Of a DNA stretch of 64,000 nucleotides, positions 1 through 64,000 are shown one piece after another. A program made the translations under genes and the position numbers. Where the stretch lies: the NCBI RefSeq assembly GCF_965262535.1, contig NZ_OZ253542.1; one strand, given 5' to 3'. Position 1 is the first letter of the stretch. Each line of letters opens with the position of its first letter. The stretch is from Brevundimonas sp. GTDB lineage: Bacteria > Pseudomonadota > Alphaproteobacteria > Caulobacterales > Caulobacteraceae. A model generated the notes under the pieces. It had not been told where the DNA came from and searched no databases. It saw only the letters and a program-made list of their open reading frames with translations.

Positions 1-558
1 TCCGAGCGTGTCATCCAACAACTGCTGAAGGAGGCCGGCGCGGCCGGCCTCGCCAACGACGTGGTCAGGGTTCAGGCCAGCGGGGCTGAAGCCGCCGCCG
101 ACATGGGACAGGTCGCCTCGCCCGAAACCTATGTCGGTTATGCGCGCGCCGAAAACTTCCGCTCGCCCGGCGGCCTGGCCCGCGACGGCGTCAAGACCTA
201 TGCGGGCGCGCCGTTGCAACTGAACGACTGGAGCTTGGCCGGCGACTGGCGGGTTACGCGCGAACACGCCGATCTGCAGAAGGCCGGCGGTCGCGTCTCC
301 TTCCGGTTCAAGGCGCGCGACCTGCATCTGGTCATGGGCCCCAGCCAGACCGGCGCCACGCCTCGCTTCCGCGTCACCATCGACGGCGCGGCGCCGGGCG
401 TCGACGCCGGGTCGGACATCGACGCCCAGGGCCTGGGCCGCATCCAGGGCGAAAGGCTCTATCAGTTGATCCGCCAGGTGGGGCCGGTGCGCGAATGCAC
501 CTTCGAGATCGAGTTCCTGGACCCCGGCGTTCAGGTCTTCGCCTTCACCTTCGGCTAG
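1..558 (+). CDS. DipZ-like cytochrome c biogenesis/thioredoxin protein, C-terminal part (5' truncated by window edge)
   Basis: Frame 1 is open from base 1 (SERVIQQLLKEA...). The sequence SPETYVGY..., YQLIRQ, FEIEFLDPGVQVFAFTFG matches the DipZ C-terminal domain. Confidence 0.75.
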   Translation, partial: SERVIQQLLKEAGAAGLANDVVRVQASGAEAAADMGQVASPETYVGYARAENFRSPGGLARDGVKTYAGAPLQLNDWSLAGDWRVTREHADLQKAGGRVSFRFKARDLHLVMGPSQTGATPRFRVTIDGAAPGVDAGSDIDAQGLGRIQGERLYQLIRQVGPVRECTFEIEFLDPGVQVFAFTFG

Positions 559-1286
559 AGCCGGCCGGCCTCGGCCAGCTTGTCCAGCATCCATACGCGG
601 GCGGGCGGCAGGGGCCGGTTCTGCGGGTGGAAGACGAACTGCTCCAGGAAATGGCCGGTCAGGTCGAACCCGGCCCGAACGTCGCCCTCGATCAGACCCG
701 CCTGGGCGCCCAGCATGAAGGGCGGCAGGGTCAGCATCTTGTCGGCATAGGGGGCGCCGGCCTCGCGGCTGACCGCCCGGCCGGTGCGGGGACTGACATA
801 GATTAGGTCGTCCGCGGTCCCCGTCGCCGCACATTTCGACAGGTCCAGGCCAAAGCCCAGGTCTTCCAGCAGCCCGGCCTCGAACCGCACGAAGATGGCC
901 GGCCACACGTCCGGCAGGGCGAAGGCCGCCATCAGGGCCTCGAACGCCAGGAAGACGCCGGGATGCGGCTCGCGCTCCGGCAGGGCCCCTTGCGCTACGC
1001 CGGCCGCGGCGGCCAGGCCGGTCAGGGCCAGGGCGTCGTCGAACAAGGCGCTAGGCCCCTCGCCCACCGGCTCCAGCCGCGCCGCGCCCAGATGGTCCGA
1101 TGTGCGCGCCCGGTAGTCCGCCACAACCCGCGCCCCGGCCTGCAGAAAGGGCCGCATCTTGCGCGACGCCCCACCCGCAACATAGGCCGAGCGCCGCCCG
1201 TGCCCCTCGGTCAGCAGATCGACGACCGCGCCCGTGTCGCCGTGGACGCGCGCCGACAGAACAAAGGCCTCTTCGTGGAAATCCAT
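555..1286 (-). CDS. recO: DNA repair protein RecO
   Basis: EAFVLSARVHGDTGAVVDLLT, CAATGTADDLIYVSPRTGRAVS; lies downstream of era on the same strand. ATG at 1286. Confidence 0.95.
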   Translation of the reverse strand: MDFHEEAFVLSARVHGDTGAVVDLLTEGHGRRSAYVAGGASRKMRPFLQAGARVVADYRARTSDHLGAARLEPVGEGPSALFDDALALTGLAAAAGVAQGALPEREPHPGVFLAFEALMAAFALPDVWPAIFVRFEAGLLEDLGFGLDLSKCAATGTADDLIYVSPRTGRAVSREAGAPYADKMLTLPPFMLGAQAGLIEGDVRAGFDLTGHFLEQFVFHPQNRPLPPARVWMLDKLAEAGRL

Positions 1287-1332
1287 CGCCACGGCTTAGC
1301 GCCGCCCCGCGAAGTTGGCCATACGTTCCGCC

Positions 1333-1806
1333 TCAATGGGCGGGCGCCGCCTCGCCCTTGATCAGGGCCACAACCGCATCGGCCTTGTCGTTGGGCACCG
1401 CGAAGCTGAGCACATATTGTTCGATTTTCCACCCGTCGTCGGTCAGTCGCACGACGCCCGAGCCGCGCGTCTCGCCATAGGACGGACTGGCCAGCTTCTC
1501 CTCGAACCAGGCGATACAGCGACAGTCGATCGGCGCGATGGTGATGGTTCGAGACGTCGCCGGAAACGACCAGGCGCTGTCGCGCTTGAAAGCCGGCTCG
1601 GCATAGGCGCGCAGTTGCGCCAACGTCCAGTGTTCGCTGGCGTCCGTGCCGACGAAGCGGGCATCGGGGGCGAACAGGCTGAAATAGGTGGCTTCGTCGG
1701 CGGTGGACGAGGCCTGGTTCAGGCGATCCAGCACCGACGCCACCTGCGCCTCCGCGGTCGGGGCGGCCTGTGACAGAGCCAGGGCGGCGATCAAGGCGGT
1801 CAACAT
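1333..1806 (-). CDS. Exported NTF2/SnoaL-like protein
   Basis: Signal peptide MLTALIAALALSQA; YFSLFAPDARFVGTDASEHW, RGSGVV...WKIEQYVLSF are NTF2-fold features. Confidence 0.75.
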   Translation of the reverse strand: MLTALIAALALSQAAPTAEAQVASVLDRLNQASSTADEATYFSLFAPDARFVGTDASEHWTLAQLRAYAEPAFKRDSAWSFPATSRTITIAPIDCRCIAWFEEKLASPSYGETRGSGVVRLTDDGWKIEQYVLSFAVPNDKADAVVALIKGEAAPAH

Positions 1807-1875
1807 GGCGATCTCCCTTCGTTGGTCCAGAAGGGTGCAGCCCCCACCGCCCTGCCGCAAGCCGCAATCGGGCGC

Positions 1876-2487
1876 CTAGTCGGCGCTTTCCGGCACGGGA
1901 TAGGTTTCCGGTTTTAGCACCTTGGCCAGGGCCAGCAGGTTGCGCGCGGCGTTGCGGCCCACCCGGTCGGCGTAGTCGTGGCCTTGGTTCGTCTCCACAT
2001 AGTCCGGCCCCGGTCCCGGCCCAAGATGCCAGTAGGTCCAGCTTTGCGCCGGCATGGTGAACCCCATGTCGATTAGGGCCTGGGACACGGTGGCGACGAT
2101 GTGGTGGGCGCCGTCCTCGTTGCCGGTGATGACGATGCCGCCGACCTTTCCGAAGGCGACGGGTCGGCCGCTGTCGTCCGTCTCCTCGAACAGGGCGTCC
2201 ATCCGCTCCAGGGCGCGCATGCAGACGCTGGACATCTGGCCGACCCAGGTCGGCGTGGCGAAGACGACGATGTTGGCCGCCATGATCTTGGCGTGGACCG
2301 CGGGCCAGCCGTCGCCCTCGCCCTGATCGGTCTTCACGCCGGGCTTGAGGTTCAGATCGACCAGGCGAACCAGCTCGGACTCCGCACCGCCCTTCTTCAG
2401 TTCGTCGATCACCACCTGGGCCAGGGCCTCGGTGCTGGACGTCTCGGGCGACGGCTTCAGCGTGCAGTTCAGGATCAGGGCTTTCAT
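1876..2487 (-). CDS. Flavodoxin-like NAD(P)H-dependent FMN reductase family protein
   Basis: LNCTLKPSPETSST, ATPTWVGQMSS, KVGGIVITGNEDGAHH. Confidence 0.85.
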   Translation of the reverse strand: MKALILNCTLKPSPETSSTEALAQVVIDELKKGGAESELVRLVDLNLKPGVKTDQGEGDGWPAVHAKIMAANIVVFATPTWVGQMSSVCMRALERMDALFEETDDSGRPVAFGKVGGIVITGNEDGAHHIVATVSQALIDMGFTMPAQSWTYWHLGPGPGPDYVETNQGHDYADRVGRNAARNLLALAKVLKPETYPVPESAD

Positions 2488-2516
2488 CGGCGGGTCCTTT
2501 TGATGGGCCTCCAGCT

Positions 2517-2541
2517 AACCGATGGCCGCATCCGGCGTTCC
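2517..2541 (-). promoter_or_regulatory. Putative sigma-EcfG/SigT (general stress) promoter GGAAC-N16-GGTT
   Basis: The minus strand reads GGAAC gccggatgcggccatc GGTT, 30 nt upstream of the flavodoxin ATG. The alphaproteobacterial consensus is GGAAC-N16/17-CGTT (one mismatch). Confidence 0.5.
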
Positions 2542-2617
2542 CGCCTTGATCGAGATCATGGACGCGAGGCGTCGCCTCGACCAAGGTCGAATGGATCACC
2601 GTCGTCGCGCCGACTAG

Positions 2618-5421
<2,804 letters not shown>

Positions 5422-5427
5422 GGGAAC

Positions 5428-6375
5428 TCAGACGTCGAAATCCAAACCGAACTGGGCGTACAGGGCGCGGCTGTCCTGCCATTTCGGATCGACCTTGACG
5501 GTCAGGAACAGATGGACCTGGCGGCCCAGGATCTCGTTCAGCTCCTCGCGCGCCTTCTGGCCGATCCATTTCAGCGTCTGGCCGCCCTTGCCCAGGACGA
5601 TGGGCCGCTGGCTCTCGCGCTCGACATAGATGGTCTGTTCGATGCGGGCCGAACCATCAGCGCGGTCCTCGAAACTGGTCGTCTCCACCGCCGCCGAATA
5701 GGGCAGCTCCTCGTGGACGCGCAGATAGACCTTCTCGCGCGTGATCTCGGCCGCCAGCACCCGCACCGGAACGTCCGCCGCCTGATCCTCGGGATAGAGC
5801 CAGGGCCCCTTGGGCATCGAGCGCGCCAGACGCTGCTTCAGGTCTTCGACGCCGTCGCCGTTGGCGGCCGAGATCATATAGACCTCTTCATAGACGCCGC
5901 TCTCGAACAGCTTCTGCGACAGGGCCAACAAGGTGTCGCGACGCATCCCGTCGATCTTGTTCAGCGCCAGGATGACCTTGGTCTTGGTGGCCTGGAGATT
6001 GGCGATGATGGTCTCGGTGTCCTCGGCCGAGCGCCGGTCGGCCGCCGTGCCCTCCCGCCCTTCGGAATCGATGTGCGACTGGGCGTCGATCAGGTGAACC
6101 ACCACATCGGCGTCTTCCGCCCCTCCCCAGGCCGAGGCGACCATGGCCCGGTCCAGGCGACGGCGCGGCGTGAAGATGCCAGGCGTGTCCACCAGAACGA
6201 TCTGGGCGTCGCCCTCCATGGCGATGCCGCGCACGGGGAAGCGGGTCGTCTGCACCTTCTGGGTGACGATGGAGACCTTGGACCCGGTCAGCCGGTTGAC
6301 CAGCGTGGACTTGCCGGCGTTCGGCGCGCCGATGATGGCGGCGAAGCCCGCGCGCTGGTTTTCGATATCGGTCAA
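5428..6375 (-). CDS. era: GTPase Era
   Basis: [13 protein letters not shown] and NKID motifs plus a KH domain; follows rnc. Confidence 0.98.
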
Positions 6376-7082
6376 ATGACGCCTTCACGTTTGAGGAGAG
6401 CCGTTGCGGCCGCCTTCTCCGCCTCCTGACGCGAACGCCCTTGCGCGGTCAAGGGCTGCACGTCCTGCACCGAAACTTCGACGGTGAATGTCGGCGCATG
6501 ATCCGAACCCGTCCGATCAGCGACGCGATAGGTCGGCAGCGGCCGTCCCTGCCCTTGCGCCCACTCCTGCAAGGCCGACTTGGGATTGGTCACGGTGCGC
6601 GACGGCGGCGCCGACAGTTCATAGGCCCAGGCGTGTTCGAAGAAGGCGCGCGCCGCATCCAGGCCGCCGTCCAGATAGACCGCCGCCAGCAGGGCCTCGA
6701 CCGCATCGGCGATGACGCCCGCCTTGCGACGCCCGCCGGTCTTGGTCTCTCCGGGCGACAGCCTGAGCGCCGGGCCGACGCCCAGGGCCTCGCCCACACG
6801 GGCGCAGGCATTCTTGTCGACCAAGGCGTGCAGGCTGGACGACAGCTGGCCTTCGTCGGCGGTGGGGAAGTCGCTGGACAGCCGATCGGCCACCAGCAGT
6901 CCCAGCACCCGGTCGCCCAGGAACTCCAGCCGCTCGTTGTCGCGCGGGCCATGCACGCCCGCCGGCGCCCCCTCGCCCACGCTGGCGTGGGTCAGGGCGC
7001 GCTCCAGCAGCGCCTTGTCCTTGAACGCATGGCCGATCCGGCGCTCAAGCGCGACGACCGCCTCGGCCCGCAGATTGGCCAT
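6372..7082 (-). CDS. rnc: Ribonuclease III
   Basis: [14 protein letters not shown] signature; C-terminal dsRBD ([11 protein letters not shown]). The ATG at 7082 overlaps the lepB stop. Confidence 0.97.
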
Positions 7083-7975
7083 CAGTGCAGGACGTTGAAG
7101 AACCGGTCCAGACGCACGTTGAACCAGCTGACCGGGTTCCACAGCGAGGAGCCGGGCTTCCACGAGAACAGGATGATCTGCGCCTTGCCGACCAGGTTCT
7201 CGGCCGGGACCATGCCCACGCCGCTGGACTGTTCGACGCGGCTGTCGATCGAGTTGTCGCGGTTGTCGCCCATCATGAAGTAATGGCCGGCCGGCACCTC
7301 ATAGACGGGCGTATCGTCCAGATCGTTTCCGGGGCCGAAGTCCTGGGTCATGAAGCTCTTGCCCTCGGGCAGGGTTTCACGAACCTCGGTGACCGGGCGC
7401 GGACCGAAGATGTCTTCGATCTCGGTGCGGGTGACGACCACGTCCTGAACGGGCTTGTCGTTGATATACAGCTTGTTGGCGATCATCTGGATGCGGTCGC
7501 CAGGTAGGCCGATCACGCGCTTGATGAAGTCGGTCTTGTTGTCGCGCGGCAGTTTGAACACGACGATGTCGCCGCGCTTGGGCGCCGAACCCATGATCCG
7601 GCCGTCGAAAAGCGGCGGGCTGAACGGGATGGAGTGTTTCGAGAAGCCGTACGACCATTTCGACACGACGATATAGTCGCCTTCGTACAGGTTCGGCTCC
7701 ATCGAGGCGGACGGAATGGTGAAGGGCTGGAACAGGAAGATCCGCAGCACCATGGCGATCAGCAGGGCGAAGACGATGGTCTTGAAGATTTCGCCGGTCT
7801 CGCTGGCCGCCGACGCCTTCTTGCCGCGCTCGCCGGGCGTGTTGGCATAGACCTTCTGGTTCGCCGTCGTCGGTTCCTGAACCGACTTGACCGGAGCGTC
7901 GGCTTCCGACGCCGCAAAACGTTCCTCGGGGGTGGCGTCGCGATTGGCGTCGTCGGGCTTTTGGTCTTCGCTCAT
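7082..7975 (-). CDS. lepB: Signal peptidase I
   Basis: PSASMEPNL (catalytic Ser), [11 protein letters not shown] (Lys), [11 protein letters not shown]. The start could also be 7987. Confidence 0.95.
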
Positions 7976-8030
7976 GCGATCAGGCATCCTCGCCGCGTCC
8001 GCGCGGTCATCGCGCACGCCTATAACCTGA

Positions 8031-8432
8031 TTACGACTGCGGCAAGGCTTCGATGACCACGAAGGCCAGCGCATAGGGATGTTCGTCGCTCAGCGTCAGG
8101 TGGATCTTCGCCTCGTGTCCGGGCGGCGTCAGGCGCGCCAGATGCTCGGCCGCGTGTCCGGTCAGGGCCATCGTCGGCTGGCCGGAGCGCAGGTTCACCA
8201 CCCCCATGTCTTTCCAATAGACATCGGCACGCATCCCCGTGCCCAGCGCCTTGGCGCAGGCCTCCTTTGCGGCGAACCGCTTGGCGTAGCTCCAGGCCGG
8301 GTCTGGTTTGCGGTCCGAGCGCGTGCGTTCCAACGCGGTGAAGCAGCGGTTCTTGAAGCGATCCCCGAACCGATCCAGCGAGGTCTGGATGCGGCGAATG
8401 TCCGACAGATCGGCGCCGACCCCGATGATCAT
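8031..8432 (-). CDS. acpS: Holo-ACP synthase
   Basis: [32 protein letters not shown]. Confidence 0.96.
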
Positions 8433-9166
8433 GCCGCGTCCATCGCCGCGCGCATCCGGCGGATGGCGGCGTCCAGGCCGATGAAGATCGATTCCCCGAT
8501 CAGGAAATGGCCGATGTTCAGTTCGCGAATTTCCGGGATGGCCAGCATTCGCGGCGCCGTGTCGTAATCCAGTCCATGCCCCGCATGGACCTCCAGCCCC
8601 AGGATGTCGGCCTGGGCGGCCGCGGCTGCCAGACGTTCGAACTCGACCTCGCGTTCGCCGGGATCGGTCAGATGACAGTAGCGGCCGGTGTGAAACTCGA
8701 CCACCTGGGCGCCGACGGCGGCGGCGGCCTCGACCTGGGCCTCGGCCGGTTCGATGAACAGCGAGACCCGGATGTCGGCCTCGGCCAGCGTCTTCACGAC
8801 GGGGGCGATGCGGGCCTCATGACCGGCGACCGCCAGTCCGCCCTCTGTCGTCACCTCCTCGCGGCGTTCGGGCACCAGACAGGCGGCGTGCGGCCGGTGG
8901 CGCAGGGCAATGGCCATCATCTCCTCCGTCACCGCCATCTCGAAGTTCAGCGGCTTGCCCGCGCGGGCGCATAGAGCGCTCAGCACGTCGATGTCGGCGT
9001 CGGTGATATGGCGACGATCTTCGCGCAGATGGGCGGTGATGCCGTCGGCGCCGGCCGCCAGCGCCGCCTCGGCCGCGCGGGCGGGATCGGGATGAATGCC
9101 GCCGCGCGCGTTTCGCACTGTGGCGACGTGGTCGATGTTGATACCGAGGCGAACGCGCTGGGTCAT
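8429..9166 (-). CDS. pdxJ: Pyridoxine 5'-phosphate synthase
   Basis: [33 protein letters not shown]. Confidence 0.97.
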
Positions 9167-9178
9167 CTCAACTCCCGC

Positions 9179-9296
9179 TCATCCCGGCGAAAGCCGGGAC
9201 CCAGTTCTTTTGCACCACCATGTGCCGGCCGACGGCCTGCGCCTCTAGGTTCCGCCCATCGCCCAAAGTGCTGGGTCCCGGCTTTCGCCGGGATGA
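9179..9296. repeat. REP doublet (REPIN-like) hairpin element, 26 bp perfect terminal inverted repeats
   Basis: TCATCCCGGCGAAAGCCGGGACCCAG (9179-9204) and its exact reverse complement (9271-9296) flank a 66 bp spacer. Each arm contains its own CCCGGC-GAAA-GCCGGG palindrome. Confidence 0.85.
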
Positions 9297-9310
9297 ACGG
9301 ACAAAGGAGT

Positions 9311-9895
9311 TCACTTCGACAAACGCCGGCTGCCGGGATCTTCCACCGGCAGCGCGGCCAGTTCCGGCGGCAGGGCGTCGGCCGGATAGGCCGGCACGTC
9401 GAGCGAGGCCAGGGCGATCAGCGGCACGCCGACATCCGCCTTTCCGCCCGACCGATCCACGATACAGGCCGCCGCGATCACCTCGCCCCCCGCCGCCTGG
9501 ATGGCCGCGATGCATTCGCGAGACGACAGGCCGGTCGTGACGATATCCTCGACCATGACCACCTTCTCGCCCGGCTCGACCGAGAAGCCGCGACGAAGCT
9601 TGAAGGCGCCGCCCTCCCGCTCGACATACATCGACCGGACCTTCAAGTGTTTGGCCGTCTCATAGCCGGGAATGATGCCGCCAACGGCGGGAGAGATGGC
9701 GACATCCACAGGGCCGACAGTCGCCACGACCTTCTCGGCCAGGGCCTTGCACAACCGCTCGCAGCGCGCGCCGTCCATGAAGACCAGGTTCTTCTGCAGG
9801 AAGACCGGGCTGTGCAGACCGGAAGACAAAACGAAATGGCCTTCGCGCAGGGCGCCGGCGTCGCGGAACTCGTTGAGGACGTCTTGGGTGTTCAT
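9311..9895 (-). CDS. pyrE: Orotate phosphoribosyltransferase
   Basis: [15 protein letters not shown]-binding [10 protein letters not shown]. Confidence 0.96.
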
Positions 9896-9945
9896 GACGC
9901 CGTTCTAGACCCGGATCGCGCGCGGATGAACCCTCCGGCTGCGCT

Positions 9946-10704
9946 TCAGTCGATGTTTTCGTTCGGCCTGAGACCGCGCGCCAGAAGTTCGGCCCAGACG
10001 CCCTCCGCATCCTCCGCGAAACCGATCAGGTTCAGGTCAGAGGCCGCGATCATCCCATGCTCGACCAGGGCGTCGAAACCGATGACGGAGGTCCAATAGG
10101 CCTTGTCCACCAGAACGACGGGCGCCGGCGGGGCCTTGCCCGTCTGGCGCAGGGTCAGAATCTCGAACATCTCGTCGAAGGTGCCGAACCCGCCCGGGAA
10201 AACCACCAGAGCATTGGCGCGCATGGCCAGATGCATCTTCCGCATCGCGAAATAGTGGAAAAGGAAAGTCAGTTCGGGCGTGGAATAGGCGTTCGGCTCC
10301 TGCTCGTGCGGCAGGGTGATGTTGAAGCCGACGGAGGGCGCGCCGGCGTCGAGCGCCCCGCGATTGGCCGCCTCCATGATGCCCGGGCCGCCTCCTGTGG
10401 CGATGACGTTGTCGCGCGGTTCGCCGACCGATCCCCGAAACGCCCCGCCCCGTTCTGACGCCAGCCGCCCAAATGCCCGCGCCTGTTCGTACCAGCGATG
10501 GCCCTCGCGGATGCGGGCGCTGCCGAAGACGACGATGGTGGAGCGCACGCCCCAGGCCCTCAGCGCCTCTTCGGCCTTGGCGTATTCCATCAGGAAACGG
10601 ACGCCGCGCATGGAATCGCCCATCAGGAAATCCTGATCCATCGCCGCCATGCGATAGGACGGCGACGCCATCTGGGCGGCGTTCGGCTTGGTCGTCTCGG
10701 TCAT
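9946..10704 (-). CDS. LOG family (TIGR00730-like) nucleotide phosphoribohydrolase
   Basis: VVFGSAR, TGGGPGIMEAANRGA, FPGGFGTFDE. The ATG at 10704 overlaps the spoT stop. Confidence 0.9.
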   Translation of the reverse strand: MTETTKPNAAQMASPSYRMAAMDQDFLMGDSMRGVRFLMEYAKAEEALRAWGVRSTIVVFGSARIREGHRWYEQARAFGRLASERGGAFRGSVGEPRDNVIATGGGPGIMEAANRGALDAGAPSVGFNITLPHEQEPNAYSTPELTFLFHYFAMRKMHLAMRANALVVFPGGFGTFDEMFEILTLRQTGKAPPAPVVLVDKAYWTSVIGFDALVEHGMIAASDLNLIGFAEDAEGVWAELLARGLRPNENID

Positions 10705-12998
10705 TCGCCCCGCGCGCGTTCCACGGAATCGACGGACGGATTGGCGCGCAGGGCGGCCATGATCATTGTCGCATGTTTGGCGTCCTCGACCTCGACATCC
10801 ACGTCCACGTCGAAGAAGTCCTGCTGGCGATGCGCCATCGACAGGTTGATGATGTTGCCGCCGGCCTCGCCGATCAGGGTCGTGACCTGACCCAGCACGC
10901 CCGGCGCGTTGCGGATCGTCGCGCGGATGCGGGCGGCGGCCACCGCATCCGTCTCGGCCTGGGGCGTCCACTGCAGGTCGTGCCACACCGAATCGTCATC
11001 GGCGAAGGCGGCCAGGGTCTGGCAGTCGATGGTATGCACCGTCAGCCCGGCTTCCGGCTCCAGAATACCCACAATCCGGTCGCCCGGCACCGGGGTGCAG
11101 CATTGGCCGAAATGGACCGACACCCCGGGCGTCAGACCGCCGCCGCGCACGAACAGACGCGCCTTGTCGCCCTCTATCCGCTGTTTCTCCGGCCCGGCCT
11201 TCAGCCGTCCCTTCAGCGCGGGGAACAGGATTTCGGCTGTCGCGGTCGGCGACAGACGCCCGCGCCCCAGACCCTCGAACAGATCGTCCTCGCTGGCCGT
11301 GGCGAGGGTTTCCAGCACCGGCTTCAGCGACACGTCGGCCAACGTCTTGTCGACCCGGCCCAGGGTCTGATCCAGCGCCACGCGGCCCAGCTTGATGAAC
11401 TCTTCCCGCTCCGACGTGCGGATATGGCGGCGGATCGCCGAGCGCGCGCGCCCCGTTACCGTCAGGCTGCGCCAGTCGGCCGGCACTTCGCGTTTGGAGC
11501 CCCGAATGATCTCGATCACGTCGCCGTTCTGAAGCGGCGTCCGCATCGGCTTCAACTCACCGTTGACCTTGACCCCGACGGCCGTGTCCCCAACCTCGGT
11601 GTGGACGGCATAGGCGAAGTCCAGCGGCATGCCGCCGCGCGGCAGCGTCACCAGCTGTCCCTTGGGCGTGAAGACGAACACCTGGTCCAGATACATTTCC
11701 AGCTTGGCGTGCTCGACCCAGTCCTCGCCGCCCTCGCCGTGTTCGATCACCTGAACCAGGTGGCGCAGGTTCTGCAGCGGGTCGCGACCGCCGCCCTGCT
11801 CCATCGCCTCGCGGTCGAAACCATAGGACTGGTTCTTGTAGCGCCAGTGGGCGGCGACCCCATCCTCGGCGACGCGGTCCATCTCCTCGGTGCGAATCTG
11901 CATCTCGATCCGCAGGCCGCGCGGGCCGACGACCGTGGTGTGCAGCGAGCGATAGTTGTTCGACTTCGGCGTGGAGATGAAGTCCTTGAACCGTTCCGGC
12001 ACCATCGGCCATTCGCGGTGGATGACGCCCAGCGCGCGGTAGCAGTCGTCCTCGGCCTCCACGATGACGCGGAAGCCGTAGATGTCGGACAAGGACGAAA
12101 AGCCGACCGACTTCCTCTGCAGCTTGCGCCAGATCGAATAGGGCGTCTTCTGCCGGCCGTAGACATTGGCCTTCAGCCCGGCCTCAGACAACACCCGTTC
12201 GACCTCGCCCGCCACGCCCTCGATGGCGCGGCCATGCTCCAGCTTCAACGCCTCCAGCCGCCGTTCGATAGCGGTCTTGGCGGTTGGATTCAGATGGGTG
12301 AAGGCCAGTTCTTCCAGCTCGGACGCGATCGAGTGGATGCCGATGGACCGGCCCAGCGGCGCATAGACCTCCAGCGTCTCGCGGCTGATCCGTTCGCGCT
12401 TCTCGGGCTTCACGTACTGAAGCGTGCGCATATTGTGCAGACGATCGGCCAGCTTGACCAACAGCACCCGCACGTCCCGACTGATGGCCAGGATGAATTT
12501 GCGCAGGTTCTCGGCCTGGCGCGTGTGCTCGGCCTGAAGCTCCAGCCGCGACAGCTTGGTCACGCCCTCGACCAGGACCGCGACCTCCTCGCCGAACATG
12601 CCCGCGATGTCGTCGCGCGTCGCGGAGGTGTCCTCCACCACGTCATGCAGCAGGGCGGTGACGATGGTGGCGGTGTCGAGCTTGTAGTCGGTCAGTATGC
12701 CCGCGACCTGGATCGGGTGGGCGAAATAGGGATCGCCCGAGGCCCGCAGCTGCGAGCCGTGCATCTTCATCGCATAGACATAGGCGCGGTTCAGCAGCGC
12801 TTCGTCAGCGGTGGGGTCATAGGCCTTGACGGCCTCGATCAGCTCGAACTGGCGCAGAATGGGCGCGCGTTTCGGCTGCGGCGCCGAATCGGCGGGCGCC
12901 GTCTGGGGTTCGTTTTTATTTGCAGATTGGGGCGCCGGCGGAACCGCGTCGGTCCGCGCCGGCAGGATAGTGACGCCAGGGGCTCCCTCGGGCGTCAG
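10701..12998 (-). CDS. spoT: Bifunctional (p)ppGpp synthetase/hydrolase (long RSH); probable CTG start
   Basis: HD motif ([10 protein letters not shown]), RQK, DIYGFR, EMQIRT, TGS and ACT domains. The frame stays open upstream of the first ATG (12770) through the conserved [15 protein letters not shown] segment. Confidence 0.93.
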
Positions 12999-13354
12999 TA
13001 CCGCTCCTCCTGGCCGCCGTCGCGGTCGCTTTGCAGCGCGCGGATCAGCTCGGCCTCGGCCATGTTCATGTGCTGCGGTTCGGCCAGCAGGGCGACCGTT
13101 TCCGCCTCGTCCTCGGCTTCCGTACGCTCGTCGACGCGCTGCAGCGTGGTGATGATGGTCTCGCGCAGTTCGTCCGGCACGACGGTGTCGTCGGCGATCT
13201 CGCGCAGGGCGACGACAGGGTTCTTATCGTTGTCGCGGTCGATGGTCAGGGCGGCGCCGTTGGCGATGCTGCGGGCGCGGTGGCCAGCCATCAGCACCAG
13301 GCCAAAGCGGTTCGGAACCTTCTCGATGCAGTCTTCGACGGTGACGCGGGCCAT
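12995..13354 (-). CDS. rpoZ: RNA polymerase omega subunit
   Basis: [36 protein letters not shown]. Confidence 0.98.
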
Positions 13355-13454
13355 GAATTTCCTCGAACGCGGGGGAGAACCGCGTCAAATACAGATGGAG
13401 ACTGCTTTTTGCAACGTCACAGGGGCGGAAGTTGGGCGCAGACGCCTGCCCGGC

Positions 13455-14036
13455 TCACGTCGTGGGGCGCGCGTCCGACCCGACCGAGGCCGACGCCGCT
13501 AGATCAAGAGCCCTTCGTCCGTCCGTTGGGTGCGCCCAGTCGGGCGCGATCTCCGCGATCGGCCCCATCACGAACCGTCGCTCTGCGGCGCGAGGATGCG
13601 GCAGGATCAGCCCGTTCAGATCAACGCTCAGCCGGCCATAGGCGATCAGGTCCAGATCCAGCGTGCGCGGGGCGTTGCGGACCGAACGCCGGCGGCCGAA
13701 GGCATCCTCGATCCGGCCCAGGTTCGTCATCAGGGCGTGCGGGTCGTGGTCTGTGCGCACAATCGCGACCCCGTTCAGGAACGGCGGATCGGACGGGTCG
13801 GGCCAGGCCAGCGACGACCACCAGCTGGAACGCGCGACGACATCGATCCCCTCGCTGCGGAACCGCGCCAGCGCCGCCTCCAGCGCCTCGCGGCAAGAGG
13901 CCCATACCCCCTTGTCATTGCAGCCCAGCGCAACGATGACTGCCTGGTCCAGGTTCAGCGTCTCGTCGATTCTCACATCGACACAGGCCGTCGCCGGGGC
14001 GTCATTTTCTTCATTCCTTTTGTCGGCTTCGACCAT
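13455..14036 (-). CDS. folK: 2-amino-4-hydroxy-6-hydroxymethyldihydropteridine diphosphokinase
   Basis: VIVALGCN, FLNGVA, RNAPRTLDLDLI, LPHPR. Alternative GTG start at 13976. Confidence 0.93.
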   Translation of the reverse strand: MVEADKRNEENDAPATACVDVRIDETLNLDQAVIVALGCNDKGVWASCREALEAALARFRSEGIDVVARSSWWSSLAWPDPSDPPFLNGVAIVRTDHDPHALMTNLGRIEDAFGRRRSVRNAPRTLDLDLIAYGRLSVDLNGLILPHPRAAERRFVMGPIAEIAPDWAHPTDGRRALDLAASASVGSDARPTT

Positions 14037-14571
14037 GTTTCATTCCACCGACCGCCTGGCGATCTTCATCGACGGGTCCAACCTCTATTCCGCCGCTCGC
14101 GCGCTTCAACACGACATGGACTTCCGGCGGATGCTGGACTGGTTCCGCGAGAAATCGGTCGTGACCCGCGCCTATTATTACACGGCCATAGTCGAGGGCG
14201 AAGAGTTCTCGCCGGTGAAGCCGCTTGTGGACTGGCTGGACTACAACGGCTTTTCGGTCGTGACCAAGCCGGTCAAACGCTTCACTGACGGCGCGGGCCA
14301 CAGCCGGATCAAGGGCAATATGGACATGGAGATCGCGGTCGACATGATGGAGCTGGCCCCGCACATCAACCACGCCGTCCTGTTCTCGGGCGACGGCGAT
14401 TTCCGCCGCGTGGTTCAGGCGATCCAGGCCAAGGGCGTGCGGGTCACGGTCATCTCGACCCAGAAGACCCAGCCGCCGCACATCGCCGACGAACTGCGCC
14501 GTCAGGCCGACGCCTTCCTGGACCTGAACGACCTGATGGCCGAGTTCGGTCGTCCGAAGGCCGCGCAATGA
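14035..14571 (+). CDS. NYN-domain (LabA/DUF88-like) protein
   Basis: AIFIDGSNLY, KGNMDMEIAVD, LFSGDGDF, ELRRQADAF. Confidence 0.9.
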   Translation: MFHSTDRLAIFIDGSNLYSAARALQHDMDFRRMLDWFREKSVVTRAYYYTAIVEGEEFSPVKPLVDWLDYNGFSVVTKPVKRFTDGAGHSRIKGNMDMEIAVDMMELAPHINHAVLFSGDGDFRRVVQAIQAKGVRVTVISTQKTQPPHIADELRRQADAFLDLNDLMAEFGRPKAAQ

Positions 14572-15206
14572 GCCTGACGCCCGAACCGCCCCGCGACTGC
14601 CCCCTGTGCCCGCGCCTGGTCGAGTACCGCCGGGAGAATGCGCGCCAGAACCCCGACTGGTGGAACGGTCCGGCCGCCTCCTTCGGCGATGCGAATGCGC
14701 GGCTGCTGATCGCCGGCCTGGCGCCGGGCCGCATGGGCGCCAACCGCACGGGCCGGCCCTTCACCGGGGACCACGCCGGATGGCTGCTGTACGACACGCT
14801 GAAGAAGGCCGGATTCGCACATGGCCATTACGACCCGAACGGGCACGACGACCTGACGCTGACGGATTGCATGATCACCAACGCCGTGCGCTGCGCGCCG
14901 CCCGGCAACAAGCCCCTGCCGATCGAAGAGACGACCTGCCGGCCCTTCCTGATCGACCGGCTGAAGCTGCTGCCCAATCTGAAGGTGATCGTGACCTTGG
15001 GCGACGTGTCGCGCCGCAACATCCTGAAGGCCTTCGGACGGCCGGCGTCGGCCATGCCGGCGGGCCATGGCGCCCAGGGCGAAGCGGGCGGCTACATCAT
15101 CCTGAACAGCTATCACTGCTCTCGGCTGAACACGAACACCGGCCGGCTGACGCCCGAGATGTTCGAGGACATCTTCGCGCGCGTTCGCACCTTGATCGAA
15201 AGCTGA
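14568..15206 (+). CDS. Uracil-DNA glycosylase (family 5-like, Fe-S)
   Basis: CPLCPRL, GLAPGRMGANRTGRPFTGD, SYHCSRLNTNTGRLT. Confidence 0.9.
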   Translation: MSLTPEPPRDCPLCPRLVEYRRENARQNPDWWNGPAASFGDANARLLIAGLAPGRMGANRTGRPFTGDHAGWLLYDTLKKAGFAHGHYDPNGHDDLTLTDCMITNAVRCAPPGNKPLPIEETTCRPFLIDRLKLLPNLKVIVTLGDVSRRNILKAFGRPASAMPAGHGAQGEAGGYIILNSYHCSRLNTNTGRLTPEMFEDIFARVRTLIES

Positions 15207-15216
15207 CCTCCGCGGA

Positions 15217-15690
15217 TCAGCCCTTGTCGCGCATCAGCCGGGCCTTGTCGCGCTGCCAGTCGCGTTCGGCCGAGGCTTCGCGCTTGTCGTGCAGCTTCTT
15301 GCCCTTGGCCAAAGCGATCTCCAGCTTGGCCTTGCCGGCGTCGTTCAGATACAGCCTCAGCGGAATGATCGTCTGGCCGTCGCGCTGAACCGCCCCGATC
15401 AGCCGGTCGATCTGCTTTCTGTGCAGCAACAGCTTACGCGGGCGGCGCGGCTCGTGGTTGAACCGATACGCCTGTTTGTAAGGCGGAATGTCGGCGTTGA
15501 TCAGCACGATCTCGCGCCCCTCCACCGCCGCATAGCTTTCGGCGATATTGGCCCGGCCGTCACGCAGCGCCTTGATCTCGGTGCCCAGCAGCTGGATCCC
15601 GGCCTCGATATTGTCCTCCAGGAAATAGTCGAAGCGCGCGCGTCGGTTCTCGGCGATCAGCTTGGATTTGGATTGCGGTTGGGGCGCCAT
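15217..15690 (-). CDS. smpB: SsrA-binding protein
   Basis: [38 protein letters not shown]. Confidence 0.97.
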
Positions 15691-16574
15691 TAGCCGACCC
15701 CTGCATCCGCCATGGCGCGGTCGATGATCGGTTTGACCGCGTCCGACGTCGGCGACAGCGGCAGGCGCGCCTCCTCGTTGCACAGGCCCAACTTGGCGAG
15801 AGCGTATTTGGTCGGCGCCGGAGAATTGTCCAGGAACAGCGCCTTGCACAGGCCAATCAAACGGCCTTGCCATTCCCGCGCCGTGGCGTAGTCGCCGGCC
15901 GTCATGGCGTTGTGAAGCGCGACCATGGCCTCGGGCGCGACGTTCGACGCCACCGAGATCAGCCCCACGCCGCCGTGGGCGTGGTAGCCCAGATAGCTGG
16001 GATCATCGCCCGAGATCAGATCGAATTGGTCCGCGATATTGGCGCGCATCCAACTGACGCGGCTCATGTCGCCGGTGGCGTCCTTGATGCCGACGATGTT
16101 CGGATGGGCCGCCAGGCGCGCGACGGTCTCATTGGCCAGATCGGCCCCCGTCCGCCCCGGCACGTTGTACAGCAGGATCGGCAGTTGCACCGCGTCGGCG
16201 ACCGCCTCGAAATGAGCCGCCATCCCCGCCTGCGACGGGCGGATGTAATAGGGTGTGACGATCAGCGCCCCGTCCGCCCCCACCGTCTTGGCGTGACGGG
16301 TCAGATCGATGGCTTCCTTGGTGTAGGGCGACCCCGTTCCGGCGATGACGCTGACCCGGCCGGCGACCAGACGCACGCACAGCTCGATGACGTGCTTGTG
16401 CTCGTCCAGATCCATGCTGGCGCCCTCGCCCGTCGTGCCCATCGGGACGACGCCGTGAACCCCTGCGGCGATCTGACGCTCGAGCAGTTTGGCGAATGCG
16501 GCTTCGTCCACGTTTCCGTCACGAAGTGGTGTGATCAGGGCGGTGATCACGCCCTTGAACAAGGGGGCGTTCAT
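15690..16574 (-). CDS. dapA: 4-hydroxy-tetrahydrodipicolinate synthase
   Basis: [21 protein letters not shown]. Confidence 0.93.
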
Positions 16575-16699
16575 GAGACTAAGCTGGCCTGCGTGGGGAG
16601 TGACGATGGACGGATGTTCATCGCCTTTGCAATGAGCGCGGGACGTTAGGTCGCCAGCGGCTCCGCCGCAACCGGGATTGAATGGGAACAGGACAGATC

Positions 16700-18760
16700 A
16701 TGATCGCGACCAGTCTGGCGGCGGCCCTCGCCGTCCTTGCGCCGAACCCGCAGGACGTCCTGCCCACCCAGCCTGTGCCCTATGCGTCGGCGTCCTCGTC
16801 CGTGCCCGGCTATTCCGCCACCTATCAGGGCCGCGTGCTGGACGATCAGGACACGGCGCTGTTTCGCCAGGGGCTGGCGGCCGCCCGCGCGCGCGACGTG
16901 TTCGGCGCCCAATCCGCCATGTCCCAGATCCGCGACGCCTCGGCCCGCAAGCTGGTCGAATGGGCGCTGATCGACACCTCGGGCGAACAACTGGCCTATT
17001 CCGATCTGGCGCGGGGCCAGAGCGACCTGGCCAACTGGCCGCGCGGCGAATCACGTCGCGCCGCCGCCGAAAAGGTTCTGGACCGGTCCGGCCTGGGCGC
17101 CGACGCGGCCCTGTCGCTGATGGCCGACGGCAAGCCGACGACGGTCGAAGGCGCCATCGCCTACGCCTCGGCGCTGGAGCAACGCGGCCGCCAGGATCAG
17201 GCCCGCGATCTGGTGCGCGACTGGTGGCGCACGCGGTCGTTCGACGACGCGCCGCAATCGCGGATCCTGGCCCGTTGGGGCGCGTGGCTGACGCCGGCGG
17301 ATCACGAGGCGCGGCTGAACATGCTGTTGCTGGGCCCGCACGGCCCGGCGACGCGCAGCATGGTCAATCTGGTCTCGCCTGATCGAGCAGCAATCGCCAA
17401 CACGGTCATGACCCTGCGCTCGGCCTACAGCCCCGACGCGGTCATCGCCAATCTGACGCCCGCCCAGGCGGCCGATCCGGCCGTGGTGCTGGAGCGCGTC
17501 CGCCTTTTGCGGTCGCAGAACCGTCAGTCGGAAGGATTCGCCCTGCTGGCCAATCTGCCGCCCGCCCCGGCCCATACGACCGGCGACAACACCCTGTGGA
17601 GCGAGCGTCGCAACTATTTTCTGGACGCCCTGCAGCAAGGCAACTGGCGCGCCGCCTATGACGCCATGAACGGCCACGGCTTCACCTCGGGCGACCGGAT
17701 GGTGGACGCCGAGTTCTTCGCCGGCTGGGTCGCCCTGACCAAGCTGAACCAGCCCGAGGTCGCCGCCCGCCATTTCGAGGCCCTGCGCACCGCCTCCTCC
17801 ACGCCTATCACCCAGGGCCGCGCCTACTACTGGCTGGGCCGGGCGGCAGAGGCGCGCGGCGAACGCGACGCGGCGCTGGGCTACTATCGCAGCGGCGCCC
17901 AGCACTGGCAGACCTTCTATGGTCAGCTGGCGGCCGAGAAGGCGGGCATGACAACGCTTCAGCTTCCGGGCGAACCCGTCCCATCCCAGGCCGACATCGC
18001 CCGGTTCGAAGGCAATGAGATCGTGCGCGCCACACGCATCCTGGGCGAGACGGGCGAGATGAGCCTGCTGCGCGTCTTCGCCTATCAGTTGGACAACGAC
18101 CTGCCGACGATCAACGATCTGGCCCTGCTGATGGACCTGTCGCGCGGCTATGGCGAGGGCTTCACCGCCATGATGGTGGGTCGCGCCGCCAGCCAGCGCG
18201 GCTTCGTCATGCCCGAGCGTATGTATCCGGTGCGCATTCCGCCCCAAGTCGCCGGCGCGGCCCCGCTGGAATTCACCCAAGCCATCACGCGCCAGGAATC
18301 CAGCTTCGATCCGCGCGCCCGCTCCGGCGCCGACGCGCGCGGCATGATGCAGTTCCTGCCGTCCACCGCCTCGGGCGTCGCTCGTCGACTCGGGATGGGC
18401 TATTCGGCCGAACAGCTGTGGGACCCCGACTACAACATGACCCTGGGCAGCTATCACCTGGGCGAGCTGATGGCCGCCAACAACGGCTCCATGCTGCTGG
18501 CGACGGTGGGCTACAATGCCGGCCCGGCGCGTCCCAGCCAGTGGATCGCGCGCTGCGGCGACCCGCGCGGCGATGCGATCAAGACCATCGACTTCATCGA
18601 ATGCGCCCCCTTCACCGAGACGCGCAACTATATGATGCGGGTGATGGAGAATATGGCAGTCTACAAGGCGCGCTTGAACGGCGGCACGGCGCCGCTGACG
18701 CCCTCGGCCGACATATCGCGCGGCGCGGCCGCAGGCCCCAGGCCCTACGCCGGTTACTGA
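16700..18760 (+). CDS. Soluble lytic murein transglycosylase (Slt70-like)
   Basis: Signal peptide; C-terminal ITRQES, GMMQFLPSTA, GYNAGP, ETRNY motifs. Confidence 0.92.
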   Translation: MIATSLAAALAVLAPNPQDVLPTQPVPYASASSSVPGYSATYQGRVLDDQDTALFRQGLAAARARDVFGAQSAMSQIRDASARKLVEWALIDTSGEQLAYSDLARGQSDLANWPRGESRRAAAEKVLDRSGLGADAALSLMADGKPTTVEGAIAYASALEQRGRQDQARDLVRDWWRTRSFDDAPQSRILARWGAWLTPADHEARLNMLLLGPHGPATRSMVNLVSPDRAAIANTVMTLRSAYSPDAVIANLTPAQAADPAVVLERVRLLRSQNRQSEGFALLANLPPAPAHTTGDNTLWSERRNYFLDALQQGNWRAAYDAMNGHGFTSGDRMVDAEFFAGWVALTKLNQPEVAARHFEALRTASSTPITQGRAYYWLGRAAEARGERDAALGYYRSGAQHWQTFYGQLAAEKAGMTTLQLPGEPVPSQADIARFEGNEIVRATRILGETGEMSLLRVFAYQLDNDLPTINDLALLMDLSRGYGEGFTAMMVGRAASQRGFVMPERMYPVRIPPQVAGAAPLEFTQAITRQESSFDPRARSGADARGMMQFLPSTASGVARRLGMGYSAEQLWDPDYNMTLGSYHLGELMAANNGSMLLATVGYNAGPARPSQWIARCGDPRGDAIKTIDFIECAPFTETRNYMMRVMENMAVYKARLNGGTAPLTPSADISRGAAAGPRPYAGY

Positions 18761-19509
18761 GCGCGGCGGGCCGCCAACAGCGGTCCGTTCGGCCCTTCGA
18801 CCCAGCCGCCGTCCAGCCCGAACGTCCGACGCAGGACGTCGGGCGCCAGCGCCTGCATCGGCGGAGCGTTAGCAACCACTTCGCCCCGGTCCATCACCAC
18901 CACGCGGTCGGCGACGGTCGCGGCCAGGGTAAGGTCGTGCAGACTGACCAGCACCCCAGACCCGCTGTCGGCCCGCGCCCTCAACCGCTCCAGCACAAGC
19001 CGCTGGGCGTCCGGGTCCAGGCCGGCGATGGGTTCGTCGGCCAGCAGCAGCGGCGCATCGACCACCAGCGCCCGCGCCAGCAGAACCCGTGCTCGCTCGC
19101 CGCCCGACATTTCCGCCACGCCGCGATCCGCCAGATGACCGGCGTCCACCTCGTCCAACGCCGCAACAGCCCGCGCCAGGGCCTCGACGCCCGACAGGAA
19201 GGGCCCGCCAAGGGCCGCCACCTCGACCGCCGGCAGGTTCCAGGCGATGCGTCGTTCCTGTGGCAGATAGGCCGCCCGTTCCGCGCGCTGACGATGGGAC
19301 AGGTCCGCGAGCAGCATTCCGCCCAGCCTGATCTGACCGCCGGTGGTCGCCAGCAGGCCCACAGCCGCGCGGATGGCGCTGCTCTTGCCCGCCCCGTTCG
19401 GCCCGCACAGGGCGACGACCTCCCCGGCCGAAACCGACAGATCAATCCCGTCCAGCACGACGGCCTTGTCCAGCCGCGCTCGAACACGCTCCAGCGACAG
19501 CAGGCTCAC
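18754..19509 (-). CDS. Cobalamin/iron-chelate ABC transporter ATPase (BtuD/FepC-like)
   Basis: GPNGAGKS, MSGGERARV, LLADEP, VSLHD. Confidence 0.9.
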   Translation of the reverse strand: MSLLSLERVRARLDKAVVLDGIDLSVSAGEVVALCGPNGAGKSSAIRAAVGLLATTGGQIRLGGMLLADLSHRQRAERAAYLPQERRIAWNLPAVEVAALGGPFLSGVEALARAVAALDEVDAGHLADRGVAEMSGGERARVLLARALVVDAPLLLADEPIAGLDPDAQRLVLERLRARADSGSGVLVSLHDLTLAATVADRVVVMDRGEVVANAPPMQALAPDVLRRTFGLDGGWVEGPNGPLLAARRAQ

Positions 19510-20495
19510 AGCCGCCACTCCCGCGCCGCGCGCCAGGCGATCAAGGCGAACAGCGGCGCACCGATCAGGGCGGTGAACACGCCCAGCTTCAACTCCTGAT
19601 CCGTCGGCGTCAGCCGCGCCAGCAGATCAGCGACGATCAACATCAACCCGCCGGCCAGCGCCGACGGCGCCAGTATCCGCTTCGCATCGCCGCGCACCAA
19701 CGCCCGGACCAGATGAGGGGCCGCCAGACCTACGAAGCCGATGACGCCTGCCGCCGCGACCGCCGCCCCGGTCGCCACCGCCGCCGCAATCAGGGCGAAC
19801 GCCCTGAGCCGCCCCATGCTCAGGCCCGACGCCGCCGCGCCTTCGTCGCCCAGGGTCAGCATTCTCAGGCCGTCGCCAGACAGGATGGCGAACACGCCCG
19901 CGACGATCACCGCCGGCGTCACCCAGGCCACGTCGATCCAGCTTCGGTTCTGCACCGATCCCAACAGCCACGACATGACCTCAGCCTGCGCGATAGGCGA
20001 CGGCGACAGGTTGAAGATCAGGGCGGTGGCCGCGCCGGCGAAACTGGACACGGCCACGCCGAACAGGATCAATGCCTCAGGCGCCCGCATTGCTCTGGAC
20101 GCGACGATCAACAGGCCGCCCGCCAGCGCCGCCCCCGCCAAGGCTGACATCTCGATCAGTCCGGGCACGGCCGCCGCGCCCAGAACGATGGCCAGCGCCG
20201 CGCCCAGCGCCGCCGTCGCCGACACGCCCAGCACACCCGGATCGGCCAGCGGATTGCGCAACAGCCCCTGCATGACCGCGCCGGCCAGCCCCAGGGCCGC
20301 GCCGACGACAAGGGCGCAGACCGCACGCGGCGCGCGCACCTGCCACAGGACTTCCGCCGGTCCAGACGCCGGATCGCCAAAGGCGGCGCCATACTGCGCC
20401 CCGGTAAATGTCGTCTCGCCCATCAGGATCGCCAGCGCCAGGGCCGCCACGATCAGCAAGCCCAGGATCAGGCATAGTCGCACCGTTCCGCTCAT
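19506..20495 (-). CDS. Cobalamin/iron-chelate ABC permease (BtuC/FecCD family)
   Basis: RAPRA...GAVMQGLLRNPLADPGVLGVS, GVIGFVGLAAPHL. Confidence 0.9.
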   Translation of the reverse strand: MSGTVRLCLILGLLIVAALALAILMGETTFTGAQYGAAFGDPASGPAEVLWQVRAPRAVCALVVGAALGLAGAVMQGLLRNPLADPGVLGVSATAALGAALAIVLGAAAVPGLIEMSALAGAALAGGLLIVASRAMRAPEALILFGVAVSSFAGAATALIFNLSPSPIAQAEVMSWLLGSVQNRSWIDVAWVTPAVIVAGVFAILSGDGLRMLTLGDEGAAASGLSMGRLRAFALIAAAVATGAAVAAAGVIGFVGLAAPHLVRALVRGDAKRILAPSALAGGLMLIVADLLARLTPTDQELKLGVFTALIGAPLFALIAWRAAREWRL

Positions 20496-21298
20496 GGCCG
20501 CCCCTCGGCCATCATCGCCACCGCATCGGCGGCGAACCAGGCCGGGCAGGTCAGGGTCGCGGCGGGCAGACGCGCCGCCGTCCGTCCTTGCGCCGCCCGA
20601 CGAACGACCGGATGCCGGCCCGGCCCGCGCAGGTCGGCCCGCAATTGATCGAAGAAGCCCAGTATAAACCGCGCCGGCGGGTTCATGGCGATCCTTTCCA
20701 CGCTGATCGCGCCGAATCCGGGCGCCGTCGTCAGATTGCGGAAACCCGCCGCCCGCATCATGGCGTCCATCAAGGTGCCGGGCCCCGACGTAAATCCGCC
20801 CGAGGTCAGATAGACCGCCCCCGGCGCCTGGGTCGCACCTCGCGCAGGCGCCGCCCGGGCCAGTTTGGCGTCCATCCGCTGTTCCAGCCTGCGCCCGCGC
20901 TCGACCTGGCCCAGCCCGCTGGCCACTGTGCGGATGTTGCGCCGAACGCCCTCCAGATCCACGGCGTCCTCGATGGTGATCACCTTGACCCCGCGCTGCT
21001 CAAGCGCCGTCAACAGCCGAGGCTCGCCGCCCCAATAGCGCACCACGACATCGGGCCGAAACCCGACAGCCGCCTCCAGCGTCGGCCGTAAACGCAACCG
21101 CCCGGCGGCCTCGCGCCGCAGCCAGGCGTCGGGATCGTCGGCGCGGGGCGACAGAGCCAGCTGCGAATCCGGCGAAAGCGCCAGCACATATTGATCTGCA
21201 CACTGATCAAGAGCCATGATGCGCAATGGCTGGGCCTGTGCGACACCCGCAACGCCAGTCAGGATCAGGCCCGCCAGCGCCCCCCAGGTCCGCCTCAT
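20492..21298 (-). CDS. ABC substrate-binding protein (BtuF-like)
   Basis: Signal peptide, then PLRIMALDQCADQYVLAL, PTLEAAVGFRPDVVV. Confidence 0.85.
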   Translation of the reverse strand: MRRTWGALAGLILTGVAGVAQAQPLRIMALDQCADQYVLALSPDSQLALSPRADDPDAWLRREAAGRLRLRPTLEAAVGFRPDVVVRYWGGEPRLLTALEQRGVKVITIEDAVDLEGVRRNIRTVASGLGQVERGRRLEQRMDAKLARAAPARGATQAPGAVYLTSGGFTSGPGTLMDAMMRAAGFRNLTTAPGFGAISVERIAMNPPARFILGFFDQLRADLRGPGRHPVVRRAAQGRTAARLPAATLTCPAWFAADAVAMMAEGRP

Positions 21299-21924
21299 GG
21301 TCGAGGCAAACCGGCGAACACGGCGTCCAACATCGTATCCACAAGCAGCTGACGATCCGCCCACGGAAAATAGGGCTTGGTGATCATCAACGACACCACC
21401 CCATGCGCCGTCGCCCATATGGCCTGGGCCAGAACCCCGGGATCGCCCATCAATTCGCCCGCCGTCACCGCGTCGGCCACGGTCGCCTGCAGCGTCGTGA
21501 ACAGACCGGCGCCCAGTTCGCGCGCCATGTCCTGCGCGCCCTCGCGCGCCTCCACCGGCCGCGTCAGATAGATCAGGCGATAGGCGTTGGGATGGGCGAA
21601 GCCGAACGCGACATAGCCGTCGATCATGCGACGCAACCTTTGGATTGGCGGCCAATCCTCGTCGGCGACCGCGGCATTGGCGGCGATCAGGCGGGCGAAG
21701 GCGTCGCGGCAGATTTCCTGCAGGATCGCGCCCTTGTCGGGGAAATGCATGTAGAGGGCCGTCGAAGACAGGCCGACCTCGTCCGCGATCTTGCGGATGG
21801 TGGCGCCCTCGTAGCCATGCTCGACGAAGATCCGTTCGGCCGCCGCCAGGATTTCGCCGCGCCGCGAATGGCCCTCGCCCCTGGGCTTTCGGGTCGTGCG
21901 CGGGGATGTCGAGGCGTCGGACAA
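21295..21924 (-). CDS. TetR/AcrR family regulator
   Basis: EILAAAERIFVEHGYEGATIRKIADEVGLSSTALYMHFPDK HTH; TTG start 7 nt after GGAG. Confidence 0.88.
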   Translation of the reverse strand: MSDASTSPRTTRKPRGEGHSRRGEILAAAERIFVEHGYEGATIRKIADEVGLSSTALYMHFPDKGAILQEICRDAFARLIAANAAVADEDWPPIQRLRRMIDGYVAFGFAHPNAYRLIYLTRPVEAREGAQDMARELGAGLFTTLQATVADAVTAGELMGDPGVLAQAIWATAHGVVSLMITKPYFPWADRQLLVDTMLDAVFAGLPRP

Positions 21925-22041
21925 ACGGTTGCTCCAGATCGGGCGTCCTGAATAGCGACAATCCGTCCACGGCGCCAACCGGCTTGCCGAACGCGGTTGG
22001 TTGCCATAGCCATTGCAGGTTGAACACGGCGCGGGGGCGAG

Positions 22042-23445
22042 GTGGCGAAGGACTGGACACACCCGGGCATCACGCCGCGCACCAGCGGCGCGTGGCGGCG
22101 TGCGCCCAGCGGATTTCAGGTGCTGGCGGCGACCGTTCTCATCGGCGGCTACGCCTTCGCGGTGATCCGCTGGCCGGAGACCGCCTTCATGGCCGGACTG
22201 CTGATCGTTCAGGCGGCCTTCGTCCTGTCCGCGGTATGGAAGACGGTCGTCGCCATCGCCAGCCTGCGCCGCCCCAGGCCGGCGCCCGTGCCCATCGAAT
22301 GGCCGCGCTACACCATACTGGTCGCCCTGCACGACGAGGCGGCGGTGGCGCCGGACCTGATCGCCAATCTGGCCCGCATCGACTATCCGGCCCATCGGCT
22401 GGAGGCCTTCATCGTACTGGAGGCCCACGACGCCGCGACCCTGGCGGCGGTCGAGGCGGCGCCCAAGCCGGCGTGGCTGAAAACCTGCATCGTGCCGCCG
22501 GGCCATCCATTGACCAAGCCGCGCGCGCTGAACCATGCGCTGGCCCAGGCGCGCGGCGACCTTGTCACCATCTATGATGCGGAAGATCGCCCCCATCCGC
22601 AGCAGCTGCGCCGCGCCGCTGCACGTTTTGTCGCCCAACCCCGGCTGGGCTGCCTGCAGGCGCCGTTGCGGATCAGGCCCTCTGGCCGCGCCGGCTCGGC
22701 CTTTCTGGACCGCCAGTTCGCCTTCGAATACGCCGCCCTGTTCGAGGTGACCCTGCCCGGCATGGCGCGCCTCGGCCTGCCCTTTCCTCTGGGCGGGACC
22801 AGCAACCACATCCGCATGACGGCGCTGCGCGCGGCTGGCGGCTGGGACGCGCACAATGTCACCGAGGATGCCGACCTGGGCTTTCGGCTGTGGTCGCTGG
22901 GCTGGACGCTGGATGTCATCGACTGCCCGACCTGGGAGACGCCGCCCGGCGGCCTGGACCGTTGGCTGCCTCAACGTACACGCTGGCTGAAGGGCTATAT
23001 GCAGACCTGGGGCGTCCATACCCGACGTCCGCGCCGGCTGGGGCGGCGCGGCCTGCTGTCGCTGGTCATGACCCTGGGGGCGGCCATCCTGGCGGCGGGG
23101 GCCCATGCGCCCACCCTGGCCTGGCTGGCCTCTGCCGTGTTGGTCGGATTGCATGCCGGGATCGCGCCGGCGACGCCTTTGGCCTCCATCGCGGTTCTGG
23201 CGGCCGGGGTGATCGCCGCCTGGATGGGATGCGCGGTCGGCGCGCGGCGCGCGGGGCTGGACTATCGGTTAGGAGACATGTTGGCTGCGCCCGCCTATTG
23301 GTCGCTGCTCAGCCTGGCCTTCGTTCACGCCGCCTGGCGGCTGATCATTGAGCCGCACGTCTGGGACAAGACCCCGCACGACAGCGAGCTTCAGCCGCTG
23401 GAACTGGTGGTAATCGCCGACGACGCTGGACGCGAGGCCGCCTGA
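22042..23445 (+). CDS. Membrane GT2 glycosyltransferase (cellulose synthase/NfrB-like)
   Basis: YTILVALHDE, TKPRALN, IYDAED, NVTEDADLG, QRTRWLKG; flanking TM segments. Confidence 0.85.
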   Translation: MAKDWTHPGITPRTSGAWRRAPSGFQVLAATVLIGGYAFAVIRWPETAFMAGLLIVQAAFVLSAVWKTVVAIASLRRPRPAPVPIEWPRYTILVALHDEAAVAPDLIANLARIDYPAHRLEAFIVLEAHDAATLAAVEAAPKPAWLKTCIVPPGHPLTKPRALNHALAQARGDLVTIYDAEDRPHPQQLRRAAARFVAQPRLGCLQAPLRIRPSGRAGSAFLDRQFAFEYAALFEVTLPGMARLGLPFPLGGTSNHIRMTALRAAGGWDAHNVTEDADLGFRLWSLGWTLDVIDCPTWETPPGGLDRWLPQRTRWLKGYMQTWGVHTRRPRRLGRRGLLSLVMTLGAAILAAGAHAPTLAWLASAVLVGLHAGIAPATPLASIAVLAAGVIAAWMGCAVGARRAGLDYRLGDMLAAPAYWSLLSLAFVHAAWRLIIEPHVWDKTPHDSELQPLELVVIADDAGREAA

Positions 23446-23463
23446 ACGCCTATCAGCCCGACG

Positions 23464-24375
23464 ATGGCGCCCGTTCTCTCCAAGACCCCCGAAACTCTCG
23501 TGACCCGCGGCTGGTCCGACTACGCCCTGCTGGATTCCGGTGGCGGCAAGAAGCTGGAACGCTATGGCCGCTATACGGTCGTCCGGCCCGAGCCGCAGTG
23601 TTTCTGGTCCCCGCATGATCCCGCCGCCTTCGAGGCCGCGACCGCCATGTTCGATCCGCAGCAGGAGGAAGAAGATTCCGGCCGCTGGAAGTTCGACAAA
23701 CATGGCCCCGTCGACGCCTTTCCTTTGAAGTGGCGCGACGTGAAGTTCACGGGCCGCTTCACCCCCTTCCGCCACCTGGCCTTCTTCCCTGAACAGGCCG
23801 CAAACTGGGAATGGCTGGACAAGCGGGTGCGGGATTTTGCCGGCGCTAACGGCCGCGCCCCAAAGATTCTGAACCTGTTCGGCTACACCGGGGTCGCCAG
23901 TCTGGCGGCTGCTGCGGCCGGCGCCGAGGTCACCCACGTCGACGCCTCCAAGAAGTCCGTCGCCTACGCCCGCGAGAACGCCGAACAGTCGGGCCTGGCC
24001 CAGCATCCGATCCGCTGGATCGTCGAGGACGCCCGCAAATATGTGGCGCGCGAGGTTCGCCGCGGCTCCAAATACGATGGCATTATTTTGGACCCGCCGA
24101 AGTACGGTCGCGGGCCGACCGGCGAAGTCTGGCGCCTGTTCGAGGACATGCCGGGCCTGCTGAAGGACTGCGCCGCCCTGCTGGCCGACGACGCCGACTT
24201 CCTGCTGCTGAATGCCTATGCGGCGCGCGTATCCGGTCTGTCGCTGGCGCACCTGATGGCCGAGGCGACGCATGATCGCGGCGGGCGCATCGACTGGGGT
24301 GAACTGGCCCTGTCCGAAGACGGGCCGGACGCCCGCGCCATCGGCCTGTCCTTCTTCGCGCGGTGGTCGCGATGA
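23464..24375 (+). CDS. Class I SAM-dependent (RlmI/RlmK-like) methyltransferase
   Basis: LNLFGYTG, HVDASKKS, ILDPPKYGRG. Confidence 0.85.
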   Translation: MAPVLSKTPETLVTRGWSDYALLDSGGGKKLERYGRYTVVRPEPQCFWSPHDPAAFEAATAMFDPQQEEEDSGRWKFDKHGPVDAFPLKWRDVKFTGRFTPFRHLAFFPEQAANWEWLDKRVRDFAGANGRAPKILNLFGYTGVASLAAAAAGAEVTHVDASKKSVAYARENAEQSGLAQHPIRWIVEDARKYVAREVRRGSKYDGIILDPPKYGRGPTGEVWRLFEDMPGLLKDCAALLADDADFLLLNAYAARVSGLSLAHLMAEATHDRGGRIDWGELALSEDGPDARAIGLSFFARWSR

Positions 24376-25181
24376 GCGCGCGGGACGAGTATCGCGTCAT
24401 CACCTCGCTGACGAACGACACCATCAAGGCCGTTCGCGCCCTGCATATGCGCAAGGAACGCGATCTGACCGGGACCTTCCTGGCCGAGGGTCTGAAGTTC
24501 ATTGGCGAGGCGCTGGATCAGGGTCGCGCGCCGAAGATGTTGCTGGTCGGCGAGGACGCCCGCCCTCATCCGTTGCTGGACCGCGCCAAGGCGGAAACGC
24601 GCAAGGCGGGCGGCGACATCATCATCGTCACCCACGCCATCCTGGAAAAGATCAGCCGACGCGATAATCCCCAGACGGTGCTGGGCGTGTTCGAACAGGC
24701 CTATGCGCCGTTGGACAGCCTGGACCCCGCCTCGGCGCCCTGTTGGGTCGCGCTGGAGCAGGTGCGCGATCCGGGCAATCTGGGCACCATCATCCGCACG
24801 GCGGACGCGGCGGGCTGCGGCGGGGTCATCCTGATCGGCGATTGTGTCGATCCCTATTCCGTCGAAGCGGTGCGTGCGACCATGGGTTCGGTCTTCGCCG
24901 TCTCGATCACCAAGACCACGCCCGACGCCTTCCTGGCGCGGCGCAAGACCTGGCCTGGCAGTGTCGTCGGCACCCGTCTGGACGCCACGGTCAGTCATCG
25001 CTCGGCGGTGATGCAGAAGCCGGCCCTGATCCTGATGGGCAACGAACAGGCCGGCCTGACTGACCAACTGGCCGCCGCCTGCGACGTCAACGTCAAGATC
25101 CCGATGCGCGGCCGGGCCGACAGTCTGAACCTGGCCATCGCCACCGGCATCATGGTCTATGCCGCCACCGACGAAGCCTAG
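24372..25181 (+). CDS. TrmH/SpoU family RNA methyltransferase
   Basis: VRDPGNLGTIIRTADAAG, MGNEQAG, IPMRGRADSLNLA. Confidence 0.92.
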   Translation: MSARDEYRVITSLTNDTIKAVRALHMRKERDLTGTFLAEGLKFIGEALDQGRAPKMLLVGEDARPHPLLDRAKAETRKAGGDIIIVTHAILEKISRRDNPQTVLGVFEQAYAPLDSLDPASAPCWVALEQVRDPGNLGTIIRTADAAGCGGVILIGDCVDPYSVEAVRATMGSVFAVSITKTTPDAFLARRKTWPGSVVGTRLDATVSHRSAVMQKPALILMGNEQAGLTDQLAAACDVNVKIPMRGRADSLNLAIATGIMVYAATDEA

Positions 25182-26455
25182 CGCTTCTCTTCCGGCGCCA
25201 CCCGACCCATGCCCCACAGGGCGACGATGGTGATCAGGGCGGACACGGCCAGATAACCGCCGACCGCCGCCGGCCCGAACCGCTCGGCCAGTTTCAGCGC
25301 GATATAGGGCGCCAGCGACGCGCCCAGAATGCCCGCCAGATTGAAGGCCATCGACGCCCCGGTATAGCGCACCGCGGTTGGGAACGGTCGGGCCATGGCC
25401 GCACCGATGGGTCCATAGGTGCAGCCCATCAGGGCGAACCCCAGGGCGAAGAAGATCAGCAGCCCGGTCAGCCCGCCCCCGAACAGGGCGGCGAACAGAA
25501 AGCCGAACAGGCCGATCCCGATGGACGACGCGATCAGAACCCTCACCTGCCCATACCGATCCGCCAGCAGGGCCGTCACCGGAATGAAGGCGGCGAAGAA
25601 CAGCACGCCGATCAACTGGATCGGCAGCACGTCGGCCCGCGCCAGCCCCATCCCCGTAGTCGCCCACCCCAGGGCGAAGACCGTCATCAGATAGAACAGG
25701 GTGAAGGTCGTCACGCCGCTCAAGGTGCCCAGCACCAGTGCGGCCTTGTGATGCGAAAACAGGGTCACGGCCGGCGCCTTGACCCGCTCGTCGCGGTCTA
25801 CGGCCTTCCGGAACTCGGGCGTTTCGGTGATCTTCAGCCGCACCCACAGGCCGACGAACACCAGGACGGCGCTGGCCAGGAAGGGGATGCGCCAGCCCCA
25901 GCTCTCGAATGCGGCTTCGCTCAGGGTCGAGGTCAGGGCGATAAAGGCGGTAGTGGACAGGATGAAACCGATGGGGGCGCCCAGTTGGGGGAACATGCCG
26001 AACCAGGCCTTCTTGCCCGGCGGCGCATTCTCGGTCGCCAGCAGGACCGCCCCGCCCCACTCGCCGCCAAGGCCCAGCCCCTGTCCGAACCGGCAAAGCG
26101 CCAGTAGCAGGGGCGCCAACAGGCCGACCTGCTGATGCGTCGGCAACAGGCCGATGGCCACGGTCGACAGCCCCATGGTCATCAGGGCCGCCACCAGCGT
26201 CGCCTTGCGCCCCACCCGGTCGCCGAAATGGCCGAACGCCAGGGCGCCGATGGGCCGTGCGAAGAAGGCGATGGAGAAGGTGGCGAACGACGACAGCAGC
26301 GCCGTGCCCGGATCGTCGCCCGGGAAGAACAGGGTCGGAAACACCAGCACCGCCGCCGTGGCGTAGATGTAGAAGTCGAAGAATTCGATCGTCGTGCCGA
26401 TCAGGCTGGCGAACAGCACGCGGCCGGTGGAGTTCTTGGGCAAGACTTCGGACAT
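25178..26455 (-). CDS. MFS metabolite:H+ symporter (MHS family)
   Basis: GTTIEFFDFYIY, FGHFGDRVGRK, GLGGEWGGAVL, ITETPEF. Confidence 0.92.
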   Translation of the reverse strand: MSEVLPKNSTGRVLFASLIGTTIEFFDFYIYATAAVLVFPTLFFPGDDPGTALLSSFATFSIAFFARPIGALAFGHFGDRVGRKATLVAALMTMGLSTVAIGLLPTHQQVGLLAPLLLALCRFGQGLGLGGEWGGAVLLATENAPPGKKAWFGMFPQLGAPIGFILSTTAFIALTSTLSEAAFESWGWRIPFLASAVLVFVGLWVRLKITETPEFRKAVDRDERVKAPAVTLFSHHKAALVLGTLSGVTTFTLFYLMTVFALGWATTGMGLARADVLPIQLIGVLFFAAFIPVTALLADRYGQVRVLIASSIGIGLFGFLFAALFGGGLTGLLIFFALGFALMGCTYGPIGAAMARPFPTAVRYTGASMAFNLAGILGASLAPYIALKLAERFGPAAVGGYLAVSALITIVALWGMGRVAPEEKR

Positions 26456-26514
26456 GGTTTCGGCTCCCAGCAGCCTGCTGCGATGCCCGCAAGGCGGCCA
26501 TGCCGTCAAGCCGA

Positions 26515-28947
26515 TCAGGTCCCGCGCGGCTTCACCCGGTTTGTCGGTTGCGCCTCGGCCGGGTTCTCGGGCCAGGGATGGCGCGGATAACGGCCCCGCA
26601 TCTCGGCCCGCACCGCCGCCCAAGACCCGGACCAGAAGCGCGGCAGGTCCTTTGTCACCTGCACCGGCCGACGCGCCGGCGACAGCAGCGCCAGGGTCAG
26701 GGGCACGCCGTTCGCCACGGTCGGGTGGGTTGTCACCCCGAACAGTTCCTGCACGCGAATGTCCACGCGCGGCCCGCCCTCGGCCAAATAGTCGATGGCC
26801 GCCGATCCCAGCGGCGTCACCAACCGCGCCGGCGCCAGTTCGTCCAGCCGACGCTGCAGGTCCCATGGGATCAGCCCGCGCAGCGCCTCCGCCAGACGCG
26901 CGTCGTCGATGGCGTCCAAAGCCTTCGCACCCTCCAGCAACGGCCACAGCCAGTCTTCGCGCGCCGCCAGCAGGGCTGCGTCCGATACATCCGGCCAGGC
27001 GGCGTCCTGGTCGTGCAGAAAGGCCAGCCGCGCCCTGAGGCCTTCCGCCTGTTCGCCCCAACGCAGCGCGCCCAGCCCCTCGGCCTCCACCTCGGCGCGC
27101 AGGGCGGCGTTCAGCATTTTTGCGTCCGGCGCGCCGACCACCTTCTCGTCCAGAACGATGGCGCCGATCCGTCGCGACCGCCGGATCACGGCCCGGCCCG
27201 ACGGTTCGCGCGCCATCCGGTCCTCGGTGGTGATCAGACGCGCCAGCTCGGTTTCCACCGCCTCCGAATCCAACGCCGCCGCCAGCCGCACCCGGTCGCG
27301 CACATCGCCGCCGCCCAGTTCGGCGACCGCCAGCCAAGGGGCGCGCGCCAGATGATCCGACGCCTCCAGCATGGCGCCGCGTCCGCTGGCCAGCAGGAAC
27401 TCGCCAGACCTGCCCCGCGCCTTCGCGATCCGTTCGGGGAAGGCCTCGGCCAGCAACAGCCCTGGATGGACCGTCTCGCCCGACCCGCCGCCCGCCGCCC
27501 TGGCCCAGCGATCCGCCAGTTTCAGCGCATCGCGCGCGCGCGGCGACTGATCCCGCGTCAGGCCGACCAGACGGTCCGACAGATCGACGCCCGATCCGCC
27601 CAGCCCCGGCTCGCTCAACACCGCCGCGATCCGCGCGCCGGCCAGGGCGTCGCCCCGGTCCGAGGCGACCGCGACCATATGGGCCAGGCGCGGCGACAGC
27701 GGAATCTTGGTCAGCCGCATCCCATGCGCCGACAATCCGCCATCGGCCTGCAACGCGCCCAGGCGGGTCAGCACCTTGCGCGCCTCGGCCATCGCGCCAG
27801 CGGGCGGCGGGTCCAGCAGCGCCAGCCCCTCGACCGACCGCGCGCCCCATCGCGCCAGATCCAGCGCCAGGCCGGTCAGGTCCGCCTCCTGGATTTCGGG
27901 CCGCTGGTGCGCGACCAACCCCCGCGTCTGCTCCTCGTCCCACAGGCGGTAGCAGACGCCCGGCGCCGTCCGCCCCGCCCGCCCGCGCCGCTGTTCGGCC
28001 GAGGACCGGCTGACCTTGACCGTTGCCAACCGCGTCAGGCCGCTGGACGGTTCGAAACGCGGCACGCGAGACAGGCCGCCGTCGATCACCACCCGCACGC
28101 CCTCGATGGTCAGGCTGGTCTCCGCGACCGAGGTGGCCAGCACCAGTTTGCGCCGTCCCTGCGCCGCCGGTTCGATGGCGCGGTCCTGTTCGGCGCGGTC
28201 CAAGCCGCCGTAAAGCGGCGTAACGTCCACAGCGGACAGCCTCAGCCGTTCCTTGACCAGACGCGCGACGCGGTGGATTTCCCCCTGCCCCGGCAGGAAG
28301 ACCAGGATCGACCCGCTCTCCTCGCCCAAGGCTGTCAGGCAGGCCCGCGTTACCGCCTCTTCGAACCGCTCGGCCGGATTGCGGCCCAGGTATCGGGTTT
28401 CGACCGGAAACACCCGACCCTCGGCCTCGATCACCGGCGCGCCGTCCAGCAGACGCGAGACGCCGACGACATCCAACGTCGCCGACATGACCAGCAGCCG
28501 CAGATCGTCGCGCAACAGCCCCTGGGTCTCGCGCGCCAACGCCAGGCCCAGGTCGGCGTCCAGACTGCGTTCGTGAAACTCGTCGAACAGGACCGCGCCC
28601 ACGCCCTCCAGCCCCGGATCGTCCAGGATCATGCGCGTGAACACGCCCTCGGTGATGACCTCAATCCGGGTCGTCGCTCCGATACGGCTTTGTAGCCGTG
28701 TGCGATAGCCGACCGTCCCCCCGGCCTGTTGGCCCAGCGTCGCCGCCATCCGGTCCGCCGCCGCCCGCGCCGCCAGCCGCCGCGGCTCCAGCACCAGGAT
28801 CTTGCCGTCGCCCAGCCACGGCTGATCCAGCAAGGCGAGCGGCACGACCGTCGTCTTGCCCGCGCCGGGCGGCGCGGCCAGCACGGCTGTGTTGCCGGCG
28901 CCCAAGGCGGCCTTCAGCGGGTCCAGAACAGCGTGGATCGGCAACAT
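26515..28947 (-). CDS. hrpB: ATP-dependent helicase HrpB
   Basis: APPGAGKTT, DEFHER, MSATL, ATSVAETSLT, QRRGRAGR, C-terminal QVTKDLPRFW. Confidence 0.95.
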   Translation of the reverse strand: MLPIHAVLDPLKAALGAGNTAVLAAPPGAGKTTVVPLALLDQPWLGDGKILVLEPRRLAARAAADRMAATLGQQAGGTVGYRTRLQSRIGATTRIEVITEGVFTRMILDDPGLEGVGAVLFDEFHERSLDADLGLALARETQGLLRDDLRLLVMSATLDVVGVSRLLDGAPVIEAEGRVFPVETRYLGRNPAERFEEAVTRACLTALGEESGSILVFLPGQGEIHRVARLVKERLRLSAVDVTPLYGGLDRAEQDRAIEPAAQGRRKLVLATSVAETSLTIEGVRVVIDGGLSRVPRFEPSSGLTRLATVKVSRSSAEQRRGRAGRTAPGVCYRLWDEEQTRGLVAHQRPEIQEADLTGLALDLARWGARSVEGLALLDPPPAGAMAEARKVLTRLGALQADGGLSAHGMRLTKIPLSPRLAHMVAVASDRGDALAGARIAAVLSEPGLGGSGVDLSDRLVGLTRDQSPRARDALKLADRWARAAGGGSGETVHPGLLLAEAFPERIAKARGRSGEFLLASGRGAMLEASDHLARAPWLAVAELGGGDVRDRVRLAAALDSEAVETELARLITTEDRMAREPSGRAVIRRSRRIGAIVLDEKVVGAPDAKMLNAALRAEVEAEGLGALRWGEQAEGLRARLAFLHDQDAAWPDVSDAALLAAREDWLWPLLEGAKALDAIDDARLAEALRGLIPWDLQRRLDELAPARLVTPLGSAAIDYLAEGGPRVDIRVQELFGVTTHPTVANGVPLTLALLSPARRPVQVTKDLPRFWSGSWAAVRAEMRGRYPRHPWPENPAEAQPTNRVKPRGT

Positions 28948-29095
28948 ATCCGGCCTGTAGCCGACCCTGGGGCGATCACGAAAGCGTCGTCCGGCCTTTA
29001 CTGCGCCGTCATGCGCGTTGCGCGCCGTCCCATCCGCCGCTAGCGTCCGCCCAAACCCAGCCGAGGGGCTGGCTTATAAAGTGGGGAATAAATCT

Positions 29096-30640
29096 ATGTG
29101 GCGCGTCAAATCGTTGGATGCGATTCTCGCATCCGCGGAGAAAAAATCGCTAACCCGAACCCTGGGCCCCGTTCAGCTTACCTTGCTGGGCGTGGGCGCG
29201 ATCATCGGCACCGGCATCTTCGTCCTGACCTCCGAGGCCGCCCAGAAGGCCGGCCCCGGCATGATGTGGAGCTTCGTCATCGCCGCTGCGGTCTGCGCCG
29301 TGGCGGCGCTTTGCTATTCGGAAATCGCTTCGATGGTGCCGGTCTCCGGCTCCGCCTACACCTACACCTATGCGGTGATGGGCGAGTTGCTGGCCTGGAT
29401 GGTGGGCTGGGCCCTCATTCTCGAATACGCCGTCGCGGCCTCGGCGGTGTCCGTCGGCTGGTCCGGCTATTTCATCGGCCTCCTGCAGAGTTGGGGCATA
29501 AGCTTGCCCCAGGCCATAGCCGTCGGCCCCTACGCCGGCGGCGTCATGAACCTGCCGGCCCTGCTGATCGCGCTTCTCATCACCGGCCTGCTGATGATCG
29601 GGACCAGCGAAAGCGCGCGCGTCAACGCCGTTCTGGTCGCCATCAAGGTCACGGCCCTGACGGTCTTCATCGTCCTGACCGTGCCGGTGCTGAAGGGCGC
29701 CAACTTCACGCCCTTCACGCCGAACGGCTGGTTCGGCGACGGCCATGGAGCGGGCCTTGGCGTCGTCGGCGCCGCGGCCTCGATCTTCTTCGCCTATGTC
29801 GGCTTCGACGCCGTTTCGACGGCGGCCGAAGAAACCAAGAACCCGCAACGCAACGTGCCCATCGGCCTGATCGCGTCGCTGGGCATCTGCACCATCTTCT
29901 ATCTGCTGGTCGCCGCCGGCGCGATCGGCGCCATCGGCGCCCAACCGCTGCTCGGTCCGAACGGCGAGGTGCTGCACGCCGGTTCGTCGGCCCTGGCCGC
30001 GCAGTGCGCCACCTTCTCGTCGATGCAGGAGCCTCTGGTCTGCTCGCGCGAGGCCCTTGCCCACGTCCTGCGCGTGGTCGGTCATGAGCGCATCGGCGAC
30101 CTGATCGGCATCGCCGCCTTCCTGGCCCTGCCGTCGGTCATCCTGATCATGCTGTTCGGTCAGACCCGCATCTTCTTCGTGATGGCGCGCGACGGCCTGC
30201 TGCCCGGCTTCCTGGCCACCATCCACCCCAAGTGGAAGACGCCGCACATCGTCACCATGATCACCGGCGCGGCCGTCGCCGTCTTCGCCGCCTTCCTGCC
30301 CGTCGGCCAATTGGCGGACATCTCCAACTCCGGCACCCTGTTCGCCTTCTTCATGGTGGCGATCGCGGTCATGATCCTGCGCGTGACCCAGCCGAACCGT
30401 CATCGCCCGTTCAAGACGCCCCTGGTGTGGATCATCGCCCCGCTGGCGGTGCTGGGCACCCTGGGCCTGTTCTTCAACCTGCCGACGGAATCCAAACTGG
30501 TTCTGCCGATCTGGGGCGCCGTCGGCCTGGTGGTCTATTTCGCCTACGGCTATCGCAAGAGCCACGTCGGACGCGGTCTGGTCGAGGTTCACGAGACGGA
30601 CAGCGACGCACCTCCGCCGCCTGTTCCGCCGATCAAATAA
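29096..30640 (+). CDS. Amino acid permease (APC family)
   Basis: GVGAIIGTGIFVL, FFAYVGFDAVSTAAEETKNP; multiple TM helices. Confidence 0.93.
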   Translation: MWRVKSLDAILASAEKKSLTRTLGPVQLTLLGVGAIIGTGIFVLTSEAAQKAGPGMMWSFVIAAAVCAVAALCYSEIASMVPVSGSAYTYTYAVMGELLAWMVGWALILEYAVAASAVSVGWSGYFIGLLQSWGISLPQAIAVGPYAGGVMNLPALLIALLITGLLMIGTSESARVNAVLVAIKVTALTVFIVLTVPVLKGANFTPFTPNGWFGDGHGAGLGVVGAAASIFFAYVGFDAVSTAAEETKNPQRNVPIGLIASLGICTIFYLLVAAGAIGAIGAQPLLGPNGEVLHAGSSALAAQCATFSSMQEPLVCSREALAHVLRVVGHERIGDLIGIAAFLALPSVILIMLFGQTRIFFVMARDGLLPGFLATIHPKWKTPHIVTMITGAAVAVFAAFLPVGQLADISNSGTLFAFFMVAIAVMILRVTQPNRHRPFKTPLVWIIAPLAVLGTLGLFFNLPTESKLVLPIWGAVGLVVYFAYGYRKSHVGRGLVEVHETDSDAPPPPVPPIK

Positions 30641-30644
30641 AAAG

Positions 30645-30675
30645 AAAGGCCCCGGAGCGATCCGGGGCCTTTTTT
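30645..30675. terminator. Bidirectional intrinsic terminator between the permease and tRNA-Leu
   Basis: AAAGGCCCCGGA-GCGA-TCCGGGGCCTTT followed by T-run on +; A-run on the left gives a U-tract on -. Confidence 0.88.
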
Positions 30676-30678
30676 ACG

Positions 30679-30763
30679 TGGTGCGGATGAGAGGACTCGA
30701 ACCTCCACGCCTCTCGGCGCTGGAACCTAAATCCAGTGCGTCTACCAGTTCCGCCACATCCGC
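30679..30763 (-). tRNA. tRNA-Leu (anticodon TAG), CCA encoded
   Basis: The minus strand reads GCGGATGTGGCGGAACTGGTAGACGCACTGGAT-TTAGG-TTCCAGCGCCGAGAGGCGTGGAGGTTCGAGTCCTCTCATCCGCACCA; 85 nt with a long variable arm. Confidence 0.96.
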
Positions 30764-30812
30764 ATTCAGGTAGGCCGTCGCCTCTAGAGGCTGGCGACCG
30801 TCAGGGCAAGGG

Positions 30813-31175
30813 TCAACGACGCCCCGCCACCAGTTCATTGCGGATATTGCGCCCCAGCGGATCGCGCGCCTGCCAGCTGTCGCCCACGTCCGCCTCGACC
30901 ATGCGGCTGCAGAAGCGGGGCAGTATCTGGCGCGGCGTGAAATCGCTGAGACAGATTCGGCCGTTCTCGGCCGTCCAGCGCGCGTTCAGCCGCCGCCCGT
31001 CAGAAAACTGCGACGTGTAACGCCCGTCAGGCTCGAAGAAATGCTTCACCCACTGCCCGTTGGGATAGTGGGACACGATGGTGTTGCCAAAGGCGTTGGA
31101 CATGCCCGCGCTGGCCGTCGACGCCGCAGCCAAGCCCGCCAGCGCCAATCCGCCGATCCAAATGCCGTATTTCAA
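30813..31175 (-). CDS. Small exported hypothetical protein
   Basis: TTG start after GGAGG; signal peptide MKYGIWIGGLALAGLAAASTASA; Cys pair. Confidence 0.7.
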   Translation of the reverse strand: MKYGIWIGGLALAGLAAASTASAGMSNAFGNTIVSHYPNGQWVKHFFEPDGRYTSQFSDGRRLNARWTAENGRICLSDFTPRQILPRFCSRMVEADVGDSWQARDPLGRNIRNELVAGRR

Positions 31176-31250
31176 CCCGTCCCTCCTGCGCTGTCCCCAG
31201 CATCGACTATCGACGATACACAAGACAGCGCAAGCGGAACGGTTCCGTCG

Positions 31251-31766
31251 TCAGCCGTTGCCGCGACGGCCCGATTCGAACAGGAACCAGACGCGCTTCT
31301 CGCTCTCGTCGATCCAGTTCTCCAGCAGGCTGGCGGTGGCGATGTCGTTATGCTCGTCGCACAGGTCGTGCGCCTCGCGCATCCGGCCGATCAGCTCGCC
31401 ATTGTCGTCGCGAAGCTCGGCCAGCATATCCAGCGGATCGACATAGTCTGCATCGTTGTCGGCGATCCGCGATTCCTTCGCGATCTGACCGATGGAGCGC
31501 AGCGTCGTCCCCCCGATCTTGCGCGCCCGCTCGGCCATCGGATCCGTCATGGCCAGGATTTCCGCCGACTGCTCGTCCAGCAGCAGGTGATAATCCCGGA
31601 AATGCGGTCCCGACACGTGCCAGTGGAAGTTCTTGGTCTTGATGTAGAGCGCGAACGTATCGGCCAGCAGCGCGGTCAGCGCGGCGGAAATATCCCGCGT
31701 CGCTTCTTCCGACAGGCTGGTAGGCGTTCTCAACGGCGCCAAGCGTTTCTCACGGGCGGTGACCAT
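31251..31766 (-). CDS. dps: Dps DNA-protection/ferritin-like protein
   Basis: YIKTKNFHWHVSGPHFRDYHLLLDEQ, AERARKIG, EKRVWFL. Confidence 0.94.
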   Translation of the reverse strand: MVTAREKRLAPLRTPTSLSEEATRDISAALTALLADTFALYIKTKNFHWHVSGPHFRDYHLLLDEQSAEILAMTDPMAERARKIGGTTLRSIGQIAKESRIADNDADYVDPLDMLAELRDDNGELIGRMREAHDLCDEHNDIATASLLENWIDESEKRVWFLFESGRRGNG

Positions 31767-31877
31767 TCTCGTTCTCCTCAGCAACGATCCGCCGTTTAGC
31801 TAGGAAACGAACAGGCCGAACGGAAGCCCCATTCCTGACAAGCCTTCGTTTGCTCGCCTGCGCAAAAGCGAAACCGA

Positions 31878-32609
31878 CTATCCGGCCGGCCCTCCACTGG
31901 TTGGAGATGAAGATCGGTCAAGTTGAACAAGCCGATACCCAATGCCAGGCTCGGTCACCAGAATGACTGGCTGGGCCGGGTCCGTCTCCAGCTTGTGCCG
32001 CAATTGGCCCACGACGACCCGCAGATATTGCACGTCGTCGGCATGGCCGGCGCCCCATATGGCCTTCAGCAGATCGGCGTGGCCCAGCACCTTGCCGGCG
32101 TTGCGTGCGAGGTAGGCCAGGACGTCGTATTCCTTGGGGCGCAGCTTCACCCGCTCGCCGGCGCGGGTGACGATGCGACGGTCCAGGTCGATCACCACAT
32201 CGCCCGCCGTGACCACGCCCCCGACGACCGGCGTCAGCGCGCCCTGGCGCAGGCCGGCGCGGATGCGGGCCAGCAGTTCGCCGACGCCGAACGGCTTTTC
32301 GACATAGTCGTTGGCGCCCAGGTCCAGGGCCGTGATCTTCTCGGCCTCGCGGTCACGGGCGGACAGGACGATGATCGGCCCCGGATAGAATTCCCGCGCG
32401 CGGGTCAGCACATCCTTGCCGTCCATATCGGGCAGTCCCAGGTCCAGAACCACGGCGTCGGGGCTCCACAGGGCGATGGCGCGAAGGCCCTCCTGCCCGC
32501 TGTCGGCGCGGCGGGGCTCGTAGCCAGCGGCGTCCAGGGCGGGCGCCAGGAAACGATGGATCTGGGGTTCGTCGTCGATGACCAGAACCTGGGGGCGAAC
32601 GGCGGACAT
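31878..32609 (-). CDS. kdpE: Response regulator KdpE
   Basis: Receiver (LDLGLPDMDG) plus OmpR wHTH (ILVTEPGIGYRL); coupled to kdpD. Confidence 0.93.
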   Translation of the reverse strand: MSAVRPQVLVIDDEPQIHRFLAPALDAAGYEPRRADSGQEGLRAIALWSPDAVVLDLGLPDMDGKDVLTRAREFYPGPIIVLSARDREAEKITALDLGANDYVEKPFGVGELLARIRAGLRQGALTPVVGGVVTAGDVVIDLDRRIVTRAGERVKLRPKEYDVLAYLARNAGKVLGHADLLKAIWGAGHADDVQYLRVVVGQLRHKLETDPAQPVILVTEPGIGYRLVQLDRSSSPTSGGPAG

Positions 32610-35293
32610 CAGAGCAGATCCGGGTGGGTGGCGATGGATTTGGGCAGGCGGATCAGGATGCGGGTTCCGCGTCTGCCGTCGGCGTCGTCCTGGATCGGAC
32701 TGGCGGCGGCGATGCGGCCGCGCATGGCCTCGACGAAGCCCCTGGCGATGGCCAGGCCCAGGCCCGCCCCTTTCGCGCGGTCGGTCGGCTCCTCCATGCG
32801 GCGGAACTTGTCGAACACCCGTTCCAGCTCGGCGGTCGGAATGCCGCGCCCCTGATCTTCGATGGAGATGACGACGGCGCCGCGATCCTCATAAGCCGCC
32901 AGTTCGATGGTCGTGCCGTCGGGACTGTAGGCGATGGCGTTCTCGAGGATGTTGACCACCGCCTGTTCCAGCAGGCCCGGATCGGCCTCGACCAGGCTGA
33001 GTTGGGCCGGGAAGTCGCGCGCGACCCTGCGCCGGCCCAGGCGGCGCGACACCCGCTCGGCGGCCGCATTCAGGATGTCGCGCACATCGGTCCAGTCGGT
33101 GCGGACGTTCAGCCCCCCACCCTCCAGCCGGGTCATGTCCAGCAGATCCCCGACATAGCGCGACAGGCGTTCGGCCTCCTCGCGGATGCTGAGCAGCAGG
33201 TCGTCGCGCACCTCGGGTTTCAGGGTCGCACCATAGTCGATCAGGGTCGTCGCCGAGCCCAGGACGGTGGACAGGGGGGTGCGCAGGTCGTGGCTGACCG
33301 AGTTCATCAGGGCGGCGCGGAAACGGTCCGCGCGGCGCAGGGTCTCGGTTTCCAGCGCCTGCCCGGCCAGATCGGCCCGCTCCAGCGCCACGGCGCCCTG
33401 GTCCAGCAGGGCCATGGCCAGACGTTCCTCGTCCGAGCCCGCCGCCACGGACGAGGCGTCTATGCCCGCCACGCCCGCCCGGCCGCGCACGCCCTGAAGG
33501 GGCTGAAACCGCCAATGGGTCTGCGGCAGGGTGCCGGTGCCATGGCCCGTCACCTCGCCGTGGGTCCAGGCCCAGCGCGCGGCGGCCATGGCGTCGGGGG
33601 CCAGGGTCACGCCCTCCGGACTGGCGGCGGTCAGGACGATGTCCTCGCCGTCCGGAAGAAGCACGACGGCGCCCGCGCCGGCGGCGGCAGAGGCCTGTTC
33701 GGCCAGGCTGCGGGCGGTGGTCGCGCGATCCTGGCCGGCCGACAGGGTCTGGCTGGCGGCCAGCAGCGCCGAAACGGCGGCGGCGCGACGCTGGGCCGCC
33801 CGCGCCTGTTCGCGCACCCGCCCCGCCAGGGCGCCCGTGCCCAGGGCCACGCCCCAGAACAGGATCAGGGTCAGAACATCCGTCGGCGAACCGATCAGGA
33901 AGCTGTAGCGCGGCTGGAGGAACAGGAAGTTGTAGGTCAGGAAGGCCAGAGTCGCCGCCGCCAGAGCGGGCCTGAGCCCGTTCAGCACCCCCGCCGCCAC
34001 CACCGCCGCCAGATAGATGACGCCCAGGTCGACCCGCTCGAACCGGGCGTCCAGCAACAGGGCCGCCCCTGTCGCCGCCAGCACGAACCCCGCCCCGACC
34101 GGATAGCCGCGCCAGTCCAGCGCCGCCCGGACGCCCGACCGTGTCGCCGGATCGGGCGCGGTCAGGTCGCCCTCGGTCACCACGTGGACGGCGACCCCTT
34201 GCGCCTTGCGCAGCAGTTCGGTCGCCAGGGCCCGGCCGGTCCATTCGCTGAAGCGCCCGCCGCGCGTCTTGCCGATGACGATCTGGGTGACGTTGTTGCG
34301 GTGGGCGTGATCCAGCACGGCGCGCACCACGTCGTCGCCGCTGATCGTCACCGGCCGCCCGCCCAGTTGATCCGCCAGCTTGAAGGCCTCGGACAGCCGC
34401 CCCGCCGACCGGGCGTCGGCGCGCGATCCACTGGGCCGTTCGACGTGGGCCACGGACCAGGGGGCGTCCATCATCATGTCCGACATCCGCCGGCCGGTCC
34501 GCACCAGGGAGGCGGTCATGGCGTCGCCGCCGACCAGGACCAGGATCCGCTCGTTCGCCGCCCACGGCCCCGACACGCCCCGCTCACGCAGATGGGTCAG
34601 AAGCTGGTCGTCAACCGTCTGGGCCGCGCGGCGCAGGGCCAGTTCGCGCAGGGCCGTCAGATTCTCGATCCTGAAGAAGTTCTCGGACGCCACCCGCGCC
34701 GTCTCGGGCACATAGACCTTGCCCTCGGCCAGACGCGCCCGCAGGTCCTCGGGCGTGATGTCGATGACCTCGATGTCGTCGGCGCCGGTCAGGACGCTGT
34801 CGGGCACGGCCTCGCGCTGACGAACCCCGGTGATGCGCAGAATGACGTCGGACAGGCTTTCCAGATGCTGGATGTTCAGCGTGGTCCAGACGTCGATCCC
34901 GGCGTCGCGCAGTTCCTCCACGTCCTGCCACCGTTTTGGATGGCGCGAACCGGGCGCGTTGGAATGGGCGTATTCGTCCACCAGCAGCAATTCGGGCCGC
35001 CGCGCCAGGGCGCCGTCCAGATCGAACTCCATCAAGGCGCGGTCGCGGTGTTCGATGGGCGCGCGTGGCATGACGTCCAGCCCGCGCAGCAGGCTCATCG
35101 TCTCCTTACGGCCGTGGGTCTCGACCACGCCGACGACGACATCCAGCCCCTCGGCCTTTCGGCGGCGCGCGGCGCGCAGCATCTCGTAGGTCTTGCCCAC
35201 GCCGGGCGACATGCCCAGAAACACCTTCAGCCGCCCGCGCTTGCGGCGCGGAACGGCTGAAGTCGCGGAGGTTGCCGGCGCCGCTTCGGGCAA
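32609..35293 (-). CDS. kdpD: Sensor histidine kinase KdpD
   Basis: GMSPGVGKTYEML, LVDEYAHSNAPG, Usp, 4 TM, GAF, SVSHDLRTPL, GAGLGLAI. Confidence 0.96.
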   Translation of the reverse strand: MPEAAPATSATSAVPRRKRGRLKVFLGMSPGVGKTYEMLRAARRRKAEGLDVVVGVVETHGRKETMSLLRGLDVMPRAPIEHRDRALMEFDLDGALARRPELLLVDEYAHSNAPGSRHPKRWQDVEELRDAGIDVWTTLNIQHLESLSDVILRITGVRQREAVPDSVLTGADDIEVIDITPEDLRARLAEGKVYVPETARVASENFFRIENLTALRELALRRAAQTVDDQLLTHLRERGVSGPWAANERILVLVGGDAMTASLVRTGRRMSDMMMDAPWSVAHVERPSGSRADARSAGRLSEAFKLADQLGGRPVTISGDDVVRAVLDHAHRNNVTQIVIGKTRGGRFSEWTGRALATELLRKAQGVAVHVVTEGDLTAPDPATRSGVRAALDWRGYPVGAGFVLAATGAALLLDARFERVDLGVIYLAAVVAAGVLNGLRPALAAATLAFLTYNFLFLQPRYSFLIGSPTDVLTLILFWGVALGTGALAGRVREQARAAQRRAAAVSALLAASQTLSAGQDRATTARSLAEQASAAAGAGAVVLLPDGEDIVLTAASPEGVTLAPDAMAAARWAWTHGEVTGHGTGTLPQTHWRFQPLQGVRGRAGVAGIDASSVAAGSDEERLAMALLDQGAVALERADLAGQALETETLRRADRFRAALMNSVSHDLRTPLSTVLGSATTLIDYGATLKPEVRDDLLLSIREEAERLSRYVGDLLDMTRLEGGGLNVRTDWTDVRDILNAAAERVSRRLGRRRVARDFPAQLSLVEADPGLLEQAVVNILENAIAYSPDGTTIELAAYEDRGAVVISIEDQGRGIPTAELERVFDKFRRMEEPTDRAKGAGLGLAIARGFVEAMRGRIAAASPIQDDADGRRGTRILIRLPKSIATHPDLL

Positions 35294-35872
35294 TCAGCCC
35301 TCCGCCCCGAAGCGGGCGTCCAGTGCGCGATTGGTCATCAGGACATTGACGTGCGGCTGGCCGATGAAGCCCAGGAAGGCCCCTTCGATATGCGCCTCGA
35401 TGATGTTTTGGACCTGTTGCACGGGAACGCCTCTGGCGCGGGCGATCCGCGCGGCCTGAAGTCGAGCGTAGGCCGGGGACACGTCCGGGTCGAGACCGGA
35501 ACCCGAGGTCGTCACCGCATCGGCGGGGATGATCCCCGGACCGTCCTCGGCGCGGATCGCCCTGGCGCTTTCGGCGACGCGGGCGGCCAGATCCGGGTTC
35601 AGCGGCCCCAGGTTCGAGCCGGACGAGGCGGCGGCGTCATAGCCCTTGCCCGCCGCCGAAGGGCGGGGGTGCAGATAGGCGGCGCCCGCGAAGGGCTGAC
35701 CGATCAGGACCGAGCCGACAACCTGACCTGCGGCATCGCGCACCAGGCTGCCGTCGGCCTGATCGGGGAAGACGGCCTGCGCGATGCCGGTGACCGCCAG
35801 CGGATAGGCCAGGCCCAGCAGCAGGGTGAACAGGGCCATCATGACGACGGCCGGGCGAAGTTGATTGACCAT
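35294..35872 (-). CDS. kdpC: K+-transporting ATPase subunit C
   Basis: AYPLAVTGIAQ, SGSNLGP, DAVTTSGSGLDPDVS. Confidence 0.96.
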   Translation of the reverse strand: MVNQLRPAVVMMALFTLLLGLAYPLAVTGIAQAVFPDQADGSLVRDAAGQVVGSVLIGQPFAGAAYLHPRPSAAGKGYDAAASSGSNLGPLNPDLAARVAESARAIRAEDGPGIIPADAVTTSGSGLDPDVSPAYARLQAARIARARGVPVQQVQNIIEAHIEGAFLGFIGQPHVNVLMTNRALDARFGAEG

Positions 35873-35882
35873 GATCGTCGCC

Positions 35883-36623
35883 TCAGAAGGCGGCTTTCAG
35901 CGTGGCAGCGGCGCGCGCGCCATAGCCCTTGCCGAAGCCGTGCTGGTCGGTGTCGTGATAGCGCACGTCCAGCGCCAGATTGCGGGTCAGCTGATAGGCC
36001 GTACCCAGGTTCCAGGTCGTATAGTCCAGGTCCGAAGACACCCACTGACGACCGACCGCGCCGGATATCGTCCACCTGTCGGCGGGGTGGACGGCGCCGT
36101 TGATCTCGGCATAGGTCGCCTGATCCTCGGCCGCGCCGAAGAAATCCGGCGAATAATAGACGGCGGCGCCCAGGGTTGCGGGACCGACGGCGCGCGAGGC
36201 CGCGGCCTTCAGCTCGACATAGTCATAGTCCGCGCCCTCGGGCTGGCCGGGGTAGAGATAGCCGACCACGCCGAAGTCCAGCGCATAGCCGGCGACCTCG
36301 GGCCGATAGCCGGCGTAGAGATCGACCTCGGCGTCCGTGCTGTCGCCGAAATCGACATTGGAGGCCCAGGCGCCGGCGTAGAATCCTTCGTTCGTCAAAT
36401 CGACGCCCGCTGATATCGCGGGCCTTTCCCGGGTTTGGCTGACGCCGCGGAAAACGTAGTCGGAGGTGACGGCGACGTTTGCCGACACGTCCTGCGCCCT
36501 GGCTTCGCTGCACAGGCCAAGGCCCGAAAGGCCCAGGATGCAGGCGGCGGCGAACCAGGCGTCGTTGCGGCCCGAGGCCTTGGAGAGGGGTTTACGCATG
36601 AGGATGTCCTTGGGAACGCGCAT
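35883..36623 (-). CDS. TorF-family (TIGR02001-like) putative outer-membrane porin
   Basis: Signal peptide; ANVAVTSDYVFRGVSQT, GAWASNV, EVDLYAGY; C-terminal Phe. Alternative ATG at 36599. Confidence 0.85.
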   Translation of the reverse strand: MRVPKDILMRKPLSKASGRNDAWFAAACILGLSGLGLCSEARAQDVSANVAVTSDYVFRGVSQTRERPAISAGVDLTNEGFYAGAWASNVDFGDSTDAEVDLYAGYRPEVAGYALDFGVVGYLYPGQPEGADYDYVELKAAASRAVGPATLGAAVYYSPDFFGAAEDQATYAEINGAVHPADRWTISGAVGRQWVSSDLDYTTWNLGTAYQLTRNLALDVRYHDTDQHGFGKGYGARAAATLKAAF

Positions 36624-38689
36624 CAGGCCAGGCCGAGCGCGGAGATGAGAAGGTCGATCAGCTTGATGCCGACGAAGGGCGCGATCAGGCCGCCCAGGCC
36701 GTAGATCAGCAGGTTGCGACCCAGCAGGGCGCCGGCGCCGATGGCCCGGTATCTGACGCCCTTCAGCGCCAGAGGGATCAGGGCGACGATGACCAGGGCG
36801 TTGAAGATGACCGCCGACAGGATGGCGCTCTCGGGGCTGTGCAGCCGCATGATGTTCAGCGCGCCCAGCGACGGCAGGGCCACCACGAACATCGCCGGGA
36901 TGATGGCGAAATATTTGGCCACGTCGTTGGCCACCGAGAATGTGGTCAGGGCGCCGCGCGTGATCAGCAGTTGCTTGCCGACCTCGACGATCTCGATGAC
37001 CTTGGTCGGGTCGCTGTCGAGATCGACCATATTGCCCGCCTCGCGCGCGGCCTGGGCCCCGGTCTGCATGGCCACGCCGACATCGGCCTGAGCGAGCGCA
37101 GGCGCGTCATTGGCGCCGTCGCCGCACATGGCGACCAGACGACCCTTGGCCTGTTCGGCCTTGATCAGGCGCATCTTGTCCTCGGGCGTGGCCTCCGCCA
37201 GGAAGTCGTCCACCCCGGCCTCAGAGGCGATGGCCGCCGCCGTGACCGGATTGTCGCCGGTGATCATGACGGTGCGCAGCCCCATCCGGCGCAGGTCGGC
37301 GAAACGCGCCTTCACCCCCGGCTTGACCACGTCCTTCAGGTGGATGACGCCGACCAGGACGCCGTTCTGGGTGACGGCCAGGGGCGTCCCGCCCGAACGG
37401 GCGATCCGGTCCACCGCCTGACGGAACTCGGCCGGGGCCGAACCGTCGGTAAGGTTCAGATCCTTCAGCACGGCGTCGACCGCGCCCTTCCTCCAGCTGT
37501 CCTTGCCGACGTCCAGGCCCGACTGACGGGTGACGGCGGTGAAGGGGATGGCGACGGCGCCGACCGGCTGATCGACCGAGACGCCCGCATTGCGGCCCAG
37601 TTCGACGATGGAGCGGCCTTCCGGCGTCTCGTCGGCCAAGGACGCCATGACGGCGGCGGCCAGGGCGGCTTCGGGACGGACGCCCGGAACCGGGATGACC
37701 TCGGTCGCCATGCGGTTGCCGAAGGTGATGGTGCCGGTCTTGTCGAGCAGCAGGGTGTCCACGTCGCCCGCCGCCTCGACCGCCCGGCCCGAGGTGGCCA
37801 GGACGTTCACCTTCAACAGCCGGTCCATGCCCGCGATGCCGACGGCGGACAACAGGCCCCCGATCGTGGTCGGGATCAGGGTGATGAACAGGGCGCCCAG
37901 CACCATCGGATCCAGATCGACGCCGGAATAGGCGCCCAGGCCCACCAGGGTCACGACCGCGATCAGGAAGATCAGGGTCAGGCCGGCCAGCAGCACGGCC
38001 AGCGCCAGTTCGTTCGGCGTCTTCCTGCGATCCGCGCCCTCGACCATGGCGATCATGCGGTCCAGGAAGGTCGAGCCGGGCTTTGCGGTGATGCGCACCT
38101 TGATCCAGTCCGAGACGACAGTGGTGCCGCCGGTCACGGCCGAACGGTCGCCCCCGCTCTCGCGGATCACCGGGGCGCTTTCGCCGGTGATGGCGGCCTC
38201 GTTGACCGAGGCGACGCCCTCGATGATCTCGCCGTCCGAGGCGATCACGTCGCCGGCCTCGACCAGGATGATCGACCCGACCTCAAGCTCCGACGCATTG
38301 GTCGGGACCACCGTGCCGGTCGCGGGGTCGACGATCAGCTTGGCCTTGGTCGTGACGCGGGTGGCGCGCAAGGAATCGGCCGCCGCCTTGCCCCGACCCT
38401 CGGCGACGCTCTCGGCGACATTGGCGAACAGAACCGTGGCCCACAGCCACAGGGCCAGTTGCACCGCAAATCCGGCCGACTGTCCGCCCGCGATGGCCGC
38501 CGCCGCCGAGATGGTGGACAGCAGCGCCACGATCCAGGTGGTGAAGATGACCGGGTTCTTGATCAGTTTGACGGGGTTCAGCTTGACCACCGCATCGCCC
38601 ACGGCGCGACCGATCATCGCCCCGGAGAGCCCGCCCGCGAGGGGCGACGCACGGCCGCCCTCACGGGGATCGAGAGTGAGTTGTGTCAT
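36623..38689 (-). CDS. kdpB: K+-transporting ATPase subunit B
   Basis: TGESAPV, DKTGT phosphorylation site, [16 protein letters not shown]. Confidence 0.98.
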
Positions 38690-38707
38690 GTCAGAATGTC
38701 CGGGGGA

Positions 38708-40417
38708 TCAGGCGCCGGCGACCGCCGCCAGCACCTGGAAGTGCTCGACGATCGGTCCCAGCGCGAGGGCGGGCAGGAACTGCAGTCCGCCGAGGATGAG
38801 GATCACGCCGATCAGCAGGCCGATGAACAGGCCGCTGTCGGTGGGCAGGGCGCCGACGCTGGGCGCCAGCTTGGGCTTGGCGACCAGGCTGCCGGCGATG
38901 GCCAGGACGGCGACGGCCGGTATGAACCGCCCGAACAGCATGGCCAGACCCAGGGTCGTATTCCACCAGGGCGTATTGGCGCTCAGGCCCGCGAAGGCCG
39001 ACCCATTGTTCGCCGCCGCCGAGGTGTAGGCGTAAAGCATCTCCGACAGGCCGTGCGGTCCCTTGTTCAGCAGACCGGCCAGGGCGGTGGGCAAGACGGC
39101 CGCGATCGCCGTGAAGCCCAGTATGGCCAGCGGCAGGATCAGCACCGCGATCATGGCGAACTGGATTTCGCGCGCCTCGATCTTCTTGCCCAGATACTCC
39201 GGCGTGCGACCGACCATCAGACCGGCGACGAAGACCGACAGCAGAGCCATGACCACCATGATGGCGATGCCCGAGCCGACGCCGCCCGGCAGAATCTCGC
39301 CCAACTGCATCAGGAACATCTGCAGGCCGCCACCCAGGGGCATGAAGCTGGCGTGCATGGCGTTGACCGAGCCGTTGGAGGCGCCGGTCGTCACGACGGA
39401 CCAGACGGTCGAGGCGGGGGCGCCGAAGCGGACCTCCTTGCCCTCCATGTTCACCGAGGCGTCCACCTGGGCCGCGACCAGGGACGGCGGTGCTTGCGTC
39501 TCGATCACATACATGGCGGCCGAGGAGACGCTCAGCAGGATCAGCGCCGCCGTCGCCAGGGCCCTGATGTCGCGTCCCGCCAGCGCCGTGCGGCCAAAGG
39601 CGAAGAAGGCGGCCCAGCCCATGACGTTGATCGCCACGGCGGTCAGCAGATTGGTCATGGCGTTCGGGTTCTCGAACGGATGGGCGCCATTGGTGTTGAA
39701 GACGCCGCCGCCGTTGATGCCCAGTTGTTTGATCGCCACCTGGCTGGCCGCCGGGAACAGCGGCAGGGTCTGCGACCCGCCCTCGACCCCGACGGCGTGG
39801 ACATTGGCCGCCAGGCTCTGAACCACGCCCAGCCCCGCCAGGGCGACCGCCAGGATCAGGGCGGCGGGCAAGAGGACATAGAGGGTGGTCCGCGTCAGAT
39901 CGGCCCAGAAGTTGCCGACCCCCTCGCCGCGATGGGCCACGAAGGCCCGCGCCAAGGCGGCGGCGACGGTCGCCCCGGTCGCGGCCGAGACGAAGTTCTG
40001 CACCGTCAGGCCGACCATCTGCGTAAAGGTCGACATCGTCGCCTCCCCGCCATAGCTCTGCCAGTTGGTGTTGGTCACAAAGCTGACGGCGGTGTTGAAG
40101 GCCAGGTGCGGCGAGACGCCCGCGAACCCCTGCGGGTTCATCGGCAGCATGCCCTGCAGCCGCAGGATCGCATACAGCAGCACAAAGCCCGCCAGGTTGA
40201 AGGCCAGCAGCGCCCCGGCATAGCCCAACCAGCCCTGGCTGCGTTTCGGATCGACGCCAGCGGCGCCATAGAAGACGGCCTCCACCGGCTTCAGCACCGG
40301 GTCCAGCCAGGTCCGCTCGCCGTTCCAGACGCGCGACATGTAAACGCCGATGGGCCAGCCGAGCAGAACGGCCAGCCCAAGGGTCAGGGCGATCTCGCCC
40401 CATCCTTGAATGTTCAT
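38708..40417 (-). CDS. kdpA: K+-transporting ATPase subunit A
   Basis: [35 protein letters not shown]. Confidence 0.98.
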
Positions 40418-40435
40418 GAGTTTCGTCCCGGTCCG

Positions 40436-40525
40436 TCAGAACCGCTCGGGCCGCAGCAGAGCCGCGACCATATAGACGGCGACGACCACCGCCCCCGCCC
40501 CCCAGAGCATGGCGATCATCGTCAT
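40436..40525 (-). CDS. kdpF: K+-transporting ATPase subunit F (29 aa)
   Basis: Translated by hand as MTMIAMLWGAGAVVVAVYMVAALLRPERF, with the diagnostic Y..ALL.PE.F ending directly upstream of kdpA. Below the ORF-track cutoff. Confidence 0.9.
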   Translation of the reverse strand: MTMIAMLWGAGAVVVAVYMVAALLRPERF

Positions 40526-40605
40526 ACCCGCTTCAACGCAACGGCCAGGGCCGCAAAGACGACGAACGCCCCCGCCCCTGCCGCCAGAAAAACCACATCG
40601 GCCAA
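40522..40605 (-). CDS. 27 aa hydrophobic micro-peptide upstream of kdpF
   Basis: TTG start 5 nt after GAGGAGG; MADVVFLAAGAGAFVVFAALAVALKRV. Its stop overlaps the kdpF ATG (ATGA). Confidence 0.7.
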   Translation of the reverse strand: MADVVFLAAGAGAFVVFAALAVALKRV

Positions 40606-40684
40606 GCCGGCCTCCTCAAGCTCAGATGAAGCGTGAAGAGATCACGGGCGGCCGTAACGGCGCGATGTGGATTCCTAGCCCGGG

Positions 40685-40701
40685 CATAAAGGAAACATAA
40701 A
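40685..40701 (-). promoter_or_regulatory. Putative KdpE operator (TTTATG-N5-TTTATG)
   Basis: AT-rich direct repeat with 11 bp periodicity about 80 nt upstream of the kdp micro-ORFs; same architecture as the E. coli KdpE box TTTATA-N5-TTTACA. Confidence 0.7.
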
Positions 40702-40788
40702 AAGCCGGGGCCGGTCGACGAAACATGAAAAGCCTACGCTCCACCGGGACCGGAGGCTTCAGAAGTCACCGCAAGCTGGACGAATAGT

Positions 40789-41394
40789 TCAGCCGCCGTA
40801 GCCTCGGCCGCCGCCGCCGAAACCGCCGCGCGAGACAACGGTGGTGCGGCTCTGGACCCGCGTCGGGGCCTGGCGGGCGACGTCGCCATGCTCGCGCGCA
40901 TTGGTTAGAGTCTTTCCGGTGCGATAGTCGCGGTAGGCGTAGCCGCCGCCGTAGCCGTTCGACAGCCGACCCTCTCGGTCGCGATACAGCGGCCCGCCGC
41001 CGCGATAGCCGCCGCCGTTCAGCATCTGGCCGACGATGAAGCCCGTCAGCAGCGGGGTGAAGAAGGATCCGCCGTTGTTGTTCGGCCGGCATTGCGACGG
41101 TCCCCACTGGCCCTCGCACTCCTCACGGGTGGCGTAGCGAGGGGCGGTTTTGGCCGCTTCTTGCTGAGCCTTGGTCAGGGCGGCGTCGCATTCGTTGTCG
41201 GGAATGTCGTTGGCGGCCTTGCATTCGTCCAGCGACTGGTAGGCCAGGGTCGGTTCAGGCTCGGGCGCCGGGACCCGCTGGGGCGAGCCGCAGGCGGCCA
41301 GCGAGAAGCTGGCGGTCGCCATCAGGCTGCTGACGTGCAGGACGCGCGACCGCTTCAGCCGGCGCATGGTGTCGGTCTTGGGAAGATCGGTCAT
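40789..41394 (-). CDS. DUF1190 (YgiB/YjfM-like) lipoprotein
   Basis: Basic n-region and lipobox LAAC; YQSLDECK...C, PRYATREECEGQWG..C, FFTPLLTGFIVG; Gly-rich tail. Confidence 0.85.
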   Translation of the reverse strand: MTDLPKTDTMRRLKRSRVLHVSSLMATASFSLAACGSPQRVPAPEPEPTLAYQSLDECKAANDIPDNECDAALTKAQQEAAKTAPRYATREECEGQWGPSQCRPNNNGGSFFTPLLTGFIVGQMLNGGGYRGGGPLYRDREGRLSNGYGGGYAYRDYRTGKTLTNAREHGDVARQAPTRVQSRTTVVSRGGFGGGGRGYGG

Positions 41395-41398
41395 GGGT

Positions 41399-41812
41399 TC
41401 ACGACGTCATGCAGGCGGCGTTGAGCAAGCCGACGCAGATGGAGATGGAGGCCAGATAGACGGCCGCGGCGATCTCGCCCGCCTCGATGCGAACGACCAG
41501 ATTGCGGAAGGCCATGCGGCTGATGGTGACGAACACCACGATCTGGATCACGCCAGCCAGCAAGGCCCAGGCGGCGAATTCCATCAGGCTGACGGTGTGC
41601 GACAGGGCCGAGGCCAGCGGCAGGACATAGCCGATCAGGGCGCCGCCCAGCGCGATGGCGGCGGCCGTGTTGCCTTCCCGGATCAGCGTATGTTCGTGAT
41701 AGGGCGTGACCCACTGGTAGATCAGTTTGAAGGCCAGGGTGAAGGCGCCGGCCATGGCGAAGGCGATCAGGAAGGCGATCGCCCCCTGCTGAAAAATGAA
41801 CCAGTCGAACAT
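41399..41812 (-). CDS. DUF350 (YjfL-like) membrane protein
   Basis: IYQWVTPYHEHTLIREGNTAAAIALGGALIGYVLPLASA; ends GLLNAACMT. Confidence 0.9.
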   Translation of the reverse strand: MFDWFIFQQGAIAFLIAFAMAGAFTLAFKLIYQWVTPYHEHTLIREGNTAAAIALGGALIGYVLPLASALSHTVSLMEFAAWALLAGVIQIVVFVTISRMAFRNLVVRIEAGEIAAAVYLASISICVGLLNAACMTS

Positions 41813-41838
41813 CGGTCTTGCCCCCTCGGATTGCGCGC

Positions 41839-42486
41839 TCAGGCGCGGAACTCGGCCATTTCCAGCGGAATGCCGATCATGATCTCGTGCGTGGTGTCGC
41901 CGCCGTCGGGCTGCTGCTCAAGCGCCAGCATCAGTTCGCGCCCGCCGCCCAGTTCCCGCGCATACAGCATGCAGGTCTGGAAAATCCTGGCATAGGGCGT
42001 GGTCGCGGCGCGGTCGTCCCAGATCGTCTCCCACAGGGTGACGGGCGGCTGGATGGCGTCGCTTTCGGCGAACCAGAAGCGGGGATAGTCGGGCAACTCC
42101 TCGGCCGCGCCGTGAAACACCGGCGCCGACAGGCGGTCGCGCCAGATGCGGCGTTCGCGCTCGCCTGGCGGATAGGCCGAGGTCCAGGGGATGAACAGGC
42201 TGAAATCATAGCTTTCCAACCCCGCCTCGTCGTCGCTCATGGCCTGAAGCATGACGTGGTCGTCGGTATAGAAGCGATGAACGAACTGACCGCTGTCCAG
42301 ACTGACCAACCCTTGCGCCGAGATGTCCAGCACGTCGCGATCCAGGCTGAACTGCGTCTCCGACCCCAGCCGACGCCAGGCCAGCGGGTCCAGCGACACG
42401 GTGCGCCCCACGGTGATGTTTCGCACCGTCGCCAGCCGATTGGCGGGTGCCGCCTTTTCCGCCGATCCGAAAAGCTTCTTGAACAT
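41839..42486 (-). CDS. DUF2491 (YjfK-like) protein
   Basis: MFKKLFG..., HRFYTDDHVMLQ, QTCMLYAREL, IGIPL. Confidence 0.8.
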   Translation of the reverse strand: MFKKLFGSAEKAAPANRLATVRNITVGRTVSLDPLAWRRLGSETQFSLDRDVLDISAQGLVSLDSGQFVHRFYTDDHVMLQAMSDDEAGLESYDFSLFIPWTSAYPPGERERRIWRDRLSAPVFHGAAEELPDYPRFWFAESDAIQPPVTLWETIWDDRAATTPYARIFQTCMLYARELGGGRELMLALEQQPDGGDTTHEIMIGIPLEMAEFRA

Positions 42487-42597
42487 GGGCGACTATCTAG
42501 GCCCGATCCACGCCGACGGCGAGCGGACAGCGACGATGCAACCGAATGAGGCGGTTCATGCCGCGACAATCCGTCCGATCTTGCGTCAAGTCAAGCG

Positions 42598-42622
42598 TTC
42601 ATGTTACGTGTTTCATGTCACG
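42598..42622 (+). promoter_or_regulatory. Direct repeat TTCATGT(T/C)ACG x2 immediately upstream of the yjfI-like start
   Basis: Copies at 42598-42608 and 42612-42622; partial TTCATG at 42555. Lies in the divergent spacer. Confidence 0.45.
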
Positions 42623-42624
42623 CC

Positions 42625-43305
42625 ATGCCGAACGACACATCGCCCTCCTCCGCCGCCAACGATCGCATTCGTGCGTGGCGACAGGCGCGTCGCGAGGCGG
42701 GCCTGGTCAAGCTGGAGCTTTGGGTGCCTGCTTCCGCTCGTGACGACGTAAAGGCGGCCGTCCGCGCCATCGTCACAGATTCCACCCGCGGACCCGCCCT
42801 TGCCGGCCGGCCGCGCCGCCCCACTTCCGATTCCATCACCTCTGGAGACGACCATCATATGGACGCCGTGATCGAGACCCCTTGGACCGTGCCCGCCATC
42901 AAGGCGGCGCTGGACGGCTCCGCCCTGCTGCGTGACGGCGAAATGACCCTGCGCGTGGTCGAGGGCGCCGAGCCCGTTCTGCTGGCGACCATGCATGAAT
43001 ACGGCGACCTGCCGGTCTATCTCAGCGTCGGCGGGGCGCAGATCGTCTGTTCGGTGCTTCTGTGGCCCGTGTCGGAACAGGCCGACCGCCACGCCTTCAA
43101 CGAGTTCCTTTTGAAGGCCCAGCGCGTGGTGCCCTTGTCCAACTTCGCCATCACCAACGTCGGCGGCGAGGATGTGTACGAATTGATGGGCGAACTCTCT
43201 TGCAAGACGACGCTTCAGACCATCCTGATCGAACTGCGCACACTGGCCGAGAATGCGATCGACGCCACCGAACTGCGTGAAACCTTCGGCGCCGACGCCG
43301 CCTGA
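42625..43305 (+). CDS. DUF2170 (YjfI-like) protein with N-terminal putative DNA-binding extension
   Basis: C-terminal FNEFLLKAQRVVPLSNFAI...YELMGELS...ELRTLAENAIDA matches YjfI; N-terminal RIRAWRQARREAGLVKLELWVP. Confidence 0.82.
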   Translation: MPNDTSPSSAANDRIRAWRQARREAGLVKLELWVPASARDDVKAAVRAIVTDSTRGPALAGRPRRPTSDSITSGDDHHMDAVIETPWTVPAIKAALDGSALLRDGEMTLRVVEGAEPVLLATMHEYGDLPVYLSVGGAQIVCSVLLWPVSEQADRHAFNEFLLKAQRVVPLSNFAITNVGGEDVYELMGELSCKTTLQTILIELRTLAENAIDATELRETFGADAA

Positions 43306-43321
43306 TCCCGGAAGACCGACC

Positions 43322-44062
43322 ATGTCCATGCTCAGAAAACTGTCCGCCCTGTTTCGCGGCTCGGCCCATGACGCGGCTCAGGGCGTCGTCGACGCCAACG
43401 CGCTGAAGATTCTCGACCAGGAAATCCGCGACGCCGACAATGCTCAAGGCAAGGCGCGCGACGACCTGGCCGGCCTGGTGGCGCGCCGCCGGATGGCCGA
43501 GAACGAACTTGCATCTTTCAGGGACCAGATCGCGAAGTACGAAAGCTCGGCCCGCACCGCCCTGAGTCAGGGCAAGACCGACCTGGCGCGCGAAGTCGCC
43601 GGCCGCATCGCCGAGCTGGAAGTCGAGATCAACAGCCGTGGTCCGCTGATCGAGGATATGAAGACGGCCGAGACGCGCCTGCGCACCGCCATCGCCTCGA
43701 CCGACCAGAAGATCGAGACGCTTCGTCGCGAGATCGACATCGTCAAGGTCAACGATTCCGTCCAGCGCGCTCAGACCTCCGTCGCCCTGAACTCGGCCGG
43801 CGCCCAGTCGCGCATCGGCTCGGCCGCCGACAGCCTGCAGCGCATCAAACAGCGCCAGGCGATCCAGGAAGAGAAGCTGAACGCCAGCCAGGCGCTGGAA
43901 GACCGTCGCACCGGCGCGGACCTGGACGCCAAGCTGCGAGAGGCCGGCATCCTGCCCGGCCATTCGTCGGCCGACGACGTCCTGGCCCGCTTGAGCCAGC
44001 CGGAGGTGACGGTGGTCACGCCGCGCATCGGCCAATCCACGCCTGACAAAGACCCGGCCTGA
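43322..44062 (+). CDS. PspA/IM30 family protein (YjfJ-like)
   Basis: LKILDQEIRDA, coiled-coil, A...G..DLAREVA, SLQRIKQRQ, DDVLARL. Confidence 0.9.
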   Translation: MSMLRKLSALFRGSAHDAAQGVVDANALKILDQEIRDADNAQGKARDDLAGLVARRRMAENELASFRDQIAKYESSARTALSQGKTDLAREVAGRIAELEVEINSRGPLIEDMKTAETRLRTAIASTDQKIETLRREIDIVKVNDSVQRAQTSVALNSAGAQSRIGSAADSLQRIKQRQAIQEEKLNASQALEDRRTGADLDAKLREAGILPGHSSADDVLARLSQPEVTVVTPRIGQSTPDKDPA

Positions 44063-44065
44063 TCC

Positions 44066-45232
44066 ATGGAGCGTCTGCGCCTCGATCCCCGCACCGACTG
44101 GGACGCCAAGGCCGAGGAACTCGGCTTCACCTGGCGCCACACCGACGGCAAAACCTATTGGGACGAGACGGCGGCCTACGCCTTCTCCCTGGCCGAGATC
44201 GAGGACGGGATCGAGGCGCCGACCGAGGAACTGCACGGCCTGTGCCTGGAACTGGTCGACGAGGCCGTTCAGTCCGAGCGACTGATGGAGCAGCTCGATA
44301 TTCCCGAGGCCATGCGGGACTATGTGGCCGACAGCTGGAAGCGGGGCGATCCGTCCCTCTATGGCCGGTTCGACTTCGCCTATGACGGCACTGGTCCGGC
44401 CAAGCTGTATGAATACAACGCCGACACCCCGACCAGCATCTATGAGACGGCGGTGTTCCAGTGGTTGTGGCTGGAGGACCAGATCAAGGCCGGCGCCCTG
44501 CCCGCCGATGCGGATCAGTTCAACAGCCTGCACGAGAAGCTGGTCGACCGGTTCCGCGCCATCTTCCCGAACGGCGGCTTCGTGCATTTCGCCTCCGACG
44601 CCGATTTCGTCGAGGACCGCCAGACCGTGCGCTTCCTCGAAGACCTGGCCCAGCAGGCCGGGCTGGAGCCCCAGTTCGTCGCCATCGACCAGATCGGCCT
44701 GAACGCCGACGGCCGGTTCGTGGACCACGACAACTGGATCATCCAGGCGATGTTCAAACTGTATCCGTGGGAGCAGATGCTGCGCGACGAATACGCCGCG
44801 CCGCTGCCAACGGCGGACGTGACCGTGCTGGAACCGGCGTGGAAGAGCATCCTGTCCAACAAGGCCATACTGCCGCTGTTGTGGGAGCGGCATGCGGGCC
44901 ACCCCAACCTGCTGGAAAGCTATTTCGAGGGCGATCCGGCCGAGGCGGCGCTGGGCTCGTCCTATGTGCGTAAGCCCCTGTTCTCGCGCGAGGGCGACAA
45001 TGTCGAACTGATCGACCAGGGCCAAAGCGCCGCCGAGGTCGTTGACGGCGGCTATGGCGAAGGCCGCTACATCCGCCAGGCCCTGCACAATCCGCCGAAC
45101 TTCGACGGCAACCATGTGATCGTCGGGTCATGGGTGGTCGGAACCGAACCCGCCGGAATCAGTCTGCGCGAGGATATCGGCCGTATCACCCGCAACACCT
45201 CCCGCTTCGTGCCTCATTTTATCCGCCAGTGA
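44066..45232 (+). CDS. Glutathionylspermidine synthase-like ATP-grasp protein (YgiC/YjfC type, no amidase domain)
   Basis: YWDE, LYGRFDFAY, KLYEYNADTPTS, EPAWKSILSNKAILP, KPLFSREG, SRFVPH. Confidence 0.92.
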   Translation: MERLRLDPRTDWDAKAEELGFTWRHTDGKTYWDETAAYAFSLAEIEDGIEAPTEELHGLCLELVDEAVQSERLMEQLDIPEAMRDYVADSWKRGDPSLYGRFDFAYDGTGPAKLYEYNADTPTSIYETAVFQWLWLEDQIKAGALPADADQFNSLHEKLVDRFRAIFPNGGFVHFASDADFVEDRQTVRFLEDLAQQAGLEPQFVAIDQIGLNADGRFVDHDNWIIQAMFKLYPWEQMLRDEYAAPLPTADVTVLEPAWKSILSNKAILPLLWERHAGHPNLLESYFEGDPAEAALGSSYVRKPLFSREGDNVELIDQGQSAAEVVDGGYGEGRYIRQALHNPPNFDGNHVIVGSWVVGTEPAGISLREDIGRITRNTSRFVPHFIRQ

Positions 45233-45940
45233 GACGGCCTCAGCGCAAACTCCGAGGCCGTCCTTCTAAGGATGCGGCTTTACAACCCGTTCAGCACCGC
45301 TCCAGACGTCTTTGCGAACCGCGCCGGACGCCTGGGCGGGCTTCGGTCTGCAGGTCAGCCAGCAATTGGACTGCGGCCTGAGCATGTAACGCAGCCCCTA
45401 TAGATCTGGTTGGTGTGCTCGGAGCGCCGCCGTAGCGCCTAGGCGGCGACGGGTTCCGGCCTTCCTGACTTGCCGCTCGATTTGCTCGATCCCGTCAGCA
45501 AAGGAGGCTCGACCGACTATCCGCCCGTCTGAGACAGCCGCTACGACTACATCGCGACCGGCCTCTGTGTTCAGGATAGGATCGCCTCGAACGCTTGAGG
45601 CCCGTTGCCGGGTGCTCGCGGCCGGAGGCGGTGAAGACCTACGCCTTCACCGCCCACTTCATCGGTCCGGGCGTCAGCAGCACCCACCGGCCGTTCTTAG
45701 CGTGAGCAGGGCTGACGTATCTGGTCACGCCACACTGGTCGATCTACCGGAGTTGGCATGCTCCTCGAAAGCCGTGTTCGCGGCGTCGAGATCGAGGTCG
45801 CGGCCCGGCCGTTAGATGCGTAGACCTTGGTCGCCTGCTACGCTTTCGGCTTCAGTGAGAGCCGTTTTCGCCGCGCACGACAGCCGGGGCGAGCGCCGTT
45901 GGAACGGCGGCGCCTCCGAGGGCCTGACAGACGTTCGAGG

Positions 45941-47161
45941 TCAACGCCCGCGTCCCCCTTCGGGGCTGCGAGGCGACGAAACCGGGTTGGCCCTTGATCC
46001 GCCGGGGAAGGGTTTGACGACATAATCGTTGGCGAAGATGTTGGGGGCGAACGGATAGTCGGTCGAGATGATCTGGGCGCCGCTGGCCAGGGCCGCGTCG
46101 CGCCGCGTCACATCGTTCGTGCGCGCCTCGCCGGTGTCGATGTCGGAACGGGTGCGCACCAGATAGCCGCGTGAAACCAGGTCGCGGATTTCGTCGCCGT
46201 GCGTCAGCACGTTGTCGATCATGACGAAGGCGGCGTGGGGCATGCCGGGCCGCCCCTGAACGAAGGCCATTCGCCCCTCCAGGTTCGGATGGCCCTCCAT
46301 ATAGGGCGCGAATGTCGCCAGGTTCAGACCCGGCACTATCATCAGGAAGACGATCTTGCCGCGCGCCGCCTCCAGCGTGGGCCAGCCGCCATCAAGCGCA
46401 GCGGCTTCCAGCGTCGCATGATCGCCGCGCACGTCGTCGGGCGTGATGACCCGCTCGCGTCCTATGATCTCCGCGATGGAGGCGTCCATTTCGGCGAAGG
46501 CGCGGGCGTCGAACGGATCGAGCGGCGTGGCGTCCGGCGCGAAGGCGGCCAGGCTTTGGAACTTCGGCTCCAGCAGGATGAACACCGGCGAATGCCCGGG
46601 ATTGGCGTCCGACCAGGCCCGGACCTGTTGCAGACACAGCCGGAAGGTCGGGCAGTGGCTGCGGAAATCCACGTCCACGGCGTGCATGACCTTCAGCCCC
46701 GGCTGGGCCAGAGCCTGATCGTAAAGGGGGGCCAGATCCTTGGCGCCCTGTTCGCGCAGGATACGATAGGGCAGCGGATTGCTGAACCGCCCCCCCTCGT
46801 GGTCGACGTTCAGATCGAACTCCAGGCTGCGCAGACCCGCCCGCAGCTGCGCCTCGATCGGCGGATGGATATATTCCAGCCCGGACTGCAGATCCTCAAA
46901 GATCGCATTGGGGTGTTCGTCGCGCAGCACCGCCATCGCCTCGGCGGGCAGGCTGGAGAATATGCGGTCCAGCATGGGCTGAAGCATGGGCTTCATCACC
47001 GAAAAGACCCGAGGGTCCGCCGGCTGGCTGTAGCTGTTGTGCGTGCCGATCACCTGGATCTGGTTCAGGCGGGGCTGCGGCGTTTGCGCGGCGGCGGAGG
47101 CGGCGATGGCGATCGCCGCCAATGCGGCGGAGGCTGACAGAAGGGCTTTCATGACGCTCAT
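45941..47161 (-). CDS. Secreted Ca2+-dependent PI-PLC-like phosphodiesterase (SaPLC1-like)
   Basis: Signal peptide; LNQIQVIGTHNSY, LRSLEFD, HAVDVDFRSHC, GHSPVFILLEPK, GYLVRTRSD, GAQIISTDY. Confidence 0.82.
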   Translation of the reverse strand: MSVMKALLSASAALAAIAIAASAAAQTPQPRLNQIQVIGTHNSYSQPADPRVFSVMKPMLQPMLDRIFSSLPAEAMAVLRDEHPNAIFEDLQSGLEYIHPPIEAQLRAGLRSLEFDLNVDHEGGRFSNPLPYRILREQGAKDLAPLYDQALAQPGLKVMHAVDVDFRSHCPTFRLCLQQVRAWSDANPGHSPVFILLEPKFQSLAAFAPDATPLDPFDARAFAEMDASIAEIIGRERVITPDDVRGDHATLEAAALDGGWPTLEAARGKIVFLMIVPGLNLATFAPYMEGHPNLEGRMAFVQGRPGMPHAAFVMIDNVLTHGDEIRDLVSRGYLVRTRSDIDTGEARTNDVTRRDAALASGAQIISTDYPFAPNIFANDYVVKPFPGGSRANPVSSPRSPEGGRGR

Positions 47162-49458
47162 CCTTCGATACGGAAGCGCAGGCCGAAGAAGCGCGGATTG
47201 GCGCGGATCGCCGTCGGCACGCCGAAACTCTTGCCGCCGTTGCCCACATCGCGGACCCAGTCCTGATCGAACAGGTTCTCGCCATACAGTTCGATGCGCA
47301 GACCGTCCTGGCGCTCCAGGCCCAGGCGCAGATCGAACAGGCCGAACGCCTTCTGCATCTCCGTCTCGAGGTTGTCGTTGTTCATGTAGAACTTGGACCG
47401 CCAGGCGTAGTTGCCGTTGGCGAACACCTCCCAGCCGGACGCCACCGGCCGGCGCCAATCGGCGCCGATCGAGGCGGTGTGTTTCGGCGCCATTCTGAAG
47501 ACATTGCCCGAACGGTCGGTCAGCACCCCGCCGACGACTTCATAGAATTCGTCATACTGGCTGTGAAGATAGGCGTAGGCGGCCGTCAGCTTGAGGTCAG
47601 GCGAAACCCGCCAGGTCGTATTGGTCTCAAGCCCATAGGCCGAAGCCTTGCCCGCATTCACGGTGCCGACCGTGATGTCGATCGCGCGGGTCTGGAAGTC
47701 GTTGTAGTCGTAGGTGAAGGCGGCCGCCTCGAAATACAGGTTGCGGCCCAGATTGCCCTTGGCGCCGATCTCGTAGTTGACGATCTCTTCGGTCTTCAGT
47801 TCGTTGTAGATCGGCCGTGCAGACCCCGCGACCGGCGCCGCGAAGCTCACCTGCGGATACCCTGAACGCAGTCCGCGCGACACGCCGGCATAGGCGTTGA
47901 CCGCGTCCGTCACCCGCCACGTCACCGAGGCGCGCGGCTGGACCAGATTGTATTCGCCGGTGTTGGAGAACGCCTGCCCCAGGGAGTTGCCTAGGCCATT
48001 GGGCAGGGCGATGGGCGCAACGCCGTCGATCGTCGACACCCGGGCCGAGTTGCTGACCGTGGCCTGATCGTAGGTGTAGCGCAGGCCCACATCCAGGGTC
48101 AGTCGCGGCGCCAGATCATAGCTGACGTTGCCATAGGCGGACCAACTGTCGCGGTCATTGCGGGTGGAGTTGAGATTGGTCACGCCCTTCGTCACCGGCA
48201 GGAACACGCCCGGCGCCACCTGAAGCCGGGTGACGGGCGTGGTGGCTTTCGGGAAACCCGCCAGCAGCAGCTGTTCGTTCAAGGTCAGCTCGACCAGATT
48301 ATAGGTCTTGTCGTTGTAGTAGCTGACGCCGAAGGCCGTACGGAAGCGACCGCCGTCGTCGTAGTTCAGGCGCAGTTCCTGGCTGAGAATCTTCTGGTCG
48401 TCGGCCAGATTGCGGCCGATGGCGAACTCATAGGAAGTGCCGTCGATATCCCACGACTCCTCGAAGTCGACCTTACGCCAGGCGCTGATTGAGCGAAGGC
48501 TCCAGGCGTCGTTGACGTCCCACTGGCCGATCAGGGTCGCGCCGGTCTGGCTGCGATGCTGGGGCGGGTCGTAATAGTTCTGGGCCGCGTCGCTGAACGG
48601 ATTGGTGTCTCCGCCGGGCGAGGCGATATTGATCGCCTTGGTCATAGCCGCGGCGTCGGCGTCGGTCTGATGATCGATGATCAGATCGAAAAAGGCGTTC
48701 GGCGTCGCCAGCCAACGCAGCGAAGCCCGCGCGGCCCACAGGTCGTCGTCGTTCAACATCCGGCCATCGACGATGTTGCGGGCATAACCGTCACGCTCGC
48801 GACGGCGCACGGCGACACGCAGCCCCAGCTCGTCCTGCACGATCGGCACGTTCAGAACGCCCGTCACCCCATAGAGGTTGTAGTTGCCGAGCTGACCTTC
48901 CATCGACCAAGCCGTTTCCGATGGATCGGCGCGACGGGTATAGACGGCGATGGCGCCGGTCTGTGATCCACGGCCATACAGGGCGCCTTGCGGCCCCTTG
49001 GCGATCTCGACCCGCTCGATATCGAACAACTCCTTCAGCGCGCCGCGCGACCGGCTGGTGTCGACATCGTTCAGAAAGAACGAGATGCCCGGCTCCGACG
49101 CCGCGCCCGCACTGGCCGCCTCGACGCCGCGCATGACGAAACTGGCCGAACTGTCCGTCTGCTGCTGCACGAAGAAGCCCGGCGTCCGCAGGGACAGCCG
49201 CTCGAAATCGGTCAGATTCTCGCGATCCAGGGCCTCGGCGCCGAAGGCGACGATGGAGATGGGCACATCCTTCAAGCGCTGCTCGCGCTTTTGAGCCGTG
49301 ACGATCACCTCGTCGACGAGGCTCGCCTGTCCGGCGCCGACGTCTTGAGCGAACGCTTGTTCAGCCGCCAGACCGCTGACGCCGCACATGAGAAGAAGAC
49401 GGAACGCCGCCTGAGAAAACCGGAACGACACTGGAAAAACCCCCTGCTGGACAACCAC
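47158..49458 (-). CDS. TonB-dependent receptor
   Basis: EVIVTAQKREQ...VPISI, ERVEIAKGPQGALYGRGSQTGAI plug; beta-barrel. Start uncertain (GTG 49431 is an alternative). Confidence 0.92.
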   Translation of the reverse strand: MVVQQGVFPVSFRFSQAAFRLLLMCGVSGLAAEQAFAQDVGAGQASLVDEVIVTAQKREQRLKDVPISIVAFGAEALDRENLTDFERLSLRTPGFFVQQQTDSSASFVMRGVEAASAGAASEPGISFFLNDVDTSRSRGALKELFDIERVEIAKGPQGALYGRGSQTGAIAVYTRRADPSETAWSMEGQLGNYNLYGVTGVLNVPIVQDELGLRVAVRRRERDGYARNIVDGRMLNDDDLWAARASLRWLATPNAFFDLIIDHQTDADAAAMTKAINIASPGGDTNPFSDAAQNYYDPPQHRSQTGATLIGQWDVNDAWSLRSISAWRKVDFEESWDIDGTSYEFAIGRNLADDQKILSQELRLNYDDGGRFRTAFGVSYYNDKTYNLVELTLNEQLLLAGFPKATTPVTRLQVAPGVFLPVTKGVTNLNSTRNDRDSWSAYGNVSYDLAPRLTLDVGLRYTYDQATVSNSARVSTIDGVAPIALPNGLGNSLGQAFSNTGEYNLVQPRASVTWRVTDAVNAYAGVSRGLRSGYPQVSFAAPVAGSARPIYNELKTEEIVNYEIGAKGNLGRNLYFEAAAFTYDYNDFQTRAIDITVGTVNAGKASAYGLETNTTWRVSPDLKLTAAYAYLHSQYDEFYEVVGGVLTDRSGNVFRMAPKHTASIGADWRRPVASGWEVFANGNYAWRSKFYMNNDNLETEMQKAFGLFDLRLGLERQDGLRIELYGENLFDQDWVRDVGNGGKSFGVPTAIRANPRFFGLRFRIEG

Positions 49459-49557
49459 GCGGGGGGCTTATGACGGGCGATGATGACGCCAACATAACAC
49501 TTGTACGAAACTTGACACCGACACGACGGCGCAAACCCGAAAAGTGCGAACGGTTGT

Positions 49558-50763
49558 TCAGTTTCTCAGATTGACCAGCAGCCAGGATCGCAGGGCGTCG
49601 AATCTGTTTTCGCCATCCACGCTGCTCAGGGCGGCGGCGCCGATGCCGGCAAGGGCCGCCACCTGCCCATCCAGACCGTCGATATGAGTCCAGCCTTCTT
49701 CCCGCAGAGTGTGGACGTAGTTTTCTCCGCGCAGACGTCGCAAGTCGATCGCCTGCGCCGCCAGGGTCTCGTTTCTCGCCGCGGCCAGGGCGAAGTAGAG
49801 CGTACCGCGAACGACGACGGCCGCCCTTCGCTCGAACGAATCCGGCGCGGGCGCGGGCGCGGGCGCCCGCCCCTGGGCTACCAAATAGACCATGGCGAGC
49901 GCCGCGCGCGTCAGGTCCGCAGCCCCTCGAAAATGATAGGCAACCGTCGAACCGGGAATGCCGGCCCTTTCACCGACGGCCCTGTGGGTGACGCCGTCCA
50001 CACCCTCGTCCAGCAGGAGGCCGCACGCCGCCAGGGCGATATCGTGCCGGCGGCCGTGCGCCTGCAGATCTGAAACCCGGTCTCGTCCCGGCAGATCCAG
50101 ACCGGGATCCAGACGCTCGACCAGACCGGAAAAGGCGCGTGCGAGCGGGCCGCGCCGCCCAGGGTCCAGTCGATGAGAAAGCCGCTCCACCGCCAGACGA
50201 CGCAGCAGCCGGTAATCCGCATCGTGAGCCAGGGCCAGGCTGTGGACTCCCTCGTCGACGGTATAGGCCCAACAAGTAGGCCCCCACATCGCGGCGTCCG
50301 CGATGCGGCCCTCGAACAGGTCCGACCAGAAGGCCCGTCTCTCCAGAAACCACGGCCGCATCAACGCCTGGAGGTCGCCATCCTGCGGCGCCCGCAACAG
50401 CAGGTCCGTCCAGATCATCTGCGTCAATCGCGCGTCGTCGCGCGAGATCGCTTCCAGATAATGCTCAAGCAGGGTCGCGACCGCGGTCGCATCCAGCCGA
50501 TCCAGCGCCGCGAACCGCGCCAACCAGGCCCCGTGCCAGGCGCGATCCCGCGCTCTCTCGGCTTCAACGACATCCGACAGGATCTGGGCCTTGGCGCCGA
50601 GGTGATAGGTCAGGGCGCCGGCGGTCGTGCCTGCCGCCTCGCCCAATCGGCGAAAGCTCATCGAGCGCAGGCCGCCCATGGCCAACTCGCGACGCGCCGC
50701 CTCCATCATCCGCTCCGACGCCGGCGGCGACGAGGAAGGACGCAAATCGGGATCAGACGCCAT
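49558..50763 (-). CDS. Tandem double-TetR regulator
   Basis: Two HTH motifs: SMSFRRLGEAAGTTAGALTYHLG and GVTHRAVGERAGIPGSTVAYHFR; 401 aa. Confidence 0.82.
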   Translation of the reverse strand: MASDPDLRPSSSPPASERMMEAARRELAMGGLRSMSFRRLGEAAGTTAGALTYHLGAKAQILSDVVEAERARDRAWHGAWLARFAALDRLDATAVATLLEHYLEAISRDDARLTQMIWTDLLLRAPQDGDLQALMRPWFLERRAFWSDLFEGRIADAAMWGPTCWAYTVDEGVHSLALAHDADYRLLRRLAVERLSHRLDPGRRGPLARAFSGLVERLDPGLDLPGRDRVSDLQAHGRRHDIALAACGLLLDEGVDGVTHRAVGERAGIPGSTVAYHFRGAADLTRAALAMVYLVAQGRAPAPAPAPDSFERRAAVVVRGTLYFALAAARNETLAAQAIDLRRLRGENYVHTLREEGWTHIDGLDGQVAALAGIGAAALSSVDGENRFDALRSWLLVNLRN

Positions 50764-50849
50764 GGTTTTCGCCGAAAGTCAGTGCGCAGGCTCGCGAACC
50801 AGGGCGGTATTAGGCGGCCAATGGTGGAGCGAAAAGCCCCGCCTGCGCC

Positions 50850-52142
50850 TTACGCCGCTCTCGATGCTCGCCATGACACGGCGATGAGGGCGCAGATCGC
50901 CGCACCGAACATGGGCGAGCCCGCGATCAGCAGCAGCAGCCCGTCCGTATCGGCCGCCCGATAGTCGAACCGCCCCAGCAACGCGCCTAGCCCCAGCGCG
51001 CTTACGGCCGGCGCCGTCTTGGACACAGCGGTCAGCGCGCCGTAGATCAGCCCGACCTGGGCCCTTGGCCGCGCCGCCGCCTCCTCGGCCGCCGTGGACC
51101 AGATCAACTGGTTCAGCCCTCCGCTGGCGATGCCGATGACGCCCGCCGCCGCCGTCGCGGCCCAGGGCGTCCGCGCCGCCAATCCGAAAGCCAGAGCGCC
51201 GGCCATCAGAGCCAGGCTCATTATCCCTAACGCCCTGCCCCGCTCCAGACTTGCAATCACCCGTTCCCAGACCGGCTGGGACAGCATCACCCCGCACGCG
51301 CCGGCGATCGCCAGCGCGCCCGCCCATACAGGCGACCCCAGCACATAGGCGACGTAATAGGGTTCCAACTTTGCGAAGGCCGACACCGCCAAAAGAAACG
51401 CGAACGCCATGCCGTAGAGCGGCGCAAGGGCGATCATCGCGGACCAGTCGCCTGACCCCACCCTCGTCTCGCGCGGCGAGGAAGAGGCGTTGTCCGACCA
51501 CTGGCCGGACAGCGCGTGCTGCAGCCACAGCGCCGTGCCCAGCCCGATGACCGTCATCGCCGCCCCCAGCCAGACGAACAGGGCCGCGCGTCGATCCGCA
51601 CCCGAGAACGCCTCGGAAGCGAGAACAGGCAGGATCGCCGCAGCCAATAGCAGCGCCGCCAGACCGCTGGTCGCCACCCTCAGGGCCGCGACCCGCGACC
51701 TCGACCAGGCGTCCGTCGTAGCCAGGGTCATCAAGGCGTTCTGCGGCGTGTCATAAAGGCTGTAGGCCGCCCGAAACGCCAGCAGGGTGGCGATCACCCA
51801 CCCCAACCGCACGTCGTCCGGCGCCAGCGGCGTCAAGAACAGCCCCACCAACGCCATGCTCGCCAGCACACATCCCACGACCTGCAAGACGGCGGCGGAG
51901 CGTGTAAACGACAGCCGGCGCCGCAGGGTCCGGCCTATCACCACGTCGGTCGCGGCGCTGAGCAGCAGACTGCCCGCCAGAACCCCTCCCATCATCAGCG
52001 GCGACAGTCCCGCGACCTCGGTCAGGAAGAACGCCAGCAACAGCGTTCCGCAGTTCCAGAACAGGCTCTTTCCGAAATGCGCGGCGCAATAGGCCAGCGT
52101 CAGCCCACGATCCCGACCGATGGAACGCCTTTCCGCCGACAT
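50850..52142 (-). CDS. MFS transporter, glycoside-pentoside-hexuronide (MelB-like) type
   Basis: HFGKSLFWN, DVVIGR, AYSLYDTPQNALM...RSRVAALR; 12 TM pattern. Confidence 0.78.
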   Translation of the reverse strand: MSAERRSIGRDRGLTLAYCAAHFGKSLFWNCGTLLLAFFLTEVAGLSPLMMGGVLAGSLLLSAATDVVIGRTLRRRLSFTRSAAVLQVVGCVLASMALVGLFLTPLAPDDVRLGWVIATLLAFRAAYSLYDTPQNALMTLATTDAWSRSRVAALRVATSGLAALLLAAAILPVLASEAFSGADRRAALFVWLGAAMTVIGLGTALWLQHALSGQWSDNASSSPRETRVGSGDWSAMIALAPLYGMAFAFLLAVSAFAKLEPYYVAYVLGSPVWAGALAIAGACGVMLSQPVWERVIASLERGRALGIMSLALMAGALAFGLAARTPWAATAAAGVIGIASGGLNQLIWSTAAEEAAARPRAQVGLIYGALTAVSKTAPAVSALGLGALLGRFDYRAADTDGLLLLIAGSPMFGAAICALIAVSWRASRAA

Positions 52143-52353
52143 GCCCGCCCCGCCTCGGCCCTGCCGTCATCCGGATACCGTAATGAGCGCACCCTATTCC
52201 AAATAAATGATGGACGCATGACACCGAACGCCGTCGTCTTTGGTCGGCCCGTACTCTTCAAAGTCATCACCGACTTGCGGTCCGCCTCAATGACGGAGCA
52301 AACTCGTTGAAGCTCGCGAGACTGCAGTTAGATGTGTCGCGCAGTAAATCTAG

Positions 52354-53031
52354 CTACATCAAGCCCAAGATGGTTTCCGCCGCCTTCAGGCTGTGCGGCA
52401 GTCCGATGTCGATGAAGGCGCCGGTCTTGATTTCGGCGCCGAGCAGGCCGTCGGCGCACAATGTTGGCAGCGTGTCTTTTTCCAGCGAGGCGCGGCCGCG
52501 AACATCGGCGAAGGCGCCTCGCCTCAGACGATAGACGCCGCCGTTGATGACGCCGTACGGCAGGTCGGCGCGCGGGCGGATGGCGACGACGCGGCCGTCG
52601 CGGATGTCGAGGGTTTCGTAGCGATCCGCCGGCGAAACGTCGCGCGCGGCGATCAAGCTGGAAAATCCGTCGGAAAGCCGCAGGTCGGACCAGTCGAAAT
52701 CGAACCAGGTGTCGCCGTTGACCAGCAGAAAGTCGTCGCGCAGCATCGGCGCGGCGTGGGCGACGGCGCCGGCCGTGTCGAGTGGTTCCGGCTCTATCGA
52801 CAGTCTCAGCGGAACGCCGCGCCATTGCCCGGCATAGGCCTCGACCGCCTGATGCCGATAGCCGGCCAACAGGATCAACTCGTCGAACCCCTCGCGCACG
52901 GCCTTGTCCAGCAGGTGTTCGATGAAGGGTCGTCCGGCCACCGGCAACAACGGCTTGGGCGTGTCGAGCGTCAGGTCGCCCAGGCGCGAACCCCGACCGC
53001 CGACCAGAAAGACCGCCTGCCCCGCACTCAT
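52354..53031 (-). CDS. Sugar-1-phosphate nucleotidyltransferase (HddC-like heptose-1-P guanylyltransferase)
   Basis: VGGRGSRLGDLTLDTPKPLL, EPEPLDTAGA, NGDTWF, INGGVY, FIDIG. Confidence 0.85.
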   Translation of the reverse strand: MSAGQAVFLVGGRGSRLGDLTLDTPKPLLPVAGRPFIEHLLDKAVREGFDELILLAGYRHQAVEAYAGQWRGVPLRLSIEPEPLDTAGAVAHAAPMLRDDFLLVNGDTWFDFDWSDLRLSDGFSSLIAARDVSPADRYETLDIRDGRVVAIRPRADLPYGVINGGVYRLRRGAFADVRGRASLEKDTLPTLCADGLLGAEIKTGAFIDIGLPHSLKAAETILGLM

Positions 53032-54086
53032 CGCGGCACGCTCCACGCCTCGGCGCCGTCCAGGGTGAACTTGACGGCGCTGGCCGCCCCGCCCGCCTCG
53101 TTCAGCGCCGCGGTCAGCCGATAGCGGTTTTCGGGATCGGTGCAGAACATCAGAAAGCCCCCGCCGCCCGCGCCCGACACCTTGCCGCCCCATGCGCCCT
53201 CGCGCAGCGCCAGGTCGAACAGATGATCGACCTTGGGCGTGGCGATCCCCGAGGCCGTCATCTTCTTGGCCTCCCACGAGCGCATCAGCACGCGGGCGAC
53301 GCGGCGCATGTCGCCTTCCAGCACAGCCTCCTTCATCGCCGTCGCGTCCTGTTTCAGGCGATGCATGCCGTCCAGAACGCCGACGTCCAGGTCGGTCAGC
53401 CCCCTCACCTGCTCGTTGATGATGGTTTCGGACCGCCGCGACTGGCCGGTGAAACAGACGACCAGCGAGGATTCCAGCTCGTTCAGATAGGCGCGTCGGA
53501 CGCGCAGCGGGTTCACGACCACCCGTTCCTCGGCCAGAAACTCGATGTAGTTCACGCCGCCGAAGGCCGCCGCATACTGGTCCTGCCGCCCGCCGGACAG
53601 ACCCAGTTCGACCCGCTCGATCCGATAGGCCAGACGCGCCACGTCATAGGGGCCGAGCGGCAGATCCAACGCCACCCGAAACGCCTCGACCAAGGCCACG
53701 ACCAGGGCCGACGACGACCCAAGCCCTGAACCGGCCGGTGCGTCCGAGGTGGTGGAGACCGTCAAGGGCGGCGTCGCCCCGCCCAGCCAATGTTCGGCGA
53801 CGTGCCGATAGACCGCGCGGTGCAGCGCCAGATCACCCCCGTCGACTGGCGGCAAGACCGGGGCCATCACCTCCTCGACGCCGATGTCGCGCGCGCGGAA
53901 GGCAAGGCGGCCTTCAGGGTTCTGCTCGATGTGCGCGAAGGCGAAACGGTCGATGGTGGCGTTCAGAACCGCGCCGCCGAACTGATCGCAATAGGGCGAC
54001 AGATCGGTGCCGCCGCCGGCCAGGCCGAGCCGCAACGGCGCACGCGCCCGCACGCCCCAGTTCGGCGTCTGCCCGGCGCGCACCAT
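53028..54086 (-). CDS. D-glycero-D-manno-heptose 7-phosphate kinase (HddA-like GHMP kinase)
   Basis: RAPLRLGLAGGGTDL, PAGSGLGSSS, GGRQDQYAAAFGG, GKVSGAGGGGF. Confidence 0.88.
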   Translation of the reverse strand: MVRAGQTPNWGVRARAPLRLGLAGGGTDLSPYCDQFGGAVLNATIDRFAFAHIEQNPEGRLAFRARDIGVEEVMAPVLPPVDGGDLALHRAVYRHVAEHWLGGATPPLTVSTTSDAPAGSGLGSSSALVVALVEAFRVALDLPLGPYDVARLAYRIERVELGLSGGRQDQYAAAFGGVNYIEFLAEERVVVNPLRVRRAYLNELESSLVVCFTGQSRRSETIINEQVRGLTDLDVGVLDGMHRLKQDATAMKEAVLEGDMRRVARVLMRSWEAKKMTASGIATPKVDHLFDLALREGAWGGKVSGAGGGGFLMFCTDPENRYRLTAALNEAGGAASAVKFTLDGAEAWSVPR

Positions 54087-55093
54087 CACAGGGGCGTTTC
54101 CTCCATCTGGCGCGAACCGGTTCGGTCGATGCAATAGCGCAGACGCGGCATGTTCTGGCTGGCCATATAGGCCTCAAGCTCGGCGCCGTCGCCGGGCTGG
54201 AACAGCATCAGAAAGCCGCCGCCGCCCGCGCCGATCACTTTGCCCCCGGTCACCCCCATGTCCCGCTTCACATGGTCATACAGGTCGTCGACGGCGGACC
54301 AGCTGATCTTGCCCGACAGCTTCTTCTTCTGGGTCCAGTGTTCGTCCAGCATCCGGCCCCAGCCGTCCAGATCACCCGCCGTCCAGGCGTCGCGGATGCG
54401 GTAGCCCAGATCCTTGATGAACCCCAGGCTGTCGCCGACCGTCTCGCGGCGCGGCGCGGCCTCGGACAACATCGCCGTGTGCTGGTCGGCCAAAACCACG
54501 GCGGCGTCGCGGCGCAGGCCGGTGTAATAGATGTGGGTGTGTGCGATGAAGGACGCCTCGACCTCGGCGTCCAGATCGACCCGCTTGACCGCCACCCGCC
54601 CGTCCGGCGCGATGTCCAGCGTGGTAAGCCCGCCAAAGGCCGCCATATATTGGTCCTGCTTGCCGATGCCTTTGTTCAGGACGCGGATCTCCAGATCGCA
54701 GGCTTCCTCGGCCAGGGCCTGAGGCGACGGCTGCTGACCTTTCATGCCGTGCAGGGCGTTCAGGAAGCCGACCAAAAAGCTGGACGACGACCCCAGCCCA
54801 GTGCCGCCGGCGATGTCGGCCAGGGACGCGGTTTCCAGACGATCGTCGAAGCCGTGCGCCATCAGGGCGGCGCGCACCAGCTCATGCTGCACCTCGGTCG
54901 CGCGCGGCGACACCTCGGGCTGGGGGCCATACACCACCACCCGGTCGTCGAAGGCCGGACGATGGGCGACGACGCGGATGTATTTGTCCAGCGCCATGGC
55001 GAAGATGAAGCCGCCGTCGTTGCGGTAATAGCTTTCCAGATCGGTGCCGCCCCCGCCCAGGGTGACGCGCAGCGGGGTGCGGGTTGTGATCAT
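54086..55093 (-). CDS. Second HddA-like GHMP sugar kinase
   Basis: RTPLRVTLGGGGTDL, GTGLGSSSS, GKQDQYMAAFGG, GGKVIGAGGGGF. TTG at 55108 is an alternative start. Confidence 0.87.
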   Translation of the reverse strand: MITTRTPLRVTLGGGGTDLESYYRNDGGFIFAMALDKYIRVVAHRPAFDDRVVVYGPQPEVSPRATEVQHELVRAALMAHGFDDRLETASLADIAGGTGLGSSSSFLVGFLNALHGMKGQQPSPQALAEEACDLEIRVLNKGIGKQDQYMAAFGGLTTLDIAPDGRVAVKRVDLDAEVEASFIAHTHIYYTGLRRDAAVVLADQHTAMLSEAAPRRETVGDSLGFIKDLGYRIRDAWTAGDLDGWGRMLDEHWTQKKKLSGKISWSAVDDLYDHVKRDMGVTGGKVIGAGGGGFLMLFQPGDGAELEAYMASQNMPRLRYCIDRTGSRQMEETPL

Positions 55094-55104
55094 CGGGCGA
55101 CGGC

Positions 55105-55719
55105 TCAAACGACCGGCGCGGCGACGGGTGCGATCTGCTCCCAGTGGCCCTTGTGCAGCGCCAGGGCCGGATGGGACACCAGCAGGTGCCAGACCACGGC
55201 GGCCAGACCCTCGACCAGCGGCGTGATCAGTTGCGGATCGACCGTCGGCACGATGACACAGGCGTCGGCGACCTGGGCCGTATAGCCGCCGTTGCGCCCG
55301 ACGATCCCCGTGACCATGGCGCCGCGCGTCTTGGCCAGTTGAATGGCGCGCACGATATTGGCGCTGACGGGCGGTTCGATGCTGCCGCCGCCGACCGAGA
55401 AGATCAGCAGGCCGTCTTCGGGCTTCAGGCGGCTGGTCTCCAGCCAGGTCGAAAGCGTGCCTTCCCAGCCCTCGTCATTGATGCGGGCCGTCAGTTCCGA
55501 GACGTTGTCGGTCGGGCAGTAGGCCTCGAAGCCGCAGATTTTGCGGAAATCATTTGTGGCGTGGCTGGCGTGGCCCGCGCTGCCGCCGACGCCGATCAGG
55601 AACAGGCGTCCGCCGCGCTCGCGCACCTCGGCCAGGCGCTGGGCCATGGCTTCGACGGCGTTCCGGTCGATGGCGGCCATGGCCTTTTCGGCGGCGGCGA
55701 AGAAATGGTCGACGAACAT
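55105..55719 (-). CDS. gmhA: Sedoheptulose 7-phosphate isomerase (SIS domain)
   Basis: IGVGGSAGHASHATND, ELTARINDEG, FSVGGG, HLLV. Confidence 0.82.
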   Translation of the reverse strand: MFVDHFFAAAEKAMAAIDRNAVEAMAQRLAEVRERGGRLFLIGVGGSAGHASHATNDFRKICGFEAYCPTDNVSELTARINDEGWEGTLSTWLETSRLKPEDGLLIFSVGGGSIEPPVSANIVRAIQLAKTRGAMVTGIVGRNGGYTAQVADACVIVPTVDPQLITPLVEGLAAVVWHLLVSHPALALHKGHWEQIAPVAAPVV

Positions 55720-55725
55720 GGGATT

Positions 55726-56283
55726 TCAGTCCTGAAAGGCGGGCGCCGGCTCGACCGGCGTGGTTTGAAGAATCCAGGCGACGGCCTGGCGAAGATCGGC
55801 GGCGACCACATCGGCCCCGGCCTGGCTGTTGTAGGGTCGCGCCAGCAGTAAGGTTCGCGACCCGGCGGCGCGGCCGCAGGCGATGTCGCGGTCCATGTCG
55901 CCCACCATCCAGCTGTCGGCCAGATCGATGTCCCAGCGTGCGGCCAGGTCCAGCAGCATTCCGGCCTTGGGCTTGCGGCAATCGCACAGGTCGGCGTTGT
56001 CGTGCAGACAGGCCCGCACCTCGTCCACCGGCACGGACTGGACCAGGGCGGCGTGGATGGCGTCCAGCGCCTCGGCGCTCATCTTGCCGCGTCGCACGTC
56101 GGGCTGATTGGTGACGACGAAGGTCAGATAGCCCGCCTCCTTCAGCGCCCGCACGGCCTCGACCGCCCCGTCCGCAATCCGCAGCTCATCCACGGTGCGC
56201 GGGGACGCCGGCTTGCCGTCGCGCCACACCACGTCGTTCAGAACGCCGTCGCGGTCCAGGAAAATGGCGGGCCGACCTGGCAT
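55726..56283 (-). CDS. gmhB: D-glycero-D-manno-heptose 1,7-bisphosphate phosphatase (HAD-IIIA)
   Basis: FLDRDGVLN, VVTNQ, CLH...CDCRKPKAGML, MVGD. Confidence 0.88.
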   Translation of the reverse strand: MPGRPAIFLDRDGVLNDVVWRDGKPASPRTVDELRIADGAVEAVRALKEAGYLTFVVTNQPDVRRGKMSAEALDAIHAALVQSVPVDEVRACLHDNADLCDCRKPKAGMLLDLAARWDIDLADSWMVGDMDRDIACGRAAGSRTLLLARPYNSQAGADVVAADLRQAVAWILQTTPVEPAPAFQD

Positions 56284-56285
56284 GA

Positions 56286-57041
56286 CTACAGGGTGAATCC
56301 CGCCGCCACCGCATCGGCGCGGAACATGGCCACGGTCTCCAGCGACAGGGCGTCCAGGTCCTTGCCTGCCATGTCCAGCTTCTTGAGGATGTCAGGCGTG
56401 GCGGTGATGATGTGGCAACCGCATTCGGCCGCCTGGAAGACGTTCAGCACTTCGCGGGTCGAGGCCCACAATACTTCGGCCAGCGGCTTGCGCGCGGCCA
56501 TGGCCACGGCAGCCCGCATGACAGGAACAGGATCGACGCCGGTGTCGGCGATCCGCCCGGCGAAGACCGACAGTATGGCGGGCGTGTCATCGGCCAGGAT
56601 TTCGATCGCCTCGGCCACCTGTTCCAGCGTCAGCATGGCGGTGATGTTCAGCTTCACGCCGTCAGCGGCCAGAGCCTTGGCCATCGGCAGGCTGGACTGG
56701 CCCTTCGTGTTGGTGATCGGGATCTTCACATAGACATTGTCGCCCCAGCTGGCGATCAGGCGGGCTTGTCGCTCCATCTCTTCAAAGTCGTCGGAGAAGA
56801 CCTCGAACGACAACGGCATGTCGGGGATCAGGGCGATCAGCTGCCCGGCGAACTGGGCGTAATCCTTGACGCCCGCCTTGAACATCAGGGTCGGATTGGT
56901 CGTGAACCCCGTCACCATCCCCTGCGCATGAAGGCGCGAGAAGTCGGCCAGACTGGCCCCATCTCCGAACAGCTTCAGCCCCTCAATGGACGGCATCGGC
57001 GCGGCCTTCGAGACGATGGGGCGATCGACCTGGGTCAGCAT
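56286..57041 (-). CDS. tal: Small-type transaldolase
   Basis: GFTTNPTLM, SFEVF, VYVKIP, KLNITA, SVFAGRIADTG, LWASTRE. Start could be 56996. Confidence 0.88.
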   Translation of the reverse strand: MLTQVDRPIVSKAAPMPSIEGLKLFGDGASLADFSRLHAQGMVTGFTTNPTLMFKAGVKDYAQFAGQLIALIPDMPLSFEVFSDDFEEMERQARLIASWGDNVYVKIPITNTKGQSSLPMAKALAADGVKLNITAMLTLEQVAEAIEILADDTPAILSVFAGRIADTGVDPVPVMRAAVAMAARKPLAEVLWASTREVLNVFQAAECGCHIITATPDILKKLDMAGKDLDALSLETVAMFRADAVAAGFTL

Positions 57042-57127
57042 GGGGGGAATCCTTCGGAAAACGGTTCGGCCGTGCATCGTCCAAGATGCGTGCCGTAGGC
57101 CGACTGTATCGGTCGCCAAACGACGTC

Positions 57128-57150
57128 GCCTTAACGTAAAAGGTTAAGGC
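57128..57150. promoter_or_regulatory. Perfect palindrome GCCTTAAC-N7-GTTAAGGC upstream of the tal-heptose genes
   Basis: 8 bp arms with a 7 bp AT-rich spacer, in the gap between the GT2 stop (57163) and tal. Confidence 0.55.
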
Positions 57151-57162
57151 TCGCCATGGTCG

Positions 57163-58125
57163 TCAGCCGCTCGTCTCGTCGATGAAACCGACTGGCCGGC
57201 GCCACGTCAGCTTGCCCAATCCATGCTGGGTCAGCAGTCGCCACCTGAGGCGAGAGGTCGAGCGGCGCTCCAGCGTCAGCCAAGACATGACGCCGCCGAC
57301 GGCCATCTGGATTAACCCTTTGCCGAATAATTCCGCCCGCGCCAGCGCCGGACGCCGCGCCCCATCGACATAGATCGAGACGTAGTGTTGCGTTTCGCGA
57401 CGGGTGCGGATCAGCCGATAGGGGATCGCCGTCCGATTTCGGAACACCATTTCGGTGACGCGCGCACGCGCCGCCCAGACGATGCGTCGCCCCTGACGAT
57501 GCAGCCGCACGAACAGTTCGGCGTCCTCGCCCCCCGCATCGCCGAAGGCCTCGCGCATGGCGGCCTGGCCGTCAGGAAAACACCGCCTCATATCGAAGAT
57601 GGAATTGCCGGTGCCCAGGCCATAGCGTGGTCGCCCGGACGGTCCGGTCAGTTCGATTTCCGCCAGATCGGCCAGACCTAGATCCCGCACGAACTGGCGA
57701 CCCTGCGGATCATAGGCCGGCGGCGCGCCGTCCTCGAACACGGCGAAACGGGGGCCCACGGCGATGTCGGCGTCCGTGGCCTTCAGCGCGCCGACCAAGG
57801 CGTCGGTCCAGTCTGGATCGGCCGTCTCGTCGTCGTCGATGACCGCCAGCCAGCGCCCGCGCGCCTCCCTGAAACCGCGATTGCGCAGAGCGGCCATGTT
57901 GCGCGTCAGGTCCGAAACGTAGCGGATCGGCCAGGGTGAACCGGGCGCCAGCGCCGCGACCACCTTCTCCCCCGCCCCGGCCGGATGGTTGTCCACCACG
58001 ACGATTTCCATCGCCAGACCCAGGCTGTTCGTCTGCGCCAGACACGACCGCAGCGTCGCCTCCAGCCCCTTGGGCCGATCATAGGTCAGTATGGCCAGCG
58101 TCAGGTCGGGCGCCGCCTGGCTCAC
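57163..58125 (-). CDS. GT2 glycosyltransferase (ExoM-like)
   Basis: AILTYDRP, VVDNHP, RNRG, IDDDE, GGEDAELF. The GTG start overlaps the upstream stop. Confidence 0.88.
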   Translation of the reverse strand: MSQAAPDLTLAILTYDRPKGLEATLRSCLAQTNSLGLAMEIVVVDNHPAGAGEKVVAALAPGSPWPIRYVSDLTRNMAALRNRGFREARGRWLAVIDDDETADPDWTDALVGALKATDADIAVGPRFAVFEDGAPPAYDPQGRQFVRDLGLADLAEIELTGPSGRPRYGLGTGNSIFDMRRCFPDGQAAMREAFGDAGGEDAELFVRLHRQGRRIVWAARARVTEMVFRNRTAIPYRLIRTRRETQHYVSIYVDGARRPALARAELFGKGLIQMAVGGVMSWLTLERRSTSRLRWRLLTQHGLGKLTWRRPVGFIDETSG

Positions 58126-59072
58126 GCCGACGTCTCCGCGATGAAGCCGATGGGCGCGCGCCAGGTCAGCTTGCCCAAGCCCTTGGCCATGCCGATCCGG
58201 TGATCGTAGCGATGTTTGCGGTCCAGAAACTCGCCCGTCACCACATAGAGGCCGGCGTGGACCGTCGTCTGCGCCAGACCGAGCAGGGCCACCTTGGCCG
58301 TGGTCAGGGGTTTGTTGTCGCTCGTGTCGATCCGGCACACGGCATAGTGCTGCGAGCCGCGCTTCATGCGCGTGATCATATAGTCCGGCCGCGCGCGGCT
58401 GGTCTCGATGAACTCCCGCACCACGGCGTCGGGGCACCAGACGAAGCGGCGGCCCGCCATCGCCAGGCGAAAGAGCAACTGCGTGTCCTCGCCGTTGGCG
58501 TCGCCGAACGCGACGCTGAACGGCTCCGCCCCCTCCAGACACGTCGCGACCCGGAAGGCCGCGTTGCCGCTGCCCAATCCCTTGCCGCGCTTGCGCAGCC
58601 GTCCGAACATATGAATCTGCTCGTCCGCCGGCATCTGGAAATCGAGGGTGTAGCGCCACCCTTCCGGGTCCCAATCCGGCGCGCGTCCGCCCTCGAACTC
58701 AGGCAATTTGGGACCGAAGGCCGCATCGGCCCCTGTGCGGTCCAGACAGGCCGTCAGGGCCGCCAGCCAGCCGGCCTGCGGCTCTTCGTCGTCGTCGATG
58801 AAGGCGACGTAGCGGCCTTGCGCGGCGGCGATCCCCTTGTTGCGAACAATGGAGATGTTGCGGCGCGGATCGGCCAGATAGGTCATGGCCACGCCCGTCT
58901 CGACCGTCAGCCCCTCGACCAACCGCCGCGCCAGCTGATCGGGGTGGTTGTCGACGACGATGATTTCGAACCCGCCCCAGTCGCCACCCTGAACCGCGCA
59001 GCCGCGCAGCGTCCGCTCCAGCAGATGCACCCGGTCATAGCTCAGGATGACGACGCTGATGTCCACGCTCAT
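58122..59072 (-). CDS. GT2 glycosyltransferase (ExoM-like)
   Basis: VILSYDRV, VVDNHP, NISIVRNKG, FIDDDE, NGEDTQL. Confidence 0.88.
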   Translation of the reverse strand: MSVDISVVILSYDRVHLLERTLRGCAVQGGDWGGFEIIVVDNHPDQLARRLVEGLTVETGVAMTYLADPRRNISIVRNKGIAAAQGRYVAFIDDDEEPQAGWLAALTACLDRTGADAAFGPKLPEFEGGRAPDWDPEGWRYTLDFQMPADEQIHMFGRLRKRGKGLGSGNAAFRVATCLEGAEPFSVAFGDANGEDTQLLFRLAMAGRRFVWCPDAVVREFIETSRARPDYMITRMKRGSQHYAVCRIDTSDNKPLTTAKVALLGLAQTTVHAGLYVVTGEFLDRKHRYDHRIGMAKGLGKLTWRAPIGFIAETSA

Positions 59073-59743
59073 GCGCCGGTGCCCCGCAGCACCACCCCGG
59101 CCGTGCGGATCAGGATCCAGACATCCAGACCCAGCGACCAGGTCTCGATATAGCGGATATCCAGCCGCACCCATTCGTCGAAGTCGTTGATCCGATGGCG
59201 CCCTTCGACCTGCCACAGACAGGTGATGCCCGGCTTGACCGCCATCTTGCTCATCTGGAACGGGGTGAAGCGCGCATATTCATGCACGCGCGGCGGGCGC
59301 GGCCCGACCAGGCTCAGGTCGCCCTTCAGCACGCTCCATAACTGCGGGAACTCGTCCAGGCTATAGCGCCGCAGCACACGCCCAAGCGGGGTGATGCGGG
59401 GGTCGTTCTCCATCTTGAAGGCTGGCCCCCGCATCTCGTTCTGGGACTGCAGCGCCTCTTCCTGGCGGTCGGCGTCGACCCCCATGGTTCGGAACTTGTA
59501 GCCTCGAAAACGGCGGCCGGCCTGCCCCACCCAGTCCACGCCATAAAGCGCCGGTCCCGGCGACGTAGTTTTGACCAGAACGGCGATGGCCAGCAACAGC
59601 GGCGAGAGCGCGACCAGCAGGACGGCGGAAATGCCGATGTCCATCAGCCGTTTCAACGCCAGTCCCAGGCGCACGTCCCGTCCGCCCGCCAGACGCGGCA
59701 GGGCGGGTTCTTCGTTCGACAATGGCAAGGCGGCGTCGCTCAT
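59069..59743 (-). CDS. Priming undecaprenyl-phosphate sugar transferase (ExoY/WcaJ C-terminal domain type)
   Basis: KRLMDI, YKFRTM, DPRITPLGRVLRRYSLDEFPQLW, SLVGPRP, KPGITCLWQV. Confidence 0.93.
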   Translation of the reverse strand: MSDAALPLSNEEPALPRLAGGRDVRLGLALKRLMDIGISAVLLVALSPLLLAIAVLVKTTSPGPALYGVDWVGQAGRRFRGYKFRTMGVDADRQEEALQSQNEMRGPAFKMENDPRITPLGRVLRRYSLDEFPQLWSVLKGDLSLVGPRPPRVHEYARFTPFQMSKMAVKPGITCLWQVEGRHRINDFDEWVRLDIRYIETWSLGLDVWILIRTAGVVLRGTGA

Positions 59744-59840
59744 GCCGCCCCTATATCAAGAACCACGCCATGTCGCGCGTCGCCGTTAACGCGGCAAACG
59801 AATTGCAGTTTTCCCCGGCGCAACGCAGAACGGTCGCATC

Positions 59841-60641
59841 ATGAACAGCCTGTCGCCCACCAGCCGTCTCCAGCCGCAGCCCGAGTTGCGTTTCGCCGGC
59901 CTGCGGTTCCATCCGATGACGACGGACCAGACGGTGGCGGCGTTGGCGGCGCGTCCGGCAGACCTGCCCTTCGACATTCTGATCACGCCGAACGCCGAAC
60001 ACGCCTGGCTGCGCCGCAAGGACGCGGCGTTCGACCGCATCAGCGCCCGCGCCTGGCTCAGCACCAACGACAGTCGCGTGCTGCGCAAGGCCGCCGCCAT
60101 CGGCGGCGTCGACCTGGGCTTTGCGCCCGGCTCCCATGTGGTCGAGCGATTGTTCAAGACCGTGATCGCGCCCGCCGACCCCATCACCATCATCGGCGGA
60201 GACGCCTCGGTCATCGCCGATCTGGTCCGTCAGTTCGGCTTGACGCATGTCGCCCACCACAATCCGCCGATGGGTTTCATCCGCGACGCAGCCGCGGTGC
60301 AAACGGCGGTGGAGTTCGTCGTCGCCCACCCCGCCCGCTTCGTCTTCATCGCCATGGGGCCGCCCCAGTCGGAAAAGCTGTGTCTGCGCATCATCGAAGA
60401 CGAACGGTCGACGGGCCTTGGCCTGTGCATCGGCAGTTCGATCACCACCCTGATCGGCCGTACTCCGCCCGCGCCCCCGTGGATGGAGGATCGCGGACTG
60501 GTCTGGCTTTATCGTTTGGTGCGCGAGCCGGGTCGTTTGTGGCGCCGCTATCTGGTGCGCGGCCTCTATGGGCTGGGCCTCGGTCTGATCGATTCCCTCG
60601 CCTTCCGCCTGCGTCTCAAGTCCCCCGGTCCGCGTGACTGA
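59841..60641 (+). CDS. WecB/TagA/CpsF family glycosyltransferase
   Basis: ITPNAEH, FIAMGPPQSE, GLVWLYRLVREPGRLWRRY. Confidence 0.9.
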   Translation: MNSLSPTSRLQPQPELRFAGLRFHPMTTDQTVAALAARPADLPFDILITPNAEHAWLRRKDAAFDRISARAWLSTNDSRVLRKAAAIGGVDLGFAPGSHVVERLFKTVIAPADPITIIGGDASVIADLVRQFGLTHVAHHNPPMGFIRDAAAVQTAVEFVVAHPARFVFIAMGPPQSEKLCLRIIEDERSTGLGLCIGSSITTLIGRTPPAPPWMEDRGLVWLYRLVREPGRLWRRYLVRGLYGLGLGLIDSLAFRLRLKSPGPRD

Positions 60642-61977
60642 CGCCGCTCGCCTTCAGGATTGGCAGGGGCGTCTGGATCAGGACGCGCGCCGACGCGGCG
60701 TGCAGGCCGACCGCCTCATCGCCCTGTGGGCCGGCGCGGTGCTGGTCCTGATGCTGCTCTATATCTGCATCGGCCCCAATCCCTATCAGCACGAAATCCT
60801 CGTCGATCCCCTGACCGGCGGGGCCGAGGCGTCGCCGGTGAACCGGCTCGTCTGGCTAGGGCTGTTCGGCCTTTCGGCGCCGCTGCTGTGGTTCCGTCGT
60901 CAGGCCCTGCCAGCCATGATGTTGAAGCTGCTGCCGCTTCTGCTCCTGTTCGCCTGGTTCGCCCTGACGACCCGCTGGGCCCTGGACCCCGCCGTCTCCA
61001 CGCGCCGGCTGATCCTCTATGCCATCAATCTCTTGATCTGCGTCGCCATAGCGGTCGGTCTGGGCGACAGTCGGCGATTGCATCTGGCGATGGCGACGGG
61101 GTGCGCGGTGCTGGTCGGCGTGGACATCCTGTCCTGGATCGCGGCGCCCGGCGTGTCGATGACGCCGCTGGGTCTGGCCGCCATCCATTCCCACAAGAAC
61201 ACCCTGGGCGCCGTCATGCTGCTGGCCGGTTTCGTCTGCGGAACCTACGCCTGGTCTCGCACGGACGGGCGGGGGCGCGCCTTCTGGTGGGGCGTCACCG
61301 TCCTGGCCCTGGTGCTGCTGGTCGCCAGCCTGTCCAAGACCAGCATGGGTCTGTTCGCCGCCCTGGCCTGCGCGACGCCGGTCATTGTTTCCCTGATGGC
61401 TCAGCGTCGCATGGTGCGGTGGGGTCTGATCGCCGTCGCCGCCCTCATGGTGGCGGGCGTCGTCTTCGGCTGGCTGGCCTATTGTCTCGTTGTCGGCGCC
61501 GATCCCTGGGCGCCCTTCGCCGGCATCACCTTCACCCAGCGCACCGAAGTCTGGGCCTTCGTCTGGGACGAGTTCGTCAAGCGGCCGATCCAGGGTTGGG
61601 GCTTCGGCTCGTTCTGGGACATCGACCCGACCGTCCAACCCAGCCTGCAGACCGACGCCTGGTTCGCCCAGCCCGACGCCTACACCAACGAAGCCCACAA
61701 CGGCTTCCTGGACCTGGCGGTCACGACCGGCCTGATCGGTCTGACGGGGGCCGTCGTCGTTCTCATGCGCTGGATTTTCGGCGGGCTGATCCTGATCCGC
61801 GACGCCGTGGGCGGCGATCGCGGACGGCTGGGCGCCGCCATTCTGCTGGGCGTCTTTCCGCTGATGGTGTTCGGCCACAACTTCATGGAAAGCAGCTATT
61901 TCACCGCCAACTCCATCTTCGGCACGGTGCTGTTGCTGCTGGGGGTGGAGATCGAGCGGCGCTTCATCCGCGCCTGA
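60634..61977 (+). CDS. Wzy/O-antigen ligase family polymerase (ExoQ-like)
   Basis: Multi-TM; HSHKNTLG, SLSKTS, TQRTEVW, GWGFGSFW, EAHNGFLD. Confidence 0.85.
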   Translation: MTDAARLQDWQGRLDQDARRRGVQADRLIALWAGAVLVLMLLYICIGPNPYQHEILVDPLTGGAEASPVNRLVWLGLFGLSAPLLWFRRQALPAMMLKLLPLLLLFAWFALTTRWALDPAVSTRRLILYAINLLICVAIAVGLGDSRRLHLAMATGCAVLVGVDILSWIAAPGVSMTPLGLAAIHSHKNTLGAVMLLAGFVCGTYAWSRTDGRGRAFWWGVTVLALVLLVASLSKTSMGLFAALACATPVIVSLMAQRRMVRWGLIAVAALMVAGVVFGWLAYCLVVGADPWAPFAGITFTQRTEVWAFVWDEFVKRPIQGWGFGSFWDIDPTVQPSLQTDAWFAQPDAYTNEAHNGFLDLAVTTGLIGLTGAVVVLMRWIFGGLILIRDAVGGDRGRLGAAILLGVFPLMVFGHNFMESSYFTANSIFGTVLLLLGVEIERRFIRA

Positions 61978-63223
61978 GACGCCGGATCAACACGACCAGA
62001 ACCGCCAGCATGGCCGCCGCCTCCAGCGCCTGCCCCGCCGCCGTGCCCAGGATCGCGCCGGCCGGTCCCAGTTGGCCGATACCCCACAGGACCCCGACCG
62101 CCGCGACGGCCGAGGCCGAGGCGTTGGCGATGGCCAGGGCCTTGAACGCCTTCAGGATCTGCAGGCCCGTGCTGACCACCACCTGGACGAAGCCGAACGC
62201 CACGCTGAGCCCCCACAGCGGCAACATCCAGCGGGCGTCGGCGTATTTGCCGTCGAACGCCAGGCCGGTGATCATGGGCCAGGCCGCCCAGACCAAGCCC
62301 GCCCAGATCAGGGCGAAGGCCGCGCCCGCCATGCCCGACATCGTCAGCAGCCGAACATAGCCGCGCCAGTCGCCGGCCTCGCGCCGCGCCACCAGATCGC
62401 TTCTCGCCGCCATGCTCCAGGACGAGGCCAACAGCGGCACGGGGCGCAAAAACGTCTGGCTGAACGACAGCGCCGCCAGCACCCCTGGCCCGTAGGCGGC
62501 GCCCACGGCGAACACATAGAACCGCGCCAGAACTTCGGTGCTCGACACCCCCAGAAACAGCCAGCCGGATTGCCGGCCATACGCGACATAGCCGGGCAAG
62601 GCGCCCATCAGGCCGGCCCACAACCCCCTGCTGGCCCGCGCCAACCCGACCAGACCCACGACCGCATAGGCCGCACCCATCAGGGCCAGCACATGTTCGG
62701 CCTGCAAGGGCCGAAACACCGTGGCCCCCAGCGCCAGAAACGCCGCCGCGACCGCCAGCACCGCGCCCGTCTGGACCGTCGCCGCGGCCGGTTCGCCTCG
62801 GCTGAACAGGGTCAGCCGCACATATTGCTGCAACAGATAGGCGGGCGTGAACAGCACCGTCGCCCACACCCCGAATGGCCCGTCGCCGGTCATCAGCCCG
62901 ACCGCCACGGCGGCGCCGGCCGCGACCGCCAGCCAGAAGCACACCGTGGCGCCGAGCATCAGCCGCTCGGTCTCGAACCGCGCGGCGTCCACGCCCCGAC
63001 CGTTGGGCAAAACCTGCAGATGCGCCACGCTGACCGCGTTCTGCACGCTGGCCAACACATAGGCGACCGAGAACCACAGCACGCAGGCCCCGAACTGTTC
63101 GGGCGTCATCACCCGCCCAAGGACCAGCACCACGCCCAGGTTCAGCAGCGAGAACAGGCCCTGTTCGACGATGGCCGTCAGATAGGGCGACGCGCGGCCG
63201 ATCCGCCCCGCCAGCGCCCTCAT
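61964..63223 (-). CDS. Polysaccharide flippase (Wzx-like)
   Basis: About 12 hydrophobic segments within a polysaccharide locus; EQGLFSLLNLGVVLVLGR start pattern. Confidence 0.7.
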   Translation of the reverse strand: MRALAGRIGRASPYLTAIVEQGLFSLLNLGVVLVLGRVMTPEQFGACVLWFSVAYVLASVQNAVSVAHLQVLPNGRGVDAARFETERLMLGATVCFWLAVAAGAAVAVGLMTGDGPFGVWATVLFTPAYLLQQYVRLTLFSRGEPAAATVQTGAVLAVAAAFLALGATVFRPLQAEHVLALMGAAYAVVGLVGLARASRGLWAGLMGALPGYVAYGRQSGWLFLGVSSTEVLARFYVFAVGAAYGPGVLAALSFSQTFLRPVPLLASSWSMAARSDLVARREAGDWRGYVRLLTMSGMAGAAFALIWAGLVWAAWPMITGLAFDGKYADARWMLPLWGLSVAFGFVQVVVSTGLQILKAFKALAIANASASAVAAVGVLWGIGQLGPAGAILGTAAGQALEAAAMLAVLVVLIRRLRRG

Positions 63224-63921
63224 CGGAAGCGGTTCAGGTCGTAACTGAAGCCGAAGTTGAAGGGCAGGATGCCGTTCAGATATTGCCGGACGAACAGATT
63301 GACCTCCGCGATGGCGCTGCGCGGCACGAAGATCAGATCGCCGGGATGCAGCAGGAAGTCTTGCTGCGGGTCGGTGTTCAGCAGGGCCTTGGCGTCCACG
63401 GTCCGCGACGCCAGCCGGCCGTCGGCCACACGCCGCAGCACCACGACCTTGCCCGTCCCCGCCGTCTCGGCGAATCCACCGGCCGCGAAGATGGCCTGGG
63501 CCGTGTTCATCTCGCCGCGAATCTGAACCACGCCCGGCGTCTTCACCTCGCCTCCGACATAGATCTGCGATGCGCCATAGGTCGACACGCTGATCTGGAC
63601 CTGCGGATTGCGCAGCACGCCGGCATAGGCCTCCGTCAGCCTCTGGCTGGCGTCGCGCACGGTCAGGCCGCCGACCGGAACCGGCCCGATCACGGGAAAC
63701 ACCCCCTGCCCGTCCGGCCCCAGCACCACGTCGGCGTTCAGCCCGTCCTCGACCAGAAAGCCCAGCCGCAGGGCGTCGCCCGCCGCCAGCCGGTATTGAT
63801 AGTCGTCCTGGCCCCAGGGCGCGAAATCATAGGGTTGGGCCTGCCCCCGAACGCCGCCGCCGGAGGCGCAGGCGGCCGAGAACAGCACCAGGGCGATCGC
63901 GATCGTGCGCCAGACGGCCAT
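63220..63921 (-). CDS. Polysaccharide export outer-membrane lipoprotein (Wza/OPX)
   Basis: Lipobox FSAAC; YRLAAGDAL, PDGQGVFPVIG, YVGGEVKTPG, LHPGDLIFVP. Confidence 0.9.
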   Translation of the reverse strand: MAVWRTIAIALVLFSAACASGGGVRGQAQPYDFAPWGQDDYQYRLAAGDALRLGFLVEDGLNADVVLGPDGQGVFPVIGPVPVGGLTVRDASQRLTEAYAGVLRNPQVQISVSTYGASQIYVGGEVKTPGVVQIRGEMNTAQAIFAAGGFAETAGTGKVVVLRRVADGRLASRTVDAKALLNTDPQQDFLLHPGDLIFVPRSAIAEVNLFVRQYLNGILPFNFGFSYDLNRFR

Positions 63922-64000
63922 CGGGGTTCCTTGTCGCGGACCGACTCGCACGCCGCCGCCTGCGCCATCTTTCTGTTTTTCACCGACAATGCCAAGGCCG

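Follow-up and report, generated by a model that had tools for sequence, protein, structure and literature searches.

The yjf/PspA-polyamine-ligase module is widespread, and its mechanism has yet to be worked out; links have been drawn with heat tolerance in E. coli and, in P. aeruginosa, with biofilm and virulence traits. The operon class was defined by Ravi et al. (2024, mSystems; PMC11237479), whose third group combines a CesT/Tir-PspA pair with an ATP-grasp polyamine ligase; they proposed that it links membrane dynamics to polyamine chemistry, and their description includes a K+ channel that senses ligands through an intracellular domain. In P. aeruginosa, the DUF2170 protein BacA and the PspA-family protein BacB (PA3732-PA3731) are encoded in a single sigma-54-dependent operon, and a bacA mutant over-accumulates the downstream operon proteins, which amounts to negative control (PMC10948618). 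The classical Psp system (pspF-pspABCDE) pairs a PspA-family effector with PspB and PspC under a sigma-54 promoter, and its regulator is an AAA+ enhancer-binding protein.

Here we analyze a six-gene cluster in a 64,000-nucleotide stretch of Brevundimonas sp. DNA (the window). It belongs to this third group, of which E. coli yjfIJKLMC is also a member, has the same six Pfam families as yjfIJKLMC and shares the adjacent DUF2170-PspA pair. E. coli carries these genes as one co-directional operon, whereas here and in all Caulobacteraceae loci they form two divergent arms; the ligase gene lies behind the DUF1190 gene in E. coli but behind the PspA gene here; the DUF2170 protein has an N-terminal extension that E. 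coli YjfI (133 aa) lacks; and the channel of the third group is absent. In a comparison that covers BacA-BacB, the order of DUF2170 then PspA is likewise shared, but scans of the spacer between our two arms found no sigma-54 motif. With the classical Psp system the cluster shares a PspA-family effector and a divergent arrangement in which a partner of PspA may control transcription. In place of the AAA+ protein, however, that role would fall to a small protein, a putative MazE/RHH-like-CesT fusion, and neither PspB nor PspC has a match (PF06667, PF04024) in the complete genome. The PspA protein, 36% identical to E. coli YjfJ, is encoded by the only PspA-family gene in the genome (a single genome-wide HMM match).

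We consider it likely that the cluster, with the proposed mechanism included, represents a known envelope module in its Caulobacteraceae form (DUF2170-PspA, an ATP-grasp peptide-polyamine ligase, and DUF2491/DUF350/DUF1190); its cellular function we infer. Literature searching turned up no relevant functional data on the cluster from Caulobacter. An earlier note, made from the sequence, had singled the locus out as its best candidate for an under-described system; with the class already defined by Ravi et al., the locus adds no new kind of system. What it offers is a set of experimental handles: a natural layout that couples the ligase to PspA and not to DUF1190, near-identical Brevundimonas clusters with and without a K+ channel that serve as ready natural comparisons, and a putative DNA-binding fusion on a chaperone beside a sharply conserved candidate operator.

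Gene content, layout and inheritance

A Pfam search places each of the six ORFs in one family, all far above the gathering score (Table 1). The HMM searches thus bear out the genes, coordinates and family assignments of the earlier note, as well as its equation of the cluster with yjfIJKLMC, since E. coli K-12 has the identical six families in one co-directional block (yjfI-J-K-L-M-C). The genes are separated by 4 and 26 nt in the minus arm and by 16 and 3 nt in the plus arm, where the neighboring DUF2170 and PspA genes lie on the same strand across the 16-nt gap and the ligase gene starts 3 nt past the PspA stop codon. The 138-bp length noted earlier for the divergent spacer holds with the DUF2170 start at ATG 42625. 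We favor this start because the alternative in-frame ATG at 42601 sits within a conserved non-coding block; from 42601 the frame reads into a TGA in most relatives.

Table 1. Features of the cluster, in coordinates counted from the first letter of the window.
Feature	Position	Strand	Basis or remark
DUF1190 (YjfM/YgiB-like) lipoprotein gene	40789..41394	-	Pfam PF06693, E 1.3e-36
DUF350 (YjfL-like) inner-membrane protein gene	41399..41812	-	Pfam PF03994, E 2.8e-36
DUF2491 (YjfK-like) soluble protein gene	41839..42486	-	Pfam PF10679, E 1.1e-52, full-length match
Divergent spacer, 138 bp	42487..42624		Between - arm and + arm
98-bp filler at K+ channel site of many relatives	42490..42587		blastn homology breaks 42489/42588
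Conserved 32-nt block, candidate operator and core promoter	42590..42621	+	Spacer alignments
DUF2170 (YjfI/BacA-like, CesT/Tir-type chaperone fold) gene	42625..43305	+	Pfam PF09938, E 3.3e-47
PspA/IM30 (YjfJ-type) gene	43322..44062	+	Pfam PF04012 (PspA_IM30), E 1.5e-47
GspS-type ATP-grasp ligase (YjfC/YgiC-like) gene	44066..45232	+	Pfam PF03738 (GSP_synth), E 1.9e-149

A synteny survey across Caulobacterales found both arms together, all six genes present with order and orientation unchanged, in every complete Brevundimonas/Caulobacterales locus (76/76); the association is non-random. The cluster is accessory and patchy in its distribution. Nucleotide homology of the relatives to the window starts and stops at the edges of the cluster, 40789 and about 45233, and the flanks in these relatives fall into about 30 types per side. 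The six genes are inherited together as a single block, and in this sense the earlier claim that the six partners stay together as a unit stands. The ligase groups with cluster-associated ligases from other Alphaproteobacteria, indicating that its gene was relocated and not replaced.

The earlier note had explained the two arms by an inversion. On such a reading, a yjfIJKLMC-type operon was split recently, in this genome or lineage. The co-directional order is indeed found in E. coli and in several other Pseudomonadota outside the Alphaproteobacteria, but the divergent layout is the norm in Brevundimonas (fixed in the 76 complete loci) and recurs in two further genera of Caulobacteraceae and in two genomes from alphaproteobacterial families beyond this one. 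Another alphaproteobacterial family has a third layout (ligase-DUF1190-DUF350-DUF2491-channel / DUF2170-PspA, the slash marking the division between the arms). Moreover, no single inversion converts I-J-K-L-M-C into the M-L-K / I-J-C seen here, since the ligase gene has shifted as well, from behind DUF1190 to behind PspA. A recent inversion is extremely unlikely, and on these comparisons the two-arm layout is ancestral for the lineage. It is also quite unlikely that the arms are two independent neighbors with no joint function, a cytoplasmic PspA-chaperone-ligase unit beside a separate membrane trio. The arms are separate transcription units here, DUF1190-ligase pairs occur alone elsewhere (e.g., ygiBC), and the co-varying expression module of E. 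coli covers yjfIJKL only (PMC12492005). Against this, the six families remain together across three gene orders and across classes, homology to relatives breaks off just where the six-gene block does, and the Brevundimonas split K-L-M / I-J-C cuts through the E. coli I-J-K-L expression grouping, which disfavors fixed sub-modules.

The K+ channel site between the arms

At the channel site the window has 98 bp in place of a 1090-bp segment that carries a channel gene in the long allele of its relatives; the break points were taken from blastn of the window against loci L007, L002, L018 and L015. The long allele is present in 30 of 80 Brevundimonas loci, in 27 of which it is intact, and absent from the other 50, the window included. 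The channel (~347 aa, minus strand) has Ion_trans_2 and TrkA_N domains and a GYGD filter, and its gene is found in most of the other lineages sampled. On the tree, presence and absence change at least 14 times, and a genome-wide search revealed no channel homologue in the window or elsewhere in the genome. The comparison indicates that the minus arm was ancestrally headed by a K+ channel gene and that the window carries the channel-less allele, in which DUF2491 is the first minus-arm gene. We considered the 98-bp filler as a scar of the channel gene and rejected this, as the matches in a global alignment were fragmented and at chance level, and blastn showed no homology; we do not claim a simple internal deletion as its origin. 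The E. coli K-12 cluster also has no channel, so the channel is optional for the class. The module is thus complete, as the earlier note had called it, when measured by the six families of E. coli, but not by the wider form, whose channel gene is absent.

That the ancestral form had a seventh gene, for a K+ channel carrying an RCK-type domain, raises the alternative that the cluster is mainly a K+/polyamine (cation) homeostasis device and not a membrane-repair one, with the ligase buffering free polyamine and the channel or the neighboring Kdp pump handling K+. The chief cations of the cytoplasm are K+ and polyamines, and kdpFABC directly adjoins the cluster in the window. The channel is dispensable on the counts above, however, the genome has no channel homologue elsewhere, and, apart from the window, kdp adjoins the cluster in just 3 of the 80 related loci; we judge this alternative unlikely. 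In a further alternative, the cluster would serve in defence against phage or in abortive infection, with a "phage shock" protein at its core. Only the family name and the accessory, patchy distribution of the cluster speak for it. PADLOC models match none of the six proteins, the cluster encodes no nuclease, NTPase-sensor or toxin domains, and its GC content equals that of its flanks, making a defence role very unlikely.

The DUF2170 protein and the conserved block

The DUF2170 protein begins with an N-terminal extension of ~75 residues, within which a basic helix precedes a G-x-VK-x-E-x-W-x-P strand motif; the motif is invariant among distant homologues. The NCBIfam BacA model (NF050185) aligns nearly full length (positions 10-201 of 206), extension included, yet scores 152.8 bits against an equivalog cut-off of 300. 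The match to PDB 8q8o (E 4e-28) is limited to residues 87-217, and the construct crystallized for BacA lacks the N-terminus (PMC10948618). AlphaFold models the DUF2170 domain with moderate confidence and residues 1-85 with pLDDT <50, and a profile of the extension searched against PDB sequences gave nothing meaningful. The extension weakly resembles a MazE/RHH-like DNA-binding domain: four of nine diverse sequences match the MazE-like family PF11455 and no other, with a best E of 4e-4 at 16-17 bits, under the gathering score of 22.

The sole strongly conserved non-coding block in 80 aligned spacers is a 32-nt segment (GTCAAGCGTTCATGTTACGTGTTTCATGTCAC; genus consensus GTCAAGcGTTCaTGTTACGCGTTaCATGaAAC) separated by three bases from the DUF2170 start codon downstream of it. 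In the window it reads as direct TTCATG repeats, whereas most relatives show a palindrome; other lineages with an N-terminally extended DUF2170 protein carry palindromes at the same position too. Palindrome length is a weak statistic, with arms of at least 5 arising by chance in 44% of 100-nt windows, and the length of the perfect palindrome upstream of DUF2170 proved non-discriminating as a criterion, for which we substituted sequence conservation. Simple consensus scans of the spacer found no convincing sigma-70, sigma-54 or Caulobacter sigma-73-type site (the best sigma-54 match is 7/12). By its conservation the block is a candidate shared operator. In the channel-less allele some 100 bp separate it from the start of DUF2491, a distance that makes its control of the minus arm less certain.

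In the envelope module as we picture it, PspA would be the effector, an ESCRT-III-like polymer that stabilizes damaged inner membrane. The DUF2170 domain would bind PspA as a chaperone, and the N-terminal MazE/RHH-like domain would bind the 32-nt block at the DUF2170 start codon, such that the protein would repress its own gene and probably the divergent arm too. Capture of PspA by stressed membrane would then change this repression, a partner switch in place of PspF/sigma-54. The model is a concrete, testable regulatory scheme for a PspA system in a genome with no PspB or PspC matches.

The ligase and the membrane trio

The ligase is 48% identical to both YjfC and YgiC over 386 residues and aligns end to end with their structures (PDB 7uk6, YjfC, E 1.5e-120; 7uk8, YgiC, E 3.3e-116). 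It shares the ATP-grasp synthetase fold and the pre-ATP-grasp domain with GspSA and trypanothione synthetase (E about 1e-34 to 1e-37), but at 388 aa it lacks the N-terminal CHAP amidase domain of GspSA and aligns to the synthetase half only (residues ~258-619). Its nearest characterized relatives, YjfC and YgiC, are peptide-spermidine ligases that make no glutathionylspermidine, according to Pederick et al. (2023) as cited in PMC11762307, and RefSeq names them likewise. The earlier note was right that these enzymes do not produce glutathionylspermidine; its picture of ATPases with no assigned reaction is outdated. The genome lacks SpeE and has a carboxy(nor)spermidine-synthase-like gene.

DUF1190 has a lipobox (LAAC, Cys35), four more conserved Cys residues and a conserved hydrophobic segment (GSFFTPLLTGFIVGQML). 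Its basic Gly/Arg/Tyr tail contains an RGGFG motif and ends in ...YGG. The C-terminal GG is kept in 77 of 79 Brevundimonas loci. Other lineages usually have an aromatic-Gly-Gly end, as do E. coli YjfM and YgiB, but GS, SAS or SSS stands there in some. The ligase may amidate a C-terminal carboxylate with a triamine, and the conserved aromatic-Gly-Gly end of DUF1190 would be the best candidate substrate. Several observations speak against DUF1190 in this role. It is a predicted exported lipoprotein and the ligase is cytoplasmic, so modification of the tail would need to precede export unless the tail itself is cytoplasmic. The GS, SAS and SSS ends of some lineages also count against it, and in this layout the ligase gene no longer adjoins the DUF1190 gene.

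Joining the two proposals, the DUF2170 protein would work as a bipartite switch, with the N-terminus repressing both arms from the conserved block and the CesT-like domain holding PspA, and the ligase, co-translated with PspA, would amidate the ...YGG-COOH end of DUF1190 with a triamine. We put this combined scheme forward tentatively, as possible but rather doubtful. If true, it would give a PspA system a partner-switch circuit that does without sigma-54 and would account for the negative control that BacA exerts in P. aeruginosa, so far unexplained, and amidation of DUF1190 would be a new bacterial protein C-terminal modification.

The membrane trio, consisting of a four-TM DUF350 protein, a Cys-rich DUF1190 lipoprotein and a soluble DUF2491 protein, would be the envelope-facing part of the module. 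A transmembrane reading of the hydrophobic segment of DUF1190 is kept as a possibility only, the segment being short and weakly hydrophobic in E. coli YgiB. A hydropathy scan found no hydrophobic segment in the DUF2491 protein, for which AlphaFold with a shallow Brevundimonas alignment gave a mean pLDDT of 37.8. The same type of scan revealed four hydrophobic segments in the DUF350 protein, which is 38% identical to E. coli YjfL.

Gene content and relation to catalogued systems

ORF listing and Pfam scans confirmed the six genes and families named in the earlier note, all of which exceed gathering scores with E-values from 1e-36 to 1e-149. Neighbouring genes of the same arm lie 3-26 nt apart, and a divergent spacer of 138 bp separates the two arms. 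The equivalence to yjfIJKLMC holds as well, with the same families encoded in E. coli K-12 as yjfI-J-K-L-M-C on one strand. The chromosome is that of a Brevundimonas (a genome in a single contig of 3.47 Mb), and its nearest loci by DUF2491 protein scan are from B. huaxiensis and B. vesicularis. The DUF2170 start at 42625 is supported because the upstream in-frame ATG falls within a conserved non-coding block and its frame is terminated by a TGA in most relatives. A downstream in-frame ATG just ahead of the DUF2170 domain could give a chaperone-only product of this gene.

Features of the cluster, its flanks and the genome carrying the window (G000:C1, complete genome; L112 and L113, loci in that genome)
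Feature	Position	Strand	Basis or remark
DUF1190 gene	40789-41394	-	Pfam scan
DUF350 gene	41399-41812	-	Pfam scan
DUF2491 gene	41839-42486	-	Pfam scan
DUF2170 gene	42625-43305	+	Pfam scan
PspA_IM30 gene	43322-44062	+	Pfam scan
GSP_synth ATP-grasp gene	44066-45232	+	Pfam scan
Site of channel gene in relatives	42490-42587		98 bp
Conserved non-coding block	42590-42621		32 nt
Upstream in-frame ATG	42601
Downstream in-frame ATG	42859
Porin-like gene	35946-36498		inside kdp operon
PI-PLC-like gene	45941-47200		right flank
PI-PLC-like paralogue	G000:C1:3043699-3044709		39% identical
Stand-alone DUF350 gene	G000:C1:1148951-1149265		L112:5736-6272
Carboxy(nor)spermidine-synthase-like gene	G000:C1:1424872-1425273		L113

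This operon class is the third group of Ravi et al. 2024 (PMC11237479), comprising a CesT/Tir (DUF2170)-PspA pair, a GspS-related ATP-grasp ligase, a K+ channel, DUF350, a DUF1190 lipoprotein and DUF2491, for which the authors proposed that polyamine chemistry is tied to the membrane dynamics of PspA. The families and block inheritance of the earlier interpretation stand, while the inversion and the under-described status do not: the cluster represents a catalogued system in a variant typical of its lineage, with novelty confined to gene-order rewiring, channel dimorphism and a putative regulator fusion. Beyond family identity, every mechanistic statement is one that we infer. In E. coli, yjfIJKL form one co-varying expression module, which a promoter mutation activated in strains evolved under heat (PMC12492005).

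Layout and inheritance of the six genes

Scanning with the DUF2491 protein yielded 80 Brevundimonas/Caulobacterales loci, with identities of 74-97%. The gene order and orientation of the window are found in 76 of 76 complete loci, the other four being cut by contig ends. DUF2491 was detected in 7/201 sampled alphaproteobacterial and 18/401 sampled Pseudomonadota genomes, and in neither several Brevundimonas genomes nor any of seven sampled genomes of other Caulobacterales families; the cluster is accessory.

Fetching 20 kb round each hit and mapping the six proteins revealed three layouts. Layout A, in lineages outside Alphaproteobacteria, is co-directional (DUF2170-PspA-K+ channel-DUF2491-DUF350-DUF1190-ligase), and matches the E. 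coli order except that E. coli lacks the channel. In layout B, seen in one alphaproteobacterial family, ligase-DUF1190-DUF350-DUF2491-channel faces DUF2170-PspA on the opposite strand. Layout C, that of the window, has DUF1190-DUF350-DUF2491-(channel) facing DUF2170-PspA-ligase, and occurs in Caulobacteraceae (three genera) and in two genomes from other alphaproteobacterial families. DUF1190 is an almost constant neighbour of the ligase (yjfMC, ygiBC, layouts A and B), from which it is parted in layout C; the departure of the ligase gene is the distinctive step of this layout, and in the window the ligase starts 3 nt past the PspA stop codon. In the ligase tree, layout-B alphaproteobacterial ligases form the sister group of the Caulobacteraceae enzymes (SH-aLRT 89). 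The ligase gene therefore moved within the cluster, and replacement by a foreign paralogue is rejected.

In nearly all 80 loci, homology to the window at the nucleotide level begins at 40789 and stops at ~45233, borders that coincide with the DUF1190 and ligase stop codons, and the 4-kb flanks of the loci sort into 29 similarity groups on one side and 31 on the other. In none of 75 related loci does the sequence within 8 kb of the cluster include a nucleotide homologue of the right flank (45233 onward). The homology limits and the variety of the flanks argue that the six genes are maintained as one block, as had been proposed. The kdp operon beside DUF1190 is common only to the window and three other loci (L013, L015, L019), so its adjacency is incidental.

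The divergent arms had been attributed to an inversion, but the relatives surveyed contradict a recent inversion that split a yjf-type operon. All 76 complete loci are divergent, and a single inversion of the E. coli order cannot yield the window layout. As layout C is shared by the window and its relatives, the divergent arrangement is old and lineage-typical rather than the product of a local inversion. That the arms are two unrelated modules that happen to be neighbours is unlikely, because the six families remain linked across three gene orders.

The right flank carries a PI-PLC-like gene with a paralogue elsewhere in the genome. Homologues of the porin-like gene within the kdp operon lie no more than 8 kb from the cluster in at least nine loci without kdp homology (L030, L044, L047, L049, L051, L065, L067, L074, L079); the porin-like gene may have been there for longer, and the kdp genes may have arrived around it later. 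A second, stand-alone DUF350 gene is flanked by rlmN-like radical-SAM and trypsin-like peptidase genes, with no other yjf-type partner.

Channel dimorphism and the putative divergent control region

The DUF2491-DUF2170 spacers of Brevundimonas fall into a short class of ~75-155 bp (50 sequences, including the window) and a long class of ~940-1155 bp (n = 30). The long class encodes a minus-strand protein of ~347 aa with an Ion_trans_2 pore (GYGD filter) and a TrkA_N/RCK-like domain, intact in 27 of the 30 loci; locus L076 has a shortened channel of 277 aa. In loci that have it, the channel gene leads the minus arm and starts ~75 bp from the DUF2170 start. The window has 98 bp at its site, against 1090 bp in near relatives with the channel, whose flanking sequence is otherwise ~92% identical. 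Alignment and blastn against these relatives found no residual similarity of the 98 bp to the channel segment, and no channel homologue was found elsewhere in the genome. On the six-protein concatenated tree channel presence requires 19 changes, at least 14 of these forced by well-supported branches, and it differs even between strains with ~97% identical cluster proteins. The channel has therefore been repeatedly lost or exchanged by recombination. Loci named for the dimorphism are L002, L007, L009, L015-L018 and others.

The case for a role of the cluster in cation homeostasis loses strength because the channel is dispensable and the position of kdp incidental. The reading of the cluster as a defence system finds no support, PADLOC being negative.

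The DUF2170 protein carries ~75 extra N-terminal residues, whose core is a basic helix followed by G-x-V-K-x-E-x-W-x-P, invariant in homologues down to 22% identity. The NCBIfam BacA model (206 positions) spans this extension. AlphaFold gives it a helix-gap-helix at low confidence, no PDB relative of it was found, and when N-terminal segments were run alone, 4 of 9 diverse ones matched PF11455 (MazE-like antitoxin) only, with a best E-value of 4e-4 that is under the gathering score. P. aeruginosa BacA, a DUF2170 protein (PDB 8q8o, E 4e-28 against the window protein), has a negative effect on its own operon and a dimeric DUF2170 domain of CesT-like fold; its crystal comprises 139 residues and excludes the N-terminal extension, and the paper nowhere mentions DNA binding (PMC10948618).

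The sole strongly conserved non-coding element in the 80 aligned spacers is the 32-nt block directly before the DUF2170 ATG (consensus GTCAAGcGTTCaTGTTACGCGTTaCATGaAAC). It forms a near-palindrome in most strains (TTCATGTTACGCGTTACATGAA), and in the window it consists of two direct TTCATGT(T/C)ACG repeats. Other extension-bearing lineages have palindromes at the same position (ACATACGCGTATGT; duplicated TTACATGTAA; two copies of TCTCACGCGTGAGA), although palindrome length by itself is statistically non-decisive. Scans of the spacer found no sigma-54 or other consensus promoter. We infer that the DUF2170 fusion protein is a putative autorepressor acting at this candidate operator. In the ancestral channel-bearing form, the block would lie within a ~75-bp divergent control region serving both arms.

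PspA, the DUF1190 tail and proposed ligase chemistry

The genome has no PspA-family gene besides the one in the cluster, and neither PspB nor PspC was found in it; the cluster is therefore the whole PspA system of this organism. DUF350 has four hydrophobic segments and DUF2491, PspA and the ligase have none, while the one above-threshold segment in DUF2170 (residues 129-147) is part of that protein's soluble domain.

The best PDB matches of the ligase are YjfC (7uk6, E 1.5e-120) and YgiC (7uk8, E 3.3e-116), both named peptide-spermidine ligase in RefSeq. That these enzymes hydrolyse ATP without making glutathionylspermidine, as first noted, is true but outdated, because both have since been published as peptide-spermidine ligases (Pederick et al. 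2023, as summarized in PMC11762307 and PMC12568646).

DUF1190 has a lipobox (LAAC), four further conserved Cys and, at residues ~107-125, a conserved GSFFxPxxxGxxxG segment of marginal hydrophobicity, followed by an arginine-rich tail; the segment and the tail are common to DUF1190 proteins of every lineage, E. coli YjfM and YgiB among them. The tail is basic, rich in Gly/Arg/Tyr with RGGFG, and its last two residues are Gly-Gly in 77 of 79 Brevundimonas loci (YGG, 73; FGG, 4). Elsewhere the end is usually aromatic-Gly-Gly, again including YjfM and YgiB, with GS, SAS and SSS as exceptions, and the tail is kept even where the ligase gene is no longer adjacent. This C-terminal tail (...SRGGFGGGGRGYGG) is a candidate ligase substrate. 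Against this, DUF1190 is a predicted exported lipoprotein and the ligase is cytoplasmic; if the GSFFxPxxxGxxxG segment spans the membrane, the Gly-Gly end would be on the cytoplasmic side, together with the ligase.

No SpeE-type spermidine synthase was found in the genome. A carboxy(nor)spermidine-synthase-like gene is present (431 bits, below the equivalog cut-off), so a triamine substrate for the ligase is plausible, and this pairing of absence and presence suggests that triamines are probably made via the alternative carboxyaminopropyl route.

Follow-up and report, generated by a model that had tools for sequence, protein, structure and literature searches.

A mobile receptor-phosphodiesterase cassette of Brevundimonas, predicted to scavenge organic phosphodiesters under phosphate limitation

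Results

Gene organization of the cassette

The window is a stretch of 64,000 nucleotides from contig NZ_OZ253542.1 of Brevundimonas sp. (assembly GCF_965262535.1). It contains a cassette of four genes, each identified by Pfam and all located on the minus strand, which is bordered by non-coding gaps of 708 and 211 bp. This arrangement confirms an earlier reading made from the sequence alone (the sequence-only reading), which described four co-directional genes between gaps of about 700 and 210 bp. The features are as follows.

45233-45940, no strand: non-coding gap of 708 bp downstream of the enzyme gene, convergent with a GSP-synthase gene
45941-47161, minus strand: exported PF16670 PI-PLC-C1 enzyme (Pfam E 9e-104)
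47158-49433 (likely start; the mechanical ORF extends to 49458), minus strand: TonB-dependent receptor (TBDR) with Plug and TonB_dep_Rec_b-barrel domains
49558-50763, minus strand: single-chain double TetR repressor of 401 aa with two TetR_N stretches (Pfam)
50850-52142, minus strand: inner-membrane MFS_2 transporter of 430 aa
52143-52353: non-coding gap of 211 bp, after a nucleotidyltransferase gene

The receptor and enzyme genes had been described as sharing a TGA/ATG overlap. An ATGA overlap is present at 47161-47158, but the likelier start of the enzyme is the ATG at 47152, which sits 5 nt past the TBDR stop and is preceded by a GAAGGA Shine-Dalgarno sequence 8 nt upstream. This start is the one used in the database copies of the enzyme (403 aa) and aligns in all homologues. 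With either start, the two genes are predicted to be tightly coupled. The TBDR itself probably starts at the GTG at 49431-49433, which a conserved AGGGG Shine-Dalgarno sequence precedes, rather than at 49458.

The 708-bp gap contains no recognisable gene, RNA family, repeat or terminator, and tblastn detected no remnant of a GH1 or PhoD gene in it. Rfam searches of the gaps for RNA genes and riboswitches gave sub-threshold chance matches only, and promoter and terminator scans of the gaps remained at or under the shuffle level. The predicted folds of the MFS-TetR spacer and of the region past the enzyme gene were no better than those of shuffles. Regarding scars of mobile elements, neither gap sequence recurs elsewhere in the genome, and the gaps carry short palindromes only.

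The exported enzyme belongs to the PLC-like phosphodiesterase family

The enzyme matches the PF16670 HMM with 347.4 bits (cut-off 29.9), and residues 31-389 cover positions 2-323 of the 329-position profile. It carries a Sec-type signal peptide with cleavage between AAA and Q at about residue 26. The AF2 model (pLDDT 88.4, pTM 0.88) adopts the PLC-like TIM-barrel fold of the solved PF16670 members, with TM-scores that are moderate (0.45-0.65). The best Foldseek matches of the model are two members of the same family, SaPLC1 from Streptomyces antibioticus (3h4w/3h4x; E 3e-14 with 3h4w) and the Ca2+-dependent PI-PLC from Pseudomonas sp. 62186 (5fyo/5fyp/5fyr; E 6e-12), followed by PLC-delta1, from the eukaryotic PLCs, and GlpQ. 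The enzyme thus belongs, over its full length, to the Ca2+-dependent PLC-like phosphodiesterases, with these two proteins as its top structural relatives, in agreement with the earlier description of it as PI-PLC-like. The sequence similarity to both lies in the central β-strand/helix region; the HMMER alignment to SaPLC1 spans only ~115 central residues, the identity to both proteins is just 12-18% (Foldseek), and the mature cassette enzyme is ~80 residues longer. Residues H41, N42, E114, D116, H160, E198 and K200 are invariant in 26 homologues. H41/N42/E114/D116/H160/E198 stand in the same order as H311/N312/E341/D343/H356/E390, the catalytic histidines and Ca2+ ligands of PLC-delta1 (HN ... 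ExD ... H ... E), and the predicted catalytic set of the enzyme appears to be intact.

The PDB entries name SaPLC1 and the Pseudomonas enzyme phosphatidylinositol/phosphoinositol-specific phospholipases C. Both are secreted lipases that act on membrane PI, not periplasmic enzymes, and neither is known to be linked to a TBDR. By analogy, the cassette enzyme could be a phospholipase, secreted or at the cell surface, whose targets are external membranes (PI, inositol-phosphoceramide or the GPI anchors of fungi, plants and protists), with the TBDR taking up the freed inositol phosphate or glycan phosphate. The structural matches and the cleavable signal peptide are consistent with such a role, and the GH92 α-mannosidase and MIOX partners of related loci described below would fit mannosyl-inositol head groups. 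The low identity to the characterised PI-PLCs argues against it, as does the lack of a secretion-system gene in the cassette. Furthermore, the tight coupling to the TBDR and the Tat-exported (periplasmic) partners of related enzymes suggest action after import, and we consider a secreted phospholipase unlikely.

The receptor and the transporter

TBDRs are defined by an N-terminal plug and a 22-strand barrel domain, and both were identified in the cassette receptor (Plug, 48.9 bits; TonB_dep_Rec_b-barrel, 151.8 bits; Pfam). The receptor has no STN extension and scores under the cut-off of every curated siderophore, heme and B12 subfamily in NCBIfam. No SusD-like gene was found, and the receptor is a classical proteobacterial TBDR. 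Its identity to the Caulobacter orthologue is 87% and to that of Luteimonas 74%, compared with 26% for the receptor of another Brevundimonas. The sequence-only reading had the receptor import a lipid. This proposal is not supported, since TBDR cargoes are soluble and the periplasmic GH1 and GH92 partners of related loci point to glyco-phosphodiesters.

The transporter passes the broad Pfam MFS_2 model (94.7 bits, cut-off 27) but falls far under the cut-off of the curated GPH model TIGR00792 (91 bits against 231.35). Its best sequence match in the PDB is MelB (E 4e-8), a distant relative. The earlier assignment to the GPH type is thus correct only in a loose sense; on these model scores, the proper label is MFS_2-family transporter, not confirmed GPH member. 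An MFS_2 gene recurs in related loci, where its position and orientation vary.

The double TetR repressor resembles Mce3R in architecture

NCBIfam TetR models match both halves of the repressor (residues 17-112 and 233-344), and the single chain contains two complete TetR units, each with an HTH and a ligand domain. The halves are strongly diverged and align with each other in the HTH only. In the AF2 model (pLDDT 86.7), the protein is all-helical with 18 helices. The top full-length Foldseek match, and the sole significant one, is Mce3R of Mycobacterium tuberculosis (PDB 9b7y, E 9.5e-5; PMC11667970), which likewise combines two complete TetR units in one polypeptide. However, phmmer gave no match to Mce3R at E<=0.01, and 16% of the structurally aligned residues are identical. 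Mce3R recognises a DNA site that is not palindromic and regulates genes related to cholesterol; the candidate operators of the cassette, by contrast, are palindromes. Eight orthologues of the cassette repressor, from Alpha- and Gammaproteobacteria, were aligned. Taken together, the two proteins have a common architecture for which the sequences do not support shared descent, and the TetR duplication is probably independent of that in Mce3R.

A conserved Pho box and two palindromes mark the predicted promoters

The following candidate regulatory features were located on the minus strand.

52207..52224, minus strand: Pho-box-like site GTGTCATGCGTCCATCAT, 65 nt upstream of the MFS start, 11/14
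49548..49559, minus strand: palindrome GAACAACCGTTC, candidate operator 1, overlapping the TetR stop codon
49494-49506, minus strand: candidate operator 2 GTACAAGTGTTAT, a motif conserved across loci that abuts the predicted TBDR-enzyme promoter
49486-49492 (-35, TTGGCGT) and 49467-49474 (-10, GTCATAAG), minus strand: predicted Caulobacter-type promoter of the TBDR-enzyme operon
49467..49506, minus strand: full span of candidate operator 2 and this promoter

The first site was scored as matches out of 14 to the Pho box consensus CTGTCAT-N4-CTGTCAT. It has the two 7-bp direct repeats with an 11-bp period at a promoter -35 position that characterize a Pho box, and a TAGGGT hexamer resembling a -10 element follows 10 nt downstream. 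The consensus is valid in the source genome, because its best match there is the pstC promoter. As ~119 sites in the genome score as high as the cassette site, the case for the Pho box rests on its conservation across species. The box occupies the equivalent place in the Caulobacter, Luteimonas and Stenotrophomonas loci and is kept in 6/6 loci with the cassette layout. A second Brevundimonas carries a 12/14 site in the divergent MFS promoter, and two Sphingomonas loci have sites with 12-13 of 14 matches upstream of the TBDR. Such sites are rare in shuffles, each score being reached in 0-61 of 2000. In contrast, no site above 9/14 was observed in the loci of Phenylobacterium (which lack the MFS gene), S. 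oleivorans, Pseudohalioglobus and Zymomonas pZM32, and no Pho box was found at loci L031 and L033; Pho control thus does not apply to every TBDR-PLC pair. At the TBDR promoter of the cassette, a CCGTCAT half-site is present and no canonical second Pho box.

The palindrome at the TetR stop codon, (T)GAACA-N2/3-(T)GTTC, is conserved in 10/10 close loci. Among the sphingomonad-type loci, L072 and L011 match the pattern, L075 carries a variant recognised by eye and L073 has none. The Caulobacter sigma-73 consensus is TTGACGS-N10-14-GCTANAWC, and the promoter of the TBDR-enzyme operon is assigned by its likeness to this consensus. The Pho box upstream of the MFS gene in every lineage with the layout, and the two conserved TetR-type palindromes at the TBDR promoter, which we predict to be operators, appear to be new.

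The cassette is a co-inherited and horizontally acquired unit

The identical four-gene order was observed in Caulobacter sp. RHG1, an uncultured Caulobacter, Luteimonas and two Stenotrophomonas, and in Luteimonas and Stenotrophomonas the MFS and TetR genes overlap by 4 nt. A TetR-TBDR-PLC core is present in four Phenylobacterium, three Sphingomonas, Sphingobium and Novosphingobium loci and in one metagenomic contig. A TBDR lies directly upstream of the enzyme in 9/9 closest Caulobacteraceae homologues, compared with ~5/20 more distant paralogues. The synteny search thus supports the view that the genes belong together, as a conserved and co-inherited unit in Caulobacter, Luteimonas and Stenotrophomonas. 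That the four genes are mere neighbours with no shared function is hardly credible: their order and coupling hold over two proteobacterial classes, the loci fall in the same order of identity whether the enzyme, the TBDR, the TetR or the MFS is compared, the enzyme tree mirrors two TBDR types, and the regulatory motifs are common to the loci.

The cassette is also accessory, as had been proposed. Any PF16670 homologue is present in only 8/41 relatives, and a TBDR-linked PF16670 gene occurs in just one other genome of the genus, where the copy belongs to a different clade. A census of the class with PF16670 (0/300 other Alphaproteobacteria) added no further loci. Alpha- and Gammaproteobacteria are intermingled in the tree, and the cassette is absent from most Brevundimonas; it was therefore acquired by horizontal transfer. 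Composition is uninformative in this respect (GC 0.66 in the cassette, 0.672 in the genome). The search for an empty site gave no clean insertion boundary, and the whole region is variable: within 10 kb, the closest relatives, with a GSP-synthase 92-97% identical, have neither the cassette nor the heptose genes that adjoin it.

This distribution bears on the possibility that the cassette remodels or recycles the cell's own envelope in phosphate starvation, with head groups being stripped from phospholipids or from phosphoglycerol-substituted periplasmic glucans and the MFS recycling the products. Phosphate-starved Caulobacter swaps phospholipids for glycolipids, and its PhoB regulon includes phospholipid-degrading enzymes (PMC11208175). 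The conserved Pho box agrees with such a role, as does the PF16670 paralogue in the source genome, a lipoprotein PLC-PAP2 fusion. However, an accessory, mobile cassette that is missing from most of the genus would be unexpected for a core function, and the TBDR, obligatory and translationally coupled, suggests that the substrate is imported from outside. We regard envelope remodelling as very improbable.

In related loci of other lineages, the enzyme has further partners, which are reported here for the first time. They comprise the alkaline phosphatases PhoD and PhoA and a PHO4 phosphate transporter; a Tat-exported GH1 that is translationally coupled to the enzyme in Caulobacter and in a sphingomonad contig; a GH92 (α-mannosidase) that follows the enzyme gene in Sphingomonas oleivorans; and MIOX near the enzyme gene in an acidobacterial contig.

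Discussion

Relation to characterised loci

The sequence-only reading knew of no characterised locus of this design, which is too strong in view of the sux/CUT layout (PMC1790865, PMC12798719) and of Flavobacterium PUSI (PMC8115612). In a CUT locus, as described by Blanvillain et al. (2007), a TBDR, an inner-membrane transporter, a degradative enzyme and a regulator are combined in one locus (PMC1790865). The Xanthomonas sux locus comprises the LacI repressor SuxR, the MFS symporter SuxC, the TBDR SuxA and the amylosucrase SuxB (PMC1790865, PMC12798719). As in the cassette, a repressor that responds to substrate is combined with an MFS symporter of the inner membrane, a TBDR and a hydrolase, and the genes form two transcription units. 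The substrate of sux is sucrose, whereas that of the cassette is predicted to be a phosphodiester; the enzyme and repressor families differ, and the cassette has a Pho box. The cassette has the CUT gene set, and its hints of carbohydrate are the glycosidase partners in other lineages only.

The likeness to sux suggests that the cassette could be a CUT-type locus that imports a phosphorylated glycoside or an inositol-containing glycan chiefly for carbon, the phosphodiesterase only unblocking the sugar and the MFS importing the glycoside for catabolism. Besides the four-part layout, the relationship of the MFS to MelB, the GH1, GH92 and MIOX partners and the Phenylobacterium loci without a Pho box are in line with this reading. 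On the other side, the Pho box is kept upstream of the MFS gene in at least five lineages, PhoD, PhoA and PHO4 are partners elsewhere, and no glycosidase was found in or beside the cassette within the window. Moreover, IolD and MIOX of inositol catabolism are absent from the source genome, which argues against inositol as a carbon source; the earlier suggestion that the head group serves as a carbon source is accordingly not upheld. A principal role in carbon supply seems improbable to us.

In Flavobacterium johnsoniae, PUSI contains PusCD1 and two periplasmic phosphodiesterases, one of which is PF16670 (Lidbury et al., 2021; PMC8115612). Phosphate depletion induces the cluster, for which the authors suggest a role in scavenging phosphodiesters from soil, lipid head groups among them (PMC8115612). 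Both PUSI and the cassette place a TonB-dependent outer-membrane transporter beside a PF16670 phosphodiesterase, Pho control being predicted from the Pho box in the cassette. PUSI differs in that it works with a SusC/SusD pair and an ECF sigma factor and has a second metallophosphoesterase. The cassette instead combines an MFS_2 transporter and a single-chain double TetR with a TBDR of the classical proteobacterial kind, which has no SusD. The SusC/SusD-like pair of a Bacteroidetes PUS/PUL is lacking in the cassette. The PhoB regulon of Caulobacter crescentus includes TBDR-plus-phosphoesterase pairs such as CCNA_00486/00487, in which TBDRs adjoin phosphatases and for which uptake of alternative phosphorus sources was proposed (PMC11208175). 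Unlike the cassette, these pairs have no double TetR and MFS_2 partners.

A predicted route for organic phosphodiesters

We consider it fairly probable that the cassette serves to take up and break down an organic phosphodiester, mainly as a source of phosphorus. It would then be a phosphate-starvation-induced and substrate-gated system for scavenging soluble organophosphodiesters. The scavenging role put forward by the sequence-only reading persists in this form, backed by the conserved Pho box and by the phosphatase and phosphate-transporter partners elsewhere; a PI, GPI or lipid cargo found no support. The PLC-PAP2 fusion paralogue of the source genome, PUSI and the receptor-phosphoesterase pairs of C. 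crescentus also favour a role in phosphorus supply. We infer each binding, transport and catalytic step, and the cargo, as follows. Under phosphate limitation, PhoB would bind the Pho box and activate the MFS-TetR unit. The double TetR would occupy both palindromes, one where its own gene ends and the other at the -35 element of the promoter that follows, and would keep the TBDR-enzyme operon low until ligand arrives. The TBDR would then bring a soluble phosphodiester over the outer membrane; a lipid head group or a glyco-phosphodiester is likely, for instance a glycerophospho- or inositolphospho-compound. In the periplasm, the Sec-exported Ca2+-dependent PLC-like enzyme would cleave the diester into an alcohol and a phosphomonoester, from which general Pho-regulon phosphatases would release phosphate for Pst uptake; PhoX is encoded in the source genome. 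Finally, the MFS would take the organic product into the cytoplasm, where it is probably the TetR inducer.

A more specific reading, which we hold only tentatively, is that of a TBDR uptake system for glycan or head-group phosphodiesters wired as an AND gate of PhoB and the double TetR. PhoB would provide the transporter and the repressor, and the double TetR would free the receptor-enzyme operon only in the presence of imported product. The cargo may be fragments of glycosylated teichoic acids, or glycosyl-inositol-phosphate fragments that derive from GPI anchors and from the sphingolipids of plants or fungi. We came across no publication that assigns a substrate to a receptor with a PF16670 enzyme as its partner. 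If the AND gate is correct, the cargo class would probably be new for TBDRs, and a widespread, uncharacterised branch of PF16670 would gain a function.

As a Gram-negative protein with the Mce3R architecture, the double TetR would be a rarity. Much of the phosphorus in soil and water is held as organic diesters, and Caulobacter, sphingomonads and xanthomonads have many Pho-regulated TBDRs. The cassette is compact, conserved and mobile, and with its enzyme, dedicated repressor, predicted operators and Pho box it would offer a tractable handle on what these receptors import.

Gene content and borders of the cassette

The interval 45941-52142 is filled by four minus-strand ORFs.

50850-52142, minus strand: MFS_2 transporter (Pfam, NCBIfam)
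49558-50763, minus strand: 401-aa protein with two TetR HTH units (Pfam, NCBIfam)
47158-49458 (as listed), minus strand: TonB-dependent receptor (TBDR) with plug and barrel (Pfam, NCBIfam)
45941-47161, minus strand: PF16670 'PI-PLC-C1' enzyme with a Sec signal peptide (Pfam, E 9e-104)

The sequence-only reading of four co-directional genes between non-coding gaps is confirmed, with gaps of 708 and 211 bp and with the start codons of the enzyme and the TBDR corrected. The receptor-enzyme coupling that it described is present as an ATGA overlap, but the conserved and better-placed enzyme start is ATG 47152, which lies outside the overlap, 5 nt past the TBDR stop, with GAAGGA 8 nt upstream. The TBDR most likely starts at GTG 49431-49433, which is preceded by a conserved AGGGG. 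A convergent PspA/GSP-synthase cluster is located downstream of the cassette, and a heptose-type sugar-nucleotide cluster is located upstream on the same strand. Within the 708-bp gap, approximately 100 nt of the plus strand (45580-45705) show a coding-like third-position GC of 0.85-0.88 in one frame and contain a 36-aa ORF (45595-45705); this stretch may be the remnant of a lost gene.

Co-inheritance and horizontal spread

The order MFS, double TetR, TBDR and enzyme is identical in Caulobacter sp. RHG1, an uncultured Caulobacter, Luteimonas sp. and Stenotrophomonas, and this synteny supports the proposed co-inheritance. Identities to loci of this order rank in parallel for all four proteins (enzyme, 84/78/72%; TBDR, 87/74/68%; TetR, 76/58/52%; MFS, 67/47/43%). 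The TetR-TBDR-enzyme core occurs without the MFS in Phenylobacterium, with a second tandem enzyme gene in Sphingomonas, and also in Sphingobium, Novosphingobium and one metagenomic sphingomonad-like contig. Some PF16670 homologue was found in 94 of 201 Caulobacteraceae genomes, and the close type in only about ten. A co-directional TBDR lies directly upstream in all nine fetched close-type Caulobacteraceae loci, compared with only ~5 of 20 more distant paralogues. At least ten loci combine the TBDR/enzyme pair with an MFS_2 gene, whose position or orientation takes three different forms; this argues that the linkage is functional rather than accidental. A divergent TBDR/enzyme pair is carried by the native 32.8-kb plasmid pZM32 of Zymomonas mobilis ZM4 (L076, record 6105-9919), where it adjoins toxin-antitoxin and partition genes. 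In the second Brevundimonas (genome G020), the enzyme gene is followed by a tryptophan-halogenase-family gene and another TBDR (L011 6196-7839); halogenase-like genes reportedly lie beside TBDR genes in other proteobacteria.

Only 8 of 41 relatives carry a PF16670 gene, and a sample of 300 other Alphaproteobacteria contained none. The window enzyme pairs in a maximum-likelihood tree with that of Caulobacter sp. RHG1 (support 99/96) and next with that of the gammaproteobacterium Luteimonas (100/99); the surrounding clade contains Phenylobacterium alongside Stenotrophomonas and Pseudoxanthomonas. The copy of the other Brevundimonas groups within Sphingomonadales and its TBDR is of a different type (26% identity), which indicates that two versions entered the genus independently. 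Both the cassette and the adjoining heptose genes are missing from the closest relatives. Comparison of 45233-64000 with loci L065-L071 of these closest relatives, whose GSP-synthase is 92-97% identical, showed no cassette and no heptose/EPS genes within 10 kb past the GSP-synthase gene, so the whole region downstream of 45232 varies in the genus. The base composition of the cassette is uninformative on transfer.

The enzyme and its paralogue

The best structural matches of the enzyme model (pLDDT 88.4) are two solved Ca2+-dependent bacterial PI-PLCs, followed by eukaryotic PLCs and GlpQ. These PI-PLCs share only 12-18% identity with the enzyme, and the HMMER alignment is confined to the central ~115 residues. 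Seven residues (H41, N42, E114, D116, H160, E198 and K200) do not vary among 26 homologues, and their order appears to match that of the catalytic and Ca2+ set of PLC-delta1. The enzyme is thus likely an active phosphodiesterase, whose substrate is not predictable. Remodelling of the cell's own envelope is a very improbable role of the cassette.

The second PF16670 gene of this genome lies outside the window and encodes a PLC-PAP2 phosphatase fusion (G000:C1:3043696-3044682; L013 ORF 7340-9418, plus strand). Its likely start, MSALLATLFLAATAC..., resembles a lipoprotein signal. Approximately 70 nt upstream is a triple repeat of 11-bp period, ACGTCTT-TGGG-GTGTCAT-GCGG-CTGTTGA, similar to the Pho box of the phosphate operon pst.

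Predicted regulatory sites

All six loci of this layout share a Pho-box-like element ahead of the MFS gene, CTGTCAT-N4-NCATCAT, which emerged from alignment of the upstream regions. Against the consensus CTGTCAT-N4-CTGTCAT, the second Brevundimonas scores 12/14 in its divergent MFS promoter, and two Sphingomonas loci score 12-13/14 before the TBDR. Each site is rare among shuffles of its own region, which reached its score in 0-61 of 2000 trials. The consensus carries meaning in this genome: its best genome-wide match is a triple repeat a short way upstream of pstC, in the interval that separates phoR from the pst-phoU operon, and weaker matches occur in the phoX and pstS promoters. The MFS-less Phenylobacterium loci lack a Pho box, as do three other distant loci, one of them the pZM32 pair with its AT-rich spacer.

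52207-52224: Pho-box-like site, GTGTCATGCGTCCATCAT
49548-49559: palindrome 1, GAACAACCGTTC, overlapping the TetR stop codon in 10 of 10 close loci
49494-49506: palindrome 2, GTACAAGTGTTAT, abutting a candidate -35/-10 pair

Both palindromes are conserved in the TetR-TBDR interval, and the candidate -35/-10 pair fits the Caulobacter promoter consensus. Among the sphingomonad-type loci, a related motif (GAACAnnnGTCTT) occurs in L072 and variants occur in L075 and L011; none was found in L073. Directly after palindrome 2, at 49475-49491, lies a Pho-box half-site, (C)CGTCATCA, which occupies the same place in the Caulobacter, Luteimonas and sphingomonad-contig loci. It has no proper partner at 11-bp spacing in the window or these loci; the window and Caulobacter carry a second GTCAT/GCCAT at 13 bp.

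Regulator, transporter and receptor

The two regulator halves are alike only in the HTH. The sole significant full-length structural match of the regulator model (pLDDT 86.7) is the double-TFR Mce3R (PMC11667970). The MFS, previously called GPH-type, is a remote relative of MelB and scores below the curated GPH cut-off. The TBDR matched no curated substrate class in NCBIfam. Its C-terminus (47158-47175) and those of close orthologues read ...RFRIEG, ...RFRIQG or ...RVRITR in place of the usual terminal aromatic; the module's sphingomonad-type TBDRs have the canonical terminal F. The third-position GC of the TBDR is 0.63, much below the 0.78-0.85 of its neighbours.

Clues to the cargo

Phosphorus-related partners elsewhere comprise PhoD between the TBDR and the enzyme, PhoA with an MFS_1, and a PHO4 phosphate transporter; the PLC-PAP2 fusion belongs with this group. 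This genome also has PhoX with a Pho-like box, and it lacks IolD and MIOX. Sugar-related partners are GH92 with DUF218 and, in two separate clades, a GH1 gene translationally coupled to the enzyme, whose stop it overlaps (L015, Caulobacter, 9215-10558, SRRQAL; L075, sphingomonad contig, 9200-10555, SRRAML). Known GH1 enzymes are mostly cytoplasmic; the twin-arginine signals of these two predict a periplasmic location. Glycosidases in the periplasm beside a periplasmic phosphodiesterase suggest that the cargo is a soluble glyco-phosphodiester rather than an intact lipid. A lipase acting externally on PI, IPC or GPI, with subsequent uptake of the released head group, is an unlikely alternative reading. 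An inositol-related partner, MIOX, is also found: on the acidobacterial contig L074 (917-9140), it lies together with two PF16670 genes and a CarboxypepD_reg-type TBDR, the only direct genomic hint of inositol release by this enzyme clade.

Interpretation and known systems

The best-supported reading, which is probably correct, is that the cassette is a substrate-gated organophosphodiester scavenging module responding to phosphate starvation. The CUT-type loci (PMC1790865, PMC12798719) have the same design, and a carbon-source locus of this kind is an unlikely alternative reading. In the Flavobacterium PUSI, of which the cassette is by design the proteobacterial counterpart, Pi depletion induces a PF16670 protein together with a TonB-dependent transporter (PMC8115612), and the C. 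crescentus PhoB regulon includes TBDR-phosphoesterase pairs (PMC11208175). The cassette appears undescribed so far in its combination with a single-chain double TetR, predicted dual control, the strict TBDR linkage of its clade and cross-class mobility.
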